A stretch of DNA of 39,670 nucleotides from Candidatus Kuenenia stuttgartensis (lineage in GTDB: Bacteria; Planctomycetota; Planctomycetia; Isosphaerales; Isosphaeraceae): positions 1-39,670 of the forward strand of contig CAMCFM010000001.1 of assembly GCA_945874095.1 (NCBI GenBank), given 5' to 3'. The notes below the pieces were generated by a model that worked only from the letters and a program-made list of their open reading frames with translations, searched no databases and had not been told where the DNA came from. Positions 1 through 39,670 of this stretch are shown here, in pieces. The number at the start of each line of letters is the position of its first letter. The stretch's first letter is position 1. The translations under genes were made by a program, and so were the position numbers.

Positions 1-293
1 GAAACGGTGGCACAACAGGTACTTTTTCGCTCAACGGCGGAACTGGCACTTCCACCGGTAATACGTTGGTTCCGGCTGGTACCTATACATTTGCCGGAAC
101 AAAGATCATGAACCCAGGTGATACTGTCACCCTGGCCGGGACATTTACAGCCGGTACCAATGTTTTATCTGAGATAAAATCGATCACATTCTCAACCGTC
201 ACCGTCCCCGAGCCTTCCACCTATGCCCTGGGCGCCATTGCCACGGGCGTGATGGCCGCAATTGCACGCCGCCGCAAGGCGCGGAAGGGTTGA
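1..293 (+). CDS. PEP-CTERM-anchored secreted protein, C-terminal part (5' end lies outside the window)
   Basis: The frame of ORF 66..293 stays open back to the left edge (NGGTTGTFSLNGGTGTSTGN...). The C-terminus VPEPSTYALGAIATGVMAAIARRRKARKG has the PEP motif, a TM helix and a basic tail, which is the PEP-CTERM sorting signal. Confidence 0.7.
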   Translation, partial: NGGTTGTFSLNGGTGTSTGNTLVPAGTYTFAGTKIMNPGDTVTLAGTFTAGTNVLSEIKSITFSTVTVPEPSTYALGAIATGVMAAIARRRKARKG

Positions 294-342
294 TTTTTGC
301 TGACTGGCAAATTGCTTCTTCGCCTTTTCACTGATCTGATGG

Positions 343-392
343 GCTAGCCGGCCCGGTTTCTCGCATTGGCGGGCCTGGCTGGCTTTTGATTT
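343..392 (+). terminator. Rho-independent terminator candidate after the first PEP-CTERM gene
   Basis: GCTAGCCGGCCCG (343-355) pairs with CGGGCCTGGCTGGC (370-383), giving 13 pairs with one wobble and one bulge. TTTTGATTT follows at 384-392. Confidence 0.5.
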
Positions 393-1244
393 CCTGACTC
401 AGAATCAGGCCGAAAACAACTATCGTTTTTAAAACCAACCGATGCTTTTACCCCATCAAGCCTTACAAATGGGGTGGTTTGATTAGGTGTCTCCTCCGGA
501 GCCAGAAGATCAATGCTTCTGGGTTTATCGATGTCCAGAGAACATGCCTACTTCCCCCAACCCAACAATCCTGACCTTTGAGAGCAATGGCCTCAAGCCG
601 GCTTGGCGAGGGAGGGCTGTAGATGTCCTTCTGACATTCCTATACATAGATGTCTCCGCTGGTGCCACATCACCCCAAAACCTGAAGTTGTTTCTCGCCT
701 GTTCCTAAAATAACTCCGCGCGGGTGCTGCAGCGATAGCCACGCACCTGTCCAACGCCCCACGCGAGGCCTTTCATGCCATACCGCACAGCAAGCAAGGG
801 CACATGTTAGATTGAAGCCCGGCGATGAGCTTTGGTTTTCGAAAGTGTGGTGACAAGGCCTGGCGAACCAATCACTGATCGAGCCCTTTTCCAGACGCAC
901 CCATGCTTACGCACCCGCTGCTCCTAAGTGGCCCTTACCCAAACGAAAAGTTCGCCAGATCGCCCAAACGCCCCGGATCCATTCGCCCTATACACGACAG
1001 GACTATCCGGAAAAAAGTTTCGCGAAAATTTTAACTTGATATTATAAAACAGCTTACGGAAATTTTCGGTCGATATACGAAAAAAAGTTCGCCTTTTTTA
1101 TCCAGATCACCCCAGTTTCGGTTGCTTATCTACTAGGACCTGCGAACTCTACGCAGATGGTCAATCTTGCCAGGTGTTGGTGAGACTGGGGAAAGCAAGG
1201 ATGCTCCACTTGTCATGCAATCTTCCTCGATAGGGAACGCCACC

Positions 1245-2183
1245 ATGAGACATTTTCTCAAATCGCTCGTCGCAGTCGTTGCTTTGATCGTTGCCACCGG
1301 GCCAATGGCCGGGGCGGCCGATTTTCTCTATGTCTCGCTGGACGACAACACTATTGTCAAATACGACACCACTGGCATTGACGGCAATGTGATCGCTGCT
1401 ACGGCATCGACCTTTGCCAACACGAATCTCAGCAACCCACAAGGTCTGGTTTTCGATTCAACTGGCAATCTGTACGTTGCGAATCAAACTGGCAACACGA
1501 TCAGCAAGTTCAATGCGTCCGGTACATACGTCAGCAATATCAATGCGAATTTATCCGACCCACGTGGCTTGGCGATCGATCCCACGGGAAACCTCTTCGC
1601 CGCGAATTGGAGCACTAGCAGTATCAGCAAGTTCAATTCAGGGGGTGTCTTTCAGTCAACCTTTGGAAACGGAGATTTAAACCAACCCCACGGACTGGCA
1701 TTTGATTCCTCGAATACGCTCTATGCCACCAATATTATTGGAAGCACGACCAGCAAATTCAATACATCGAATGTGTACACCGGTAATATAAGCGGGAATC
1801 AAGCCTATCCAACCGGTCTGGCTTTTGATTCCGCTGGATATCTTTACATTTCTGCCGGAGACAACCCCGCATTCATCAGCAAATTTGATCCATCTGGTCA
1901 ATATGTCAGCAGGATCACCACGAATCTCTCCTATCCGGGTGGTATCGCGTTTGATTCATCAGGCAACCTCTATGCCTCCAATTACGACAAAACCATCAGC
2001 AAGTACGATTCTTCGGGCAATTATCTCACCTCATGGAGTACAGGTACAGCACGGCCTGCCTTCATAGCATTCCAGTCCGTCACCGTGCCCGAGCCTTCCA
2101 CATACGCCCTGGCTGCTATTGCCTCAGGCGTGATGGCCGTTGTGGCACGTCGCCGCAAGGCTCGTCAGATTCAGGCTTCCTGA
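1245..2183 (+). CDS. NHL-repeat beta-propeller protein with signal peptide and PEP-CTERM anchor
   Basis: I trimmed ORF 1167..2183 to ATG 1245 (MRHFLKSLVAVVALIVATGPMAGAADF, a signal peptide). It has six or more NHL-like repeats (NPQGLVFDSTGNLYVANQTGNTISKFN, DPRGLAIDPTGNLFAAN, QPHGLAFDSSNTLYATN, YPTGLAFDSAGYLYIS, YPGGIAFDSSGNLYASN). The C-terminus is VPEPSTYALAAIASGVMAVVARRRKAR. Confidence 0.85.
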   Translation: MRHFLKSLVAVVALIVATGPMAGAADFLYVSLDDNTIVKYDTTGIDGNVIAATASTFANTNLSNPQGLVFDSTGNLYVANQTGNTISKFNASGTYVSNINANLSDPRGLAIDPTGNLFAANWSTSSISKFNSGGVFQSTFGNGDLNQPHGLAFDSSNTLYATNIIGSTTSKFNTSNVYTGNISGNQAYPTGLAFDSAGYLYISAGDNPAFISKFDPSGQYVSRITTNLSYPGGIAFDSSGNLYASNYDKTISKYDSSGNYLTSWSTGTARPAFIAFQSVTVPEPSTYALAAIASGVMAVVARRRKARQIQAS

Positions 2184-2200
2184 TCCTTGAAATCAATGGT

Positions 2201-2254
2201 CCTGGCCGAGTGATGTACCAGCCCCACTGCTCACACTTGGCCGGGCTTTTTTGG
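2201..2254 (+). terminator. Rho-independent terminator candidate
   Basis: CCTGGCCGAGTG (2201-2212) pairs imperfectly with CACTTGGCCGGG (2233-2244). CTTTTTTGG follows. Confidence 0.45.
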
Positions 2255-2349
2255 ATGGTTGGTGTACTGACAGAAACAGCACTGGGCCGTTTCTGTTTGC
2301 TTGGTCAGTTCGTATTTCAGCAATCTCTACCGAAAAGGATGATTTCACC

Positions 2350-3288
2350 ATGAGACATTTTCTCAAATCGCTCGTCGCAGTCTTTGCTTTGATCGTTGCC
2401 ACCGGGCCAATGGCCGGGGCGGCCGATTTTATGTACGTAACCAATGGAGGGCAAGGTCCTTCATTTGTCTCGAAATTTGATCAGCTTGGAACATATTACG
2501 GCAGAATTACTACAAATCTAAACAGCCCTGCAGGAATTGCACAAGACTCCTCCGGGAATATTTTCATTGTCAATAATGGAAATAATACGGTAAGTCTGTT
2601 TGACAAAGACATGAATTTCACAGGCACCATCAACAACACGTACCTCGGTGGGGGCGCTCAGGTTGCTGCCATTGACAAGTACAACAATCTTTATGTTTCC
2701 CTTTTAAACGGAAATATTGTGAAGTATGACTCCTCGGAGAATTACGTCATGACGATTTCCGGCACCGGGCGTAACAATAACGCTCAGGGCATGGTGCTGG
2801 ACGCTCAAGACAATCTCTATGTCGCCAGCTATGGCACCAACTCTGTTGAAATCTTTGATTCCGCTTCAGGAGCATGGAAGTCGCGCATCACGGGCAACGG
2901 TTTATCCGGGCCACACGGCGTGGCGAGAGATGGCAATGGGTATCTTTATGTGACCAATGCAAGTGCCAATACCATCAGCAAATTTAATCCGGATGGCACT
3001 GCAAATGCAGTCTTTAATGGTGGCGGTGTTCTTAGTTTTCCCATTGGGATCGGCTTCGATTCCGCTGGCGATTTCTTTGTAGCCAATAATGGCAATAATA
3101 CGTCCACAAAGTACGATGCCAGTGGGAACTTGCTCCTTACCATTCCGAATACCAACCTTGCCGGTGCAAGGTGGTTGGCGTTCCAGCCTTATTTCGTGCC
3201 CGAGCCTTCTACATACGCTATGGCCGCTATTGCCTCAGGCGTGATGGCAGTTCTGGCACGTCGCCGCAAGTCTAAACTCGTCAAGTAA
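2350..3288 (+). CDS. NHL-repeat beta-propeller protein with signal peptide and PEP-CTERM anchor (paralogue of 1245..2183)
   Basis: I trimmed ORF 2251..3288 to ATG 2350. Its first 81 nt differ from those of gene 1245 at a single position. NHL-like repeats are present (SPAGIAQDSSGNIFIVNNGNNTVSLF, AQGMVLDAQDNLYVASYGTNSVEIF, GPHGVARDGNGYLYVTNASANTISKFN, FPIGIGFDSAGDFFVANNGNNT). The C-terminus is VPEPSTYAMAAIASGVMAVLARRRKSKLVK. Confidence 0.85.
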   Translation: MRHFLKSLVAVFALIVATGPMAGAADFMYVTNGGQGPSFVSKFDQLGTYYGRITTNLNSPAGIAQDSSGNIFIVNNGNNTVSLFDKDMNFTGTINNTYLGGGAQVAAIDKYNNLYVSLLNGNIVKYDSSENYVMTISGTGRNNNAQGMVLDAQDNLYVASYGTNSVEIFDSASGAWKSRITGNGLSGPHGVARDGNGYLYVTNASANTISKFNPDGTANAVFNGGGVLSFPIGIGFDSAGDFFVANNGNNTSTKYDASGNLLLTIPNTNLAGARWLAFQPYFVPEPSTYAMAAIASGVMAVLARRRKSKLVK

Positions 3289-3314
3289 CTTTCAGGTTCG
3301 TGTCAGGTTGATCA

Positions 3315-3355
3315 GGCCCAGTTTCATTGTGGTGACTGGGCCGGACAGATTTTCT
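3315..3355 (+). terminator. Hairpin / weak terminator candidate
   Basis: GGCCCAGT (3315-3322) pairs perfectly with ACTGGGCC (3335-3342). The T-run (3350-3355) starts 7 nt after the stem, so this is weaker than a canonical terminator. Confidence 0.4.
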
Positions 3356-3449
3356 CGAAACCAGCTTTCAGGGACTAAAATCCATGAGATTGCAACTTCC
3401 AGCTTCCAACGTCAAGGTTCCTACAGTATCTCTCATCAAGGATCATGCT

Positions 3450-4217
3450 ATGAATGCAAGCAAATCGGTCTTGTCCGAACTCTCTTCAAAGAAGCTGATG
3501 TCTGTCATGGCAGCAGCCGGTGCCGCCACTTCAGTCGCTCAGAATGCTGAGGCCATTGATTTCTATAACTCAGGCCCGATCACGACCAGCAATATGGTTG
3601 GAATTGATGGTGTATCGGGTTATACTACACCGTTTAAATTAAATCTGGACGGCCTGGGCGGGGGCGCTTCATTTAACGGGTTATATGGCGTCGTCTTCAA
3701 GAAGTCTGCAGCCAATGCGAACGTGCCGTATTTTAGAGTAGGCACTTATACAAGGCCAGCGAATGGTGGGGCTGGTCCGCTTGTCAACGCGGCAAAAACA
3801 TTTGCCGCTAATGATAACTGGCTCAATGCCGGAGCCAATATTCGATCATCTGCTAACATTATAGGAACCATCGGTGGTAACAATGTGCTTGGCCAGGTGA
3901 ATCCTGTAAGTACCAATCGATACCTGCTGTTCCAATTTAAAGACGCAGGCAACGCCAATACCTACAATGGCTGGGTCAATATCGACTTCCAGAATTATAT
4001 TCGGGATCTCAATGGTGGTGGATTCTTCACGTGGGCGAAAGTGAACAGCTACGCCTGGCAGGCTCAGACGACAGGCCTTCTGGGTGCAGGCCAAACGGCT
4101 GTAGCGGCTGTGCCCGAGCCATCGACCATAGTCACCTCAGGCATTGCCGCACTGGCCGGTGGGGCCATGGCCCTTCGCCGCTGGCGGAAAGAACGCAAGA
4201 CGGCTGTGGTGGCTTGA
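3450..4217 (+). CDS. Secreted PEP-CTERM protein (no recognisable globular domain)
   Basis: ORF 3384..4217. I prefer ATG 3450 (MNASKSVLSELSSKKLMSVMAAAGAATSVAQNAEA, signal-like, with AAGGA 9 nt upstream), but 3384 remains possible. The C-terminus AVPEPSTIVTSGIAALAGGAMALRRWRKERK is a PEP-CTERM signal. Confidence 0.7.
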   Translation: MNASKSVLSELSSKKLMSVMAAAGAATSVAQNAEAIDFYNSGPITTSNMVGIDGVSGYTTPFKLNLDGLGGGASFNGLYGVVFKKSAANANVPYFRVGTYTRPANGGAGPLVNAAKTFAANDNWLNAGANIRSSANIIGTIGGNNVLGQVNPVSTNRYLLFQFKDAGNANTYNGWVNIDFQNYIRDLNGGGFFTWAKVNSYAWQAQTTGLLGAGQTAVAAVPEPSTIVTSGIAALAGGAMALRRWRKERKTAVVA

Positions 4218-4246
4218 CAGGGTCGTTTCAGAGTTGTTGAAGAAAC

Positions 4247-4274
4247 GCTCAGGATCAACCTCCTGAGCTTTTCT
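4247..4274 (+). terminator. Rho-independent terminator
   Basis: GCTCAGGA (4247-4254), loop TCAACC, TCCTGAGC (4261-4268) form a perfect 8-bp stem followed directly by TTTTCT. Confidence 0.6.
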
Positions 4275-4321
4275 GAATTGACCGGAAGTGTGACTTCAGC
4301 AGTTTTGGAGAAGGTTTGACC

Positions 4322-6751
4322 ATGGCTCGCAAAGTCTTGCTGGTGGGTTGGGATGCTGCAGATTGGAAAGTGGCTCTGCCCCTGGTGGAAGCTGGTGTCA
4401 TGCCAAACCTGGCCAGAATGATGCGCGAGGGGGTATCTGGAAACATGGCCACACTTCATCCGCCGCTCTCGCCCATGCTCTGGACAAGCATTGCCACCGG
4501 CAAGCGTCCGCCAAAACATGGGATATGTGGATTTTCTGAAGTCACGCCCGATGGCAAGTCCGTTCGCCCGATCACCATTGAAGGCCGTAAGACAAAAGCG
4601 ATATGGAACATTCTGAATCAGCAGGGCAAGCGTTCCGTGGTGGTGGGCTGGTGGCCGAGCCATCCGGCCGAGCCGATCAACGGAGCGATTGTGTCGGACT
4701 GGTTCCGCGATGTGGAGAGCGAGAATCTCGAGCAAAAGCCAGTAACGCCCGGCAGCGTGCATCCGCCCGAGCTGGCCCCCTTGCTGCGCGACCTGCGTGT
4801 GAGCCCTTATGAAATTACAGGCGAAATGCTGCGGGCGTTCGTACCTGATTTTGAATCGGTTGATCAAACAAGCGACAAGAACCTGCACTCGCTTGCGAAG
4901 CTGATTAGCGAAGGCATGACCACCAACGCCGTAGCCACCGAACTTCTTGAAACGCAGGAATGGGATTTTGGGGCAGTTTATTTCGACACGCCCGACCACT
5001 TCGGGCACAGCTTTATGGCTTATCACCCGCCGCACACCTCCAGGGCCGACAGCAAAATCGCCGAGCTTTACCGGAACTGTGTCAGCAATGCTTATGGCTG
5101 GCACGACGCCATGCTGGGCGAGTTGATGGCCGCCGCCGGGCCGGATACGACTGTGATTTTGACCAGCGACCACGGCTTTCATAGCGATCACCTCCGGCCC
5201 GATTACATTCCAGCCGAAGCCGCCGGCCCAGCCATTGAGCACAGGCATTATGGGATGGTGGCGATGTGTGGGCCGGGGATTAAAAAGAGCGGAGGCAGTA
5301 TTTATGGAGCCGTTCTGACGGACCTTTGCCCGACCATTCTTCGACTCTTTGATCTTCCAGCCGGTGAAGACATGGACGGCAAGGTGCTATTGGCTGCGTT
5401 TGATCAGGAGATTGAACCCTTGAAGCCCATTGCATCGTGGGATTTGGTGGAAGGCCCGCACGACGATGGACGACATCCAAAGGACAAGCAATTTGATGCC
5501 TATGAAGCCGTCGAGCTGAGGAAGCGTCTGGAAGATCTGGGCTATATGGACCATGTTGGTGACAACATGGAACTAGCGATTGCAAAGACACTTGAGGAAT
5601 TGAAATACAATGAAGCCAGGGCTCAGATGGAGGCCCAGAATATCGAAAAGGCCGTGGAGATTTTTGAAGAGTTGCATCTTGCCAACCCAGTAGAATTACG
5701 ATTTCTGCAGCACCTGGTGGAAGGGTTTCTGGTGCAGGATAGCCACAAGAAGGCCCGTCAATTGCTTGAAGACTTTACCAAGACCCTTGAACGGGAAGTG
5801 CCCAAGGCTTCAGAGAAGGTGAAGGAGCAGCAGGAGCAATTAAAAACGCTTCGGGACGGCTATCTGGAGCAATGGAGGCAGCATCAGGTGGACCCGGAAT
5901 CCACCGCACAGGAAGCGCCTTTGGACATTAAGCCAGGGGTGGAGCTGACGGACGAACAGAAACAAGAATGGACACGGCTGTTGTTTTTAAGCGTTTTGCG
6001 ATCAGCCAAGAGCGAGGAAGAGGCTCTGTTTTTAATCAATGAAGAATCAGCCATTGCCAAGATTCAGCAAGAGAACCGGAAGTTGGCAGAGCTGGCCAGT
6101 GGATATCAATTGCCAATAGCCCTTTTGGAGGCGCGGGTTTTGCTGCATGCCAGTTCTCCACGAACAGATTTGGACAAAGCGCTGGCCAGAGCGGCCTTGG
6201 AGTTTGTGAACGAGGCTCAGAGAGAGCAGCCACGAGGGCTTGTGGAGCTGGCTCAGCTATGGCTTGCTCTGGGCGAATACGATACGGCGATGGAGATATG
6301 CGAACGGCTTCTGGGGCATGATCAGGAAGATTGGCGGGCACTTTCTATCAAGGCAGAGATCGGCTGGCTCAGCGGCAATGCTCAGACCACGATGGAATCA
6401 GGGCTTGATTCGATTGCTTTGGTCTGGCATCAACCTGCAACTCACATGCTGGTGGGCTTGGCCCTTGAGCGGCTGGGCGAACCTGAAAAAGCGGTGAGGA
6501 TGCTGGAAACCGCACTTGGGATGACACCGACATTGATCAGGGCGCATGCGGCACTGGGTCGAATCTATGCCAAGCCGCCCTTGAATCAGCCGGTGCTGGC
6601 CAATCGGCATCTTGAGGCTGTGGCGAATCTCAAAGCACGACTGACCAGAGCGAAACTTGACTGGCAAGAATCGCTGGAAGAAATACTCAGGCAAGAGGCT
6701 GAGACGACTCAGCAATTTTCCAAGTCGATCAGTTCGGCACTGACAACATGA
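4322..6751 (+). CDS. Alkaline-phosphatase-superfamily enzyme (type I phosphodiesterase / nucleotide pyrophosphatase-like) with a C-terminal TPR/helical-repeat region
   Basis: The ORF 4316..6751 opens with TTG. ATG 4322 has GGAGAAGG upstream. Family-typical motifs are VLLVGWDAADW, TLHPPLSPMLWTSIATGKRPPKHGI, YFDTPDHFGHSF and VILTSDHGFH. The C-terminal ~400 aa are helical and TPR-like (LWLALGEYDTAMEICERLL, GLALERLGEPEKAVRMLETAL). Confidence 0.75.
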   Translation: MARKVLLVGWDAADWKVALPLVEAGVMPNLARMMREGVSGNMATLHPPLSPMLWTSIATGKRPPKHGICGFSEVTPDGKSVRPITIEGRKTKAIWNILNQQGKRSVVVGWWPSHPAEPINGAIVSDWFRDVESENLEQKPVTPGSVHPPELAPLLRDLRVSPYEITGEMLRAFVPDFESVDQTSDKNLHSLAKLISEGMTTNAVATELLETQEWDFGAVYFDTPDHFGHSFMAYHPPHTSRADSKIAELYRNCVSNAYGWHDAMLGELMAAAGPDTTVILTSDHGFHSDHLRPDYIPAEAAGPAIEHRHYGMVAMCGPGIKKSGGSIYGAVLTDLCPTILRLFDLPAGEDMDGKVLLAAFDQEIEPLKPIASWDLVEGPHDDGRHPKDKQFDAYEAVELRKRLEDLGYMDHVGDNMELAIAKTLEELKYNEARAQMEAQNIEKAVEIFEELHLANPVELRFLQHLVEGFLVQDSHKKARQLLEDFTKTLEREVPKASEKVKEQQEQLKTLRDGYLEQWRQHQVDPESTAQEAPLDIKPGVELTDEQKQEWTRLLFLSVLRSAKSEEEALFLINEESAIAKIQQENRKLAELASGYQLPIALLEARVLLHASSPRTDLDKALARAALEFVNEAQREQPRGLVELAQLWLALGEYDTAMEICERLLGHDQEDWRALSIKAEIGWLSGNAQTTMESGLDSIALVWHQPATHMLVGLALERLGEPEKAVRMLETALGMTPTLIRAHAALGRIYAKPPLNQPVLANRHLEAVANLKARLTRAKLDWQESLEEILRQEAETTQQFSKSISSALTT

Positions 6752-6919
6752 ACGTTGGTGCCATGGTTCCACTTCCCGGGCCTGGTGGTTTTTAACCCAC
6801 CATAAAAAGTGCCAGGCCTGGAAGTCGTTTTCTGTCGGTGTTGGTCGAATGTCACAAATAGCACTGTGCTGGTTGTGACGTGTTTCTCAGCAAGTTTCAT
6901 CAACAGGACTGCTTTCATC

Positions 6920-7873
6920 ATGAGACATTTTCTCAAATCGCTCGTCGCCGTATTTGCCTTGATCGTTCCCACCGGGCCGATGGCCGGGGCGGTCGACTTT
7001 TATGCGACGAATGGTCTTTCGACCTCAATATACGGTGTGAACATTGACGGTACTGTGGCACAGATCGGTCCTGTTGCAACTACAAACGGATTGCTTGATA
7101 TTGCTTCGAACCCCGTGGACCAATCTACCTATCTATTGGAAGTGTCAGCTTCCTCTCCTAACAGTAATCTACTGTACTCAGCAAATATTGGTCCGAGCAG
7201 TGTCAGCTCATCGTTTATCGGTACAGTCTCAACAGCGAACTTAATTGAAGGTGGTCTGGCATTCAGCTCGTTTCGAGGCACAAATACGCTTTATGCCAGT
7301 GGGATGTTAAATCCAGGCGGTCAAACTCCTTATCCTGTTTTAGAAAGTATTGACACTGCAACTGGCCAGGGAACAATCATTTCACAAAACTTTTTCTCAA
7401 ATGCCTCAACTGAGACAAACGATATTCAAAGCTTGTTTGACGCACCGGACGGTAGGCTTTGGGGGCTCAATACAAGCACGAACTACTCTGTGACTCCAAA
7501 TACATATCGGACTGATCTATTTCGGTTTGCAACAGATGGTACGGTTGATCAAACCGTGACAATCAGCGGATTTGGTGGAACAGGGGTCGGTGGAGTGGCC
7601 GTAAAAAATGGTGTGACCTACTATTTGATCAGCACGCAGGCTTTATTGAATTCCAGTTTCGGCACATTCGGCTGGGATTCTGTCAATAGCACCTATACAG
7701 GCACGTTCAACCTGATATCAAACACGATTCCCGCCGGAATGACTGGACTGACACTGGCCCCCGCCACCGTGCCCGAGCCTTCCACATACGCCCTGGCCGC
7801 TATTGCTTCGGGCGTGATGGCTGTTCTGGCTCGCCGTCGGAAATCGAAATTGGTGAAGTCAGTCTCGGTTTAA
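6920..7873 (+). CDS. Secreted PEP-CTERM protein sharing the MRHFLKSLVAVFALIV signal-peptide cassette
   Basis: I trimmed ORF 6809..7873 to ATG 6920 (MRHFLKSLVAVFALIVPTGPMAGAVDF). The C-terminus is VPEPSTYALAAIASGVMAVLARRRKSKLVK. The central part is unrelated to the NHL paralogues. Confidence 0.8.
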   Translation: MRHFLKSLVAVFALIVPTGPMAGAVDFYATNGLSTSIYGVNIDGTVAQIGPVATTNGLLDIASNPVDQSTYLLEVSASSPNSNLLYSANIGPSSVSSSFIGTVSTANLIEGGLAFSSFRGTNTLYASGMLNPGGQTPYPVLESIDTATGQGTIISQNFFSNASTETNDIQSLFDAPDGRLWGLNTSTNYSVTPNTYRTDLFRFATDGTVDQTVTISGFGGTGVGGVAVKNGVTYYLISTQALLNSSFGTFGWDSVNSTYTGTFNLISNTIPAGMTGLTLAPATVPEPSTYALAAIASGVMAVLARRRKSKLVKSVSV

Positions 7874-8006
7874 AAACCGGGCCGGTTGGTGGTTGTCTTT
7901 GGCAACCATTTTACCGGCCACTTGAACTGGTGCGTTATGGTCCAATACCTTCGTGGGTATTGGTTCGGTCTAGTCTCGATAAACTCTGATTGGGGAATAA
8001 ACAGTA

Positions 8007-8681
8007 ATGCGATTGCAACTTGCCAAGGCAGCAGCCTTCATCGGTTTGATAGCATCCCAGATTCATGCCGCACAATCGGCAGAAATATACTCGAATCTGG
8101 GTACTCCAGATTCCAGTGCCAATGCAGCCATTGGATATAACAGTGTTACCAATTTCGATGTCACATACGCGCAGGGTTTTACGACCGGCGCAGGTCTTTA
8201 TCTACTGGACTCAGTGGATCTGCCACTGGGCGTGACGGGCGCCGGCGACGGCTCACCCAAACTCCGAATCTTCTCGAATAATGCCGGAACGCCTGGAACA
8301 GATTTAGGCGTGACGTTCACGGTCCCGGCATTCGGCGCCCAGGCGCTTTACAACTTTTCACTAAACACACCATTTGCATTGTCGGCCAGCACGAGTTACT
8401 GGATGGTTTTGTCAGACACATCCGCCAGCACTCAGACCAAATTCAACTGGTATTTCACCGACACCTTCAGCTCTCCCACAGCCAAGAACGGCTCAGACGT
8501 AAGCTTTCTGGGTGGAGCGAGGTCGAATAACGGTGGTACGTCGTGGACAACGAACAATGCGTTTGCCCAGACAGGCATCACCCTCAATGCCACAGCCGTT
8601 CCCGAGCCAACAACCTATGCACTGGCAGCAATTGCAACAGGCGTGATGGCAATCGTAGCCCGACGCCGCAAGCAAGCCTGA
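8007..8681 (+). CDS. Secreted PEP-CTERM protein
   Basis: The signal peptide is MRLQLAKAAAFIGLIASQIHAAQSA. The C-terminus is AVPEPTTYALAAIATGVMAIVARRRKQA. A 9-bp perfect hairpin lies downstream (ACTCCGCAG 8720-8728 / CTGCGGAGT 8745-8753). Confidence 0.75.
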   Translation: MRLQLAKAAAFIGLIASQIHAAQSAEIYSNLGTPDSSANAAIGYNSVTNFDVTYAQGFTTGAGLYLLDSVDLPLGVTGAGDGSPKLRIFSNNAGTPGTDLGVTFTVPAFGAQALYNFSLNTPFALSASTSYWMVLSDTSASTQTKFNWYFTDTFSSPTAKNGSDVSFLGGARSNNGGTSWTTNNAFAQTGITLNATAVPEPTTYALAAIATGVMAIVARRRKQA

Positions 8682-8862
8682 TTTTCAGACCAGAATCAAA
8701 ATCAACCCGCCCCAACACGACTCCGCAGCTTATCATTCCGATGAACTGCGGAGTGGGGAATGGGATGTCATAAGTCTTTACCACGTTCAATTCAAATAAA
8801 AGAATTGTTTTTACACAAAAACGGCCGGCAAGCAAATCAATGTGAAAAGCGGAATGACCTGA

Positions 8863-9387
8863 ATGCCATTTTTTCCGCTGTGGCTCTTCTCATTTGAAAA
8901 TGAGTGCAAAATCGCCCCTGTTACAACTCGCAATCAACAAACCAAATGGCCCAAACACTCGGATACGATTCGTGAGGCAGTTGACGAAAATCCGGATCGA
9001 ACCCTCGACAAACGTCTCGATCACTTGAAGATCGGAATCTCCAGAAGCACGCTTTGCCGCGCGTTGAAGGCATTGAAACTGACAATTAAAAAAGTGCTGA
9101 ACGCCGCGGAGCAAGAACGACCTGACGTGAAAGAAAAACGCCGGGAATGGATCGCTGGCCAAGCCAGCTTGGATCCCGAAAAACTGGTGTTCATCGATGA
9201 AACTTGGTTGAAGACGAATATGACCCGTCCACGTGGATCGTCATTGAAAGGCAAACGGCTTGGTGAAAGTGTACCGTTCGGCCATTGGATAAGGACAACG
9301 TTTGTCGCAGCGTTGCTGGCAATTCTTTGCAGAGTCAGGTACAGATTCGATGTAGAGTACCCCTGCCCTCAAATAGGTCAAGCTTGA
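8863..9387 (+). pseudogene. IS630-family transposase fragment (central part only)
   Basis: ISRSTLCRALKALKLTIKKVLNAAEQERPDVKEKRREWIAGQASLDPEKLVFIDETWLKTNMTRPRGSSLKGKRLGESVPFGHWIRTTFVAAL matches the HTH-linker-first-D (DET) region typical of IS630 transposases. The sequence after FVAAL is unrelated and the distal DDE part is missing. Confidence 0.6.
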
Positions 9388-9405
9388 GTTGCACCACTTA
9401 AAAAG

Positions 9406-10011
9406 TTACGCAATACTCAAGACCATTTCCGTTGGCCATTCATTTTGAATCATCCACCGGGTAGCATAGTTATTTAATTCCGTACCGTTTTTTAATTCGA
9501 GTTTCTCCCGAATTCTGTTGCGGTAGGTCTCAACGGTTTTGATACTCAGATGCAAATGTTCGGCAATTTGTGAAGTGGTATTACCCTCACCAATTTTCCG
9601 AAAAACCTGAAGTTCCCGATTTGCCAGTAGCTCTACCGGAGTATTTGTAGAATTCCGGTTGGGGCTCACCGTGCGCTGGAGAATCTTCTGCGAAATGGTC
9701 TCGATTAAATAAATATTCTCTTCCAAAACCCGACGAATTGCGACGATAATTTTATCGGTGGCCTGATCCTTACTGATAAACCCATGTGCGCCGGCTTTCA
9801 AAGCGCGTTCTGCATAGAGAGACTCATTGTGTGTGGACCAGACCAGCATTGGAATATGATCATCACGATCCCTGATACGCTTGACCAGATCAATCCCTCA
9901 GCCATTTTTGAGTGAGATATCCACAATAGCCATGTCGGGCTTGGTATTTTCCACCAATCGCAAAGCTTCGATCGTATCCTCTGCCTCGCCAGACACGACT
10001 AAGGAACAGGC
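9406..10011 (-). pseudogene. NarL/FixJ (LuxR-type HTH) response regulator, disrupted by an in-frame TGA and loss of the N-terminus
   Basis: ORF 9406..9849 encodes the end of a receiver domain plus a LuxR HTH (LANRELQVFRKIGEGNTTSQIAEHLHLSIKTVETYRNRIREKLEL). Read in the same frame upstream, it gives ACSLVVSGEAEDTIEALRLVENTKPDMAIVDISLKNG*GIDLVKRIRDRDDHIPMLVWS. The stop is a TGA at 9898-9900. The first ~25-30 aa of the receiver, including the acidic pocket, are replaced by the 10041-10248 repeats. Confidence 0.7.
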
Positions 10012-10040
10012 AAGAAATAACTTCCGGTTTTTGGGTGATT

Positions 10041-10248
10041 GGGCTCCAGCGGAGACATCTATTCATAGGTATGTCCGAAGGACATCAACAGCCCCAGCCT
10101 ACCGCCCTCCTTCGTCTGGGCTCCAGCGGAGACATCTACTAATAGGCATGTCCGAAGGACATCCATAGACCTGAGAAGTGTTATCTTTGGACTCCAGCGG
10201 AAACAGCTATTAATAGCTATGTCCGAAGGACATCAACAGCCCCAGCCT
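10041..10248. repeat. Three tandem copies of a 46-60-nt structured repeat
   Basis: Copies start at 10041, 10118 and 10189 (periods 77 and 71 nt). The core is GGGCTCCAGCGGAGACATCTATTCATAGGTATGTCCGAAGGACATC. Copies 1 and 3 continue with AACAGCCCCAGCCT. Each copy holds a 26-nt imperfect hairpin and an overlapping ATGTCC-GAA-GGACAT hairpin. Confidence 0.75.
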
Positions 10249-10450
10249 GACTGGACTTCCCCACGAAAAGTAGACACTGAAACAACAGATCTTACTGGTC
10301 TATATGTGCACTATTCTTGACCGATGTGCAACTCAACTTGCCTGGCCTTTTCAGAAATTGGCTCGTTACGTCGCATGGGTTGGTCGCCATACGCTCCACT
10401 GGCGCTGCGCCGGGGTGAGCGACCAACCCATACTCCTCCACTCCCCAATT

Positions 10451-11173
10451 TTATTCCGCATCGCTGATTTCCCACAAACGTTGCTTTTCGTATTCGATCG
10501 GGCTGAAATAGCCAAGTGAAGAATGCAACCGAGTTCGGTTGTAAAACCGCTCAATATAATCTGCGACCGCACGAGTCGCTTGCTCATGTGTCTGGTACTT
10601 TTGCCGATACACCTCCTCCACCTTGAAGCTTTTGTAAAAGCTCTCCATCGGAGCATTGTCGTAAAGATTGCCATGACGACTCATGGTTTGCACAAGTCCA
10701 TATTTCGACAGACATTGCTCAAATGCAAGACTGGCGTACTGACTGCCTCGATCACTATGGATCATAAGCCCTTTAAGTGTTGACCGTAGGTAAAACCCTC
10801 CTCTGTTGGGATATAAGTGAAGTCTGTCAGCCAGATCTGATTCGGCTTTTGGGCGACAAATTGCTGATCAAGACGATTCGGAGCCACAGGAAAATCATGA
10901 TTGGAGTCGGTCGTCAGGACATTGAATTTCTTGCTGATTCGGGCTTTGATTCCCTGGCGATGCATGAGTTTTGCAACGGAGTTTTCACAGCAGTGATAGC
11001 CTTTTTTTCAGCAATAATCGGTGCATTCGCGGGCTGCCGCAATCGTCCAGTCTATGCGTGGCGTGCACCCGCTTGATTTGCTCAACAAGCTGCTCTTGTT
11101 TCTGAGCCATTTGCGACGGTTCTCGCTTGAGCCACTTGTAGTGAGGCTGCGGTTTGTCGTTCAGAGACCCAAA
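10451..11173 (-). pseudogene. IS3-family transposase (OrfB/rve integrase core), frameshifted and internally deleted
   Basis: ORF 10451..10765 reads MIHSDRGSQYASLAFEQCL...YDNAPMESFYKSFKVEEVY...RTRLHSSLGYFSPIEYE. ORF 10762..10965 reads MHRQGIKAR...IWLTDFTYIPTEEGFTY. Upstream, LNDKPQPHYKWLKREPSQMAQKQEQLVEQIKRVHATHRLDDCGSPRMHRLLLKK is joined through a frameshift at an A7 run (10995-11001 on +). About 60 aa are missing between TEEGFTY and HSDRGSQY. No orfA is present. Confidence 0.75.
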
Positions 11174-14100
11174 TCAGCCCATGCGGGATCTCGCAACAAG
11201 AAGTGTCGAAACCGCTGTCAATCCGAACAGGGAAACGAATAGTAATACGAATGGGAGATTCGAATTCGCAGTCTCAGGTTTATTGCGATCCTTTGACTTT
11301 TTGGCTATCGGATTGGATGATGCCCCCTTCTCCTTTGGATCGGTGGAGTCATTGGCCTGTTTCTCCAAAGCAATACTTTTCCTGACATCCTGATTCGATT
11401 CGGCGGACTGTCGAACGCCTTCGATTGCAGAGACATAAGTGCTTCTGTCTAAATCGGAGAGATTCTCGCCAATATACTCCTGGAGTTTTGCATTATTGCA
11501 AACGAATCCACTACAGGCCGGGTTGAATTCGCGTATCATTTCGAAGTGAGTTGTGGTCAATAAGGCGATTTGCTCAGGAGTCGCCTGCCACAGTCCTTTT
11601 CTCGCAGTCTCCAGCATCACGGCAGTGACTTCCTGCATTGCGAACGGATTCTTGTTACGGAAGTAATCCTTCATTCCCATCTGATATTTGTCCTTGACAT
11701 AGACCTCGTGAAGCTCGTTCCAAAGCTCGTCGTCAATTGCATCAGGCCTCATGGCATTCCATCCATAGGTGTTTCGAACGCTTTCGGCAAAGACTTCAGC
11801 CGCTGATGCCCCTTCCTGCTGAAGCTCCTGGATATATTTTGGGTTGAGTAACGTGGATCGTGCTTCCTGCCAGATTGCTTCTTCGGCATTCTGGACTTTT
11901 GATTGATATTTGTTACGCATATCGACGAAGTATGCAGACGGGTCTTTTCCCGTTGCATCCGCAATTGCATTTGAAAATCCTCCCATAAACTCATAAACAT
12001 GGTCTAGCTTGAGTGGACCGGTCACATTTGAAGTCCGCGAATGCACCAGTGTATCTGTATTCTGTACCGCTGCGTTAAACAGACCAGGCACGAATTCTCC
12101 CCAGTGATCTTCTGTGTAGATCGCTCCCATGTTGTTTTGGTATGTTTCGGCGATCTCTTTGCGATTCTCCCAACGGTCGCCTGCTTCCACCAAGCCCATA
12201 ATTCCGGTTCCGTAATTCCCGTTCACTCCACCGAAAATTCGAGCAGTCGAGAATTTTCTCGCCTCGGCTGGGGAAAGCCCCAATTGCTTTAGCTTTGACT
12301 CGGCAGCGATTGTACCTTCACGCACGTGGTTGGCGAATTTCTCGGAATCGGCAGCTTGTCCGGCAAGCTTTACTGCTCTGTCGATCAGGCTCATTCGAGT
12401 GGCGGCAATGTCGCGAAACTGACCAGCAGTTTGAACAACCACATCAATTCGTGGCCTTCCAAGCTCTTCCACGGGTACTAATCGCACGTCGTGAACCACT
12501 CCGCGTGCATCGCGCACCGGCTCCACACCCAGAAAATGAAAGATCATTGCAAGGTCAACACCCTGACTATTGATAAACTCACCCGGCCAAAGCGTGACGG
12601 CCACCTTCACCGGCTCTTTGCCTGTTTCCTGACGCTTCGATTCAATCGTCTTATCAGCCAGTTTCTTGCCTAAGATCCACGCTTCCGGCGATGGGGTTTT
12701 CTCGGCGTCAATCGGATAAAGGTTACGGCCTGTTGGAACCGATTCCGGGTTCGTTACAGCATCTCCACCCGATGATGGAGAAATGTAGCGCCCGTTAAGC
12801 CCTGCCAGAATCGCCTGGATTTCTGAGTCTGTACTCATTTTAATCCGATCCTGATAGTCTGTAACCGACTGATAAGCATTTGTGAGAGAACGGAGTTGAT
12901 TGACCACTTGCCGTTCCTCCTCATTACGCCTGAGTTTTTCACGACTCAGCATGCCCATGGCTTGTGTCATTTGACTATCAGCGGATTCCTGGACGAGTAA
13001 ATTGCGGAATTTGGCAACGGATTCTGAATGCGAAAGACGATCGGCAAGAGCGGTGTTTTCGCTGGCAAATTTCAACCTCTCTCCAAGCTGATCCAACTGG
13101 TCAGTCTTGAGGGTTTTTAAAAATGAAACGAGGTCTTCATGTGAGAGTGCTGTTAGAATATCCGATTGAAACTCAGGTTTGCTCAGTTCAGCAGCGAATT
13201 TCAATCTTCGTGCCTCAGCTTTTTCGCGAATCTGAGACTGCATCGAGGTATCTGTTAACCAGGAAAGCACTTTATTCCGATTCTCCGCTGATCTCATCGC
13301 ATTAATCAGCTCAGTCATCCCCGGTTTTTGCATCCGATCAAGCGCTTCACGCATGGCTGGCACAAATGTGGCAATACGGCGTGCTTTGCGAAGGGATTCC
13401 GGATCAAGTGATTGAAGAATTCGTTCGTAGTTGGCATCAGTACGCAGAGTTTCGAGAAACTTGAGATTTTCTTGATCATCTGCCACATTCAGAAATTGAA
13501 TTTCAAGCGTAGCGATACTTTGGCCAGGTCTCTGCTTTGTTTCTCCCGAACCACCACCTTTCGGACTTCGACTTTTGGGGTCACCCCCGTTGCCGTTCCG
13601 CTCACCCATTTGAACAAATCTGGCGAACAGGGCATCGTCGCTCATGGTCGGATGGACACGATCCCAATCAGCAATTCTTTTTGTGTCTGCAGGATCCACA
13701 AAGTCGCCCGATTTGGCCGTTCCGGCCAAAATCTTGATGATTGACTCTCGAGCCGGCTGGCGAAAAGCCTTCTCGAAGGCGGAACTGTCGTCAAGTATCT
13801 TATTCGACACTTTTCCTGCAATAATTTTCTTCTGAGCCTCTCCGACGGCTACAGCATCCTGCGACATGAGCCTGGCTGTTTCCTCTGATTCCTCCTTCAA
13901 GTAAGGTCGCCCCAATACATAGAGGCCGCGTGTGATTTTCTCGTCTGCCACGGCATGAAGATAGTCGTGAACCTGTTCAATCTGATCGTCAGTCAGTGGG
14001 TTTGACCCTTCGATTGCGAGCTTAAGGTCTTTTTGCAGATTCAGCTCCGTCACAAGTTTTCTGATTGATATCTCGAGCTCAATTCGAAGCGCTTCGTCCG

Positions 14101-16042
14101 TTGTCGCATCATATCGGCCAATTGTGTCCTGCAAGTTCTTGAGAGGCCCATATAACCCGGATTCAGTCATGGGCGGTGTCAAGTGCGAAACAATGGTCGC
14201 ATAACTGCGGCGCTTTGCGATTACGGCTTCGCCAATGTTATTAATGACATAGACGTAAAGGTGGGGCAGATCCCCTATCAAGGCATCCGGCCAGTCCAAA
14301 TCCGAAAGTGCGTTCTGCTTCCATGGAGTGAACTCCAGACTCCCGTGCGTACCGAAATGCAAAATGGTATCCGCCTGAAAACCATGTCTGGCCCATAAGT
14401 AGGTCGTGATGTAACTGTATGGCGGAGCCTGTTTGGCACCATGAACAAGCCGCTCAGTATCGTCGCCTATGGCTGGCAGGGTTTGAGGTAGAACGGCCAC
14501 ATTGCCGAATTGCAATCGTGGCAATGCAATACACTTCTTCCCATTGTGATCAACGCCAAGATACTCACCTGGAGGTGGACCATATTGTTTCACGACCTCA
14601 GCATACATCGTCGGATCAAGCTGTTTTTTGGCCCATGCTTCGATCTTCCCGACATCTACAAATTCAGGATCGCCCGATTTTACAAATTCGTCTATTTCCC
14701 CCTTGGCATAAGGGCCTAATACAGGGCCCCGCTTACGAATGGTTTCTTCCATGGCTTTGGCATCAGGAGGCAGTTCTCCCGTTTCGTAACCAGCCGCTTT
14801 CAGCGATTTCAAGAGGTTCAGCAACGATGCCCCAACTTCCATCCCACTGGCGACCATTGCGTTCTGGCCAGGCCCCTTGAAATAAACCACAGCGATTTTC
14901 TTTGTCGAATTCGGTTTGGCTCGAAGGTTCAACCAGTGCTGCACGCGAGAGACCAGCTTGTCCATACGTTCAGGCAACGCCTTGGGTACGTTCAACCCTC
15001 GATCATTCGGGAACTGGGCGCTGATCGCAAATGGCTCGATACCACCATCGAGTTCTGGCATCAGGATGTTCTGGGTCATCATCCCGCCTTGCATTCCTTT
15101 TTGCGAGGAAACCCACTTGTCATAGTTTTCAAACACATCGATTGGGCAAATCACCGGTATGCCATTTTCCTGAAGCCACTTTACACATTCGTCTGCTCGC
15201 CCAGCAGCTAAACGCCCGTGCGGAATATAGATGACCAAATCAGGTTTAACGGCTTTCAGATGGTCCAGTCGCTTCATAAAACCTGCAACAGGGTATACGT
15301 TAACGCCCTGTTCCTCGAGTCGATTGACAAGTTCGTCCACATACGACCTGTTTGCCGATCTCGGCCCAAAAATTGATGTCACCAGTGCCACACGATGTTT
15401 ATCAGGCTTGGAGAGCCCTTTCTGATCGCGAAATTTTTCGTAACTGGCCAAATCGGAAAAATAAGCTTCGTCCCCCACATGGAAAAACGCATCCGCAGGA
15501 ATAATGACAGGCGTTTCCGGTTCGTTGGAAAACAGCGTTTTTCCGTCGATCATTCGACGTGTGAATTCCATTAAAGCATGTAAATTCCTCCGCCCACCGT
15601 TCTCAAAATATGCAGCGACTTTTTCCAGCATATCCGACTTCATGTTAGTCACGTCCATAGATGGATTCGTGGCACCAACAACATAAACCAGTAGCCCTCG
15701 TGACGTGGCTTTTCTGACAATCTCGCTTTGCGTTTCTGTGAAATTAACACCACGCCCAAATACGTACATTGCGTGATATTTATTCAAGCTTGCTTTATCC
15801 AGGTCGCCCACATCAAGTTTTGCCAATTGCACCCATGGGTTCGTATTGGCTTCAACCATTTCGTTATACTGAAAGTCTCGAAAATTGACTACCGCGATAC
15901 GAGTTGGAGCGATGTAATGCTCCCATAACCAGGCGAATGATGCTATCGCCAGGCCCAGAATCGCTACGGCGACGATTCGATTTCGGGTAAAACGCTTGCG
16001 TGGTTCCAGGACGGGTTCGGATGATCGTGATGTCTGTTGCAT
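11174..16042 (-). CDS. CobN/Mg-chelatase-family protein (CobN-like, HmuS/BtuS-type context), membrane-anchored at both ends
   Basis: I trimmed ORF 11174..16249 to ATG 16042 (MQQTSRSS...). The longer form would overlap the upstream gene by 128 nt. CobN-family motifs are LHFGTHGSLEFTPWK, DLPHLYVYVINNIGEAVIAKRRSYATIVSHLTPP and SVPTGRNLYPID. The N-terminal TM is IVAVAILGLAIASFAWLW and the C-terminal TM is LPFVLLFVSLFGLTAVSTLLVA. Confidence 0.8.
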   Translation of the reverse strand: MQQTSRSSEPVLEPRKRFTRNRIVAVAILGLAIASFAWLWEHYIAPTRIAVVNFRDFQYNEMVEANTNPWVQLAKLDVGDLDKASLNKYHAMYVFGRGVNFTETQSEIVRKATSRGLLVYVVGATNPSMDVTNMKSDMLEKVAAYFENGGRRNLHALMEFTRRMIDGKTLFSNEPETPVIIPADAFFHVGDEAYFSDLASYEKFRDQKGLSKPDKHRVALVTSIFGPRSANRSYVDELVNRLEEQGVNVYPVAGFMKRLDHLKAVKPDLVIYIPHGRLAAGRADECVKWLQENGIPVICPIDVFENYDKWVSSQKGMQGGMMTQNILMPELDGGIEPFAISAQFPNDRGLNVPKALPERMDKLVSRVQHWLNLRAKPNSTKKIAVVYFKGPGQNAMVASGMEVGASLLNLLKSLKAAGYETGELPPDAKAMEETIRKRGPVLGPYAKGEIDEFVKSGDPEFVDVGKIEAWAKKQLDPTMYAEVVKQYGPPPGEYLGVDHNGKKCIALPRLQFGNVAVLPQTLPAIGDDTERLVHGAKQAPPYSYITTYLWARHGFQADTILHFGTHGSLEFTPWKQNALSDLDWPDALIGDLPHLYVYVINNIGEAVIAKRRSYATIVSHLTPPMTESGLYGPLKNLQDTIGRYDATTDEALRIELEISIRKLVTELNLQKDLKLAIEGSNPLTDDQIEQVHDYLHAVADEKITRGLYVLGRPYLKEESEETARLMSQDAVAVGEAQKKIIAGKVSNKILDDSSAFEKAFRQPARESIIKILAGTAKSGDFVDPADTKRIADWDRVHPTMSDDALFARFVQMGERNGNGGDPKSRSPKGGGSGETKQRPGQSIATLEIQFLNVADDQENLKFLETLRTDANYERILQSLDPESLRKARRIATFVPAMREALDRMQKPGMTELINAMRSAENRNKVLSWLTDTSMQSQIREKAEARRLKFAAELSKPEFQSDILTALSHEDLVSFLKTLKTDQLDQLGERLKFASENTALADRLSHSESVAKFRNLLVQESADSQMTQAMGMLSREKLRRNEEERQVVNQLRSLTNAYQSVTDYQDRIKMSTDSEIQAILAGLNGRYISPSSGGDAVTNPESVPTGRNLYPIDAEKTPSPEAWILGKKLADKTIESKRQETGKEPVKVAVTLWPGEFINSQGVDLAMIFHFLGVEPVRDARGVVHDVRLVPVEELGRPRIDVVVQTAGQFRDIAATRMSLIDRAVKLAGQAADSEKFANHVREGTIAAESKLKQLGLSPAEARKFSTARIFGGVNGNYGTGIMGLVEAGDRWENRKEIAETYQNNMGAIYTEDHWGEFVPGLFNAAVQNTDTLVHSRTSNVTGPLKLDHVYEFMGGFSNAIADATGKDPSAYFVDMRNKYQSKVQNAEEAIWQEARSTLLNPKYIQELQQEGASAAEVFAESVRNTYGWNAMRPDAIDDELWNELHEVYVKDKYQMGMKDYFRNKNPFAMQEVTAVMLETARKGLWQATPEQIALLTTTHFEMIREFNPACSGFVCNNAKLQEYIGENLSDLDRSTYVSAIEGVRQSAESNQDVRKSIALEKQANDSTDPKEKGASSNPIAKKSKDRNKPETANSNLPFVLLFVSLFGLTAVSTLLVARSRMG

Positions 16043-16121
16043 TTTATCTATCTCCGGTTCTGTCCTGCATCCTGATGCAGGACTTTGTGGTGTCAATTGA
16101 GTCAATCGATGAGTGTACGAG

Positions 16122-16463
16122 TTATTCGGGAACGTAAATGATCTGGCCGTTTTCAAGCTCGAAGGCTGTACCGACACGACGGCCTTTGCCTGAGCCTTGT
16201 GTTTTTTCCGAAGCCTTGTAACGGGAAATCTCCTGGCCTTTCTTGACAATTATTTCCATATCAGACTTGCCAGGATTCTTTACCATGGTGACTTCATCCT
16301 GAGTCAGTAGATCTCCAACTTTCAGGCGAGCAACCAAGGCGACCATCAAAGCCAGAGCAAAGACCATCGCCACATCGAAAAGGTTCGCCATCCCCGATAA
16401 AGGATCGTCGTCGCTATCGTCCAAAGTAGAAGTCGAGTCCATCCGACGAAGTTTATTTTCCAT
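16122..16463 (-). CDS. Small single-pass membrane protein (DUF2149-like / ExbD-position partner)
   Basis: GGAGGA lies 7 nt upstream of ATG 16463. The protein has an acidic N-terminus (LDDSDDDPLSGMANLFDV) and then the TM helix AMVFALALMVALV. It overlaps the ExbB-like gene by 11 nt. The family assignment is from memory of the DUF2149 pattern and is not verified. Confidence 0.5.
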   Translation of the reverse strand: MENKLRRMDSTSTLDDSDDDPLSGMANLFDVAMVFALALMVALVARLKVGDLLTQDEVTMVKNPGKSDMEIIVKKGQEISRYKASEKTQGSGKGRRVGTAFELENGQIIYVPE

Positions 16464-17076
16464 GGTGATTCCTCCCCTGCTGGTCTGCCATCCCCAAATT
16501 TAGCAGCCACTCAGTCACTCGCAGATCTTCCAAAGCCCATCGCTGACGAGCCTGGCGACACAAGAAGCCAATCCCTCCAATAAATACTCCGACAACAGTT
16601 GTGGAAAATGCAACTTGAAGATTCGTGGCCATCGTGTCCAGATCTCCTGAGGCCAAACCTTTTAATGCTGGCCCCATGGGGATCAGAGTGCCCATCAGAC
16701 CAAGCATCGGACCCAGGCGAGTGAGTGTCGTTGAAGTTTCCAATGACTTGCGTCCTTGGATTTCAAGATCATCAAGCAGTTTTCGCAGGTGGACCTCGCG
16801 CCACTGAGAATCATTGGCCCGGTTCCATGCCAGAGTCGTTCGTGGACGCCCCTTCGGCAGGCTAGCACCAGTACCGCAAAAGTCTTCAGGCTGGCCCAAC
16901 ATCAACGAATCCTCAAATCGTTTCCATTGACGATGTGTCCGTAGTCGCCTCAACCACTCCGCATGACAATCACCGGCATGAAGCAAAGCCCAAACCAGCA
17001 GCAGGATTTCGCCCGCAATCACGGGTCCTAGTAGCGTATCTGAAAATAGATTCAGCAGACTGTTGAAACTGTTCAA
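16453..17076 (-). CDS. MotA/TolQ/ExbB-family proton-channel protein
   Basis: The C-terminal half LTRLGPMLGLMGTLIPMGPALKGL...NLQVAFSTTVVGVFIGGIGFL matches the ExbB/TolQ signature (GLxGT..G; TT..G). It uses a TTG start that overlaps the upstream stop (TTGA). Confidence 0.7.
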   Translation of the reverse strand: MNSFNSLLNLFSDTLLGPVIAGEILLLVWALLHAGDCHAEWLRRLRTHRQWKRFEDSLMLGQPEDFCGTGASLPKGRPRTTLAWNRANDSQWREVHLRKLLDDLEIQGRKSLETSTTLTRLGPMLGLMGTLIPMGPALKGLASGDLDTMATNLQVAFSTTVVGVFIGGIGFLCRQARQRWALEDLRVTEWLLNLGMADQQGRNHHGK

Positions 17077-17807
17077 GCAAGTCCCCTTTCTTGAAATCGA
17101 TGAATCAGGGTCCGGCCCAGAAAACCCATGAATGGAAGCCCGAGTACGAGAAACCAGATCCAGGCCGGGCCTGATTTAAGGTCGATCACGACACCTGATG
17201 TTCCGAATCCTGATTTTTCACGATTCAGAAGCACAAATGCCACCGCAGACCATGGCAGAAACAGTAGATTTGACATTGCTGCAAGTTCCGTGCGATGCGG
17301 CTTCAATACTGGAATGCCTCGTATGATCAACGAAGAAAACCACATTCCCAGAGCGATCAAAACGCCTGTGATTATTGCAGCCAATTCGAAATCAATCGCA
17401 TTCCATCTCGAAAACACATCGTGCTCGACAAGCAGCAAGGTTGGCACGCAACACAACGCCGGCAAAGTCAGTAGCAAGTCCGCAAGAATACGAATCTTAT
17501 ACCCGGCATCATCTTTCATCGACTTCCAGAGAACGACCGGAACTACAATCGACTCGATGGTGAGTAAAGCCAGTATGGATGTCCTATTGATATCGTCGTT
17601 CAGATAAGACCTTATTCGAAGCTCTGAAACGTCAGCAATCCTGTCTGCCGCATACCAAGCGATGAATATTGTGAACAATGCGATTGCAAAAGTGGCTTTG
17701 CGATAACCCGATGCTGCCCATTTCATGGCTGTGATCAGACATGATAGCGAAAGCCACAGTAAAACAGCCGACTTCAATGGAGGCCTCCCAGATTCTTTTA
17801 TGGACAT
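17073..17807 (-). CDS. Multi-pass integral membrane protein, function unknown
   Basis: The 244-aa ORF has about 6-7 hydrophobic segments. It starts 40 nt after the DUF1559 stop and overlaps the ExbB-like gene by 4 nt. I recognise no motif. Confidence 0.55.
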   Translation of the reverse strand: MSIKESGRPPLKSAVLLWLSLSCLITAMKWAASGYRKATFAIALFTIFIAWYAADRIADVSELRIRSYLNDDINRTSILALLTIESIVVPVVLWKSMKDDAGYKIRILADLLLTLPALCCVPTLLLVEHDVFSRWNAIDFELAAIITGVLIALGMWFSSLIIRGIPVLKPHRTELAAMSNLLFLPWSAVAFVLLNREKSGFGTSGVVIDLKSGPAWIWFLVLGLPFMGFLGRTLIHRFQERGLA

Positions 17808-17846
17808 CCGTCTGTTGTAATCGCACGTTCACTCTTAATTGAAGGA

Positions 17847-18872
17847 TCAATAGGTGTCTGCCGAGATGACCTCGCCACCATTACGTGAAGCTAATGATCG
17901 CCAGGTTTCGACTGGGATCGAATCTTTCACGAACCGAACCGAACCATCTGACATTAACGTAATCACACCTCCTGGATGAAAACTCCTCGCTGCATGCCAG
18001 CCTCGTCCGTGTGCATTAAGATCAGGTATCTTTGAATTTGGTGGCAGATATGCGCTGTATCCTGTACTAGTGAGCCGTCCCACCAGCCAAGAATAACCGC
18101 GATCCCCCCTCCAGCTATTAATATTGCCAGTCAAAGCAGCCAAGTCCGGATTTACTAATTGTTTTCCTCCAAGTGACAAACCTGGCAAGCCTGGAGAAAG
18201 TGATGTATTCGATGCATATTGCCGGTTAAAATCACTTGGTTTTGGACCACTGCTTGTCAGATTGTTACCCAGCCGAATCTGGCTTGCCATCATGGTATTT
18301 GATGTGCCATCAGAGACATTCGCAATCGTGACAGCTGAACCGTACCAAAACATTCCATCCGTTGGAATTTCAATATGATAGTTCAGCATGGTTCCGGATC
18401 CAGTACAAACTGCATAGTTTGTACCAGCAGAATCTCCACCAAGATTTGCAGTAAATCGCGGATTTCCACCATCCGATGGACAGAGAAAGCTGCCAACCAC
18501 ATAATTTGCCGCAGTGATCAGCGGAGGGTTAAATCGAATGTTTGGTCCTGAGCCGGTATAAACAGGCACATTGAAATTGACGAGATTCACAAGTGATGCC
18601 TGTTCCATATAAGGCAGGATTCGTGCAAGGGGTGAGAATGCAAATGCTGTAGAATGGCCGAATCCCGGGAAGCAACCCACAGTGTTTTCGTAATTGTGCA
18701 TCGCAAGTCCAATCTGCTTGAGATTGTTTGTACTGCTGATACGACGGGCTGCTTCTCTGGCAGACTGTACCGCCGGAAGTAGCAATGAAATCAATACCGA
18801 AATGATTGCAATCACAACCAGTAGCTCGATGAGCGTGAAACCTTTTCCAGACTGACTTCTTGTAGTTCGCAT
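17847..18872 (-). CDS. DUF1559 protein with prepilin-type N-terminal cleavage/methylation motif
   Basis: MRTTRSQSGKG|FTLIELLVVIAIISVLISLLLPAVQSAREAARR at the N-terminus. The C-terminal H-X9-DG motif is FHPGGVITLMSDGSVRFVKDSI. Confidence 0.85.
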   Translation of the reverse strand: MRTTRSQSGKGFTLIELLVVIAIISVLISLLLPAVQSAREAARRISSTNNLKQIGLAMHNYENTVGCFPGFGHSTAFAFSPLARILPYMEQASLVNLVNFNVPVYTGSGPNIRFNPPLITAANYVVGSFLCPSDGGNPRFTANLGGDSAGTNYAVCTGSGTMLNYHIEIPTDGMFWYGSAVTIANVSDGTSNTMMASQIRLGNNLTSSGPKPSDFNRQYASNTSLSPGLPGLSLGGKQLVNPDLAALTGNINSWRGDRGYSWLVGRLTSTGYSAYLPPNSKIPDLNAHGRGWHAARSFHPGGVITLMSDGSVRFVKDSIPVETWRSLASRNGGEVISADTY

Positions 18873-19030
18873 GAAATGACCCTAGCTATGACGTATTTGT
18901 GAAAACCTGAACTTGGAACCAAGGCTAAGCCATTGGTATTTAATTGCTTGTTGATCTATGTGCAGGCAATTCCCGCTGAACGACGATAGTCGTCAGAATT
19001 GCACTTATTGAATTCCATATGAATCGAATG

Positions 19031-19120
19031 ATCTAATTCACGGCGATTTCTCCGTTACGACGGTTGGGAGGTCAAGGGTTCAAAGGGGACGGGCTACCAG
19101 TTCCACCCCTCTGCACCACT
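19031..19120 (-). promoter_or_regulatory. Conserved structured leader motif, copy 1 (159 nt upstream of DUF1559 gene 17847..18872)
   Basis: A 62-nt core (19049-19110) matches 21512-21573 at 60 of 62 positions. On the minus strand the hairpin CAGAGGGG...CCCCUUUG differs from the hairpin in copy 2 by compensatory changes. Confidence 0.45.
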
Positions 19121-19144
19121 AAAATAGAACTTCTTTGGTTGGGT

Positions 19145-20239
19145 TCAGTGCGATTTCATTCTATGGGTATTTCCTTTAAATACCTTTTGATTGGAAAAGT
19201 ACAGAATCTGTTTGCCGCACCTGAATATTCTCGATTGATTTGGTACGACTGTTAGCGTCCGGTTCAAAAGAGAAGGTCTGTGATCCACCAGATTAATATC
19301 ATGGACAGAAATCAAAGACGATTGATCAATAACATGCGAACCTGTCGAATGAGAAGCAACCTGGGTTGGAAATAATCCAAGCATTGCGTTCTCAGGTCTG
19401 CACTCGCCTTGACCATTATCAAACCAGTCTCGAATCAGAGCAACGATCCCTGGTTTGCCTTCGCCTATATATAATTCCCGTCGTTTTTTATACTCCGAAA
19501 GAATGAGTTCTGCCTGAGCCTTGATTTCAATGTCTTCGCTCCTGGGAGAAGATCCTTTGGGAATCGCCCAGACAAATCTGTTGGTTTGTGAAACATGCGT
19601 TGCAACCGAAAAGAAGTCGCGAGGAATCAATTTCGTGTCTTTTGAACTCAGTCTCGACTTTTCCGCTTCCACAAAGAAATCAACTGCATAGTCAGGGTAC
19701 CCAAACTGATATCCCGATGCACGCAACCGGTCGGACCGATCGGCGTGTTCCATCTTCTCAATAATTGTCATTGCTCTGGTTTCGGGAGTCAATCCATATG
19801 CGTCATAGAATGACGAGTGCTTTTCAACCATGGTCCTGAGCGATTTACGATTCGCAATCCATGCATGCGCATGACGCTTACCACCTGTAAGAGCTTGAAA
19901 AACCAGAACCTCGGATTCGAATGCTTCGCCACACTGAAATGCATCTAGAATCTTGCGTGTTTCACGGATTGATGACAATTCGGGCTGTGTTACTGAAAAA
20001 CTGCCTGTCCAGAACGAACTTGAAATCGGTTTCAGACTTCCAACCACTGTGTACAGTGCCTCACTGTCCATCAGTTTCAAAAGCAGTTGCTCGGCTTTCT
20101 TTTGTAATTCCGGTGGCAATTTTTCGACAGGAAAGCAGTCGTACCGGCTGACACCGACACCCTGGCCATTCGCTGCAAAGGTGTAAAGCATCATCAGCAA
20201 CACATTCAACACAAGCTTCATCAAGTTTCGAATTGTCAT
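19145..20239 (-). CDS. Secreted protein of unknown function
   Basis: I trimmed ORF 19145..20398 to ATG 20239 (MTIRNLMKLVLNVLLMMLYTFAANGQG, a signal peptide) to remove the overlap with the upstream DUF1559 gene. No motif recognised. Confidence 0.6.
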   Translation of the reverse strand: MTIRNLMKLVLNVLLMMLYTFAANGQGVGVSRYDCFPVEKLPPELQKKAEQLLLKLMDSEALYTVVGSLKPISSSFWTGSFSVTQPELSSIRETRKILDAFQCGEAFESEVLVFQALTGGKRHAHAWIANRKSLRTMVEKHSSFYDAYGLTPETRAMTIIEKMEHADRSDRLRASGYQFGYPDYAVDFFVEAEKSRLSSKDTKLIPRDFFSVATHVSQTNRFVWAIPKGSSPRSEDIEIKAQAELILSEYKKRRELYIGEGKPGIVALIRDWFDNGQGECRPENAMLGLFPTQVASHSTGSHVIDQSSLISVHDINLVDHRPSLLNRTLTVVPNQSRIFRCGKQILYFSNQKVFKGNTHRMKSH

Positions 20240-20294
20240 AGGATTCAGGCCTCTTGTACTTTCTTCGTTGCAACTCAGGGAGAAAATCGATTGA

Positions 20295-21332
20295 TTAATA
20301 GGTGTCACCACTAAAAACCTCTCCTCCAGACCTTGTTCCCAAAGCTCGATATGTCTTGAGATCGATTGATTCCTTGAGAAATCGAACTGATCCGTCACTC
20401 ATCAAGAAGTTTGCACCGCCAGGATGCAAACTCCGAAACCCGAATTGACCGAGTAACAAACTCCTCGGATCATCCACCCAAGTCTTCGAATGTGTACCGT
20501 TTGAAGGATCCACAACCCATGATGGTCTGCCAATATAAGGCCTTGAATTTAGCTTCGGTACAACATAGGAGCCACCTGAGATACGAATGTCATTCCAGCT
20601 TTCATATCTGGGCGGAGTTCCTAGATCGCCCCCTCCCCATGCTCCTCCCACATTCGCAATGTTGAATCGACTGTATGGAGATTCCTCACGAAATCGCGAT
20701 GTTTCACCCACCATCAGAGTGTTGCTTAAACCATCTGATATATTTGCAATGGAATAAGATACGTTTCTACCAAAAACACCCTCTGAAATAATGGCACCAC
20801 ATAACTGTGCGTTCATGACATTAGTGCCAGTTCCATAGTTGTTTGCGATGCATTCTGTAAGCCCAAAGACTCCAGCGTATGAGATCTGCGTAATCTTAAA
20901 ACTGGTTCGCGACTGATCCGCCTTGGTATCGGTTGGGCAAAGAAACGTTGCCACGGAATTTTCCCATACAGATGTATTTGGTGGGAAACCTGCAGGATGA
21001 CTAAAGTTCAAGGCATTGTATTTATTGCCCTGCTCCAGGTATGGCATGATGTAGTTTGACCAGGTGTGCCCCCAGCTCGATGTGCATGGAACCTGAGTGT
21101 ACCGAGATTGGGCAATATAACCAGGTGGAAATGTACCGATCGCATTTTCGTAATTATGGATCGCCAACCCAAACTGCTTCATGTTATTGGAGCATTGGAT
21201 TCGACGGGCTGCTTCCCTGGCAGACTGAACCGCCGGAAGTAGCAACGAGATCAATACCGAAATGATTGCAATCACAACCAGTAACTCAATGAGTGTGAAT
21301 GCTTTCAGCTGCTCTTTCCCTGAAATCTTCAT
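20295..21332 (-). CDS. DUF1559 protein with prepilin-type N-terminal cleavage/methylation motif
   Basis: ORF 20295..21362. I prefer ATG 21332 (MKISGKEQLKA|FTLIELLVVIAIISVLISLLLPAVQSAREAARR). It gives the same 11-aa leader as the paralogue and has GAGAGG 6 nt upstream. The H-X9-DG motif is LHPGGANFLMSDGSVRFLKESI. Confidence 0.85.
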   Translation of the reverse strand: MKISGKEQLKAFTLIELLVVIAIISVLISLLLPAVQSAREAARRIQCSNNMKQFGLAIHNYENAIGTFPPGYIAQSRYTQVPCTSSWGHTWSNYIMPYLEQGNKYNALNFSHPAGFPPNTSVWENSVATFLCPTDTKADQSRTSFKITQISYAGVFGLTECIANNYGTGTNVMNAQLCGAIISEGVFGRNVSYSIANISDGLSNTLMVGETSRFREESPYSRFNIANVGGAWGGGDLGTPPRYESWNDIRISGGSYVVPKLNSRPYIGRPSWVVDPSNGTHSKTWVDDPRSLLLGQFGFRSLHPGGANFLMSDGSVRFLKESIDLKTYRALGTRSGGEVFSGDTY

Positions 21333-21493
21333 TAGAACCTCTCTTCTTACATGCGAGTGCATGCTTCTCGATTCTGACTAGCGGCAAGTTATTGCTATTT
21401 GGTGGTTTATTGATTGGCGCAGTGGTGCATTTTGCGAAATAGACGACCATTTACGCAGTTTCGCACTTGTGAGAATTCACTAAAATCAGGATA

Positions 21494-21583
21494 ATCTACT
21501 TCATGGCTTTCTCTCCGTTACGACGGTTGGGAGGTCAAGGGTTCGAAGGGGACGGGCTACCAATTCCACCCCTTCGGCCCACT
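21494..21583 (-). promoter_or_regulatory. Conserved structured leader motif, copy 2 (162 nt upstream of DUF1559 gene 20295..21332)
   Basis: Same motif as 19031-19120. The hairpin CGAAGGGG (21544-21551 on +) / CCCCTTCG (21569-21576) is perfect. Confidence 0.45.
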
Positions 21584-21610
21584 TTTTATCTGACTGCTAT
21601 TGCAACTGGA

Positions 21611-22846
21611 TCAATTGTTTTCAACCGAGTTAGCTTCGGCCCTCTTTACATCCCATTTTGGGAAAGGATCCTGGAAGAAGCCCCAGGAATCAGGCCCTGC
21701 TTTCATCTCTTCATCTGTCAATAAGCATTCTTGAAGTGCATCGTAAATGGCAATCTCATCCATTCCGATTCCAATAAAGACCAGCTCCTGTCGGCAGTCA
21801 CCAACCTGTGGATCCCAGTACTTTTGAATGGATGTCGTAAAACCGGGTACATCAGGCCACTCAGAAATGGGTACGGATGCCCACCAGAAACCGGCAACAT
21901 CGAGCCTCGCCACACGACCAGCCTGTGACCAGACTCCAACTTTATCAAGCCTTGTTGCCAGCCAGAAAAACCCCTTTGAACGTAGTACGCCTTGCCACGA
22001 TTGCCTTAGTATCTCAAAAAACCGTTGAGGATGAAACGGTCTCCTGGATCTATATACAAAGCTGCTGACGCCATACTCTTCGGTTTCCGTTGTACCTTCC
22101 TCACGTAAAGCGACTTGCCAGCCTTTCGACATTTTCGCCCGTTCGAAATCAAATCGTTTTGTGCCTACAATCTTCTCTAGTGGTACCTCGCCGAATTGCG
22201 AATCTACAAGGAGAGCATAAGGATTGAGCTTTTCCAGGAATAATCGCAACTCAGCCATCTCACCCTTGCTAACCAGATCGGATTTGTTCATCACAATCAC
22301 GTCGGCAAATTCAACCTGATCGATCAATAAGTCGGCCATAGTCCGAATGTCCTGATCAGAAGCCGCTTGGCCACGATTCTGTAAATCCTCGCCGATCCGT
22401 AGGTCGCTCAGAAAATTGACTGCATCGACCACGGTTACCATCGTGTCCAACTCCGCAAAATCAGACAATGCCTGGCCGTTGGCCAACGCAAAAGTAAAGG
22501 TGTCGGCCACCGGAGCGGGCTCTGAAATGCCAGTCGATTCGATAAGGAGATAGTCAAATCGCCCTTCACTGGCTAATTGACTCACCTCTATCAATAGGTC
22601 CTCCCGGAGAGTGCAGCAAATGCAACCATTGGTCATTTCAACCAATTTCTCTTCCGAGCGGCTCAAAGCCGCTGAGCCATTGGCAATCAATTGAGCATCG
22701 ATATTTACCTCGCTCATATCATTCACAATCACAGCAACTTTGAGACCATCACGATTACTCAAAACGTGATTCAGAAGGCTGGTTTTGCCGGCTCCCAGAA
22801 AACCTGAGAGCACCGTGACAGGAAGCTTTTTTACAAGCTTATTCAT
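21611..22846 (-). CDS. COG0523-family (CobW/ZigA/YeiR-like) metallochaperone GTPase
   Basis: I trimmed ORF 21611..22930 to ATG 22846, which has GGAGGGA upstream. It carries the P-loop [13 protein letters not shown], the CXCC metal motif [19 protein letters not shown] and NKSDL. Confidence 0.85.
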
Positions 22847-24143
22847 TGCTCCCTCCTGTATCACGATCAAATTGAATTTGTGATTCCGAATCAGGTTCCT
22901 CAAAAACCCAAAGCTCAAACGGATCTTCAAGTTCCTGCCAGGACTCGACTCCGCTCCTTATCTCGGATTCACTCAACAAACAGTTGTTCAAAGAGGCAAT
23001 CATTGCATCCTGATCCATGTCGATACCAATAAAAACCAACTCCTGGGCCCGGTCCCCCCATATGGGATGCCAATTATTCATGACTCGTTCACATTCTATA
23101 GGGTCGTCAGGCCATTCCTCTTTCGGCGTAATCGCCAGCCATTTCCCAGCATATTCAATACGGCAATTATGACCTGCCATTGAATAATAACCCACGTCGT
23201 CATTACGACTTGCGAGCCATAGAAATCCTTTCGCCCGCAATAAACCGTGCGGCGGTTTATTGATCCAGCTCCATAATCGAGCAGGGTGAAATGGCTTTGT
23301 GGATCGATAAACAAAACTTGTGACACCGTATTCGTCTGCTTCGGATGCTACCATATCCCGTGGTGATGATAACCAGCCTTCTGACTTCTCGGCATTCTGG
23401 AATTCAAAAAGACCTGTCCCCATGATCTCTTCGACTGCAATCCGACCATAGCTGGTCCTTAAGAACTTCGCCGAAGGATTCAACTTTCTCACAAACGACT
23501 CAATCTGACTCAGTTGATCTTCGTCCACCAAATCCGTTTTGTTAATCAAAATGACGTTGGCAAACTCGACCTGATCAATCAACAGATCCACGATCGACCG
23601 ATCGTCAGATTCGTTCACCGCCCAACCACGATCCTGGAGTTCATCGGTCGTTCCAAATTCATTGAAAAATGAACGGGCATCAATCACTGTAACCATCGTA
23701 TCAAGTCGAGCAAGACTTTTGAGACTTTGCCCTTCATCATCCTGAAATGTAAATGTTTCAGCCACCGGCATCGGCTCAGAGATTCCTGTGGATTCTATTA
23801 ATAGATACTCAAAGCGGCCATCCTGGGCAAGCTTTGAAACCTCTTCAAGCAAATCTTCCCTCAGAGTACAGCAAATACAACCATTGGTCATCTCAATGAG
23901 TTTTTCATCGCGACGAACAAATGATGAATCTGGCCCTGGTGGCCTGGAGATCAACTTCGAATCAATATTGATCTCACTCATATCATTAACGATTACTGCA
24001 ATTTTCAGCCCTTGAGTATTTGATAGAATCTGGTTCAAAAGCGTTGTTTTGCCTGAACCGAGGAATCCGGACAACACTGTGACTGGTAATCGGGAATCCG
24101 CAACTGATTGCATTTCTCTCTGAGCGTTCACTAAAGTTTTCAT
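22839..24143 (-). CDS. COG0523-family metallochaperone GTPase (tandem paralogue)
   Basis: I trimmed ORF 22839..24248 to ATG 24143 (MKTLVNAQ...). It carries [32 protein letters not shown] and NKTDL. It overlaps the downstream paralogue by 8 nt. Confidence 0.85.
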
Positions 24144-24572
24144 ATGACTCTCTGTTTGTGACTTGTGTTTGATCCATGCCGACCAGCCATGGCTAAAACA
24201 GCCGGGCAGATCATACTCGAACACAAATGGAATCCAACCATTTTTCAAGAGCTTTACACGGAATTCTTTTACTTGGATCGCACGTAATCCGAGATCTGGT
24301 GAATCTCGATACGATCCGGTATCCGTTCAGTTTGTATCTGTACCCAAATTCCAGGCATGACTGAGTTCAATGTCCCATTGACACAATCAGGACTAAAATC
24401 CCAGCAAATTCAGATCGCTGGAATGGGATTAGCCGTAATTTGATCACGGATTCAAACGCCAATATATTCAGGATCTGATATGCTCTGAGAATCAGAGCAA
24501 CCCATCCCCGCGTCAGAACCTCATACCAAATCAAAACAATCCAGAGAGGTTAAAAACCTCTTCAAAGACGCA

Positions 24573-24905
24573 TTAAACAATAAATTCCATAGGAGGTGCT
24601 CTTGAACGTGATCTAAAACAATCTGATGCATCAAAATTGATGATCAGCAAACTTTTGAAATACTCCCCGCTCTCATAGCATACAAGAGAAGACTGCGAAT
24701 CGTACATTGCCTGAAATTGTGTCAGAATTTCACAAATCGGACACTCGACATCACTGCTTTCAAGAGTGTTATCGAAATGCAAACCATCCGACTGGCACTG
24801 TTCACGTCCATGATGATCAAATATCGGCAGGCCGTGCAACGACTCGCCCATGCTTGTCAGCAAGGTCAAGAAAACCAGAAGTGTGGATACTGCTCGGTTG
24901 GGCAT
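24573..24905 (-). CDS. Hypothetical small Cys-containing secreted or membrane protein
   Basis: ORF 24573..24983. ATG 24905 gives MPNRAVSTLLVFLTLLTSMGESLHG, which is signal-like. No homology recognised. It could be spurious. Confidence 0.3.
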   Translation of the reverse strand: MPNRAVSTLLVFLTLLTSMGESLHGLPIFDHHGREQCQSDGLHFDNTLESSDVECPICEILTQFQAMYDSQSSLVCYESGEYFKSLLIINFDASDCFRSRSRAPPMEFIV

Positions 24906-25224
24906 CTTTACTCGAATAGGTGACTCGTGAAAGCGTCTCTTTAAAACTACAATATGGTGACCAACTCTGATTGTCAACATCAATTATCCAAAATCATGGC
25001 TTTATTCTTTTGGAGTTTTTATCCCTATTGGGGTAGGGGAAATTCTGCGCCGAGGATACGTCGACTTGAAGTTGGCTGATTGACTGAACTGAATACTGCC
25101 AGTGAGGATCAAATCGGAGGGGTGTGCATAATCCGGGCTAGGCTATTGACGATATGCCTAATTCCGGCCAAAAATTCATGAATATGAGCTGAGTATATCC
25201 GGCGGCGGCCGTTCGGGAATCTCC

Positions 25225-25590
25225 ATGCAAATCACCATCCAAACCACGGTCAACGCTGATATCGACACTGTCTGGGACGCCTGGACAATGCCGGACGATA
25301 TCAACCAGTGGAACGCGGCCAGCGATGATTGGCACAACCCACGCAGCAGCAACGACCTGCGGCCCGGCGGGCGGTTCAGCTGCCGCATGGAGGCCCGCGA
25401 TGGCAGCTTTGGGTTCGACTTCGAAGGTACTTGCACGCAAGTGGTTCACCAGAAGCTGATTGAATACGTCCTGGGCGACGACCGCTCGGTCACCATCCGC
25501 TTCGAGCCGACCGAAACCGGCGTTCAGGTGGTGGAAACATTTCAGGCCGAAGACGTACACGCCGCCGAGCTACAAAAGCAAGGTTGGTAA
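25225..25590 (+). CDS. SRPBCC/AHSA1-family (Aha1-domain, START-like) protein, ending at a premature in-frame TAA
   Basis: MQITIQTTVNADIDTVWDAWTMPDDINQWN...GGRFSCRMEARDGSFGFDFEGT...ELQKQGW is typical of the family. After TAA 25588-25590 the same frame continues IILNRFAAYVEFKKH* to 25638, which looks like the normal family C-terminus. Confidence 0.75.
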   Translation: MQITIQTTVNADIDTVWDAWTMPDDINQWNAASDDWHNPRSSNDLRPGGRFSCRMEARDGSFGFDFEGTCTQVVHQKLIEYVLGDDRSVTIRFEPTETGVQVVETFQAEDVHAAELQKQGW

Positions 25591-25973
25591 ATTATCCTCA
25601 ACCGCTTCGCGGCCTATGTCGAATTCAAAAAGCACTGATGCCCGCGCCTCAGCTATCGCAGGACAAAACCTTGTCCCAGTTCAATTCAACAATGGGTCAC
25701 AACAATTGGGAATGCCACTAAGTTAATCACAAGAACTGACACTATAAAAGGTTAAATTCATCGCTGATCAATGACACTCCGTTTGCGAACGACGCCTTCG
25801 GCTTCAGTGCCAGACACGCGAGGGCATTCATCCCGGACGAACGTCGAATCGGTTATAACTCATTTCTTCTCATCTGGTTACAGCTTAACTTAGTGGCATT
25901 CGGGGCATTCTTCGTTAACGGAGTCTCAATCCGGTCTAAACCAGATCGGGTACGCAGGTTACGGTAGCTCACA

Positions 25974-26330
25974 ATGACCAATCCATCGTCACACAACTTA
26001 CTCGATCATGATTCAGGGCTCATCCGCAACCACTTCACCCTCAACCAACTCACCGATTTCGCCCGTGGTGTGTTGTCCGACTCCAACAGAGACGGTATCA
26101 TCGATTTTATGGCTTCGCCCTTGCGGACCCAGGCCTGGTACCTCGACGCGATGTGCAACTGGCAGTCTCTTTCCACCAACGACACCGGGCAGAACCGCAC
26201 GCACAACGCTCGGAACCAGGTCACCGGCGTGGGCTCCGCGACACTCACTTTCGACGCCAACGGCAGCATGACGACCGACGAATCCGCTGCGAATAAGCCG
26301 GATGATCCCTTGATCTTCGAATCACCGTGA
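25974..26330 (+). pseudogene. Rhs/YD-repeat-like gene fragment
   Basis: LDAMCNWQSLSTNDTGQNRTHNARNQVTGVGSATLTFDANGSMTTDE resembles YD-repeat units (GNW...Q.RTHN..N..T......YDANGN.T.D). Just upstream (about 25940-25970) the frame reads NQIGYAGYGSSQ*. There is no plausible full-length context. Confidence 0.35.
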
Positions 26331-26504
26331 AGCGGTCGAGGCCGCCCCGGAACTTTCCTGAATATCCCAAACGGCTCCTGGCCCCGTTTTCCGCCATTTC
26401 CGTTCGAAACCCACTTTGACTTCCCCACAATCCGCGATAGTATGAAATTACCCTAAGCTCGGAGCTTGTGACTCCGATCCATCGCATTCGAAGGAGAACT
26501 CCGC

Positions 26505-27212
26505 GTGACAGTCTTCTCTCTTGCACTCATCCTGATTGGCCTCGGGGGCACCAACATGTCCGACGACCCCAAACCCGCGCCTGATGCTCCGGCACAAACC
26601 CCCACTCCCACCGTTCAACCCGCTAAGCTCGAAACGATCGTTCTCGGCGGCGGCTGCTTCTGGTGCACCGAAGCCGTTTATGAAGAACTTCTGGGAGTCG
26701 AGGATGTCACCAGTGGCTACTCCGGCGGAAGCATTCGAAATCCCTCATATGAACAAGTCCTCTCCGGTTTCACGGGCCATGCCGAAGTGATCAAAATCAC
26801 TTACGACCCGTCCGTCATCAAGCCCGAAGACCTGCTCCACGTCTTCTTAACCGTCCACGACCCCACCACGCTCAACCAGCAAGGTCCCGATCACGGCACC
26901 CAATACCGCTCGGTCATTTTTGTCTCGAACGAAGCCGAACGAGAGCGGGCGATGAAAATCATGAAGGAAGTCGCCGACGCCAAAGTCTGGCGCAACCCGA
27001 TCGTCACCACCATCGAACCCCTCAAAACCTTTTACCCCGCCGAGGACTATCATCAAGACTACTACCGCCAATTCAAGACCGCACGCGGACCCAAAGTGCT
27101 CCAAATGAACGCGAACTACTGCCGCGCGGTCATCGAACCCAAGGTCGCCAAGTTTCGCAAGAAATACGCCGCACAACTCAAAAAGAAACCTGCGATACCC
27201 ACCAAACCGTAA
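26505..27212 (+). CDS. msrA: Peptide-methionine (S)-S-oxide reductase MsrA with N-terminal hydrophobic anchor/signal
   Basis: GTG start with AAGGAGA 8 nt upstream. Motifs: GGGCFWCTEAVYEELLGV, GYSGG, GHAEVIKITYDP, DPTTLNQQGPDHGTQYRSVIF, YHQDYY. Confidence 0.9.
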   Translation: MTVFSLALILIGLGGTNMSDDPKPAPDAPAQTPTPTVQPAKLETIVLGGGCFWCTEAVYEELLGVEDVTSGYSGGSIRNPSYEQVLSGFTGHAEVIKITYDPSVIKPEDLLHVFLTVHDPTTLNQQGPDHGTQYRSVIFVSNEAERERAMKIMKEVADAKVWRNPIVTTIEPLKTFYPAEDYHQDYYRQFKTARGPKVLQMNANYCRAVIEPKVAKFRKKYAAQLKKKPAIPTKP

Positions 27213-27454
27213 TCGAAGCGTAAGGGCTCAGGTCATGCGCCTGTGCCTTCTGATGTCAGGGAAGGATAAAGGGTCAGGGGTAGGAAAAGGGTCAGGAGTA
27301 GAATGGGTCGAGGGAATATAGGGGCCAAGAGCCTATCTGGTAATTTGAGGTCTTTCGAGTCAAGTTAACGGGCTCCTGCCCCCTTTTCTTCCCCCTCCCT
27401 CAGTTTGTTAACCCCTTAATGGGAGGGGTATGTGAGGCGAGCCATCACGATTGA

Positions 27455-27717
27455 ACAAGTTATGGCTTGCGTTTACAAAAGGGAGCGATCAAGCTGATCG
27501 ACTTCGGGCTTGCTGTTTCTAAAGATCCCACAAATTCGAATGGAAGGATTACGGCTGGAACCAAGGGCTTTACGTCTCCCGAACAGGCGATTGAATGACG
27601 CAGGTGAATCCGGATGAGCGGTATCAGAGCATTCTGGAAGTCATTAACGACTTGGAATTCCTGAAAGCGCATGGTTCCCTGCCTACGACTCGATTGGGGA
27701 TGGAAATGAGCATCTAA
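27455..27717 (+). pseudogene. Ser/Thr protein kinase remnant (subdomains VII-VIII and XI only)
   Basis: The first frame reads LQKGAIKLIDFGLAVSKDPTNSNGRITAGTKGFTSPEQAIE* with its stop at 27596-27598. A shifted frame starting at 27604 reads VNPDERYQSILEVINDLEFL...* with its stop at 27715-27717. The N-lobe and subdomains IX-X are missing. The remnant ends 4 nt before the ISL3 inverted repeat. Confidence 0.5.
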
Positions 27718-28205
27718 AATTGGCTCTTCCGCACTTTTGGTTGACACGGGAGTTTTAGCAAGACCCTCCGCCTCAACAGTTCAAAACTTCCCCGACCATA
27801 CATCTGGCGTTTGATTGTTTTCAGTCGGTTCACCTGACCCTCGACCTGACCGTTGCTCCATTCGCAGTTCAACGCCTCCTTCACGGCCATTTCGTCTTGC
27901 TGAAGGCCGGATGCAAAATGACGAATCTCCGATGGCATTTCCTTTGAAATCGCTTCACTCAGCCAACCTGTCCAATTCTCAATTCGGTGATTGCAAACCA
28001 TTTTGACGAATTCCTGACCAACTTTTCTGGCTTGGCGGAACACTGGATTGATTGACAAAAGCCTGTCCAGGAAGTGTTTGTCTTCGGTAGTCAGATACTC
28101 ATCATCGATGACCAGCAGACGTGAAACAGTTGACGCCGATGGCGGTTCGCCTGAACACTTGACTGCGACAGGCTTCAACGCCCCCCCCCGCCACTTGGCA
28201 ACCAT
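27714..28205 (-). pseudogene. ISL3 transposase, C-terminal fragment
   Basis: HFLDRLLSINPVFRQARKVGQEFVKMV...WLSEAISKEMPSEIRHFASGLQQDEMAVKEALNCEWSNGQVEGQVNRLKTIKRQMYGRGSFELLRRRVLL matches the conserved ISL3 C-terminal region. Confidence 0.75.
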
Positions 28206-28690
28206 CCTGCGAACCGCATAGCAATGCCCGGTGTAGCCTTGTTCGCGTACTTCTCGATAAATCCCGCCGCATTTGGAAATGAGAATCCATCAGTCGAGAG
28301 GAGCATCAGGCATAAACAGGTGCCAGTTTTGGGATACGCTCGCAAAAGATTCGACGGATGTAGAAACCATTGTCACAGTAGTACTTTCGTACAATCAGCA
28401 GGATTCTCAGACGCCTGGTGATGAGTGGAAGATCGGAAATCTTACTGGTGTATAGACTACGAACATGATTAGAAAGGGTGTGGCAGATTGGACACGAGGC
28501 AGTTTTTGAGATCGATCTGATATTTATCAGGAAATGTTCAGCCCTTTGACAAGGCTGAAGACCTTGAAACAGGCGGGATCGAAGAACTCGGTGTAAGTGC
28601 ACATGTCTAAACCCCATTCACTTCTGAGGATAGATATCCATACCCATTCAGAATTATACGGAGGGTTTGTACCAAAAGTGCGGAAGAGCC
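27722..28690 (-). mobile_element. ISL3-family insertion sequence, internally deleted non-autonomous derivative (969 bp)
   Basis: Perfect 20-bp terminal inverted repeats: GGCTCTTCCGCACTTTTGGT at 27722-27741 and its reverse complement at 28671-28690. Only N- and C-terminal transposase fragments lie between them. Confidence 0.8.
28306..28617 (-). pseudogene. ISL3 transposase, N-terminal zinc-finger fragment
   Basis: SCPICHTLSNHVRSLYTSKISDLPLITRRLRILLIVRKYYCDNGFYIRRIFCERIP matches the zf-ISL3 pattern (CP.C......HS.Y.R...DLP......L.L..RR..C.N..C....F.E). The central DDE part is absent. Confidence 0.7.
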
Positions 28691-28809
28691 CATCAAATCG
28701 GGCCTCCCACAGCGGCTTCTTTACAGCGTTGAGAACTTCTTTATCACCCACTTCAAACAACTAGCCTTACTCAAGCTTATGAACCTTGACTAGGACCTTG
28801 TGTCTGAAA

Positions 28810-28826
28810 CTTCTGGAAACCAGAAG
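28810..28826. promoter_or_regulatory. Perfect 7-3-7 palindrome upstream of the helicase/methylase operon (possible operator)
   Basis: CTTCTGG-AAA-CCAGAAG at 28810-28826, 26 nt upstream of ATG 28852. A TTGACT hexamer lies about 25 nt further upstream. Confidence 0.3.
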
Positions 28827-28851
28827 GCTCGCCGTTTAGTCTTGCCGACCG

Positions 28852-29349
28852 ATGACCTATACAAACAGAAGGACTGGTGTGATACTATCAACCTGCTGCG
28901 TGGCCGACATCACAAGAATGAGGTATTTACCAGTGGGTGATCAACTTAAATTCGAGCCTTCAAACCTGACCCAGCCTCAGTTCCACCAGTTGTCGGAATG
29001 TGCGCATGCGGCGGAAAATTTATCTCCCCAGGTGCTAATTACTGCTGCAAAACAACACCTTGAGCGTACTCAAGCCGCCCATGCGTCTAATCGGCTAATC
29101 AATTTACGCCTTGCTACTGCAATTGTCAGTGTGCTGGAAGAGTTGGTGAACGCCCGGGGTATCATGGAAACAAATCAGGCGTGGTGGTTGAGAGGAGCGA
29201 TGTACTATTTCACAACCAGCAACGATGATGAGCCTGATTTTCAATCGCCTCTAGGGTTTGAGGACGATGCTGAAATCCTGAATGCCTGCTTGAAATTTAT
29301 CGACCGAAACGACCTATGTCTGAATGTTGAGGATTACGACAATGCCTAA
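28852..29349 (+). CDS. Small soluble protein with a DUF1232-like motif; first gene of the helicase/methylase operon
   Basis: 165-aa ORF, with an alternative start at ATG 28918 (MRYLPVG...). YYFTTSNDDEPDFQSPLGFEDDAEILNACL follows the DUF1232 pattern Y....P.D.IPDF.P..G..DD..V but without hydrophobic helices. Its stop overlaps the helicase start (ATGCCTAA). Confidence 0.5.
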   Translation: MTYTNRRTGVILSTCCVADITRMRYLPVGDQLKFEPSNLTQPQFHQLSECAHAAENLSPQVLITAAKQHLERTQAAHASNRLINLRLATAIVSVLEELVNARGIMETNQAWWLRGAMYYFTTSNDDEPDFQSPLGFEDDAEILNACLKFIDRNDLCLNVEDYDNA

Positions 29350-32329
29350 AGTCGTTACTCCGACACCCGGGATGCGTGTGCTGTGCCGAGATGCAGAATG
29401 GTTGGTAACGCGTGTGGATCCCTCGGATCACACCCACGAAAATTACGCAGTGCATTGCATCGGTGCTGATGACCTCGTTCGCGGGCATGAGGCCATCTTT
29501 CTAACGCAACTCGATGCGATCGAACCGGTCGACCCTCGCAACACGCAGCTCGTGCGGGACCAGTCCAGTGGATATAGGTTGGCAAAGCTATTTCTGGAAG
29601 CACAACTGCGACAGATGCCTGCCACCGGAGTTCAACCGGACTTGAAAGGCATGGGTGCCTTCAAGCCGATGAACTTTCAGGTTCAGACAGTTCAATGGGC
29701 ACTGAAACAGTTGCGACCCAGGCTGCTGTTGGCCGATGCCGTGGGGCTCGGCAAAACAATCCAGGTTGGGATGATCCTTTCCGAACTGATGCGTCGTGGA
29801 CGGGCCAGTCGGATTCTGGTTCTGGCGAAGAAGTCGATGCTGACTCAGTTCCAGTCGGAATTGTGGAACCGATTTGGCATCCCACTTGTGCGACTTGACT
29901 CCGATGGTATTGCGAAACTTCGATTGCGAATTCCTAGCAACAAGAATCCCTTCGAAGTTTACCATCGCATCATCATCAGTATCGATACCCTCAAGAACGT
30001 GGGCAGCTATCGTCATTTTCTCGAAAACACTCGCTGGGACTGTGTCGTCATCGATGAAGCACACAACGTGGCGGGAGCGAGCGTTCCCGAAAGACACCTT
30101 GCCTATCGTCTGGCCCGACTTTTATCTCGTCGAACCGACTCGATGTTGCTGACAACCGCAACACCTCATAACGGCAAACGCGAGACCTTTGGCCGACTGA
30201 TTTCCCTACTTGATCCCTCCGCCATCCCAGATCCTGATTTCAAGGAGTATAGCGCCGAGGACATCAAAGGGTTCTTCCTAATGCGCTTCAAGGAGGATGT
30301 CCGTGAGGATGCAGGTGAGAATCTGACGGACCGAATGCTGGTTCCTATAGAGCAAACGACCGTTCCGGCCAGCGAAGACGAGGAGAAAGTCTACGCCGCC
30401 CTGTCTGAGCTACGGGAGGAAACGAAAAGAAATAAGGGGAACGAAGACTGGAAAAACAACGTTCTTGTGCAGTACGGGATCTACAAACAATTCCTGTCCA
30501 GCCCCGAATCCTGTCGTAAAACTCTTCGAAAGCGAATTGTCGCCGTTCAGAAACATTCCTCCACCAGCCCTGAATTGCTATTTCTAGATGGGATCGATTC
30601 ACTTCTATCCAGTATGAGCATCCGCGAGTCGTCACGGTACAAATTGCTCAAAGCACAACTGGACGAAATTGGCTGGAATGGTTCACCCGCAAGTCCGCGT
30701 GTTCTCGTATTCACGGAATACCGTGAAACTCAGGATGCTCTGGCGGAGGCACTGTCAAACGACTACAAGCTGAATTACTCTTCGAAGTTCGAGCAACAGC
30801 CAAAGCAGGTCCTGGCAACGATCAATGGGTCTTGCCCAGACATCTGTCTGATGGACACGGTGGAGGCGTTCGGGACGGCATCATCAGAACTGCGGATGCT
30901 GCTGGCTACAGATGTGGCATCAGAAGGCGTGAACCTTCATCACCAGTGTCACAACATCATCCACTACGACCTGCCATGGTCGATCATCACGCTGATTCAA
31001 CGTAACGGCCGTATCGACCGCTTCGGGCAATTGCAGAACCCGGTCCTGCGTTACCTGCGTGTAAGCACTCGGGATGGTATGTTGAAGGGTGATGAGTCAA
31101 TCTTCGAACGTTTGATCGAGAAGGTCGAAGAGATCAACCGTTCTACCCGCCAGGGAGAAACGGTTCTGAAACTCTATGACCCCGAAGCGGAGGAGCGCTA
31201 CATAGCCCAAAAGGGAATCCTCCATGGTGATTCCGAGGTTTTGGAAAAAGCAGCCGCACAGAGCAGTCCCGAGGCAAACGAGCTGGAAACTATACTCAGC
31301 CAGGCCAATCCCTCAGGGCAGGAGGACTTTCTGAAATTCCTGCTTGGAGAGACCGATGAAGCTCCCTCTCAGTCGACAACTCTGGACTCCGCTGACAAAG
31401 TCAGTTCACGACTTCGCCTTTATGACGATCGGCGATTCCTGATCGAAGGATATCGATACCTCGCGGAACTGAGTCAGAATTACTCTGCCATTGAGGAGAA
31501 CGGTAAAGTGATTCTTCTCAGTGCCCCAAAAGACCTCTGTCGTCGGTTGGGAGCGCCCAGCGAGTCGAATGACGTTGTATTCGGAGCAACAGCGATTCCT
31601 TCCGAAGCATGGCCTCAAGACAACCAATTTCGCCTGTCGGATGATTCGGATCGTATCGAGCTGGCAATCAGAGCAGCAAGAAATACGTCGGGACATTGGT
31701 CAAGGGAGCTGATGGCCACCGACCAGCAACCGATTCTGAAATGGATCACCGAGCGACTGTTAATGCTGATGAAGCGAGGCGAGTGCCCGCACATCACTTC
31801 TCGCAAGCTTGAAAAAGGCGAGCTTTGCTTTTGCTTCATCGGTCAGTTCAGCTCCCGGGCGGGTGCCCCATTGGCCGTTGATGCTCACGCTATCTCGTTC
31901 CGAAAGGGGGGCGGCTTTCAACATCGTCCTCTACGCGAAGCTTTGGATAGGGCGGGTTTCGATAGCCTGGTCAACGAAGGCAAGGTCGGCGATCTGGATG
32001 CGATTCGAGGCCCCCTGATTGCGTCGGCTGTCGAAGCAAGCCTGGATTACTTGCGGAAACTGGGCCACCAACACGTGGAAAGCCTCTTGCCCTTACTTCG
32101 ACGGGAGAACCGTCGTCTGCGTAACTGGAAGAATCGGCGTGAAGAGCTGCTTGCCAGTCGGATTGAAAAACTGTCGCCCAATCACCCTAAAGCCAAGATG
32201 TACCGCAAGGATCTGGAAGAGATGGACGCCTACATCCGAGACCGGGAAGAGAATTGGCAGGATACCTACTTCACGGCTTCCACTGAACCATCGACTCAAT
32301 TGGTCCTGGTGATTGAAGGGCTGAACTGA
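29342..32329 (+). CDS. SNF2-family helicase/ATPase (DrmD-like)
   Basis: I trimmed ORF 29324..32329 to ATG 29342 (MPKVVTP...). Motifs: I LLADAVGLGKTIQ, II DCVVIDEAHNV, III LLTTATPHNGK, V LLATDVASEGVNL, VI LIQRNGRIDRFGQ. A ~360-aa C-terminal extension has no recognised motif. Confidence 0.9.
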   Translation: MPKVVTPTPGMRVLCRDAEWLVTRVDPSDHTHENYAVHCIGADDLVRGHEAIFLTQLDAIEPVDPRNTQLVRDQSSGYRLAKLFLEAQLRQMPATGVQPDLKGMGAFKPMNFQVQTVQWALKQLRPRLLLADAVGLGKTIQVGMILSELMRRGRASRILVLAKKSMLTQFQSELWNRFGIPLVRLDSDGIAKLRLRIPSNKNPFEVYHRIIISIDTLKNVGSYRHFLENTRWDCVVIDEAHNVAGASVPERHLAYRLARLLSRRTDSMLLTTATPHNGKRETFGRLISLLDPSAIPDPDFKEYSAEDIKGFFLMRFKEDVREDAGENLTDRMLVPIEQTTVPASEDEEKVYAALSELREETKRNKGNEDWKNNVLVQYGIYKQFLSSPESCRKTLRKRIVAVQKHSSTSPELLFLDGIDSLLSSMSIRESSRYKLLKAQLDEIGWNGSPASPRVLVFTEYRETQDALAEALSNDYKLNYSSKFEQQPKQVLATINGSCPDICLMDTVEAFGTASSELRMLLATDVASEGVNLHHQCHNIIHYDLPWSIITLIQRNGRIDRFGQLQNPVLRYLRVSTRDGMLKGDESIFERLIEKVEEINRSTRQGETVLKLYDPEAEERYIAQKGILHGDSEVLEKAAAQSSPEANELETILSQANPSGQEDFLKFLLGETDEAPSQSTTLDSADKVSSRLRLYDDRRFLIEGYRYLAELSQNYSAIEENGKVILLSAPKDLCRRLGAPSESNDVVFGATAIPSEAWPQDNQFRLSDDSDRIELAIRAARNTSGHWSRELMATDQQPILKWITERLLMLMKRGECPHITSRKLEKGELCFCFIGQFSSRAGAPLAVDAHAISFRKGGGFQHRPLREALDRAGFDSLVNEGKVGDLDAIRGPLIASAVEASLDYLRKLGHQHVESLLPLLRRENRRLRNWKNRREELLASRIEKLSPNHPKAKMYRKDLEEMDAYIRDREENWQDTYFTASTEPSTQLVLVIEGLN

Positions 32330-35300
32330 TGCCGCTCGACACCTGCGTCACAAACGTCGGCGAATACTATTCGTCCCACTACCTCGACAGCTTTTTTGCC
32401 AAAGATGTCAAGGAACTCGTCGCAAAATGGTATGAACAAGGTTCGGAAGGCCCCCCACGGCGTCTCCAGAACCTGTCGCAATACTATTTCCGCGCCAAAA
32501 CCCAGGTACTCGACGAAGAAGAACCAATTCGGCGGCGTTTTTCGGGTGACGAAGCTCTCGCCTGGCATTCCCGGCTCCTGCAAGCCCTGGGATACAGCGA
32601 TTTGCAAGCTTTTGACCACCCGGTCGAAGGCGGCGACACTTTTGTGCCTGTACTCGGCCGCGTCAACCGCTACAATCAGCCTTGGCTGGTGGTCTGTGAA
32701 ACCCATTTCTGCCTGCCCGAAGCAAGCCTGAAGGAAGGCATGCCCAGCGAGGATCCGCTCGGTATGGAACCTTTCATCGATCAACTCACAACCAGGTCCG
32801 ATCACGACCTCTGCACTGGTGACTGGAGCCGATGTGTAGGCCGAGTTTTTACTGAAGAAGACGCGCCTCGATGGATCATTCTCCTCGCCGGCAGTCAATT
32901 GCTGCTGCTTGACCGCAATACGTTCGCCCAAGGCCGATTCCTCGCGTTTGACCTGGACGACGCCTTCGGGCGTAAGGAAAAAGAGACCTTCAACCACATT
33001 GCGGCATTCCTCTCCGCAGAGTCGCTCTGCCCCGACGGTGAATCCGACGAAGTCCTGCTCGATAAGCTCGAAGAACAAAGTCACAAATTCGCTCACGGTG
33101 TCACTGAAAACCTCCAGTTCGCCGTACGGGAAGCCATAGAACTGCTGGTCAACGAATGGGCACGCGATCGCACTGAGCGTGAAAAACGGCCACTTCTTAG
33201 GATTTCCCGTGAAGAACTCAAGGCCAACGGCCAAAACCTACGCGTCAATCTCCCGGAACTGGACGATCGAAACTATAAAATCACCGCCGAACACCTTCGG
33301 CGTGAGGCCCTGACGTTCGTCTATCGACTCCTCTTTTGTTTTTACGCCGAAGCCCGCGGCGGTGAACTGGAAATTCTTCCGGTGGACGACACCATCTACC
33401 GACTCGGCTACAGCCTGGAATCGCTCCGCGACCTGGAACTCGTGCCACTCACCGAGGCCACCAGCTCTGGAACCTATTTTCATCAGCATCTGAAACACCT
33501 CTTCCGTATCATCCACAACGGTTTCCATCCCGGTGACCACTCCGGGCAAGAGATCCAGTCTCGCCTGCTGCTCAATAACGAAATGGTCCGCGCCTTCGAA
33601 GTGCGGCCGCTCACGGCCACTTTGTTCTCTCCAGATGCCACTCCACTGCTGAACCGGGCTGAACTCTCCAACCGCTGCCTGCAAAAGGTGATCCACTACC
33701 TATCACTCAGCAAGGACGATCGGTCTCGAACCGTCGGCCGTGTGAATTATGCCGAACTTGGTATCAACCAGTTGGGGGCCGTCTATGAGGGTTTGCTCTC
33801 TTACAAAGGCATGTTTGCCGACCAGGACCTGATACACGTCAAACCCAAAGACAAAGACTTTGGCGACAAGAAAACCCCCACCTGGTTTGTCCCCCGGGAA
33901 CGCATGGAAGAATTTGAGCGGGATGAAGTCGAACGACTGACCGACGGCATGCCACGAATTTACCGTAAAGGCGAATTCATCCTGCACCTGAACGGCATCG
34001 ACCGCGAACAGTCGGCATCCTACTACACGCCAGAAGTGCTCACCAAATGCCTGGTAGAAGAAGCCCTGCGCGAACTGCTCAAAGATTACACGCCCGACGA
34101 TGCCGACAAAATTCTCCATCTGAAAATCTGCGAACCCGCCATGGGCAGTGGCGCGTTCCTGAACGAGGCCGCTGAACAACTGGCGATCCGCTATCTGGAG
34201 CTAAAGCAGAAACAGCTCCAGGAAAGATACCCGGATGGCGAAGTGCCGCTCGCTGATCTGCCTCTGGTGCACCAGGAAAAACTCGGTACGCTTGCCACAA
34301 ATCCGCCTGACTTCGCTTTCGCAACCGTTCCCACCAGCATTGAACCAGCCCGCTTTGGCGACGAACTCCGACGCGTCAAGCACTACATCGCCACCAACAA
34401 CATCTATGGCGTTGACTTGAATGAAACCGCCGTCGAGCTGGGCCAGCTCTCGCTCTGGCTGGGCAGCATTCACCGGCTGCTGGTCAAAGAAGGTGACAAC
34501 GGCGGGCGGGACATCTATAAATCAGGTGCCACACCCTGGTTCGGCCTGCGCCTGCGGTGTGGCAACAGCCTGATCGGTGCGCGGCGATCTGTCTGGACCG
34601 CCGAACAGCTCAAACGTGGCGAGCATGCGTGGGACTCGAAACTGATCCAGCAGGTGCAGTCCGATATCGAGGCCCTGCAGGCCAACGCCTCTCTTGAAAC
34701 AATCGCCCTCTATCGCAAGGAAACGATCGACCTGGCCTGCAAAATCAAATGGGCCGACCTCGCTAAAGATGCCGAGCAGTGCCGCGCTCAGGTGGTGCGA
34801 TTTTGCGAATGTGCCCGCGAACGTAATACAACCGGAATGATTCCTGAAGAGAAGTCGCTGTACGAAAATCAGCAGACGACCTGGAAATGGGTCGGTAATC
34901 AAAAGGATCAGGACGCCCTGCTGGCCCTCTTTGACCTGCTGCCCAAGGGGCGCATACGCACGGTAGAGCGGATCTCGTTTGAGATCTTCCAGACTCTGGG
35001 CGAGCAGCATGCCGACTTCAAGGCGGGCTTGCCCCGGCTGCTCAAGCCGGGCACGGCTCGTGGCAGCGATGAGGTTTATCACTTCCTGGTCTTTGACCCC
35101 GAGATGGTGCCCACCCGCAGCGACTCGCTGATGAAATCGTTCTGGAAGGCGGATTGCGCCTCGGCGGCCGATTGGGTGAAGAAGCAGGTCACTCCCAAAT
35201 GGAAGAACGACGAGATTGCTGAAGCCCTGGCGGTTTGCGGGCTGATTGACGCGCACTGGCGTAACTACGCCCAGCAGCGTGCAGAGGCTCTTGCGGCCAC

Positions 35301-37965
35301 CGCCTGCACCGCCACGGTTTGGCCTTTGCCCGCCAATAGCCCTGCGGCTCTCAAGCCCGGGCCGTCGCTGGCTGATCAGGAACGCGTTTGCCGTGAACTG
35401 GAATCGACCTCGGGCAGTTTCCAGCGGTTGCGGTTGGTGATGGATACCTGGTGCAGTCTCTGGTTCTGGCCTCTGGAAAGTGTGGCTGATCTCCCCTCAC
35501 GCGATGGATTTCTGGCCTCGGCCCGGTTGCTGCTTTCGGGCGAGCGGCCAGACAAAGCCTGGGTGGGCATGCTCACCGCCCGACTCGGCTTTGAAGTGAA
35601 TGTGCTGCTGCAGGCCGCAGTTGATGGTGAAGTTCCCGATACCGAGTTAATGGCCAGTGCTTTGCCTTGGTTTACAGTTGCGGAGACGATTCGAACCGAG
35701 CAGCATTTTCATCATTGGGAGTTGGTGTTTGTTGAAACTTTGGGAGAAACATCGAATAGAGGTGGTTTTGACTTGTTAGTAGGGAACCCGCCATGGATTA
35801 AGTCAATTTGGTCAGACCCAAGTGTACTTTGCGAGCTTTCACCACAGCTAGGAGTTCGCCAAGTTCGAAGCGCTGAATTTAACAAGCACCGCCTTAGCCT
35901 TCTGCAAAGCTGGATTGCGAAGCAATTCTACTCAAATGAATTCCGCGTATCAGATGGGGCTAGTGCAGTTCTAAAGAATAATCGGCTTTACTACGAATTA
36001 GCAGGCATTCAGACGAATATCTACCGCAATTTCATAGTTCGATCTTGGCAGTTGGCATCGACCGATGGAATCATCAGCTTACTTCACCCTGAAGGAGCGT
36101 ACGACGATGCTCGAGGCGGAAAATTCCGATCTAAAATCTATCCTAGGCTGGTCGCTCACTACCACTTCAAGAATGAACTTCAACTGTTCTCAGATGTACA
36201 TCACGAAACCGATTACAGCATAAATATTTACAAGGGCTACTCATCCACTCCTAAATTCTCGCACATGTCAACCGTTTATCATCCAAAGACGATTAACGCC
36301 AGTCGACAACATTCCGATATTACTGCTTCCGTTCCAGGAATAAAAAATGATGAAAACGAATGGAATATTACACCACACAGCGAGCGTTTTTTAAATGTAG
36401 AAGAGAAGGAGCTCGAGCTGTTTTGTTCATTATTGGAAGACTTCGGGACACCGGTCCTTGAAACTCGGCTACCGCAGATTCACGCAAAAAGTCTAATGAA
36501 GATAGTTTCCAAGATAGTTGAAACGCCGCGTCGGCTTATTGACATGGATGGTGAATATATTGCGACCCAGCTTTTTCATGAGGCGAACTCTCAACGTGAC
36601 GGCCTGATAACACGCCAAGATCGACCGTCATTTCACCCTACCAGTACCCAAGAATGGATTATCACTGGTCCGCAATTCTTTGTTGGCACGCCTTTCAATC
36701 GAAAGTCGCGAACCAACTGCACCCATAACAACGCATATGATGACGTTGACTTAACCGATATCTTGAAAGATTTCTTGCCACAATCGGTTTACCGACCTGG
36801 TAATTCGGCTGGAGACACTGCAGGTTACGATACTCGTGTTCCTAGTTCGGCAGACGGACAAACCAAGACAACCGACAAATACCGATATATTAATCGAGAA
36901 ATGATTAGTTCTGGGCTTGAGCGAACTCTTGTTCCAGCCATTATTCCGCCACGGGTGACACACATTGATACAGTGTTTTCAGTTGACTTTAAATGTTACA
37001 GACAAATGGCGCTCTTTACAGCTAGCTGTTCGTCTATTTGTGTTGATTTTCTGGTGAAGTTGACCGGAAAAGGGCACTGCAAACACGACATCGTAGGGAC
37101 ATTACCAATTATTGAAACTAGACACTCGCAGGCACTTATAAGACGATCACTAAGGTTGAACTGTGTGTCAACCTCATATTCAAATTTGTGGACTGCTTTA
37201 TTGGACCAAGAACTAGTCGCCGATGATTGGATATCGAACGACTATCGGTTAGTGCAGGAATATGAATGTACGTGGCGCGAATTAAACGCATCGGAATGGT
37301 TTTGGAAATCGCCGGTGAGGACCGATTTCTCTCGCCGTCAAGCACTACTGGAGGTTGACGCGTTAGTTGCAATGGCATTAGGGCTAACGCTCGAAGAACT
37401 TCTAACAATCTACCGCGTCCAGTTCCCCGTGATGCGGATGTACGAACTGGCTGACGAGTTTGACGCCCGAGGTCGGCGGCTTCGCAACACAACCCGCAAG
37501 GATCAAGGCGGCACGCAGTTCCGCACGGCCCGTGAAGTCGTCGCAACACATTTCCCCGAAGCCTACAAAGTCCGTCCCGCCGAAGCGGCTCTCAGCACTG
37601 ACTGGCCTTTTGCCGAAGAAACCTCGATTCCGGTGGCCGAAGCCGAGCGAGTTCCAAACATCCCCGAATTCGCCTCCATCCACCGCTTTGTGGCCGCCAC
37701 ACAAAACCCGGAAGTTGACCCAAACGCCGGAGAGGACGGCCCACCCTCCGGCGCATTCACCGCCGAACGACTCGCCCAGCTACAAGATGTATACGGTGCT
37801 GGCCGAGTCCCCCTGATGCTGGATGTAAGCTGGGAAATCGACGACGGCCTCCAAACCGTCACCAAAACCTTCTACCCACCCTTCACCAAAGTCGACCGCG
37901 AAGCCGACTATGCCAGGGCGTGGGACGTGTTTGAAGAACGATATGGAAAAGGAGAGCAAGTATGA
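32329..37965 (+). CDS. Giant (1878 aa) N6-adenine DNA methyltransferase-domain protein (Eco57I/gamma-class-like, DrmMI/PglX-like)
   Basis: The ATG overlaps the helicase stop (TGATG). Motifs: SYYTPEVL (nt 34021, aa 565), motif I CEPAMGSGAFLNEA (nt 34129, aa 601), NIYGVDLNETAVELGQLSLWL (nt 34399, aa 691), motif IV FDLLVGNPPWIK (NPPW at nt 35785-35796, aa 1153-1156). Confidence 0.85.
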   Translation: MPLDTCVTNVGEYYSSHYLDSFFAKDVKELVAKWYEQGSEGPPRRLQNLSQYYFRAKTQVLDEEEPIRRRFSGDEALAWHSRLLQALGYSDLQAFDHPVEGGDTFVPVLGRVNRYNQPWLVVCETHFCLPEASLKEGMPSEDPLGMEPFIDQLTTRSDHDLCTGDWSRCVGRVFTEEDAPRWIILLAGSQLLLLDRNTFAQGRFLAFDLDDAFGRKEKETFNHIAAFLSAESLCPDGESDEVLLDKLEEQSHKFAHGVTENLQFAVREAIELLVNEWARDRTEREKRPLLRISREELKANGQNLRVNLPELDDRNYKITAEHLRREALTFVYRLLFCFYAEARGGELEILPVDDTIYRLGYSLESLRDLELVPLTEATSSGTYFHQHLKHLFRIIHNGFHPGDHSGQEIQSRLLLNNEMVRAFEVRPLTATLFSPDATPLLNRAELSNRCLQKVIHYLSLSKDDRSRTVGRVNYAELGINQLGAVYEGLLSYKGMFADQDLIHVKPKDKDFGDKKTPTWFVPRERMEEFERDEVERLTDGMPRIYRKGEFILHLNGIDREQSASYYTPEVLTKCLVEEALRELLKDYTPDDADKILHLKICEPAMGSGAFLNEAAEQLAIRYLELKQKQLQERYPDGEVPLADLPLVHQEKLGTLATNPPDFAFATVPTSIEPARFGDELRRVKHYIATNNIYGVDLNETAVELGQLSLWLGSIHRLLVKEGDNGGRDIYKSGATPWFGLRLRCGNSLIGARRSVWTAEQLKRGEHAWDSKLIQQVQSDIEALQANASLETIALYRKETIDLACKIKWADLAKDAEQCRAQVVRFCECARERNTTGMIPEEKSLYENQQTTWKWVGNQKDQDALLALFDLLPKGRIRTVERISFEIFQTLGEQHADFKAGLPRLLKPGTARGSDEVYHFLVFDPEMVPTRSDSLMKSFWKADCASAADWVKKQVTPKWKNDEIAEALAVCGLIDAHWRNYAQQRAEALAATACTATVWPLPANSPAALKPGPSLADQERVCRELESTSGSFQRLRLVMDTWCSLWFWPLESVADLPSRDGFLASARLLLSGERPDKAWVGMLTARLGFEVNVLLQAAVDGEVPDTELMASALPWFTVAETIRTEQHFHHWELVFVETLGETSNRGGFDLLVGNPPWIKSIWSDPSVLCELSPQLGVRQVRSAEFNKHRLSLLQSWIAKQFYSNEFRVSDGASAVLKNNRLYYELAGIQTNIYRNFIVRSWQLASTDGIISLLHPEGAYDDARGGKFRSKIYPRLVAHYHFKNELQLFSDVHHETDYSINIYKGYSSTPKFSHMSTVYHPKTINASRQHSDITASVPGIKNDENEWNITPHSERFLNVEEKELELFCSLLEDFGTPVLETRLPQIHAKSLMKIVSKIVETPRRLIDMDGEYIATQLFHEANSQRDGLITRQDRPSFHPTSTQEWIITGPQFFVGTPFNRKSRTNCTHNNAYDDVDLTDILKDFLPQSVYRPGNSAGDTAGYDTRVPSSADGQTKTTDKYRYINREMISSGLERTLVPAIIPPRVTHIDTVFSVDFKCYRQMALFTASCSSICVDFLVKLTGKGHCKHDIVGTLPIIETRHSQALIRRSLRLNCVSTSYSNLWTALLDQELVADDWISNDYRLVQEYECTWRELNASEWFWKSPVRTDFSRRQALLEVDALVAMALGLTLEELLTIYRVQFPVMRMYELADEFDARGRRLRNTTRKDQGGTQFRTAREVVATHFPEAYKVRPAEAALSTDWPFAEETSIPVAEAERVPNIPEFASIHRFVAATQNPEVDPNAGEDGPPSGAFTAERLAQLQDVYGAGRVPLMLDVSWEIDDGLQTVTKTFYPPFTKVDREADYARAWDVFEERYGKGEQV
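37819..37946 (+). repeat. Direct repeat copy A (3' end of the methyltransferase gene)
   Basis: 128 nt, about 89% identical by eye to 39374-39501, including the 40-nt perfect block CCCACCCTTCACCAAAGTCGACCGCGAAGCCGACTATGCC. Confidence 0.85.
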
Positions 37966-39215
37966 CTCAGTTTGCTGGTATTGATGTCGGTCAAGACCAT
38001 ACCTACAGTTGCGTACTCGATATTGAATCGAGAACATTTCACTATCCCGAACAACAGCTAAGCCTATCAGCAACCATCTCATGGCTTCAGTCTTTCAAAA
38101 AGCTGAAGGGAGCATGCATCGATGGGCCACCAAACCCCAATACGGGAGCTTTGGCACAAAGGTTACCACTCCAAACAATTCATAATACGGATCGACGTCT
38201 CACTGAATTTCAAATTGGTATCGGTGGTTGCTATTCCACGCGTGCGATTCCGCCACAGCAAGGAGCCAGCAACTATTGGATGCAAAGTGCGTTCGATCTC
38301 TTTCACCATATTGAAGCCAATTTCGAATGGGGTATTGACAAGGGTGGTGCGAATGGACAGCTGATCGAGACGCATCCAACATACGCCTTCAAGGCGCTCC
38401 TCGGTTGCAATCGGAATGAGATCGACGGGATCCAGCGACTTAGGCTCGATCCGCAGTCGACTCTGCGACGAAAGCATTCATGGGAAGGTCGGGCACAACG
38501 GATCGAATTGCTCACTGCATTGTGTGGCGAAATTGGTTTGGAGGTTCCCGATAACATTCTCCAAAAATGGAACCAACGTATTGATTGGGTGGATGCCGCA
38601 ATTTGTGCGTTCATGTCGTATTGGCACCATGCAATTCGTCAGCAATTAGAATCTCCGGGCGATCCGGTAGAGGGCGCGATCTATTTACGTATTCCTCAAA
38701 AACCACACGCTGTCAACGCACATGATGTCGGGGCAATTAGAGTCGACCGAGGCCCGCTGCGAACAGCCGTTCCAGTGCTTCCGCTGGATGGCATTCCAAC
38801 CCCAGCGAACGCAATCATACTTCGGCTCGGTGACACCGCCCAACTAACTCAATTAGACACGATTGACACCTTACTTTCTTCAGATGATCTTGAAGAATTT
38901 TGGTTTCCCTGTGGCAGTAACGCCAACTTCAATTTGTCTAAAAATCTGAACTTGTTGGGAGGACGGTTGTATCTTTCCTGGGGTGGAAATCTGCGTGTAA
39001 GATTGAGGATCAGCGACTTTCGTAAGGGCGATAACCCTTTACCATATCCGGGCGACTCGAAAAACCCGTGGCCTATGACAGAGTGCCTTTCTTGGTTGCG
39101 AATTAGCGAGGCCACTGAAATCCTTACTGACCAGTTTCGCGTAAAACAATCCGGCGTATGGACTCGTGGATTCGGTGCAGGGCAAACTGCACTATTGTGG
39201 GCGGTGGTTCCTTGA
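37962..39215 (+). CDS. RNase H-fold (DUF429-like) predicted nuclease fused to an uncharacterised ~170-aa C-terminal domain
   Basis: The ATG overlaps the methylase stop (ATGA). The N-terminus [17 protein letters not shown] and [15 protein letters not shown] resemble the DUF429 / RNase H-like nuclease pattern (GID.., E..P). The ORF is well supported. The functional call is tentative. Confidence 0.55.
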
Positions 39216-39235
39216 AATGGAGAGAACGATTGACC

Positions 39236-39553
39236 ATGCTTCAAGCACACCTGACCGAGAACATGCCTACACAGGATTGTATCTCCAATCGAATTTCAGC
39301 TTCCGCCGACTTCACCAACACCCGTACCCAGTATCTCCAGCTAGTCTATGGCTCAGTTCGCGTAGGTCTGAAGCTGGACGTAACCTGGGCGATCGACGAC
39401 GGCCTTCAAACCGTCACCAAGACCTTCGACCCACCCTTCACCAAAGTCGACCGCGAAGCCGACTATGCCCGTGCCTGGGAGGTGTTTGAAGAGCGTTACG
39501 GTGGAACTGTTTCAACCGTTCAGGAAAGTGAAGAAAAGGATTCCAATCCGTGA
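39236..39553 (+). CDS. Small ORF homologous to the methyltransferase C-terminal ~70 aa (stand-alone tail domain or remnant of a second methylase allele)
   Basis: I trimmed ORF 39158..39553 to ATG 39236, which has GGAGAG 12 nt upstream. [65 protein letters not shown] aligns with [66 protein letters not shown] at the end of the 1878-aa protein. Confidence 0.4.
39374..39501 (+). repeat. Direct repeat copy B (inside the small ORF downstream of the DUF429-like gene)
   Basis: See copy A. The two copies lie 1555 bp apart and bracket gene 37962..39215. Confidence 0.85.
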
Positions 39554-39670
39554 CAGGTCTCCTGTAGAATTGGTTCGAGTCGCGGAATAGAGATCTCCCA
39601 ACTTCCACCAAACTCGGTCTGTGATGCTGTCTCAGATGCGATCGGGATCAATGTTTAAGAACAGAGAGAG

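Follow-up and report, generated by a model that had tools for sequence, protein, structure and literature searches.

A prepilin-type DUF1559 gene in the receptor slot of an HmuS-like module in planctomycetes

The four-gene module considered here was known beforehand in a version that comes with a TonB-dependent receptor (TBDR). In the Bacteroidota, where it has been described in Porphyromonas gingivalis and Bacteroides thetaiotaomicron, it is part of the hmuYRSTUV operon, which encodes a hemophore, a TBDR, a CobN-like protein, a hypothetical protein, a MotA/ExbB protein and a DUF2149 protein (PMC11681262). HmuS, the CobN-like member, is a proven haem de-chelatase that converts haem to protoporphyrin IX and Fe(II) in an NADH-dependent reaction (PMC12583661). 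In Pseudomonas aeruginosa, the genes PA1922-25 (TBDR, CobN-like, ExbB-like and DUF2149) are Zur-regulated, and they are up 44- to 147-fold in a znuA mutant (PMC4542158, PMC9431628, PMC11761036). What is new in the locus described below is that a pilin-like DUF1559 gene stands in place of the receptor gene. Such genes are very numerous: each planctomycete genome has 41 to ~100 DUF1559 paralogues, evenly spread and often beside signal-peptide genes (PMC8567305, PMC10632474). Since they lie beside genes for exported proteins quite generally (PMC8567305), adjacency alone is weak evidence of a specific role.

The window, i.e. the whole stretch of DNA that was analysed, is 39,670 nucleotides long and comes from Candidatus Kuenenia stuttgartensis (GCA_945874095.1, contig CAMCFM010000001.1). 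The original prediction, made from the letters alone, had placed in it a minus-strand row of eight genes and two leaders. An ORF check together with Pfam and NCBIfam searches of the window found the row at the predicted positions, with its genes as intact open reading frames and two near-identical leaders in between, and agreed with the family assignments as well. From its upstream end the row reads as follows.

24573-24905, minus strand: small membrane-anchored Cys/His protein, possible ninth gene (motif CPICEILTQFQ; C-terminal SRSRAPP; no Pfam match)
22839-24143, minus strand: COG0523 #1, ZigA-like GTPase (NCBIfam ZigA 561, just under the cut-off of 600)
21611-22846, minus strand: COG0523 #2, ZigA-type zinc metallochaperone GTPase (Pfam cobW and CobW_C; NCBIfam ZigA NF038288, 605 against a cut-off of 600)
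21363-21610, minus strand: leader 1, conserved core 21500-21585 (sequence comparison with leader 2)
20295-21362 (start at 21362 or 21332), minus strand: DUF1559a, second prepilin-type DUF1559 paralogue (Pfam PF07596, 190 bits)
19145-20239, minus strand: UNK364, secreted 364-aa protein of an uncharacterised family (no match in Pfam or NCBIfam)
18873-19144, minus strand: leader 2, conserved core 19037-19122 (hairpin GGGGTGG...CCGTCCCC, then a second small hairpin)
17847-18872, minus strand: DUF1559b, prepilin-type, first gene of the five-gene operon (Pfam PF07596, 184 bits, and N_methyl; NCBIfam TIGR04294 and TIGR02532)
17073-17807, minus strand: HmuT equivalent, 244-aa polytopic inner-membrane protein (no match in Pfam or NCBIfam; iterative HMM search)
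16453-17076, minus strand: MotA/TolQ/ExbB-family proton-channel protein of the HmuU / PA1924 type (Pfam PF01618, 41 bits against a cut-off of 22.9)
16122-16463, minus strand: DUF2149 protein of the HmuV / PA1925 type, single-pass, ExbD/TolR-like (Pfam PF09919, 109 bits)
16062-16083, no strand assigned: perfect 9-bp-stem hairpin in the 79-nt spacer between the DUF2149 and CobN-like genes
11174-16042, minus strand: HmuS-like class-I chelatase/de-chelatase homologue, annotated 'CobN-like', 1622 aa (Pfam PF02514, 983 bits)

Between the last five genes there are, in order, a gap of 39 nt, overlaps of 4 and 11 nt, and a gap of 79 nt. The prediction had both overlaps exactly right and gave the gaps as 40 and 80 nt. 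It is the MotA/ExbB-like gene that overlaps on both sides, its upstream neighbour by 4 nt and its downstream neighbour by 11 nt, and the end of COG0523 #1 and the start of #2 share 8 nt (ATGAATAA, verified). The small co-directional ORF running from 24905 to 24573 is probably a further member of the row. DUF1559 cassettes in locus L089 (once) and locus L092 (twice) are immediately preceded by relatives of the same build, and in six-frame translations of all loci in the set the CPICEILTQFQ motif has only four occurrences, each at such a place.

The likeness to the P. gingivalis hmu locus that had been proposed for this row is confirmed for the core: the membrane protein, the MotA/ExbB-like, the DUF2149 and the CobN-like protein correspond to HmuT, HmuU, HmuV and HmuS, and the enzyme is membrane-anchored in both systems (PMC12583661, PMC11681262). 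The HmuT equivalent is linked by iterative HMM search to a protein with 6-7 transmembrane segments that adjoins MotA in almost every related locus, including those of Bacteroidales. The gene order is S-T-U-V in the hmu operon and T-U-V-S in the planctomycete row. Furthermore, hmuYRSTUV includes the HmuY hemophore and the TBDR HmuR, whereas the planctomycete row is without both and has a prepilin-type DUF1559 gene in the slot. PA1922-PA1925 of P. aeruginosa also combines CobN-like, MotA/ExbB and DUF2149 proteins (PMC9431628), but its first gene encodes a TBDR instead of a DUF1559 protein.

The channel protein and its DUF2149 partner, whose genes are translationally coupled here, can be likened to the proton-driven 5:2 motors. 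TonB-ExbB-ExbD, Tol-Pal and MotAB likewise pair a MotA_ExbB channel with a partner that crosses the membrane once and has a transmembrane Asp that looks essential. The channel protein has weak similarity to TolQ structures. The DUF2149 protein gave no match by sequence to solved structures; it has an invariant Asp within its transmembrane helix, as in ExbD and TolR, and its motif DP....ANLFD.AMVFAxALM is kept in at least 90% of 65 homologues. Unlike in the known motors, DUF2149 takes the place of ExbD (PF02472) as the partner, TonB, TolA and a peptidoglycan-binding domain are all missing, and an extra HmuT-like polytopic protein is encoded beside the motor genes. Neither a TonB_C nor a Plug or TonB_dep_Rec domain was found among the window ORFs scanned against Pfam, and an iterative TBDR seed search of the window was empty as well. 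The role of ExbB/ExbD proteins in energising uptake across the outer membrane, on which the prediction had drawn, can therefore not simply be transferred to a locus with no TonB and no outer-membrane receptor.

The block of DUF1559, membrane protein, MotA, DUF2149 and CobN-like genes is found in at least seven Planctomycetia loci, at 50-70% identity of the CobN-like proteins: the window, L083, L002, L001 (Aquisphaera insulae), L003, L089/L090 and L091 (Paludisphaera rhizosphaerae). Six other independent contigs thus carry the same five-gene order between unrelated flanks, which is far beyond chance. The gap between the DUF1559 and membrane-protein genes is 33-45 nt in five of the six loci with both genes complete, and 141 nt in L083. 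The prediction had staked itself on synteny beyond this genome, which is what these loci show, together with analogous prepilin-headed modules in Lentisphaeria and Phycisphaerae, where the slot is taken by another and shorter gene of the prepilin type. Neighbours were counted up to 3.5 kb from the module. Among the matches listed from the genome scan, a prepilin-type gene without TBDR occurs at 16 loci (Planctomycetia, Phycisphaerae, Lentisphaeria and two MAGs, one of Omnitrophota and one of 'Ignavibacteria') and heads the operon in 15 of them. A TBDR without prepilin gene occurs at ~56 of the listed loci, all but one or two of them outside the PVC superphylum, and only one listed locus, L004, has both. 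TBDR and prepilin gene therefore alternate near-exclusively beside the module. For DUF1559, a large orphan family, the four-gene module provides a first conserved and testable functional context.

DUF1559b resembles GspG/PilA-like pseudopilins and pilins in its N-terminal part, which has the same class-III signal G|FTLIE (sequence GFTLIELLVV), Glu+5 and a long helix of ~50 residues. In the AF2 model (pLDDT 92) the helix covers residues 14-65 and matches solved pilins in the PDB, as no other part does. The predicted globular domain (~275 residues, with the C-terminal H-X9-DG motif) has no Foldseek match to any solved structure, unlike the type II secretion pseudopilins and type IV pilins, and hence no relative in structure that would point to the binding of a ligand. 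A further difference to these systems is that no assembly ATPase, platform or secretin gene was found near DUF1559b, nor any other type II secretion or type IV pilus assembly gene among the window ORFs scanned; its partner is a metal-handling module and not a secretion or pilus system. Judging from the trees, the operon-head DUF1559 of the Planctomycetia is one clade that is co-inherited with the module. Orthologues of DUF1559b head the same operon in L001, L002, L003, L083, L089 and L091, all in a single DUF1559 clade that mirrors the CobN-like tree, and the remaining DUF1559 genes at these loci are not part of it. This includes DUF1559a, which is 37% identical to DUF1559b overall, with the first ~45 residues and the leader nearly identical.

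The best PDB match of the enzyme is the haem de-chelatase HmuS (9d26) with 1098 bits, followed by ChlH with 400 and CobN with 348. It keeps His-254 (PHGRL), His-538, Glu-577, Asp-1208 and His-1209 in common with HmuS (GTHGS, NIGEA and LDHVYEF aligned). The catalytic dyads His-538/Glu-577 and Asp-1208/His-1209 occur throughout the chelatase superfamily and thus do not single out HmuS. The site-1 axial haem ligand of HmuS, Met-79, is Arg (FGRGV) in all five full-length planctomycete sequences tabulated, and the insertion of ~283 aa, with 10 Met (3.5% against 2.7% in the whole protein), is not Met-rich, unlike that of HmuS. Transmembrane segments at residues 23-41, with RKRFTRNR just before, and 1598-1616 suggest an enzyme with a membrane anchor at either end and its bulk predicted to be in the periplasm.

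The residue at position 79 goes together with the gene neighbourhood. Among the matches listed from the genome scan, 9 of 42 Arg-type loci but none of 29 Met/His-type loci have COG0523 neighbours (p = 0.0085), and flavodoxin, FeoB, Fur-like or DtxR-like neighbours occur at 0 of 42 Arg-type and 15 of 29 Met/His-type loci (p = 8e-8), with both p-values based on locus counts uncorrected for phylogeny; flavodoxin by itself accounts for 12 of the 29 and none of the 42. The Arg type is thus associated with zinc-related and the Met type with iron-related neighbours. Zur-box-like palindromes lie in or near promoter regions (within ~0.6 kb of the TBDR, CobN or COG0523 gene) at 11 proteobacterial Arg-type loci, and PA1922-PA1925, which is tied to the zinc-starvation response (PMC4542158, PMC9431628), has proteobacterial homologues in the sample that are of the Arg type, with such sites and often with COG0523 neighbours. 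Because the Arg type goes with COG0523 and Zur-box-like sites and the Met/His type with iron genes, a role in zinc-starvation salvage is favoured for the planctomycete module. For the present organism such a role is suggested by two ZigA-type COG0523 genes in the row, where the hmu type has iron genes as neighbours, and by the lack of Met-79, as in the Zur-linked proteobacterial homologues. Both COG0523 proteins carry the CxCC motif (GCICCT). The predicted link of the COG0523 pair to the operon applies to this organism's lineage, where the two are adjacent, and among planctomycete loci only there; no COG0523 gene is found within 7-10 kb of the operon in L001, L003, L089 and L091. The window contains no proteobacterial-type Zur box, whose consensus may not be that of the host, and no shared motif, Zur-like operator included, was found among the planctomycete upstream regions. 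The planctomycete enzymes also fall outside the proteobacterial Arg-type clade of PA1922-25-like loci. Since an NJ tree and five of six clade-discriminating columns place them with Met-type, iron-context relatives (Phycisphaerae, Latescibacterota, Solibacteraceae), Arg-79 is an independent change in planctomycetes, and the zinc inference is therefore not supported by shared ancestry.

Taken jointly, the row from 17847 to 11174 may be a PVC-specific version of the hmuSTUV / PA1923-25 envelope module in which DUF1559b replaces the receptor and which likely serves in the zinc-starvation response, a reading to which we would give about an even chance. The HmuS-like enzyme, anchored in the inner membrane at both ends, would face the periplasm and remove or exchange the metal of a chelate, most likely a tetrapyrrole-like one. 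Proton-motive energy would be supplied by the MotA/ExbB-like channel, the ExbD-like DUF2149 protein and the HmuT-like polytopic protein. DUF1559b would stand in for the TBDR (and the hemophore) of other phyla as a periplasmic partner, either capturing the substrate or transmitting force, and possibly spanning the envelope. In this organism the module would most likely be part of the response to zinc starvation. We infer the substrate, the direction of the reaction, the regulation by zinc in this organism and the role of DUF1559 from the comparisons above. A bolder and rather improbable version is that DUF1559 forms the periplasm-spanning working part of an uptake route peculiar to PVC bacteria and independent of TonB and receptor: the pilin-like protein, moved or assembled by a dedicated MotA/ExbB-DUF2149-HmuT motor, would catch the metal chelate and pass it to the periplasmic de-chelatase, and by extension the 40-100 paralogues per genome would be substrate-specific adaptors for the exported proteins encoded alongside.

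Automatic annotation suggests a different picture, a cobalt or B12 cluster with CobN as aerobic cobaltochelatase and the COG0523 pair as CobW cobalt chaperones. Homologues are named 'cobaltochelatase subunit CobN' in the source annotations, the GTPases are cobW in Pfam, and cobalt has been speculated on in P. aeruginosa papers (PMC4542158, PMC8531726). However, the enzyme stays far under the cut-offs of all CobN and BchH equivalogs in NCBIfam (667 against 1248 for the best CobN model), its HmuS score is three times that of CobN, and it is membrane-anchored and predicted to face the periplasm, whereas CobN is cytoplasmic. No CobS/CobT-type AAA+ or VWA partner and no other cob gene was found among the window ORFs scanned against Pfam, and the GTPases, which match ZigA, reach only 141 (#2) and 138 (#1) against the cut-off of 332 for CobW (TIGR02475), all of which makes this explanation highly improbable. 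Ordinary haem-iron salvage, with a true HmuS stripping Fe(II) from haem as in Bacteroides, an iron- or haem-responsive operon and the COG0523 genes as accidental neighbours, fits with the closest solved relative, the retained dyads and His-254, the nearest planctomycete loci without COG0523, and a clade that lies beside Met-type enzymes from loci with DtxR-like, FeoB, flavodoxin or TBDR/ExbBD/TonB genes. We nevertheless consider it unlikely, given the replaced axial ligand, the insertion that is not Met-rich, the two ZigA-type GTPases in the same co-directional row and, among the matches listed, the lack of any iron-type neighbour, flavodoxin included, at Arg-type loci.

It could also be that DUF1559 has no functional part in the module and simply became fixed upstream, perhaps as a factor for export or positioning in general, or because it carries a promoter. 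The sheer number of paralogues and their frequent place beside signal-peptide genes would agree with this, as would the further DUF1559 genes elsewhere in the same loci and one member of the operon-linked clade, in L092, that adjoins DUF1800/DUF1501 instead of the module. Against this, position, strand and short spacing are kept over family-level divergence while everything beyond the five genes differs, the linked proteins group in a single clade that agrees with the tree of the enzyme, a different prepilin gene has come to the same slot in Lentisphaeria and Phycisphaerae, and all but one of the prepilin loci are without TBDR; a bystander role thus seems quite unlikely.

Returning to the row itself, the leaders had been described as conserved. 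They are indeed a near-identical pair, with a common core of ~75 nt, and a 27-nt pattern from the core is found at two places in the window and nowhere else in it, where shuffles give an expectation of 0. Their conservation is limited to what, by sequence comparison, is a lineage-specific duplicated segment and no widespread regulatory element. They have no match in Rfam, and L083 carries a diverged copy in which the hairpin is kept by a compensatory change. UNK364 has 106 homologues, which occur in Isosphaeraceae, Armatimonadota, Acidobacteriota and others and are without exception annotated as hypothetical. Its AF2 model (pLDDT ~98 for residues 30-290) finds no fold match in the PDB. Two of the 106 homologues are fused to a di-haem cytochrome c peroxidase, and in L083 UNK364 also precedes the leader-DUF1559 operon.

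The original prediction of eight genes and two leaders in a row on the minus strand, from 24143 to 11174, is borne out, all genes being intact, and each of its family calls is backed by Pfam and NCBIfam. The features are:

22839–24143, minus strand: COG0523 GTPase
21611–22846, minus strand: second COG0523 GTPase
21363–21610, minus strand: leader
20295–21362, minus strand: DUF1559a, prepilin-type protein
19145–20239, minus strand: UNK364, 364-aa secreted protein
18873–19144, minus strand: leader
17847–18872, minus strand: DUF1559b, prepilin-type protein
17073–17807, minus strand: 244-aa polytopic membrane protein, HmuT-like
16453–17076, minus strand: MotA_ExbB protein, HmuU-like
16122–16463, minus strand: DUF2149 protein, HmuV-like
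11174–16042, minus strand: 'CobN/Mg-chelatase' protein (PF02514), HmuS-like

The two DUF1559 proteins match PF07596 with 184 and 190 bits and carry N_methyl and an H-X9-DG motif, while UNK364 and the 244-aa membrane protein have no family match in Pfam and NCBIfam. Of the four junctions between the last five genes, the first and last are gaps of 39 and 79 nt and the two between them are, in order, overlaps of 4 and 11 nt; the COG0523 genes overlap each other by 8 nt. A 39.5-kb ENA metagenome contig (L084) is essentially identical in sequence to the window. In a promoter and terminator scan of the cluster, hits were as frequent as expected from shuffles or rarer. In the spacer between the DUF2149 and CobN-like genes there is a hairpin with a perfect 9-bp stem (16062–16083; GTCCTGCAT...ATGCAGGAC); mRNA structures between hmu genes have been reported in P. 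gingivalis (PMC11681262).

The four genes downstream of DUF1559b have two described relatives. In Bacteroidota, hmuYRSTUV encodes a hemophore, a TonB-dependent receptor (TBDR), the CobN-like HmuS, the hypothetical HmuT, the MotA/ExbB protein HmuU and the DUF2149 protein HmuV (PMC11681262). In P. aeruginosa, PA1922-PA1925 encodes a TBDR, a CobN-like, an ExbB-like and a DUF2149 protein; its function is undescribed, but it is Zur-regulated and rises 44- to 147-fold on zinc depletion (PMC4542158, PMC9431628, PMC11761036). The nearest solved structure to the CobN-like protein of the window is HmuS (9d26, 1098 bits, versus 400 for ChlH and 348 for CobN), and HmuS of Bacteroides thetaiotaomicron is a proven NADH-dependent haem de-chelatase (PMC12583661). 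One transmembrane segment lies at either end of the window protein, and since the first is preceded by a basic stretch, the enzyme body is predicted to be periplasmic. DUF2149 has an invariant Asp where its single transmembrane helix starts, the same placement as in ExbD and TolR. A cobalt or B12 system, as the annotation would have it, is scarcely credible: cobaltochelatase identity is ruled out, all CobN and BchH equivalog models scoring far under their cut-offs.

The reading that we favour, and hold to be about evenly balanced, is that a module of the HmuSTUV/PA1923-25 kind would extract metal in the periplasm, that a prepilin-type DUF1559 would stand in for receptor and hemophore, and that the window organism would deploy the module, probably under zinc starvation, alongside two ZigA-type chaperones. 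Neither the core module nor the COG0523 family is new in itself. What appears to be new is that a pilin-like DUF1559/prepilin gene is conserved in place of a TBDR across PVC lineages, that one DUF1559 clade is inherited together with the module, and that an Arg versus Met/His marker in the enzyme follows zinc versus iron context.

This marker bears on the question of the metal. In HmuS the hallmarks are haem ligation by His-254/Met-79 ('site 1') and a Met-rich insertion, and the catalytic 'site 2' is common to the entire superfamily (PMC12583661). In the window enzyme both catalytic dyads and His-254 are retained, but position 79 (window residue 97) is Arg and the insertion is not Met-rich. 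Of the 89 homologues listed, 48 have Arg at position 79, 23 have Met and 6 have His. A COG0523 neighbour is found, among the matches listed and with phylogeny ignored, for 9 of 42 Arg-type enzymes versus none of 29 of the Met/His type (p = 0.0085). Counted in the same way, again among the matches listed and regardless of phylogeny, a flavodoxin, FeoB, Fur-like or DtxR-like neighbour occurs beside none of the 42 Arg-type and 15 of the 29 Met/His-type enzymes (p = 8e-8). The adjacency of Met/His-type enzymes and flavodoxin fits flavodoxin as the electron donor of HmuS, a source suggested earlier (PMC12583661). A plausible rationale for the marker is that the site-1 haem would pass electrons to reduce ferric haem, a function needless for a redox-inert metal such as Zn(II). 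Zur-box-like palindromes are present in or near promoter regions of at least 11 proteobacterial Arg-type loci, at most about 0.6 kb from a gene for a TBDR, CobN or COG0523, and in 4 of these 11 such a site lies between divergent TBDR and CobN genes. We judge them Zur-box-like by the gamma- and betaproteobacterial consensus. A second basis is the 17-bp palindrome described for Zur (PMC4542158). A search for Zur boxes of the proteobacterial type, and one for k-mers shared among planctomycete upstream regions, gave nothing convincing. As judged from these gene contexts, Arg versus Met/His at position 79 divides the HmuS/PA1923 family into zinc-context and iron-context members, which bears on the unexplained PA1922-25, among the most strongly zinc-repressed loci of P. 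aeruginosa.

A genuine haem-iron system in the window is, in our view, unlikely. It has on its side the ancestry of the enzyme: both the tree and 5 of 6 discriminating columns group the planctomycete enzymes with Met-type relatives, and for this reason their Arg is best regarded as an independent, convergent change. By this comparison Arg at position 79 is estimated to have arisen at least two times, in a main clade of Proteobacteria, Cytophagales and Vicinamibacterales and in Planctomycetia. Moreover, COG0523 adjacency among planctomycete loci is seen solely in the lineage of the window organism. On the other side stand the Arg itself and the two COG0523 genes of the window. In Paludisphaera (L091) a C-minus L33 paralogue and an ArsP_1 permease lie 4.5 kb downstream, the permease with a weak, sub-threshold likeness to SO_0444-family transporters; the pair is weakly suggestive of a zinc island. 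What looks like the iron/haem version of a pilin-headed operon is present elsewhere, as a conserved cluster at about 5000–10000 in four Victivallales/Lentisphaerae loci (L010, L021, L042, L045). It starts with an unknown protein of 207–214 aa, flavodoxin, a Fur-family regulator and a short prepilin-type protein, and continues with a secreted protein of 135–140 aa, HmuT-, HmuU- and HmuV-like proteins and then a Met-type HmuS; in L042 it is visible only from the Fur-family regulator on.

For the proposed replacement of the receptor by DUF1559, the evidence comes from comparison of loci, gathered by scanning a single genome of each GTDB species with a CobN-like protein alignment (at least 77 loci from many phyla) and by looking up individual homologues. 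Six-frame ORFs were labelled by iterative HMM searches seeded by the window proteins and two TBDRs. Enzyme, membrane protein, MotA and DUF2149 recur almost everywhere that contigs permit, among the matches listed. A TBDR within 3.5 kb of the module is found, among the matches listed, in about 56 loci, outside PVC except for one or two Verrucomicrobia; the common order is TBDR-CobN-membrane protein-MotA-DUF2149, with the TBDR immediately 5' of the enzyme gene. No prepilin-type gene occurs in these loci as listed; L004, counted separately, is the sole locus among the matches listed with both. A prepilin-type gene with the module and no TBDR within 3.5 kb occurs in at least 16 loci. These are:

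Planctomycetia: window, L083, L002, L001, L003, L089, L091
Sedimentisphaerales: L059
Victivallales and Lentisphaerae: L010, L019, L021, L037, L042, L045
one Omnitrophota MAG: L007
one 'Ignavibacteria' MAG: L060

Among the matches listed, this gene heads the module in 15 of 16 loci; in L007 it is 3' of the enzyme gene. The head gene is a full DUF1559 in Planctomycetia, and in Lentisphaeria and Phycisphaerae it is shorter, about 255 aa, matching only the start of the DUF1559 model. The neighbourhood check called for by the original prediction thus finds the five-gene block in Planctomycetia beyond the window (L083, L002, L001, L003, L089, L091), and the block is kept while its flanks differ in each planctomycete locus, the usual signature of a selected operon. 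Downstream of the operon in L002, a relative of 70% identity, lie genes for DUF4198, a TPR protein and an ABC-2/DUF3526 transporter (7762–13582). In other bacteria this set often adjoins metal-uptake receptors.

No paralogous family in Planctomycetes is larger than DUF1559, of which Planctopirus limnophila has 68 copies, two being essential, and Tuwongella has 91 (PMC10632474, PMC8567305); no paper was found that ties it to the module or to any other pathway. Among named database entries, DUF1559b is matched best by the operon-linked Aquisphaera and Paludisphaera proteins and also by Tautonia proteins. In neighbour-joining trees, the method used throughout, all operon-linked DUF1559 fall in one clade whose inner branching matches the enzyme tree, and DUF1559a and the other DUF1559 genes from the same loci fall outside it. 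That DUF1559 is adjacent without functional coupling is quite improbable in our judgement, although one nested clade member, in L092, has DUF1800/DUF1501 downstream instead. The confident AlphaFold model of DUF1559b (pLDDT 92) combines a pilin helix some 50 residues long with a globular domain of mixed alpha/beta type, and Foldseek against PDB finds nothing significant besides the pilin helix. A solute-binding-protein fold, prompted by the Pfam name SBP_bac_10, was dropped for this reason, and the modelled fold gives no hint of ligand or partner. In the favoured reading DUF1559 could serve in substrate capture, in TonB-like force transmission, or by assembly into a short pseudopilus. One DUF1559 clade shares a conserved operon with a proton-driven motor and a de-chelatase homologue, at the position that the TBDR holds in other phyla, which makes a 'function unknown' family experimentally addressable in Isosphaeraceae that can be cultured, for instance Paludisphaera, Aquisphaera and Tautonia. 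Immediately 5' of the operon DUF1559 in Isosphaeraceae lies an ECF sigma-factor gene (L091 6600–7181, L001 6900–7169), and a trio of MoxR AAA+, DUF58 and transglutaminase (or DUF4129) recurs beside it (L091 14190–20479, L003 2013–6152). In L092 (829–9187) the row ECF sigma, DUF1559, DUF58, TGase, MoxR, ArsP_1 stands without hmu-like genes.

Over a core of about 75 nt the two leaders are nearly identical, with 100% identity over about 60 nt and flanks of about 84–87% identity; a 27-nt core pattern occurs 2 times in the window versus none in shuffles. Each element begins about 36–40 nt past the stop of the preceding gene, and the shared segment extends into the first ~155 nt (~45 codons) of both DUF1559 genes, outside of which the two proteins are only 37% identical. 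This suggests partial duplication or gene conversion of leader and N-terminal coding segment, and also common regulation of DUF1559a and DUF1559b. An nhmmer search of every fetched locus and a single exact-pattern scan of JGI metagenomes found copies only in the same species (L084–L088, 96% identity), apart from a diverged one in L083, so that the leaders seem confined to the window's lineage. L083, a relative of 68% identity, retains the order UNK364-leader-DUF1559 and preserves the first hairpin via a compensatory G-C to A-U change. With only three sequences a covariance model was not feasible; folding energies are no better than shuffles (z = -1.5 and -0.4), and no Rfam family matches at the gathering threshold over the whole window or at E<=10 over 18800–21700. 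UNK364 has 106 homologues, all labelled hypothetical, in Isosphaeraceae, Armatimonadota, Acidobacteriota and Chitinophagaceae; two members of this family of uncharacterised secreted proteins are fused to di-haem cytochrome c peroxidase. Its AF2 model is very confident over residues 30–290 and has no significant Foldseek match in PDB.

Upstream of the COG0523 genes there is a small minus-strand ORF (24573–24983, likely start 24905) with a membrane anchor, a His-containing stretch, a CPICEILTQFQ motif and a C-terminal SRSRAPP. In L089 (~5900–6350) and L092 (129–437, 9490–9801) small Cys/His relatives immediately precede DUF1559 cassettes, and in six-frame translations of all fetched loci C[PA]xCxxLxxQ has only four occurrences, in the window, in L089 and twice in L092. 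These ORFs look like an unannotated small-protein family tied to DUF1559 units.

On the plus strand at 1167–8681, five PEP-CTERM proteins, two with NHL repeats, surround a phosphodiesterase/TPR protein. ZepA is a PEP-CTERM zinc exoprotein (PMC10957091); none of the five is ZepA-like, and this identity was rejected for the 224-aa protein at 8007–8681, which has no histidines. Fragments of IS630-like and ISL3-like transposases flank the region on both sides (8863–9387, 27714–28205), and the gene row may lie in a variable genome region. To the right (29324–39215) there is an apparent restriction or defence island, made up of a 1001-aa SNF2-family helicase, an Eco57I/MmeI-like methylase fusion of 1878 aa and a DUF429 protein.

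Follow-up and report, generated by a model that had tools for sequence, protein, structure and literature searches.

A covarying hairpin module with a two-codon mini-ORF, probably a regulatory leader, upstream of DUF1559 genes in a planctomycete zinc-starvation-type gene cluster

The importance of two-codon minigenes has previously been shown in isolated experimental cases only, namely LEE1, axe-txe and lambda bar. The lambda bar minigenes are toxic through peptidyl-tRNA drop-off, which is not implied for the element described here. The EHEC LEE1 leader contains a translated AUG AAA UAG minigene whose stop codon lies 123 nt upstream of ler and which is needed for optimal ler expression (PMC3262186). 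In axe-txe, the two-codon mini-ORF mg2 acts in cis (PMC8708949). Both mg2 and lambda bar resemble the element proposed here in being two-codon ORFs that carry a Shine-Dalgarno sequence (SD) of their own and affect a downstream cistron in cis, with distance and position being important; they differ from it in their toxin-antitoxin or phage contexts and in having no associated conserved RNA structure. In the mgtL/mgtA and corA leaders, ribosome occupancy of the leader ORF affects downstream transcription or translation. These ORFs encode several to approximately 17 residues, and the speed at which ribosomes move along them serves to sense amino acids or Mg2+. The metal riboswitches czcD and yybP-ykoY have folds that are much more complex than that of the present element. 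With respect to gene content, a close system is the PA1922-PA1925 operon of Pseudomonas aeruginosa, which encodes a CobN-like chelatase, an ExbB/D-like product and a hypothetical protein, is induced by zinc depletion and is regulated by Zur (PMC4542158).

The element reported here is approximately 86 nt long and is found as two minus-strand copies (copy 1, 19031-19116; copy 2, 21494-21579) in the window, the whole 39.7-kb stretch of DNA that was analysed. Each copy precedes one of two pilin-like DUF1559 genes in a zinc-starvation-type gene cluster, and the orientation of the element relative to these genes is constant. Read along the minus strand, copy 2 is preceded by a gene encoding a ZigA-type COG0523 zinc metallochaperone GTPase (21611-22930; NF038288, 605 bits against a cutoff of 600), the stop codon of which lies 34 nt upstream of copy 2. 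The DUF1559 gene downstream of copy 2 (20295-21332) encodes a PulG-like pseudopilin with an H-X9-DG motif; its likely start codon is the ATG at 21332, and its homologues start with MKISGKEQ. The next ORF (19145-20239) is a conserved partner gene whose product has a signal-peptide-like N-terminus, as read by eye, and did not exhibit a match in Pfam, NCBIfam or PDB sequence searches. Its stop codon is located 31 nt upstream of copy 1, which is followed by the second DUF1559 gene (17847-18872) and then by genes for a membrane protein, MotA/ExbB, DUF2149 and a CobN-like chelatase (11174-17807). This context (ZigA-type COG0523, CobN-like/ExbB/DUF2149) points to zinc limitation, not to corrinoids or haem. 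The gene content is similar to that of PA1922-PA1925, and COG0523 genes are likewise typical of zinc-limitation regulons. The P. aeruginosa operon differs in that the Zur protein controls it through a DNA box, whereas an RNA element is found before the genes here, and DUF1559 pseudopilin-like genes replace its TonB-dependent receptor. A search for literature linking DUF1559 with riboswitches or zinc returned no paper.

A first-pass annotation had described a 62-nt core identical at 60 positions between the copies, and this count was reproduced (19049-19110 versus 21512-21573, minus strand). The divergence that it reported for the flanks is also apparent, as ungapped identity is 66/82 and 68/92 with 20-30 nt added 5' of the core and 74/82 and 78/92 with 20-30 nt added 3' of it; a gapped alignment of the whole leaders gives a mean column identity of 78%. 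Each half of the core occurs exactly twice in the window at up to three mismatches, where shuffled sequences give an expectation of 0; the repeat is genuine and far exceeds what chance would produce. The best-conserved coding stretch of the two DUF1559 genes, estimated by eye at approximately 85% identity, is the N-terminal pilin-like segment with 101/120 identical positions (84%); overall, the two proteins are only 37% identical. The near-identity of the window copies may be partly due to gene conversion instead of selection. Both copies had been placed approximately 160 nt upstream of their genes, which holds for the mini-ORF stop codons (160 and 163 nt before the starts at 18872 and 21332) but not for the end of the core, which lies 176-179 nt before these starts.

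Three other uncultured Planctomycetota lineages carry diverged homologues at the equivalent position, 9-34 nt past the stop codon of a ZigA-type COG0523 or partner gene and approximately 250 nt before a DUF1559 gene. The homologue in locus L001 adjoins a c2-type DUF1559 gene, and those in L024 and L025/L027-29/L032 adjoin a c1-type DUF1559 gene followed by ExbB-DUF2149-CobN. The window contains two copies and each orthologous locus contains one, always at the same syntenic position. Strict two-block DNA patterns applied to 185,579 species genomes and the JGI metagenomes identified only the L001 contig, a same-species variant (L022) and chance matches in coding DNA. With the filters switched off, models R1 and R2 detected no additional copy in the window and no copy at all in either the high-GC Isosphaeraceae orthologues (L005, L006, L015, L023) or unrelated DUF1559 paralogue loci outside the cluster (L007, L013).

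The 5' portion of the element forms hairpin P1/P1b (copy 1, 19081-19113; copy 2, 21544-21576), and the arms are those already described. In copy 1, the 5' arm CAGAGGGG (19113-19106) pairs with the 3' arm CCCCUUUG (19088-19081), and in copy 2, CGAAGGGG (21576-21569) pairs with CCCCUUCG (21551-21544). As had been observed, pairing is preserved between the copies: one A-U pair is replaced by G-C through a double change, and one G.U pair by A-U. The arms enclose a 17-nt loop region (UGGAACUGGUAGCCCGU at 19105-19089 in copy 1, UGGAAUUGGUAGCCCGU at 21568-21552 in copy 2), within which a 3-bp UGG/CCG extension with a bulged U, designated P1b, can be added to the described hairpin to leave an apical loop of 10 nt (AAUUGGUAGC in copy 2). 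The sequence of the P1 loop is conserved across lineages and six of the eight P1 pairs show double changes, a combination of varying arms and conserved loop that fits an RNA and not a DNA operator. P1 alone does not provide extra stability over shuffles with the whole 95 nt folded (z = -0.7 and -1.6), and RNAalifold recovers P1, P1b and P2 independently. The first-pass argument that the G.U pair supports a minus-strand RNA is weaker than claimed, as a C-A mismatch in L024 would be a G.U pair on the opposite strand.

P1 is followed by a single-stranded, C-rich linker of 17 nt (AACCCUUGACCUCCCAA, 21527-21543 in copy 2, with the same sequence at 19064-19080 in copy 1), which ends in a CCA directly 5' of hairpin P2 that is invariant in all lineages. 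A CCUCCC tract had been reported as conserved and is present in both window copies, but the other lineages keep only C-richness and the invariant CCA, the C-rich stretch reading CCUCCC, CCCUCC or CCCACC. Linker nucleotides differ among lineages and are the same in both copies of one genome. The small hairpin P2 (CCG-UCGUAA-CGG, 21515-21526 in copy 2; 19052-19063 in copy 1) had been drawn as CCGU-CGUA-ACGG, a form found in both window copies, but only three of its pairs are kept in the other lineages. All three are retained throughout, one of them as C-G instead of G-C in L025. In copy 2, the 3' arm of P2 includes the two leading G residues of the Shine-Dalgarno GGAG (21516-21513), and in copy 1 it overlaps the equivalent GGAG (19053-19050). 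A pseudoknot search over all column pairs identified only P1 and P2 as standing out and gave no consistent partner for the linker.

Among the six distinct sequences, 98.5% of the cells are paired and 7 of 11 base pairs have compensatory changes on both sides, counts that derive from four lineages in an alignment fitted to the model. None of 500 shuffles reached the observed pairing and covariation values, and the paired fraction falls to 44-64% in slid controls. The further copies and compensatory changes on which the first-pass annotation had let its proposal depend are present, with covariation in three further lineages. Comparison of these sequences establishes the conservation of the element, its covarying helices, the order of SD, start, one codon and stop, and a fixed genomic position, and it supports a predicted structured, conserved element on the gene strand that is specifically tied to DUF1559 genes.

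The GGAGA and two-codon ORFs reported for both copies are present. In copy 2 (21496-21516), GGAG is followed by an 8-nt spacer and AUG AAG UAG (21504-21496), and in copy 1 (19033-19053), by an 8-nt spacer and GUG AAU UAG (19041-19033). The corresponding mini-ORFs are GUG AAA UAG in L022, AUG AAA UAG in L024, and AUG AAC UAG and AUG UAC UAA in the remaining two distinct sequences. GGAG(A) is conserved in all of them, and the arrangement of SD, 7-10 nt, AUG or GUG, exactly one sense codon and UAG or UAA is kept in 6/6, while the codons themselves vary (Lys, Asn or Tyr among lineages for the sense codon); every substitution seen retains start, sense and stop. With both strands of the window counted (79 kb), the pattern GGAG-N5-10-RTG-sense-stop has only three occurrences, two of which are the motif. 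The distance from the mini-ORF stop codon to the start of the co-oriented DUF1559 gene is constrained (160, 163, 157, 147 and 160 nt). This organization is similar to that of LEE1, which also has an SD and AUG, one A-rich codon and UAG, the L024 mini-ORF being exactly the AUG AAA UAG of LEE1, and both have a long leader (stop codon 123 nt before ler versus 147-163 nt before the DUF1559 start). LEE1 is, however, a single experimentally studied enterobacterial case for which no conserved structured RNA upstream of the SD is reported (PMC3262186), whereas the predicted minigene here is phylogenetically conserved and fused to a covarying hairpin module.

The leader between the mini-ORF and the DUF1559 gene contains a conserved AAGUGC box and an extended hairpin, P3 (copy 2, 21425-21468, z = -3.4; copy 1, 18960-19006, z = -3.2), which is provisional because the segment boundaries were picked after folding. 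Downstream of it is a C-rich, G-poor box, CCAAUCAAUAAACCACCAAAUAGC (21394-21417) in copy 2 and its counterpart AGAUCAACAAGCAAUUAAAUACC (18935-18957) in copy 1. The copy 2 box is homologous to the TTGATAAACC box in a promoter-like region of Paludisphaera orthologues, and the box here is located approximately 100 nt upstream of the DUF1559 start codons. It could be a promoter or operator remnant or an unstructured RNA stretch. A promoter and terminator consensus scan of the minus-strand leaders reported nothing, with counts equal to those of shuffles, and this includes a sigma-70-like promoter at 21394-21417 and a terminator-like site at the motif. A promoter may be present between element and gene, and the element would then be a 3' UTR or a stand-alone feature. 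Conserved pairing of the segment after the minigene with the DUF1559 ribosome binding site (RBS) was not found, the SD of DUF1559 being approximately 150 nt away; in L025 only, there is significant long-range pairing to this RBS through an 8-bp match. The long leader, short ORF and C-rich, G-poor segment are features shared with the mgtL/mgtA and corA leaders, but in contrast to mgtL/corA with Rho, a two-codon ORF is incapable of ribosome-speed sensing.

Rfam 15 gave no matches for the whole window at gathering score, and none for 18800-21700 with permissive filters at E <= 10. As no described RNA family matches it, the element probably represents a new, narrowly distributed regulatory leader. 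The earlier suggestion of a riboswitch, attenuator or protein-binding leader is borne out with respect to a conserved structured RNA on the gene strand, but not for a ligand, an expression platform at the DUF1559 RBS or a terminator. A riboswitch or attenuator reading is unproven because neither a terminator nor a helix sequestering the SD of the main gene was found; P2 overlaps only the SD of the mini-ORF. Attenuation in particular is not established because a terminator-like site is lacking and the leader ORF is too short for amino-acid sensing, and a trp/his-type ribosome-mediated attenuator was rejected on the same lack of a terminator and on a single sense codon that varies among lineages. 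The element does resemble SD-occluding translational riboswitches and protein-binding leaders in its covarying structured domain, conserved unpaired nucleotides and a helix (P2) over an SD; it differs from them in that this SD belongs to the two-codon ORF and not to the regulated gene, and in the lack of an Rfam match.

The favoured reading, to which we assign a probability of approximately 0.5, is a cis-acting structured RNA whose module would gate a two-codon minigene and so tune the DUF1559 operon, in the manner of the LEE1 minigene. The element starts only 9-34 nt after an upstream stop codon and therefore may be intercistronic instead of a true 5' leader. From 5' to 3', the proposed RNA would comprise the 8+3-bp P1/P1b, the linker with its CCA, P2 sharing two G with GGAG, the mini-ORF, 147-163 nt of leader including the second extended hairpin, and the DUF1559 RBS. 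The P1-linker-P2 module would set the frequency at which ribosomes load onto the minigene, and its state may be set by a trans-acting partner, or possibly by a ligand, through the conserved loop and linker. Ribosomes initiating and terminating at the minigene could then influence the long untranslated stretch in cis, either by protecting it from Rho or nucleases or by remodelling it, and the level of DUF1559 operon expression would be set with respect to the genes upstream. The parts of this model that we infer are transcription across the element, minigene translation, the effect on regulation and the connection with zinc status.

A sensorless role in RNA processing or stability is possible but unlikely: P1 would be a 3' protective hairpin of the upstream cistron, or a 5' stabiliser after cleavage in an A/U-rich spacer, and the minigene would keep ribosomes on the leader, fixing operon stoichiometry. 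Consistent with this, the element follows a co-oriented upstream stop codon by 9-34 nt in every lineage with an A/U-rich stretch before it, no terminator or promoter consensus is found at or near it, and the axe-txe minigene is proposed to shield mRNA from endonuclease attack (PMC8708949). However, a conserved 10-nt loop, a conserved linker and an invariant CCA are not required of a simple protective hairpin, and such features imply specific recognition. We consider it doubtful that P1, linker and P2 together are an aptamer for Zn2+, another metal or a metallophore of the CobN-like/ExbB system, with ligand-stabilised P2 hiding the minigene SD and switching the operon. Conserved unpaired nucleotides beside covarying stems, as a riboswitch aptamer should have, the overlap of the P2 3' arm with the minigene SD and the metal-homeostasis context (PMC4542158) argue for it, and with no Rfam match such a riboswitch would be a new class. 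The aptamer would be very simple, though, with one hairpin and a 3-bp hairpin and no supported pseudoknot or junction. The linker, which varies by lineage and is the same within a genome, is easier to reconcile with gene conversion or a macromolecular partner that co-evolves than with a universal ligand, the element has a very narrow distribution (four lineages), and the regulated SD is that of the mini-ORF and not that of the gene. The broader idea of a new RNA sensor class for a metal, most plausibly zinc, or of a target for a zinc-dependent RNA-binding protein, with the two-codon minigene as the platform that gates a DUF1559 pseudopilin/CobN-like/ExbB uptake system, is equally speculative.

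A trans-acting sRNA cut from the operon transcript, with the C-rich stretch pairing with SD regions of target mRNAs in metal limitation, is very improbable. The unpaired C-rich segment between two hairpins would suit it, and zinc-responsive sRNAs are known in other bacteria (PMC13586535), but a terminator and a stable 3' hairpin are lacking (P2 comprises 3 bp only, with no U tract after it), and the conserved SD and mini-ORF and the fixed distance to the DUF1559 start would be left unexplained. We likewise give little credence to a DNA-level inverted repeat serving as an operator or promoter, or to a non-functional tract of recent duplication or gene conversion. The window copies are near-identical despite the age of the adjacent paralogues (37% protein identity), which suggests concerted evolution; yet the arms of the inverted repeat change and stay complementary, the conserved part is the 17-nt spacer, the element is retained at syntenic positions in four lineages, the 39.7 kb contain two copies only, with no others elsewhere in the loci analysed, and orientation relative to the genes is constant.

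The two-codon ORF is kept across lineages through codon-level substitutions and is physically fused to a covarying hairpin, which suggests that minigenes can evolve into expression platforms. In addition, the element singles out a specific subset of the Planctomycetota DUF1559 family, which is very large and uncharacterised, namely members in ZigA/CobN-like/ExbB/DUF2149 clusters, and this subset provides a testable handle on DUF1559 proteins and on the metal-limitation response of the phylum. The element is new but rare, and its narrow distribution limits its general importance. If the sensor reading were true, it would be, to our knowledge, the first RNA-level regulator of a zinc-starvation cluster and the first phylogenetically conserved 'minigene platform'.

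Several other candidates were considered, most of which were rejected. A read-through peptide past the UAG was dismissed because the AAGUGC box is in differing frames in the two copies, and plus-strand ORFs over the motif (19064-19255 and 21503-21724) because their start is unconserved (CATG versus CGTG). A UGG:CCA pseudoknot fails in one lineage with either UGG, and neither L001 nor L024 conserves CCUCC as an anti-SD to GGAG. A tRNA-like element was suggested by the resemblance of the 5' part of copy 2 to a tRNA-Leu acceptor and D-arm; ARAGORN was negative in the window and 18 loci, no Rfam tRNA match was obtained at E <= 10, and the loop GG (G18 G19 equivalent) is unconserved, being AG in L025. 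A dispersed repeat (REP, MITE or IS end) does not agree with two window copies, one per orthologous locus and a fixed syntenic position. CsrA-type leaders combine a GGA in a hairpin loop with a second one over the SD; here, a GGA overlaps the SD in all copies, and the P1 loop has one at its 5' side in L024, L025 and both window copies, with UCGA in L001. A Fur/Zur-type operator, which would be an A/T-rich palindrome of approximately 15-19 bp with conserved half-site sequences, was rejected at the element on its G+C-rich arms, compensated sequence changes and 17-nt spacer. Only L006 and L015 have a separate Fur-like box (TTGATAAACCATTATCA), which the window lacks; a Fur/Zur-like box is seen only in high-GC orthologues that do not carry the RNA element.

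Two copies of a leader element are found on the minus strand, in a region where every gene is encoded on that strand. Copy 1 (19116-19031, minus, GTGCAGAGGGGTGGAACTGGTAGCCCGTCCCCTTTGAACCCTTGACCTCCCAACCGTCGTAACGGAGAAATCGCCGTGAATTAGAT) lies between a conserved gene of unassigned function (19145-20239, the partner gene) and a DUF1559 gene (17847-18872), and copy 2 (21579-21494, minus, GGCCGAAGGGGTGGAATTGGTAGCCCGTCCCCTTCGAACCCTTGACCTCCCAACCGTCGTAACGGAGAGAAAGCCATGAAGTAGAT) lies between a COG0523 GTPase gene (21611-22930) and a second DUF1559 gene (20295-21332). Recomputation of the 62-nt core reproduced the 60 of 62 identical positions counted in the first-pass annotation, and the leaders outside the core can be aligned only with gaps and many differences, in keeping with its description of diverged flanks. 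With up to three mismatches allowed, the window contains exactly two occurrences of each core half, and shuffled sequences contain none. The adjoining DUF1559 proteins share only 37% identity, and the best DNA block of their genes, encoding the pilin-like N-terminus, is identical at 101 of 120 positions, close to the 85% judged earlier by eye. Both copies contain what the first pass described: a hairpin in which one pair is doubly changed (A-U/G-C) and another reads G.U/A-U, the CCGU-CGUA-ACGG hairpin, the CCUCCC tract and the GGAGA element. The copies differ only by pairing-preserving changes in the main hairpin (P1) and by one loop base, while the C-rich linker between P1 and the small hairpin (P2) is identical, including positions that vary between lineages.

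By protein searches, the window belongs with uncultured Planctomycetota related to Isosphaeraceae, and homologues of the element were surveyed in DNA fetched around the nearest orthologues of the window proteins. The locus L001 encodes an orthologue of the copy 2 gene (80% identical) in the order CobW-type gene, element, DUF1559, partner gene, with a diverged version of the element (GCCGGGGGAGTCGATTTGGTATCCCGTCTCCCCCGAGCACAAGCCCACCACCGCAGTAACGGAGAAGAGCTATGAACTAG). A public call for a 34-aa gene sits over the element there (L001 5753-5857) and is probably a spurious ORF. Orthologues of the copy 1 gene at L024 (77%) and L025 (74%) also carry the element, in the order element, DUF1559, membrane protein(s), ExbB, DUF2149, CobN-like; the motif of L025 is the same in L026-L029 and L032. 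Upstream of the element L024 has the partner gene; in L025 and L028 a CobW-type gene takes this place. L022, a contig of the same species as the window, has a variant of copy 1. The element is absent from the high-GC orthologues L005, L006 (Paludisphaera soli), L015 and L023 and from the unrelated DUF1559 paralogue loci L007 and L013, and strict two-block DNA patterns gave no additional copies in one genome per GTDB species plus JGI metagenomes. The element is real but rare, with six distinct sequences in four lineages.

The partner protein is approximately 320-364 aa with an N-terminus that appears signal-peptide-like by eye, and its gene always follows the type of DUF1559 gene found behind copy 2 (orthologues at L001 7084-8151, L005 7048-8016, L006 7596-8639 and L015 1566-2606). 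Comparison with Pfam, NCBIfam and PDB sequences gave no match. The DUF1559 protein behind copy 1 is 100% identical over 70% of its length to P0126, a 431-aa database protein that additionally matches ThyX (PF02511) and probably derives from a chimeric or misassembled contig.

Alignment A5 of the hairpin module, which was fitted to the model and is therefore biased in favour of the structure, has 98.5% of cells paired and 7 of 11 pairs changed on both sides. These values exceed those of all 500 shuffles, and sliding the partners by 1-3 columns leaves 44-64% paired. RNAalifold, run independently on the same rows, predicts P1 (8 bp), P1b (3 bp) and P2 (3 bp), with P1b being a UGG/CCG extension with a bulged nucleotide. 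The P1 arm reads CGAAGGGG, CAGAGGGG, CGGGGGAG or UCCCAGGG depending on the lineage and is matched by its partner arm each time; the stem of L024 is longer and contains one C-A mismatch. The apical loop A-N-N-U-G-G-Y-A-G/U-C is conserved (AAUAGCAGC in L025), as are CCA directly before P2 and GGAG(A). Variable arms around a conserved loop point to an RNA hairpin whose loop is the recognised part, and speak against a DNA operator. A search for pseudoknots supported none, and pairing of loop UGG with the invariant CCA was rejected since neither UGG is present in every lineage. The G.U pair had been proposed as evidence for a minus-strand RNA; in copy 1 it does favour the gene strand, but on the opposite strand the C-A mismatch of L024 would read as G.U, which leaves the wobble evidence balanced. 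It is the constant orientation and the presence of translation signals that settle the question in favour of the gene strand.

The 3' half of every copy consists of GGAG, 7-10 nt, a start codon, one sense codon and a stop. The two-codon ORFs noted at first pass are AUG AAG UAG in copy 2 (21504-21496) and GUG AAU UAG in copy 1 (19041-19033), and the counterparts are GUG AAA UAG in L022, AUG AAC UAG in L001, AUG AAA UAG in L024 and AUG UAC UAA in L025. Variation is confined to start position 1 (A/G), positions 1 and 3 of codon 2 and stop position 3 (G/A), and positions where a change would abolish start or stop are invariant. By a rough hand count a random substitution keeps this architecture approximately 41% of the time, so that the probability of at least six independent preserving events is of the order of 0.005, a hand estimate rather than a formal test. 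With both strands counted, the window has three matches to the pattern GGAG-N5-10-RTG-sense-stop, of which two are the motif. A longer peptide continuing past the stop was rejected because the AAGUGC box that follows is in different frames in the two copies. The evolutionary evidence supports both halves of the element, the structured leader and the minigene.

The DUF1559 start codon follows the mini-ORF stop at a distance of 160, 163, 157, 147 and 160 nt. An AAGU(G/U)C box located 26-27 nt past the stop (11 nt in L024) opens an extended hairpin (z = -3.2, -3.4, -1.9, -0.6 and -3.3), which is provisional because the segment boundaries were chosen after folding. Further downstream, a C-rich, G-poor box (minus strand, 21394-21417 and 18935-18957 in the window) aligns with the Paludisphaera orthologues at their TTGATAAACC region. 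In these, TTGACG-N16-GATAAA overlaps a near-palindrome (TGATAAACCATTATCA) approximately 100 nt upstream of the DUF1559 genes (L006 ~5880-5900; L015 ~380-400), and, as we read it, the region resembles a sigma-70 promoter combined with a Fur/Zur-type operator. The palindrome has no copy in the window at up to three mismatches. Since Paludisphaera has the palindrome without the element, and all that remains of the region in the window leaders is a degenerate homologue that is not palindromic, different lineages may rely either on DNA-level or on RNA-level control. A consensus scan of the leaders on the minus strand reported no promoter and no terminator. The upstream co-oriented stop lies 31 and 34 nt from the element in the window, 9 nt in L001, ~8-11 nt in L024 and 22-25 nt in L025 and L028. 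This intergenic spacer cannot hold a promoter, so the element is either intercistronic, reached by read-through, or transcribed from a promoter within the 3' end of the upstream gene; a second promoter nearer the DUF1559 gene is possible.

The COG0523 gene preceding copy 2 is the second of two, and its product exceeds the NCBIfam cutoff for ZigA, a zinc metallochaperone. The two ORFs as listed (22839-24248 and 21611-22930, minus) overlap by 92 nt (22839-22930), the true start of the second is probably further downstream, and no copy of the element lies between them. Behind the copy 1 DUF1559 gene, the minus-strand stretch 11174-17807 encodes an unannotated 244-aa membrane protein, MotA/ExbB, DUF2149 and a CobN-like chelatase (1691 aa, 11174-16249) that falls under all CobN/BchH equivalog cutoffs. 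This stretch resembles a PA1923-25 module. PA1922-PA1925 (CobN-like/ExbB-D-like/hypothetical) is among the Pseudomonas aeruginosa operons most strongly induced by zinc depletion and is Zur-linked (PMC4542158), and from this likeness in content the window cluster has the appearance of an acquisition system for zinc limitation (possibly cobalt). The DUF1559 pseudopilin-like proteins would occupy the place of the TonB-dependent receptor in Pseudomonas. Among the library papers searched, none connects DUF1559 with riboswitches or zinc.

Rfam 15 gave no match at gathering score in the whole window, the scan that had been proposed at first pass, nor at E<=10 in 18800-21700. The element is outside every described RNA family; structured cis-regulatory leaders and two-codon minigenes are each known ideas, and we did not find their combination described. 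The 5' part of copy 2 (21552-21579, minus, GCCGAAGGGGUGGAAUUGGUAGCCCG) is similar to the acceptor and D-arm of bacterial tRNA-Leu. No tool supports this likeness, ARAGORN found no tRNA in the window, and the resemblance is gone in other lineages; it may reflect chance or evolutionary origin.

Among systems studied by experiment, the EHEC LEE1 leader is the nearest analogue of the 3' half. A translated AUG AAA UAG minigene precedes ler there by 123 nt, and optimal ler expression depends on this minigene and on where it lies (PMC3262186). The axe-txe minigene also acts in cis, possibly via mRNA protection (PMC8708949). On these precedents, a two-step model is proposed. The module of P1, linker and P2 would govern access to the minigene Shine-Dalgarno, the first two G of GGAG being part of the P2 3' arm; P2 is too weak to hide it alone, and a bound partner or a tertiary contact would have to stabilise it. 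Ribosomes moving on the minigene would then influence the ~150-nt untranslated stretch by way of Rho, nucleases or refolding, and so set the output of the DUF1559 operon. A relay by pairing of the post-minigene segment with the DUF1559 RBS was left out because it is convincing only in L025 (8-bp perfect match).

Since the linker is the same in both copies and variable between lineages, a lineage-specific macromolecular partner (protein or RNA) is slightly favoured as the binder over a universal small ligand. Recent gene conversion between the copies also fits the linker identity. Of the rival readings, a metal or metabolite riboswitch seems unlikely. A processing and stability element without a sensor is doubtful, if a somewhat better candidate than the riboswitch, and a trans-acting C-rich sRNA is very improbable, as is a DNA element or duplication artefact. 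An RNA-level zinc-status sensor working through the minigene platform would be of high interest if true, and we give it a probability of approximately 0.15. The function given to this narrowly distributed element is an inference.

Elsewhere in the window, three adjoining plus-strand genes (29324-39215) encode an SNF2/helicase (1001 aa), an Eco57I/MmeI-type methyltransferase-like protein (1878 aa) and DUF429, and could form a restriction or defence island; transposase fragments near these genes are of ISL3 (27714-28205) and IS630 (8863-9387). The plus strand also encodes several PEP-CTERM-anchored proteins at 1167-3288 and 6809-8681, two of which have NHL beta-propeller repeats.

Follow-up and report, generated by a model that had tools for sequence, protein, structure and literature searches.

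Class 1 DISARM reportedly comprises DrmD, DrmMI, DrmA, DrmB and DrmC, and Druantia is said to consist of DruE-centred systems of types I-III, DruE being a helicase of ~1800-2100 aa with DUF1998. Type IV enzymes (BrxU/GmrSD) are known to be embedded in BREX loci, and other defence loci also carry nested accessory genes. Type IV enzymes such as VcaM4I combine a reader of the PUA superfamily (EVE, YTH, ASCH or SRA) with a nuclease. Here, we compare these systems with a gene cluster on a stretch of 39,670 nucleotides of 'Candidatus Kuenenia stuttgartensis' (hereafter the window). We consider it probable that the 5' part of an anti-phage locus based on methylation lies in the window, and that this locus is a class 1 DISARM/Druantia hybrid with a recombining cargo slot. 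Gene order, domains, synteny, slot variability and repeats are reported below as observed; we infer the defence function from homology and context. The exact architecture may already be described in the literature.

ORF calling on the window gave four intact plus-strand ORFs of 165, 995, 1878 and 417 aa that are joined by start/stop overlaps, in agreement with the initial annotation. The first overlap, ATGCCTAA at 29342-29349, was taken straight from the sequence, and the overlaps TGATG (32327-32331) and ATGA (37962-37965) were deduced from the ORF coordinates. This supports the four overlapping genes as one operon-like unit (Table 1). Its GC content is 0.52-0.60, compared to 0.44-0.50 in the 10 kb before the operon. 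The upstream ISL3 remnant is likely the left edge of an acquired region; its part at 27714-28205 matches Pfam DDE_Tnp_ISL3 (8e-10) and the ORF at 28306-28617 resembles a transposase N-terminus, as judged by eye. Of the further neighbours named in the initial annotation, the kinase remnant was not found and the Rhs-like fragment is based on a reading of the translation only. There was no integrase in or near the locus and there were no tRNA genes marking an island edge. A promoter and terminator scan was uninformative because it gave fewer sites than shuffled sequence. A plasmid search by megablast of the locus gave no match, and an exact-sequence look-up returned no record identical to the DUF429 protein, methylase, helicase or 131-aa ORF of the window.

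Table 1. Features of the locus and its borders, with positions counted from the first nucleotide of the window.
Feature	Position	Strand	Remarks
Broken ISL3-family transposase remnant	27714..28617	-	directly 5' of operon
Small, putatively soluble protein, 143 aa	28918..29349	+	ORF open from 28852
DrmD/DpdE-like SNF2-family helicase, 995 aa	29342 (or 29324)..32329	+	start overlaps small-gene stop by 8 nt
Gamma-class N6-adenine DNA methyltransferase (Eco57I/MmeI-type), 1878 aa	32329..37965	+	Pfam, PADLOC, motifs
Compositionally foreign mosaic segment, methylase residues ~1101-1700	35629..37428	.	GC, GC3, identity drop
Repeat copy R1, functional methylase 3' end	37813..37946	+	134-nt direct repeat
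DUF429 cargo gene, 417 aa, two domains	37962..39215	+	start overlaps methylase stop (ATGA)
Decayed stub, 5' end of DruE-like (DEAD + DUF1998) helicase gene	39236..39300	+	translation and DNA alignment
Second methylase 3' end remnant (R2 = 39368-39501)	39300..39553	+	read through within ORF 39158-39553
Tail	39554..39670	+	matches DNA 3' of third repeat copy in contig L017

As in class 1 DISARM, an SNF2 helicase is followed by a large adjoining N6-adenine methylase. The helicase matches Pfam SNF2-rel_dom (1.6e-14) and Helicase_C (5.7e-13), confirming its initial assignment, and its best PADLOC match is DrmD (PDLC02621, 3.7e-87). However, it scores 297.8 bits against NCBIfam DISARM_DrmD, which is under the curated cutoff of 610, and its match to DpdE (1.2e-47) is far under the equivalog cutoff. 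Its nearest solved-structure relative is RapA (3.8e-27). In the methylase, a long N-terminal region precedes a catalytic domain that is split; the C-terminal half varies, and the last ~45 residues are highly conserved. Its gamma-class motifs (SYYTP, CEPAMGSGAF, GVD and GNPPW), which had been recognized before, are invariant across a six-sequence alignment, and Pfam gives Eco57I (6e-12) and MmeI_Mtase (2.5e-5). The PADLOC match to DrmMI (1.1e-51), together with that of the helicase to DrmD, upholds the earlier view of a DISARM-related pair, but unlike in class 1 DISARM the methylase fits the Type IIG model REase_MTase_IIG (PDLC03614, 7e-206) better. A compositionally distinct segment within this gene had been noted and was refined by GC3 to the mosaic segment in Table 1. 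It has a GC content of 0.42-0.47 and a GC3 of 0.37-0.48, against 0.55-0.62 and 0.60-0.77 in the remaining methylase gene, and its identity to the orthologue in related locus L009 is 28-56%, against 66-89% elsewhere. The segment spans the NPPW motif region and the presumed target-recognition part.

Conservation of the helicase-methylase pair extends across phyla (related loci L001-L008), and helicase orthologues with 34-75% identity adjoin the methylase in L001-L006, L008, L009, L012-14, L025 and L028. Wherever the downstream DNA of a related locus is readable (planctomycetes, proteobacteria, Nitrospinota and E. coli plasmids), the pair is followed by a DruE-like gene, whose product has 2036-2279 aa where it is complete (L002, L003, L005, L006, L013 and L019). 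These proteins match DEAD, Helicase_C and MZB/DUF1998 in Pfam, and DruE1 (2.4e-95), DruE3 (8.3e-93) and, at e-16, DrmA in PADLOC. In NCBIfam they reach 29-30 bits for DrmA against a cutoff of 999, and match DpdJ at 1.9e-26 to 1.9e-28, far under the equivalog cutoff. The DruE-like helicase would be the functional equivalent of a fused DrmA+DrmB. A DruE-like ORF would be expected to start with MLPAHLAENIRKQVL. In a phage collection, the sole match to the DruE-like protein was partial (13%). Usually, a UvrD-like helicase of ~600-740 aa comes next (L002, L003, L005, L012-14, L019). The same four core genes are found on E. coli plasmid NZ_LT985234.1 (52.9-69.2 kb), where they are 30-37% identical and annotated only generically. 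The conserved core yielded no identifiable nuclease; in it, the methylase N-terminus and residues 1 to ~250 of the UvrD-like protein have no assigned domain.

The four-gene order of the window recurs in L009 and L012-14, where the DruE-like gene comes next. L028 lacks cargo and contains the small protein, SNF2 helicase, methylase and DruE-like gene, and L019 contains the methylase end followed by the DUF429, DruE-like and UvrD-like genes. L002-L006 and L025 have the pair and the DruE-like gene, and lack the small and DUF429 genes. Two relatives are decayed, as L008 consists of fragments only and L022 has a ~8-kb internal deletion. The initial annotation described DrmA and DrmB as missing, which holds for the window proteins, but a DruE-like 5' stub is present in the window and the full gene in relatives. 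In the Kuenenia genome an intact DruE-like gene would lie past the contig end; 117 nt separate the 131-aa ORF from the end of the window. The four genes are probably the front half of a larger, widespread helicase-methylase-helicase anti-phage locus, and the initial interpretation is only partly supported.

The relatives share with class 1 DISARM a downstream helicase with a DUF1998/MZB domain. In contrast to that system, their equivalents of DrmA and DrmB are combined in one ~2200-aa protein that matches DruE and not DrmA, and a PLD protein is absent while a UvrD-like helicase is conserved instead. That DrmC is missing had been noted for the window; indeed, there was no DrmC/PLD match in the window proteins or in the core of L002, L003, L005, L009, L012-14, L025 and L028, for which genes were scanned or carried precomputed Pfam matches. 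A canonical class 1 DISARM was rejected, since PLD is absent and the DrmA models fail. The ~2100-2280-aa helicase+DUF1998 protein of the relatives, of which the window has the 5' stub only, resembles Druantia in its strong PADLOC matches to DruE. Its partners are different, however, being an SNF2 helicase, an adenine methylase and a UvrD-like helicase, and five window proteins and nine proteins of relatives gave no PADLOC match to DruA-D, DruF/G, DruH or the cytosine methylase DruM. The locus also resembles the Dpd (7-deazaguanine) module, in which an SNF2 helicase and a DEAD/DUF1998 helicase stand beside a DNA-modification gene. The matches of the window helicase to DpdE and of the relatives' DruE-like protein to DpdJ are all far below equivalog cutoffs, though, and unlike in that module the DpdA/B/C genes are absent and the modification enzyme is an m6A methylase.

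The small gene at the front probably starts at 28918, because a database protein that is 99% identical (P0207) has 143 aa. The window protein gave no match in Pfam (E<=0.01), NCBIfam or PADLOC. Its family (269 clusters at E<=1e-3) has the invariant motif YF..D.EPDF.SP.GFEDD.EVLNACL, with Y97, D107, G113, D116 and D117 invariant. The initial annotation as DUF1232-like finds no Pfam backing in the window protein itself, but DUF1232 (PF06803) is the sole recurrent Pfam match in the family, with weak matches in 10 of 46 members (best 3.8e-4). The spacing Y..D..PD..P.G..DD fits DUF1232 by eye, and JGI labels many family members YkvA/DUF1232 (COG label YkvA). The case for a distant DUF1232/YkvA-like family, which such sequence resemblance suggests, is weak but not baseless. 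Fusion partners of the domain (P0129, P0149, P0154) yielded no domain that was informative. The small gene is an optional leader gene of the locus: it is located 5' of the SNF2 helicase in L009, L012-14, L022 and L028, is absent in L002-L008, and has distant relatives that stand alone in L026/L027.

The fourth protein matches Pfam DUF429 (PF04250) with 32.1 bits at a cutoff of 23, as do 28 of 28 homologues; we know of no function for this family. Residues 1 to ~255 are modelled as a RuvC/RNase H-fold domain and predicted to be a nuclease, and residues ~268-417 as a PUA/YTH-like beta-barrel with conserved Trp residues (AlphaFold pLDDT 90.9 overall and 91.6 for the C-domain). The RNase H fold proposed initially was also retrieved by Foldseek, for which RuvC/YqgF was best supported (probability 0.95-0.99, TMt ~0.55). 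For the C-domain, which is covered by no Pfam family, YTH domains came out on top as a weak match (probability <=0.89, E 0.05, TM 0.46), with the EVE-HNH enzyme VcaM4I, PD-T4-3 and viral ASCH proteins as other fold matches. Alignment shows no variation at E136, H138, D208, D211, W378 and W400 and hardly any at D54, W314 and W370; the GIDVG aspartate D8 is kept wherever the alignment includes the N-terminus. Neither sequence nor profile searches gave a solved-structure relative, and no plasmid homologue was found. A 361-aa DUF429 protein in L001 was rejected as a member of this family, since profile comparison indicates that it is unrelated although Pfam puts both in DUF429. The predicted two-domain layout of a nuclease and a PUA/YTH-like barrel resembles that of VcaM4I-type enzymes. 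It differs in that the nuclease has a RuvC/RNase H fold instead of HNH or PD-(D/E)xK and is N-terminal to the reader, which is putative given its TM of 0.46. The models thus suggest, weakly, that the DUF429 protein could be a modification-reading nuclease.

The slot that the DUF429 gene occupies is flanked by the methylase and DruE-like genes, and its contents vary among relatives: PDC-S01 in L002, Schlafen/AlbA2 with HATPase_c_4 in L003 and L020, a protein kinase and GmrSD also in L020, RelA_SpoT with a weak NACHT-like protein in L021, and a different, unrelated DUF429 protein in L001. In L013 and L019 an intact DruE-like gene begins 1-6 nt after the DUF429 stop. In the window a DruE-like stub starts 20 nt past this stop. 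Its translation is comparable to MLPAHLAENIRKQ, the conserved N-terminus of DruE-like proteins, and its DNA aligned with five DruE-like 5' ends or stubs, giving 29 invariant columns and a 4-nt deletion. The module had initially been drawn to 39553, but the fourth protein ends before that point and 39158-39553 is a separate ORF of 131 aa, composed of the DruE-like 5' stub and a duplicated methylase 3' end, with a weak PADLOC match to the REase_MTase_IIG C-terminus. The repeats R1 and R2 are 89% identical over 134 nt. In the 67 codons of the remnant that could be aligned with the methylase C-terminus, 34 are identical, 17 synonymous and 16 non-synonymous. The codon pattern indicates purifying selection, and the remnant therefore goes back to a diverged functional allele; it did not arise by local copying.

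L017, a metagenome contig with 99% identity to the window, contains one more cassette of 1045 bp, which is bounded by the same repeats and brings a third copy. Positions 1-1618 of this contig correspond to window positions 37869-39486 (99%) and positions 2664-2945 to 39387-39668 (93%), and alignment of the two showed that R2 of the window is an R2/R3 hybrid. Near-identical strains thus differ by one cassette. Both assemblies break at the same point. DruE-like 5' stubs are present at every cassette boundary in the window and L017, L009 has a 61-aa DruE-like 5' duplicate (95% identity), and L020 and L021 have methylase 3' remnants after the cargo. Stubs of the flanking genes, which vary in length, form the cassette boundaries. 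Integron-type cassettes were rejected, since such boundaries are found and an integrase and attC are absent. An assembly artefact was rejected as the origin of the repeats, since the copies are only 89% identical and the same pattern occurs in four independent contigs. The nesting of accessory immune genes in a methylation-based system, such as GmrSD in L020, is reminiscent of BREX with BrxU/GmrSD. Unlike in BREX, the site is fixed at the methylase/DruE-like junction, the cassettes bear scars from the two gene ends that flank them, and 99%-identical strains differ by a cassette indel.

The conserved core, which is complete in relatives, is formed by the DrmD-like SNF2 helicase, the giant N6-adenine methyltransferase, the ~2200-aa DruE-like helicase and the UvrD-like SF1 helicase. 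We propose that the methylase would mark a host motif, with its variable, recombinationally swapped C-terminal half setting the specificity, and by analogy with DISARM the helicase ensemble would act on incoming unmethylated DNA. The methylase/DruE-like junction would serve as the cargo slot, and its first occupant in the Kuenenia lineage would be the DUF429 nuclease with its PUA/YTH-like domain. This may be an auxiliary, type IV-restriction-like nuclease that reads base modifications and complements the methylation-sensitive core. These roles of the helicases and the activity of the DUF429 protein are ones that we infer. Cargo would be gained or lost by homologous recombination between the repeated methylase 3' ends and DruE-like 5' ends that flank each cassette.

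The initial annotation took the four genes as a self-contained system, with the small and DUF429 proteins replacing DrmA/B/C as effectors. The start/stop overlaps, the same gene order in L009 and L012-14 and the absence of DrmA/B/C matches among the window proteins would fit such a system. Relatives nevertheless continue into the DruE-like gene (as in L009, L012-14, L019 and L028) and usually the UvrD-like helicase gene, the window itself has the DruE-like 5' stub, and both supposed effectors are missing from most helicase-methylase loci, including L002-L006 and L025, which does not support them as core parts. This proposal is very improbable and largely refuted because of the synteny. Alternatively, a planctomycete subtype could use the DUF429 protein as its dedicated effector nuclease instead of the PLD nuclease DrmC. 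The DUF429 start and the methylase stop overlap both in the window and in L009, homologues that are just 35-68% identical still directly follow the methylase (L009, L012-14, L019-L022), and the unrelated DUF429 protein of L001 is in the same position. Against this, family members are found alone in L015/L016, L018 and L023, DUF429 is missing from most core loci, and repeat scars bound it in the window and L020/L021 as they do other cassettes. A dedicated effector therefore seems unlikely, though less so than the remaining alternatives.

One of these takes the giant methylase as a bifunctional Type IIG enzyme with the SNF2 helicase as translocase partner, in a split Type ISP-like arrangement. 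The best PADLOC model of the methylase, far ahead of DrmMI, and ~540 N-terminal residues without domain assignment that precede the methylase domain could point in this direction. Yet Pfam finds neither a nuclease domain nor MmeI_N, there is no PDB relative by sequence or even by profile search, the conserved N-terminal strand reads ETH/ETxF and not ExK (by eye), and the pair is constantly linked with two further helicases that are foreign to Type IIG, which makes this arrangement quite improbable. We also give little credence to the idea that what remains of the locus in the Kuenenia genome is decaying or truncated and has ceased to work. It would account for the stubs and remnants at 39236-39553, the upstream ISL3 remnant, the decayed relatives L008 and L022, and the shared break point of the two assemblies, but the four ORFs are long and intact with preserved catalytic motifs and overlaps, and the stubs are scars between cassettes while the core genes are unbroken.

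The proposed locus with its cargo slot can be extended to a more speculative joint reading, which is doubtful as a whole: a dedicated slot driven by homologous recombination between portable arms, and a DUF429 protein that would represent a previously unrecognised class of modification-reading restriction nucleases. The arms would come from the methylase (its conserved last ~45 codons) and the DruE-like gene (its first ~20-60 codons). Circular fragments of methylase 3' end, cargo and DruE 5' end might integrate and excise Campbell-style, and tandem immune-gene arrays would arise without a dedicated recombinase. The RuvC fold of the DUF429 protein would be joined to a YTH-like aromatic cage, possibly an m6A reader, with D8, E136, D208 and D211 as candidate nuclease residues and W314, W370, W378 and W400 as putative cage residues.

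The comparison defines a widespread four-gene core that bridges DISARM, Druantia and Dpd. Since this core is present on E. coli plasmids, it is directly testable in a model host. The DUF429 family gains a concrete role to test, that of a nuclease coupled to a possible modified-base reader. Lastly, the window and L017 offer a natural before/after pair for the shuffling of accessory immune genes into a fixed slot, in which flanking gene ends serve as recombination handles.

The four + strand ORFs of the initial annotation and their overlaps ATGCCTAA (29342-29349), TGATG (32327-32331) and ATGA (37962-37965) are borne out by the ORF listing. The end stated for the module, 39553, closes a separate ORF and is not part of the fourth protein, and the start of the small gene is placed at 28918 by a 143-aa database protein (99% identical). 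We infer that this operon makes up only the 5' portion of a DISARM/Druantia-like locus and that its counterpart of DrmA/DrmB would lie beyond the contig end.

Open reading frames of the operon and the adjoining fifth frame
Feature	Position	Strand	Source
Small gene	28852-29349	+	ORF listing
Helicase	29324/29342-32329	+	ORF listing
Methylase	32329-37965	+	ORF listing
DUF429 gene	37962-39215	+	ORF listing
Fifth ORF, 131 aa	39158-39553	+	ORF listing

The helicase matched both Pfam SNF2-rel_dom and Helicase_C, as expected for the SNF2 helicase proposed earlier. DrmD is its best PADLOC model (3.7e-87), DpdE and RapA are also matched, and with the NCBIfam equivalog DISARM_DrmD it reaches 297.8 bits against a cutoff of 610. 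The small protein has no direct family match in Pfam, PADLOC or NCBIfam; in its family (269 clusters, invariant Y..D..PD..G..DD motif), DUF1232 is the only recurrent Pfam match, weak and in 10 of 46 members, and YkvA/DUF1232 is the JGI label of many. Distant homologues of the small protein occur without the other genes (L026/L027).

The methylase matched Pfam Eco57I and MmeI_Mtase, and its gamma-class motifs SYYTP, CEPAMGSGAF, GVD and GNPPW, recognized before, are invariant in the six orthologues compared. PADLOC favours the Type IIG model (7e-206) over DrmMI (1.1e-51); no nuclease domain was found with Pfam, and no solved relative in sequence and profile searches. The gene is a mosaic, as had been noted from its composition: nt 35629-37428 have a GC3 of 0.37-0.48 vs 0.60-0.77 elsewhere, and the most similar orthologue is 28-56% identical there, compared with 66-89% outside it. 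This 1.8-kb segment spans motif IV together with the part presumed to recognize the target and looks like a swapped catalytic-lobe/specificity module; we infer a probable recombinational swap of methylase specificity. The final ~45 residues (37830-37965) are 56-68% identical in the proteobacterial orthologues L002, L003 and L005, and more so in closer relatives; the ~100 residues before them are not alignable across the proteobacterial orthologues. This C-terminus may be a partner-binding peptide besides a recombination handle.

A genome scan with the methylase as query gave eight loci (L001-L008), from Pirellulaceae, Pseudomonadota, Methylobacter, Geobacter, Photobacterium, Bryobacteraceae, Erysipelotrichaceae and Nitrospinota. 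They keep the helicase-methylase pair but not the small and DUF429 genes. A DruE-like protein with DEAD, Helicase_C and MZB (formerly DUF1998) domains is encoded 3' of the pair, with 2036-2209 aa where complete (L002, L003, L005, L006); in L001 and L004 its gene runs off the end of the locus, and in the decayed locus L008 (17283-18996) both the DruE-like and the UvrD-like gene are reduced to fragments. In PADLOC the large protein matched DruE1 (2.4e-95) and DruE3 (8.3e-93), and DrmA only at e-16. The ~600-680-aa protein that follows in L002, L003 and L005 is a UvrD-family helicase whose N-terminal ~250 residues have no assignment.

The locus resembles class 1 DISARM in its SNF2 helicase, with DrmD as best PADLOC model, and in a methylase matching DrmMI. 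It does not qualify as canonical class 1 DISARM, since no PLD protein was found among the window proteins or in the core of the relatives scanned and the DrmD and DrmA models score sub-threshold. The likeness to Druantia lies in the large helicase of the relatives and in a decayed DruE-like 5' end kept in the window, but PADLOC matched none of the type-specific partners among the window proteins and the scanned proteins of relatives, and the locus does not qualify as one of the named Druantia types. The four-gene system with different effectors envisaged in the initial annotation is very unlikely. Its gene order does recur, in L012-14 (small, SNF2, methylase, DUF429, DruE-like, UvrD-like) and in L009 (with a ~160-aa gene before the methylase, and DruE-like further on after DUF429), but always inside a longer locus, and relatives continue into the DruE-like gene after methylase or DUF429.

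Other database loci hold parts of this arrangement: the methylase end and DUF429 followed by DruE-like and UvrD-like genes (L019) or further cargo (L020-L022), DUF429 alone (L015/16, L018, L023), or small, SNF2, methylase and DruE-like genes without cargo (L028). L022 (936-1354) is a decayed version, in which an internal deletion of ~8 kb has brought the first 65 helicase codons directly against the C-terminal part of the methylase gene. The ~160-aa gene between helicase and methylase occurs in two planctomycete loci (L009 3967-4449, L001 2831-3304); in L009 it has a weak sub-threshold Pfam 23S_rRNA_IVP match (27.8 bits vs cutoff 33.8). Upstream of the complete core, L028 1-9069 is a dense defence island with a PLD + SNF2 pair, an Mrr_cat protein and a HipA_2/DUF3037 pair.

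The junction between methylase and DruE-like gene acts as a cargo slot, in which the predicted DUF429 nuclease is the first gene in the window. The slot holds PDC-S01 in L002, Schlafen/AlbA2 + HATPase_c_4 in L003 and L020 (the latter additionally with a protein kinase and a GmrSD enzyme), RelA/SpoT and weak NACHT-like proteins in L021, and restriction-enzyme-like, HEC-05/SspE-like and unrelated DUF429 proteins in L001; it is empty of cargo in L005, L006, L025 and L028. The fourth protein, like 28 of 28 homologues, matched Pfam DUF429, and its AlphaFold2 model (pLDDT 90.9, 28-sequence alignment) agrees with the RNase H fold assigned initially, the N-domain resembling RuvC and YqgF resolvases (probability 0.95-0.99, TM ~0.55). 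E136, H138, D208 and D211 are invariant, D54 nearly so, and D8, the aspartate of the GIDVG motif, is shared by those homologues that include the N-terminus. Modelled alone (pLDDT 91.6), the C-domain has YTH m6A-reader domains as top fold matches (probability up to 0.89, E 0.05, TM 0.46), with further matches to the modification-dependent enzymes VcaM4I and PD-T4-3 and to viral ASCH proteins; W378 and W400 are invariant, W314 and W370 nearly invariant. This fold assignment is suggestive, not secure. The family is small (38 homologues found), and its few named members are all Planctomycetota.

A 134-nt stretch at the 3' end of the methylase gene (37813-37946) is repeated at 39368-39501 with 89% identity. 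Over 67 aligned codons the copies show 17 synonymous and 16 non-synonymous differences, and the second therefore derives from a diverged functional methylase allele. The decayed DruE-like 5' end directly follows the DUF429 stop (13-letter translation vs conserved MLPAHLAENIRKQ); its DNA aligns with five such 5' ends and carries a 4-nt deletion. The metagenome contig L017, 99% identical to window 37869-39486, has an extra 1045 bp, in which a 285-aa gene is accompanied by another DruE-like stub, the second (MLPIHLTENIRKQVLYYLQ*TYDF), and the methylase end occurs for the third time. The second copy in the window is a hybrid of the second and third copies of L017, the product that would be expected from direct-repeat recombination. 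In L009 a duplicated DruE-like N-terminus (61 aa, 95% identity) flanks a 5.7-kb insertion, and in L020 and L021 the cargo is followed by remnants of the methylase end. No integrase was found in or near the locus. Units of methylase 3' end, cargo and DruE 5' end would integrate and excise in a Campbell-type manner via homologous recombination. The 285-aa protein of L017 (1673-2530) has the motifs CDTFAGYA and FVFVDPPK and by eye resembles an RlmJ/DUF519-type adenine methyltransferase, with no Pfam or NCBIfam match.

The operon has a higher GC (0.52-0.60) than the adjoining DNA, and the ISL3 remnant reported near it is present just 5'. The kinase remnant was not found in the neighbourhood. Of two short ORFs read by eye (25974-26330 and 25225-25590), one contains a YD/RHS-repeat-like stretch (LTFDANGSMTTD), the putative Rhs fragment, and the other looks SRPBCC/AHSA1-like. 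The window and L017 stop at the same position, probably an assembly break at a repeat. Genes for DUF1559 proteins with N-terminal methylation motifs and for PEP-CTERM proteins are consistent with a planctomycete origin; so is L001, the closest relative, which belongs to a Pirellulaceae MAG. A planctomycete-style group of metal-handling genes with no relation to the defence locus occupies the minus strand at window 11174-24248; it encodes a large CobN-like chelatase of 1691 aa and two CobW-family GTPases, along with a MotA/ExbB protein and two DUF1559/N-methyl proteins.

Methylase homologues were also found on 32 plasmids, mostly of E. coli and Klebsiella. On the E. coli IncY plasmid NZ_LT985234.1 (L025) the four core genes are adjacent (11125-27372), share 30-37% identity with the reference proteins and bear generic annotation names only; a second DruE-like stretch lies at 4681-8588, where no gene is listed. 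The same core of SNF2 helicase, methylase, DEAD/MZB helicase and UvrD-like helicase is carried by plasmids of E. coli and Klebsiella (32 records).

Follow-up and report, generated by a model that had tools for sequence, protein, structure and literature searches.

The defence operon and its repeated methylase end

The window (the whole stretch of 39,670 nucleotides that was analysed) contains a locus of a freshwater planctomycete that is an ARMADA type II-like phage-defence operon: a SNF2 helicase gene is followed by that of a large PglX-like methylase and by a DUF429 gene, and the window stops before the YprA-type helicase gene (armC), which relatives carry, and armD. In Aureliella helgolandensis (L008) the genes abut in the order SNF2, methylase, DUF429, 2232-aa DEAD/Helicase_C/MZB helicase and UvrD, while L004 comprises SNF2, methylase and DUF429, the repeat described below being absent. 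The features are:

29324..32329, +, ArmA/DrmD-like Swi2/Snf2 helicase, 1001 aa, its stop overlapping the methylase start (Pfam SNF2-rel_dom 1.6e-14, Helicase_C; PADLOC DrmD 2.5e-87, BrxHII 3e-51)
32329..37965, +, ArmB/DrmMI-like, PglX-like N6-adenine methyltransferase, 1878 aa (Pfam Eco57I, MmeI_Mtase, N6_Mtase; PADLOC REase_MTase_IIG 7e-206, DrmMI 1e-51)
35779..37392, +, allele-specific, low-GC (41-47%) variable methylase module, directly 3' of NPPW (GC profile; identity to L004)
37393..37946, +, conserved methylase 3' block, common to all population alleles, putative homology anchor (Logan contig convergence; L001 alignment)
37813..37946, +, repeat copy 1, working methylase tail, an attL-like join with host-type left arm and cassette-type right arm (repeat search; arms from alignment with L001, L002, L003)
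37874..37914, +, 41-nt perfect core, copy 1, containing every observed crossover (sequence comparison)
37962..39215, +, DUF429-like cargo gene, 417 aa, its start overlapping the methylase stop (ATGA) (Pfam PF04250; predicted structure; syntenic homologues L004, L008)
39236..39274, +, head of the small ORF: first ~13 codons of an ArmC/YprA-like helicase gene, with its ribosome-binding site (GGAGAG, 39219-39224) (comparison with the helicase starts of L008, L004, L017)
39275..39367, +, diverged stretch that derives from sequence immediately preceding a methylase tail, cassette-type left arm (tblastn against window 37747-37947)
39368..39501, +, repeat copy 2, displaced methylase tail, an attR-like join with cassette-type left arm and host-type right arm (repeat search, alignment)
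39429..39469, +, 41-nt perfect core, copy 2 (sequence comparison)
39502..39670, +, tail end, then spacer toward an AAA_21 (AbiL/AriA-like) ATPase gene (L001 and L014 continue beyond the window; PADLOC assignment of the L007 homologue)

The AAA_21 ATPase gene starts at ~39679, 9 nt past the window end, and encodes 361 aa in L014. The methylase translation contains the NPPW motif, and homologues occupy the same position in L004, L008 and L017. Its variable module, probably the target-recognition region, shares 28-58% amino-acid identity with L004, against 60-98% in the flanks. At least four methylase alleles occur in lake metagenomes, diverging upstream of about 37302-37401, and L001 holds another; Logan contigs of different alleles meet in the conserved 3' block, leaving loose ends before 37302-37401, and over 37579-37946 L001 is 95% identical to the window.

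The DUF429-like protein scores 32.1 bits against PF04250 (cut-off 23). Its AlphaFold model (pLDDT 90) has RuvC matches in Foldseek (TMt 0.55-0.60), from which the N-domain is predicted to adopt a RuvC-like RNase H-fold; the C-domain (pLDDT 90.6; best matches YTH, ASCH and VcaM4I, all with E >= 0.12) is modelled as PUA-like (YTH/ASCH/EVE-like). Homologues lie in the same slot in L004 (68% identity) and Aureliella (38%); in distant relatives the methylase-helicase slot is natively occupied by DUF429.

The methylase 3' end recurs as a 134-nt direct repeat (37813-37946 and 39368-39501, offset 1555 bp) with 119/134 identical bases (88.8%) and a longest perfect run of 41 nt (37874-37914 vs 39429-39469). 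Since all remaining direct repeats in 33000-39670 are of 30 nt or less (66-93% identity), it stands far beyond background. In-register identity is 47-53% across 37750-37809 and falls to chance level upstream of 37750 and downstream of 37960; at the protein level, residues 23-89 of the small ORF match window 37747-37947 with 76% identity (tblastn). Between copies, ~31% of synonymous sites differ. An earlier note made from the letters of this DNA had described the same repeat, with boundaries at 37819-37946 and 39374-39501 that lie within 6 nt of those computed here, as well as the weaker protein similarity upstream and both ORFs, located here at 37962-39215 (DUF429-like) and 39236-39553 (small ORF), all of which hold; so does its identity of about 89%, while its 40-nt perfect core measures 41 nt. 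It had missed the ARMADA-like operon as a whole, the native-slot status of DUF429 in distant relatives and the chimeric character of the small ORF.

The chimeric ORF and its junction variants

ORF 39236-39553 is a chimera of a helicase head (~13 codons) and a displaced methylase tail. The head was aligned to the helicase start MLPAHLAENIRKQ (2232-aa helicase of Aureliella L008; L004, L017), with 8/13 amino acids identical, a match which is weak alone and is supported by its position, the helicase gene with the matching head coming after DUF429 in relatives, and by L011 and L013, where longer helicase heads (47 aa in L011) are joined to tails. The ORF retains the ribosome-binding site and start codon of the helicase gene, and it is probably translated as a by-product.

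Three other junction forms, of the kind expected from recombination within the core, occur, all drawn from short-read metagenome assemblies. In L001 (1.66x coverage; its scaffold has a gap of 40 N upstream of the junction) a methylase 3' end with copy-1-type left arm and copy-2-type right arm leads into the downstream DNA without DUF429. In L002 and L003, from two samples, the order is DUF429 3' end, small-ORF head, copy-2-type left arm, copy-1-type right arm and DUF429 5' end, which is the reciprocal junction in circular or tandem form. The switch point of these three recombinants always falls within the 41-nt core. Finally, L013, 99% identical to the window, has tail 1, DUF429, tail 2 (ending SRRYSSPEV*) and a 285-aa gene, beyond which come a second helicase-head remnant, a stop-ridden tail 3 and a match to window 39502-39668; it is an array of two cassettes plus a decayed third tail. 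Each tail-end type goes with its own downstream gene.

Logan contig depths of the flanks versus the DUF429 unit are 22.5/23 vs 7, 33/35.5 vs 4, 19/19 vs 8.6 and 27/24 vs 24; by these approximate depths the unit is carried by roughly 13% to 100% of the population. It is found with the L001-type methylase allele and with at least two others. Contigs break at the core, so that direct linkage across it is seen only in X5, where a single contig covers 37302-39464. Judging from these assemblies, lake populations still include forms that have the nuclease gene, lack it or carry it in extra copies. Natural variants and depth polymorphism bear out the earlier note's suggestion that the nuclease gene can be lost by homologous recombination between the repeats.

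The same pattern recurs elsewhere. L017-L020 (at least 24 contigs) have the order methylase, STAND NTPase, 105-aa displaced tail (P0155), 236-aa gene, GmrSD, helicase and UvrD, the STAND gene being flanked by a 222-nt repeat of 75% identity; this is an independent locus family with the same displaced-tail pattern and a different cargo. In L011 a fusion of a 47-aa helicase head and a tail stands between DUF429 and GmrSD, and in L004 the helicase head is present twice, on either side of about 5.7 kb. Junction breakpoints vary by event, at 13, about 20 and 47 helicase codons.

Origin of the second tail

Very likely, the second tail is a C-terminal-displacement recombination scar, marking the boundary of two cargo cassettes between the methylase and the YprA-type helicase; it is unlikely to be a stand-alone gene or a self-mobile element. 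The operon has its basic form in Aureliella (SNF2 helicase, methylase, DUF429, helicase, UvrD). Within the window lineage, the DUF429 gene, preceded by a methylase tail end and followed by the first ~13 helicase codons, was probably joined as one segment into a locus where the AAA_21 ATPase gene came after the methylase. The first join would have used homology within the conserved methylase 3' block, and the second would have been illegitimate, fusing the helicase start to a methylase fragment ~70 codons long. The incoming DNA may have entered by homology-facilitated illegitimate recombination (C-terminal displacement), or the segment may have circularised and then integrated by a single crossover; both routes would yield methylase, tail 1, DUF429, helicase head fused to tail 2, and next cargo. 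The scar is still a substrate for homologous recombination: tails sharing the 41-nt identical core would recombine by the ordinary, presumably RecA-type, pathway, giving loss, tandem duplication or circle, and cassette exchange. L001 may be either the ancestral form or a secondary deletion. As for the RuvC-like gene lying exactly between the recombining repeats, the scar explanation gives it no role and treats its position as a coincidence.

Among the explanations offered by the earlier note, the insertion or exchange of the gene at the methylase end, leaving the old tail behind, is the one supported by the gene-less form, the reciprocal junction, the two-cassette array, the crossovers in the core and the independent family. 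Its second explanation, a methylase allele deleted down to its tail, amounts to a variant route to the same scar, and present data do not separate the two. On this route a second complete operon or methylase allele would once have lain downstream, for instance after formation of a single-crossover merodiploid, and a deletion starting at codon ~13 of the first helicase gene and stopping some 70 codons short of the second methylase's end would have removed what lay between. An identical junction of head and tail would result, microhomology-type junctions fit (the L011 join shares a GL dipeptide), and the ~31% synonymous-site difference is as expected of a different allele. Yet the tandem-operon intermediate is seen in none of the loci read, the deletion would have had to occur repeatedly with different cargo, L002 and L003 are not explained by deletion alone, and the outcome is the same as that of the scar explanation; we regard this route as unlikely.

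The third explanation, by which the small ORF is maintained as a stand-alone protein, perhaps as a free copy of the methylase C-terminal module with a binding or regulatory role toward a partner in the defence complex, fares poorly and is rated as quite improbable. The frame is open, with ribosome-binding site and ATG, and few parts of the methylase are as well conserved as the tail motif. The ORF is intact in most variants (P0001-P0004, L002, L003, L013) and the analogous P0155 is open in at least 45 contigs, so that some function is possible. However, there is no sign of purifying selection: codons 1-44 differ between alleles by 5 non-synonymous and 0 synonymous changes, versions P0007 and P0010 carry frameshifts, the third copy in L013 contains stops, and P0155 is changed at tail residues that are invariant elsewhere (F to C, D to H, Y to C). 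Moreover, head and tail lengths vary from event to event, the ORF always lies beside a methylase-type locus and never independently, and no RNA contig lies over it, which is a weak test.

It is very doubtful that the 1555-bp unit is a self-mobile cassette which the RuvC-like DUF429 protein, acting as site-specific recombinase or resolvase, would insert and excise at the 41-nt core of methylase tails, copies 1 and 2 being attL and attR, L001 attB, and L002/L003 attP. All four att-like configurations are indeed found, with the switch in one identical core; the unit is polymorphic for presence and absence on several methylase alleles; the RNase H-like clade of the N-domain also holds the IS110 (COG3547) transposases (PMC3985635); and a circle would make the small ORF (P0003) and DUF429 a tidy two-gene operon with an ATGA overlap. 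But no identical stretch other than the core is long enough for homologous recombination to be efficient, and crossovers within it are therefore expected in any case. Furthermore, in L004 and Aureliella DUF429 occupies the same slot and no repeats flank it; it occurs as one copy per genome, at 3 loci in 185,579 genomes, and no such locus was found in viral contigs or plasmids; tail remnants are absent at the orphan homologues L005, L009 and L010. Similar displaced tails accompany the STAND NTPase cargo, with no DUF429 within the 20 kb read (L017), and breakpoints differ between events. The protein has no Pfam match to IS110 domains, its C-domain is PUA-like rather than a Tnp domain, and Majorek et al. 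considered DUF429 unlikely to be mobile (PMC3985635).

Assembly artefacts as the source of the repeat or of the variant junctions are hardly credible: the variant contigs are short and L001 coverage is low, yet the two-copy layout recurs in the window, in L013 and in the single X5 contig spanning both copies, diagnostic differences lie no more than 5 nt from the core on both sides so that ordinary reads span them, L002 and L003 come from different samples, and the depths in X2 balance only if most left flanks run straight into the right flank.

Comparison with known systems

ARMADA type II (armA-armB-armC-armD; bioRxiv 10.1101/2025.09.15.676423; PMC13463889) is related to class 1 DISARM and Druantia. 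As in that system, a Swi2/Snf2 helicase precedes a large adenine methylase that is PglX-like and contains NPPW, and the relatives of the window have, in the same direction, a YprA-family helicase with DUF1998 and a UvrD/GajB-like helicase; in E. coli, too, armB holds most of the island variation (PMC13463889). Unlike its strict four-gene order (PMC13463889), at least one cargo gene lies here between armB and armC, namely DUF429, STAND NTPase, GmrSD, AAA_21 ATPase or the 285-aa gene, with displaced methylase tails between them; DUF429 has 0 occurrences in the main text of the ARMADA paper (PMC13463889).

The allele-specific methylase module (35779-37392), set between conserved blocks and present as at least four alleles in one lake population, resembles module exchange in Type I hsdS, Type IIG and BREX PglX, although the finding here is a cargo gene behind the tail rather than a specificity switch, the module lying in the neighbouring part of the gene. 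Integron arrays likewise stack promoter-less cargo in one direction at a fixed dock, earlier cassettes being shifted further down, but there is here no integrase and no attC-type folded site, and the boundaries are remnants of two flanking core genes. Integrative islands at tRNA and tmRNA genes, where the 3' end is duplicated and tandem accretion occurs, also rebuild the target with an element-borne 3' end and leave the old end at the far side, with the insert bracketed by direct repeats and empty, occupied and tandem states coexisting; here, however, no tyrosine or serine integrase is present, junction positions vary, and the repeats consist of diverged coding sequence, 134-222 nt long, instead of a short exact att core.

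For C-terminal displacement a precedent exists: Rhs, CDI and T6SS effector loci undergo it and bear strings of orphaned 3' ends, which are ascribed to homology-facilitated illegitimate recombination (Kirchberger et al. 2017, PMC5361080, and Rhs/CDI papers cited therein). There, as here, the conserved upstream part of the gene anchors incoming DNA and the old 3' end is displaced downstream as a 5'-truncated orphan; repeated events lead to arrays, and orphans can recombine back with the main gene (PMC5361080). Unlike in those loci, the gene concerned here is a defence methylase and not a toxin, a whole accessory gene is added behind a nearly unchanged tail instead of a new toxic tip together with its immunity gene, parts of two genes form the scar as a chimera, a helicase head being fused to a methylase tail, and the reciprocal products co-occur in natural populations.

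The methylase end and its displaced copy

The window is part of a planctomycete-type chromosome, with DUF1559 and PEP-CTERM proteins, CobN and CobW, and four features of a defence operon stand at its right end:

29324-32329, + strand: Swi2/Snf2 helicase, ArmA-like (Pfam SNF2-rel_dom, Helicase_C; PADLOC DrmD 2.5e-87, BrxHII 3e-51)
32329-37965, + strand: N6-adenine methylase of 1878 aa, ArmB-like (Pfam Eco57I, MmeI_Mtase, N6_Mtase; motif GNPPW; PADLOC DrmMI, REase_MTase_IIG)
37962-39215, + strand: DUF429-like gene, its start overlapping the methylase stop
39236-39553, + strand: small ORF, the last of the four

ORF calling returned the DUF429-like gene and the small ORF as the earlier note had described them, and the duplication of the methylase 3' end around the DUF429-like gene, which that note reported, is real. 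A repeat search finds a direct repeat of two 134-nt copies (37813-37946 and 39368-39501) spaced by 1555 bp, with 119 of the 134 bases identical and a longest perfect run, the core, of 41 nt (37874-37914 and 39429-39469); all remaining direct repeats in 33000-39670 are of 30 nt or less. To the left of the repeat, in-register identity is about 50% over 60 nt and falls to chance level farther out. Together with the tblastn match of small-ORF residues 23-46 to the methylase upstream of the repeat, this bears out the weaker protein similarity that had also been noticed there. Copies 1 and 2 differ at 9 of ~29 synonymous sites, hence copy 2 stems from another allele and not from a fresh duplication.

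The small ORF is a helicase-head::methylase-tail chimera. Its residues 1-13 match the helicase N-terminus (MLPAHLAENIRKQ...) of the related loci L004, L008 (Aureliella helgolandensis) and L017 (a locus with a STAND NTPase gene), and this head lies just 3' of the DUF429 stop, behind a GGAGAG ribosome-binding site, as the helicase start does in relatives. Beyond the head the ORF is methylase-derived, being composed of a diverged stretch, the 134-nt repeat and a 17-codon end of its own. Fusions of the same kind are found elsewhere: L011 carries, between its DUF429 and GmrSD genes, a head of 47 helicase residues that passes into the tail at GLQ, and in a second locus, L013, a longer helicase head is fused to the tail.

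A special conservation of the tail at the nucleotide level, or its selection as a recombination site, is not upheld in general by the synonymous divergence of the last 45 methylase codons, which, at 0.63 (L004) and 0.54 (L017), is in line with that of other conserved segments, the sole low value being 0.21 against Aureliella. The nucleotide identities of 81-92% among tails are mostly a product of protein conservation. In Aureliella, L008 9861-9992 differs from window 37831-37962 at 21% of synonymous sites, where the figure for other conserved segments of this gene pair is 50-76%, and the DUF429 genes adjoining these tails are just 38% identical; taken together, this points to a tail exchanged locally between lineages that are far apart.

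Variant forms and independent parallels

Variant forms of the locus, of four kinds and 95-99% identical to the window, are known from lake metagenome contigs. L001 lacks DUF429 and has the 3' end of a methylase whose variable region is a different one; the left part of its tail is copy-1-like, the right part copy-2-like, and DNA 3' of copy 2 follows directly. L002 and L003, from two samples, join the DUF429 3' end to the DUF429 5' end by way of the small-ORF head and a tail with a copy-2-like left part and a copy-1-like right part. The switch point falls inside the 41-nt core in all three. L013 reads tail1, DUF429, tail2 (ending SRRYSSPEV*), a 285-aa gene, a second helicase-head remnant and a tail3 with stop codons, beyond which it matches window 39502-39668. 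In L014-L016, contigs from three samples, the small ORF is followed by an AAA_21 ATPase gene whose start corresponds to window position 39679. The type of tail end is coupled to the next gene: KGEQV* precedes DUF429, SRRYSSPEV* the 285-aa gene and the 17-codon end the ATPase. Neither the 285-aa gene of L013 nor the cargo genes of L004 gave a significant family match in Pfam and PADLOC; the 285-aa protein may resemble RlmJ.

In Logan contigs of eight freshwater runs, the depth of the DUF429 unit (the 1555-bp segment) ranges from ~13% to 100% of flank depth, depths being approximate, and the window's own methylase variable region occurs in one run of the eight. The unit occurs together with the L001-type allele and with at least two other methylase alleles, and a single contig of run X5 covers both tail copies. 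Across the same lake populations the cassette is missing, single, tandem or circular, or double, and this on several methylase alleles, so that its turnover is directly measurable.

Several side observations concern the same contigs. In L014-L016 the sequence 5' of 39267, inside the helicase-head codons, is replaced by at least 170 nt of unrelated, non-coding-looking sequence, which could be the end of an insertion sequence or another rearrangement. In run X7, the DUF429 3' part with the small ORF (38682-39414) has a depth of 18 and the DUF429 5' part a depth of 0-5, with a loose end at 38682, near the linker between the two DUF429 protein domains; the pattern points to a rearrangement there, or to an allele whose N-domain differs. 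As to the methylase, a low-GC module (41-47%) lies right behind the NPPW motif (35779-37392), with 28-58% identity to L004 against 60-98% in its flanks, and looks like an exchangeable target-recognition module. At least four methylase alleles are present in the lake metagenomes, converging on the window sequence at ~37302-37401, and one methylase allele (runs X4 and X8) has 85 nt of the conserved 3' block (37466-37552) swapped for 85 other letters. In the ARMADA islands of E. coli, armB likewise holds most of the variation (PMC13463889).

A case in point for an independent parallel is the widespread L017-L020 family of at least 24 contigs, with the order SNF2, methylase, 1248-aa STAND NTPase, 105-aa displaced methylase tail (P0155), 236-aa gene, GmrSD, helicase and UvrD. 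Here the STAND gene is bracketed by a 222-nt repeat of 75% identity, and P0155 is mutated at residues that are invariant elsewhere. L004 has the helicase head twice, around ~5.7 kb. A search of metagenome contigs with a core 31-mer led to one locus, L007, with a truncated tail, an AAA_21 ATPase and a truncated helicase head, which is a parallel and not a census. L021, from a Pirellulaceae MAG, carries at 10001-11856 a 264-aa methylase 3' fragment directly before a shorter, 353-aa DUF429 gene; there is no SNF2 or methylase gene in the 10 kb upstream, the neighbours being AAA, DUF2997 and ThiF, and the methylase fragment has either been relocated or is left over from a degraded operon. When the last 189 methylase residues are the query, all matches are of 325 aa or less, many on long contigs and some cyanobacterial (Nostoc, Nodosilinea); methylase ends truncated at the 5' side may be widespread far outside planctomycetes, or else the word-based search is biased towards short entries, the two cases checked being P0155 and P0074.

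Origin of the scar and the DUF429-like protein

The repeat anatomy and its variant forms are seen in the assembled contigs. Among the origins proposed in the earlier note, the insertion of a gene at the methylase end by recombination, with the old tail left behind, gains support from the L001, L002/L003 and L013 forms and from the independent L017-L020 family. The most economical reading is a scar made in two steps. One illegitimate join would first create the helicase-head::methylase-tail junction, either from incoming DNA for which the conserved methylase 3' block (37393-37946) was the anchor, that is, homology-facilitated illegitimate recombination in the manner of C-terminal displacement, or by circularisation of a tail-DUF429-helicase-start segment followed by single-crossover integration. 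Ordinary homologous recombination in the 41-nt core would then remove the cassette, make tandem or circular forms of it and allow exchange. In what order these events took place, and that they depend on RecA, is what I infer.

The deletion of a second operon copy would leave the same scar by a different route, and is an unlikely origin. Quite unlikely, too, is that the small ORF encodes a functional small protein, an option the earlier note had entertained for the tail as a stand-alone module. Codons 1-44, the head, differ between the window and GROS21 alleles by five non-synonymous and no synonymous changes, P0007 and P0010 are frameshifted versions of the ORF, and tail3 of L013 has stops; the differences in the tail part stem from an exchange of tail types. 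The 62-aa homologues P0011 and P0013 were considered as stand-alone tail genes on long contigs and rejected, L012 being frameshift-ridden with every large gene fragmented. In metatranscriptome data a few low-depth contigs lie over DUF429, one of them across the methylase-DUF429 boundary, and none over the small ORF, which is a weak test of its expression; a promoter and terminator scan of 37600-39670 gave nothing beyond shuffled expectation.

It is very improbable that the cassette is a site-specific mobile element driven by DUF429. The gene is syntenic without repeats in relatives at 68% and 38% identity, the unit is present in one copy per genome, neither the core nor the DUF429 protein has a match in viral contigs and plasmids, and an earlier survey judged the DUF429 family non-mobile (PMC3985635). 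The unit has no integrase or IS110 domains (PF01548 and PF02371 give no match in Pfam), and head::tail breakpoints vary between events, with no single precise junction. Matches of IS621 structures to the DUF429 model are poor (TM 0.10-0.16), its C-domain being PUA-like, and the stretch 3' of the gene is coding-derived, at odds with an IS110/bridge-RNA arrangement. The reading of the tail as att site of an IS110-like recombinase was discarded on account of the domain content, the fold, the copy number and the variability of the junctions. The orphan DUF429 homologues L005, L009 and L010 were also discarded as moved units, there being no tail or helicase-head remnants alongside. That the repeat or the variant junctions are an assembly artefact is hardly credible.

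The DUF429 family is small, with 38 clusters, planctomycetes where named. The protein matches PF04250 (32.1 bits, cut-off 23) over residues 104-218 alone, and both score and predicted fold place it in RNase H-like clade D. Its model (pLDDT 90) has a RuvC-like N-domain and a separate C-domain, and 22 homologues share its acidic residues D8, D54, E136, D208 and D211 without, or almost without, variation; the N-domain is a predicted RuvC-like RNase H fold and a candidate nuclease. Folded alone, the C-domain (residues 268-417, window 38763-39215; pLDDT 90.6) weakly resembles PUA-superfamily readers (best E 0.12, TM 0.47), namely YTH (m6A), ASCH and EVE-type modification-dependent restriction enzymes. 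Encoded beside an adenine methylase, the protein may possibly combine a RuvC-like nuclease with a reader of base modifications.

Class of the operon and comparison with known systems

The closest class of operon is the recently described ARMADA type II (armA-D), which links DISARM to Druantia (bioRxiv 10.1101/2025.09.15.676423; PMC13463889), and the architecture of L008 matches the published one. In the window, a BrxHII/DrmD-like helicase is the first gene (ArmA) and a large PglX-like adenine methyltransferase with NPPW is present (ArmB). The window stops at 39670 and holds the first ~13 codons of armC alone (39236-39274); the gene, for a YprA-family helicase, lies downstream in L008 (2232 aa), L017 (2221 aa) and the P0004 contig (2216 aa), in each of which an armD-like UvrD gene follows, at a position beyond the window. 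The 2232-aa helicase has DEAD, Helicase_C and MZB (DUF1998) domains and scores best with DruE in PADLOC (2.6e-88). DISARM class 1 was rejected: DrmD- and DrmMI-like genes are present, but in relatives helicase and DUF1998 are fused into a single protein (best match DruE) instead of standing apart as DrmA and DrmB. No PLD nuclease (DrmC) gene was found in the 10-kb flanks.

In Aureliella the genes abut in the order SNF2, DUF1016 nuclease, methylase, DUF429, 2232-aa helicase and UvrD. An opposite-strand Transposase_mut gene (L008 5009-6283) cuts the methylase into parts of 676 and 1226 aa, and because of this split the system is probably inactive there. The armA-armB boundary is a second variable slot, empty in the window at 32329, where stop and start overlap, and occupied by a 162-aa 23S_rRNA_IVP-like gene in L004 (3961-4449) and by the DUF1016/YhcG nuclease in Aureliella (L008 1803-2978; PADLOC PDC-S02). 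Upstream of the operon, the window has fragments of ISL3-type (27714-28205, - strand) and IS630-type (8863-9387, + strand) transposase genes, the former ~1.1 kb ahead of a 165-aa ORF preceding armA.

More speculatively, and with considerable doubt, a conserved pair, the methylase tail and the helicase start, might serve ARMADA-like operons as a built-in docking site, at which accessory effectors are stacked, shed and exchanged among strains, the chimeras being cassette boundaries: an integron analogue that needs no recombinase, or that DUF429 possibly assists, kept by selection in planctomycete populations under phage pressure. Its candidate cargo would be the DUF429 RuvC/PUA nuclease, the STAND NTPase, GmrSD, the AbiL/AriA-like ATPase and the 285-aa gene. 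The locus offers a natural worked example of a multi-gene phage-defence operon gaining and losing accessory effectors without dedicated mobile-element machinery: conserved gene ends would act as homology anchors, an illegitimate join would leave a head::tail scar, and the scar would keep the cassette unstable. As a caution for annotation, small "hypothetical proteins" resembling methylase C-termini may mostly be scars.

To sum up the likenesses, ARMADA type II systems are extended to Planctomycetota, and the strict order armA-armB-armC-armD that was published for them does not hold here, DUF429 and other cargo lying between armB and armC. DUF429 is absent from the main text of the ARMADA paper (PMC13463889), and the protein, with its RuvC-like and possible modified-base-reader domains, is a candidate fifth component of ARMADA type II-like systems. 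The scar behaves as orphaned 3' ends do in Rhs, CDI and T6SS loci (PMC5361080). As in C-terminal displacement, a 5'-truncated copy of the 3' end lies downstream, beyond the acquired DNA (copy 2 in the window, two copies in L013, one behind the STAND gene in L017). A variable tip paired with an immunity gene was not found; the tails are near-identical in the conserved motif, their last 5-17 codons differ, and the cargo consists of whole accessory genes. The scar is similar, too, to the duplicated tRNA 3' ends of integrative islands, but it is made without an integrase and without precise junctions.
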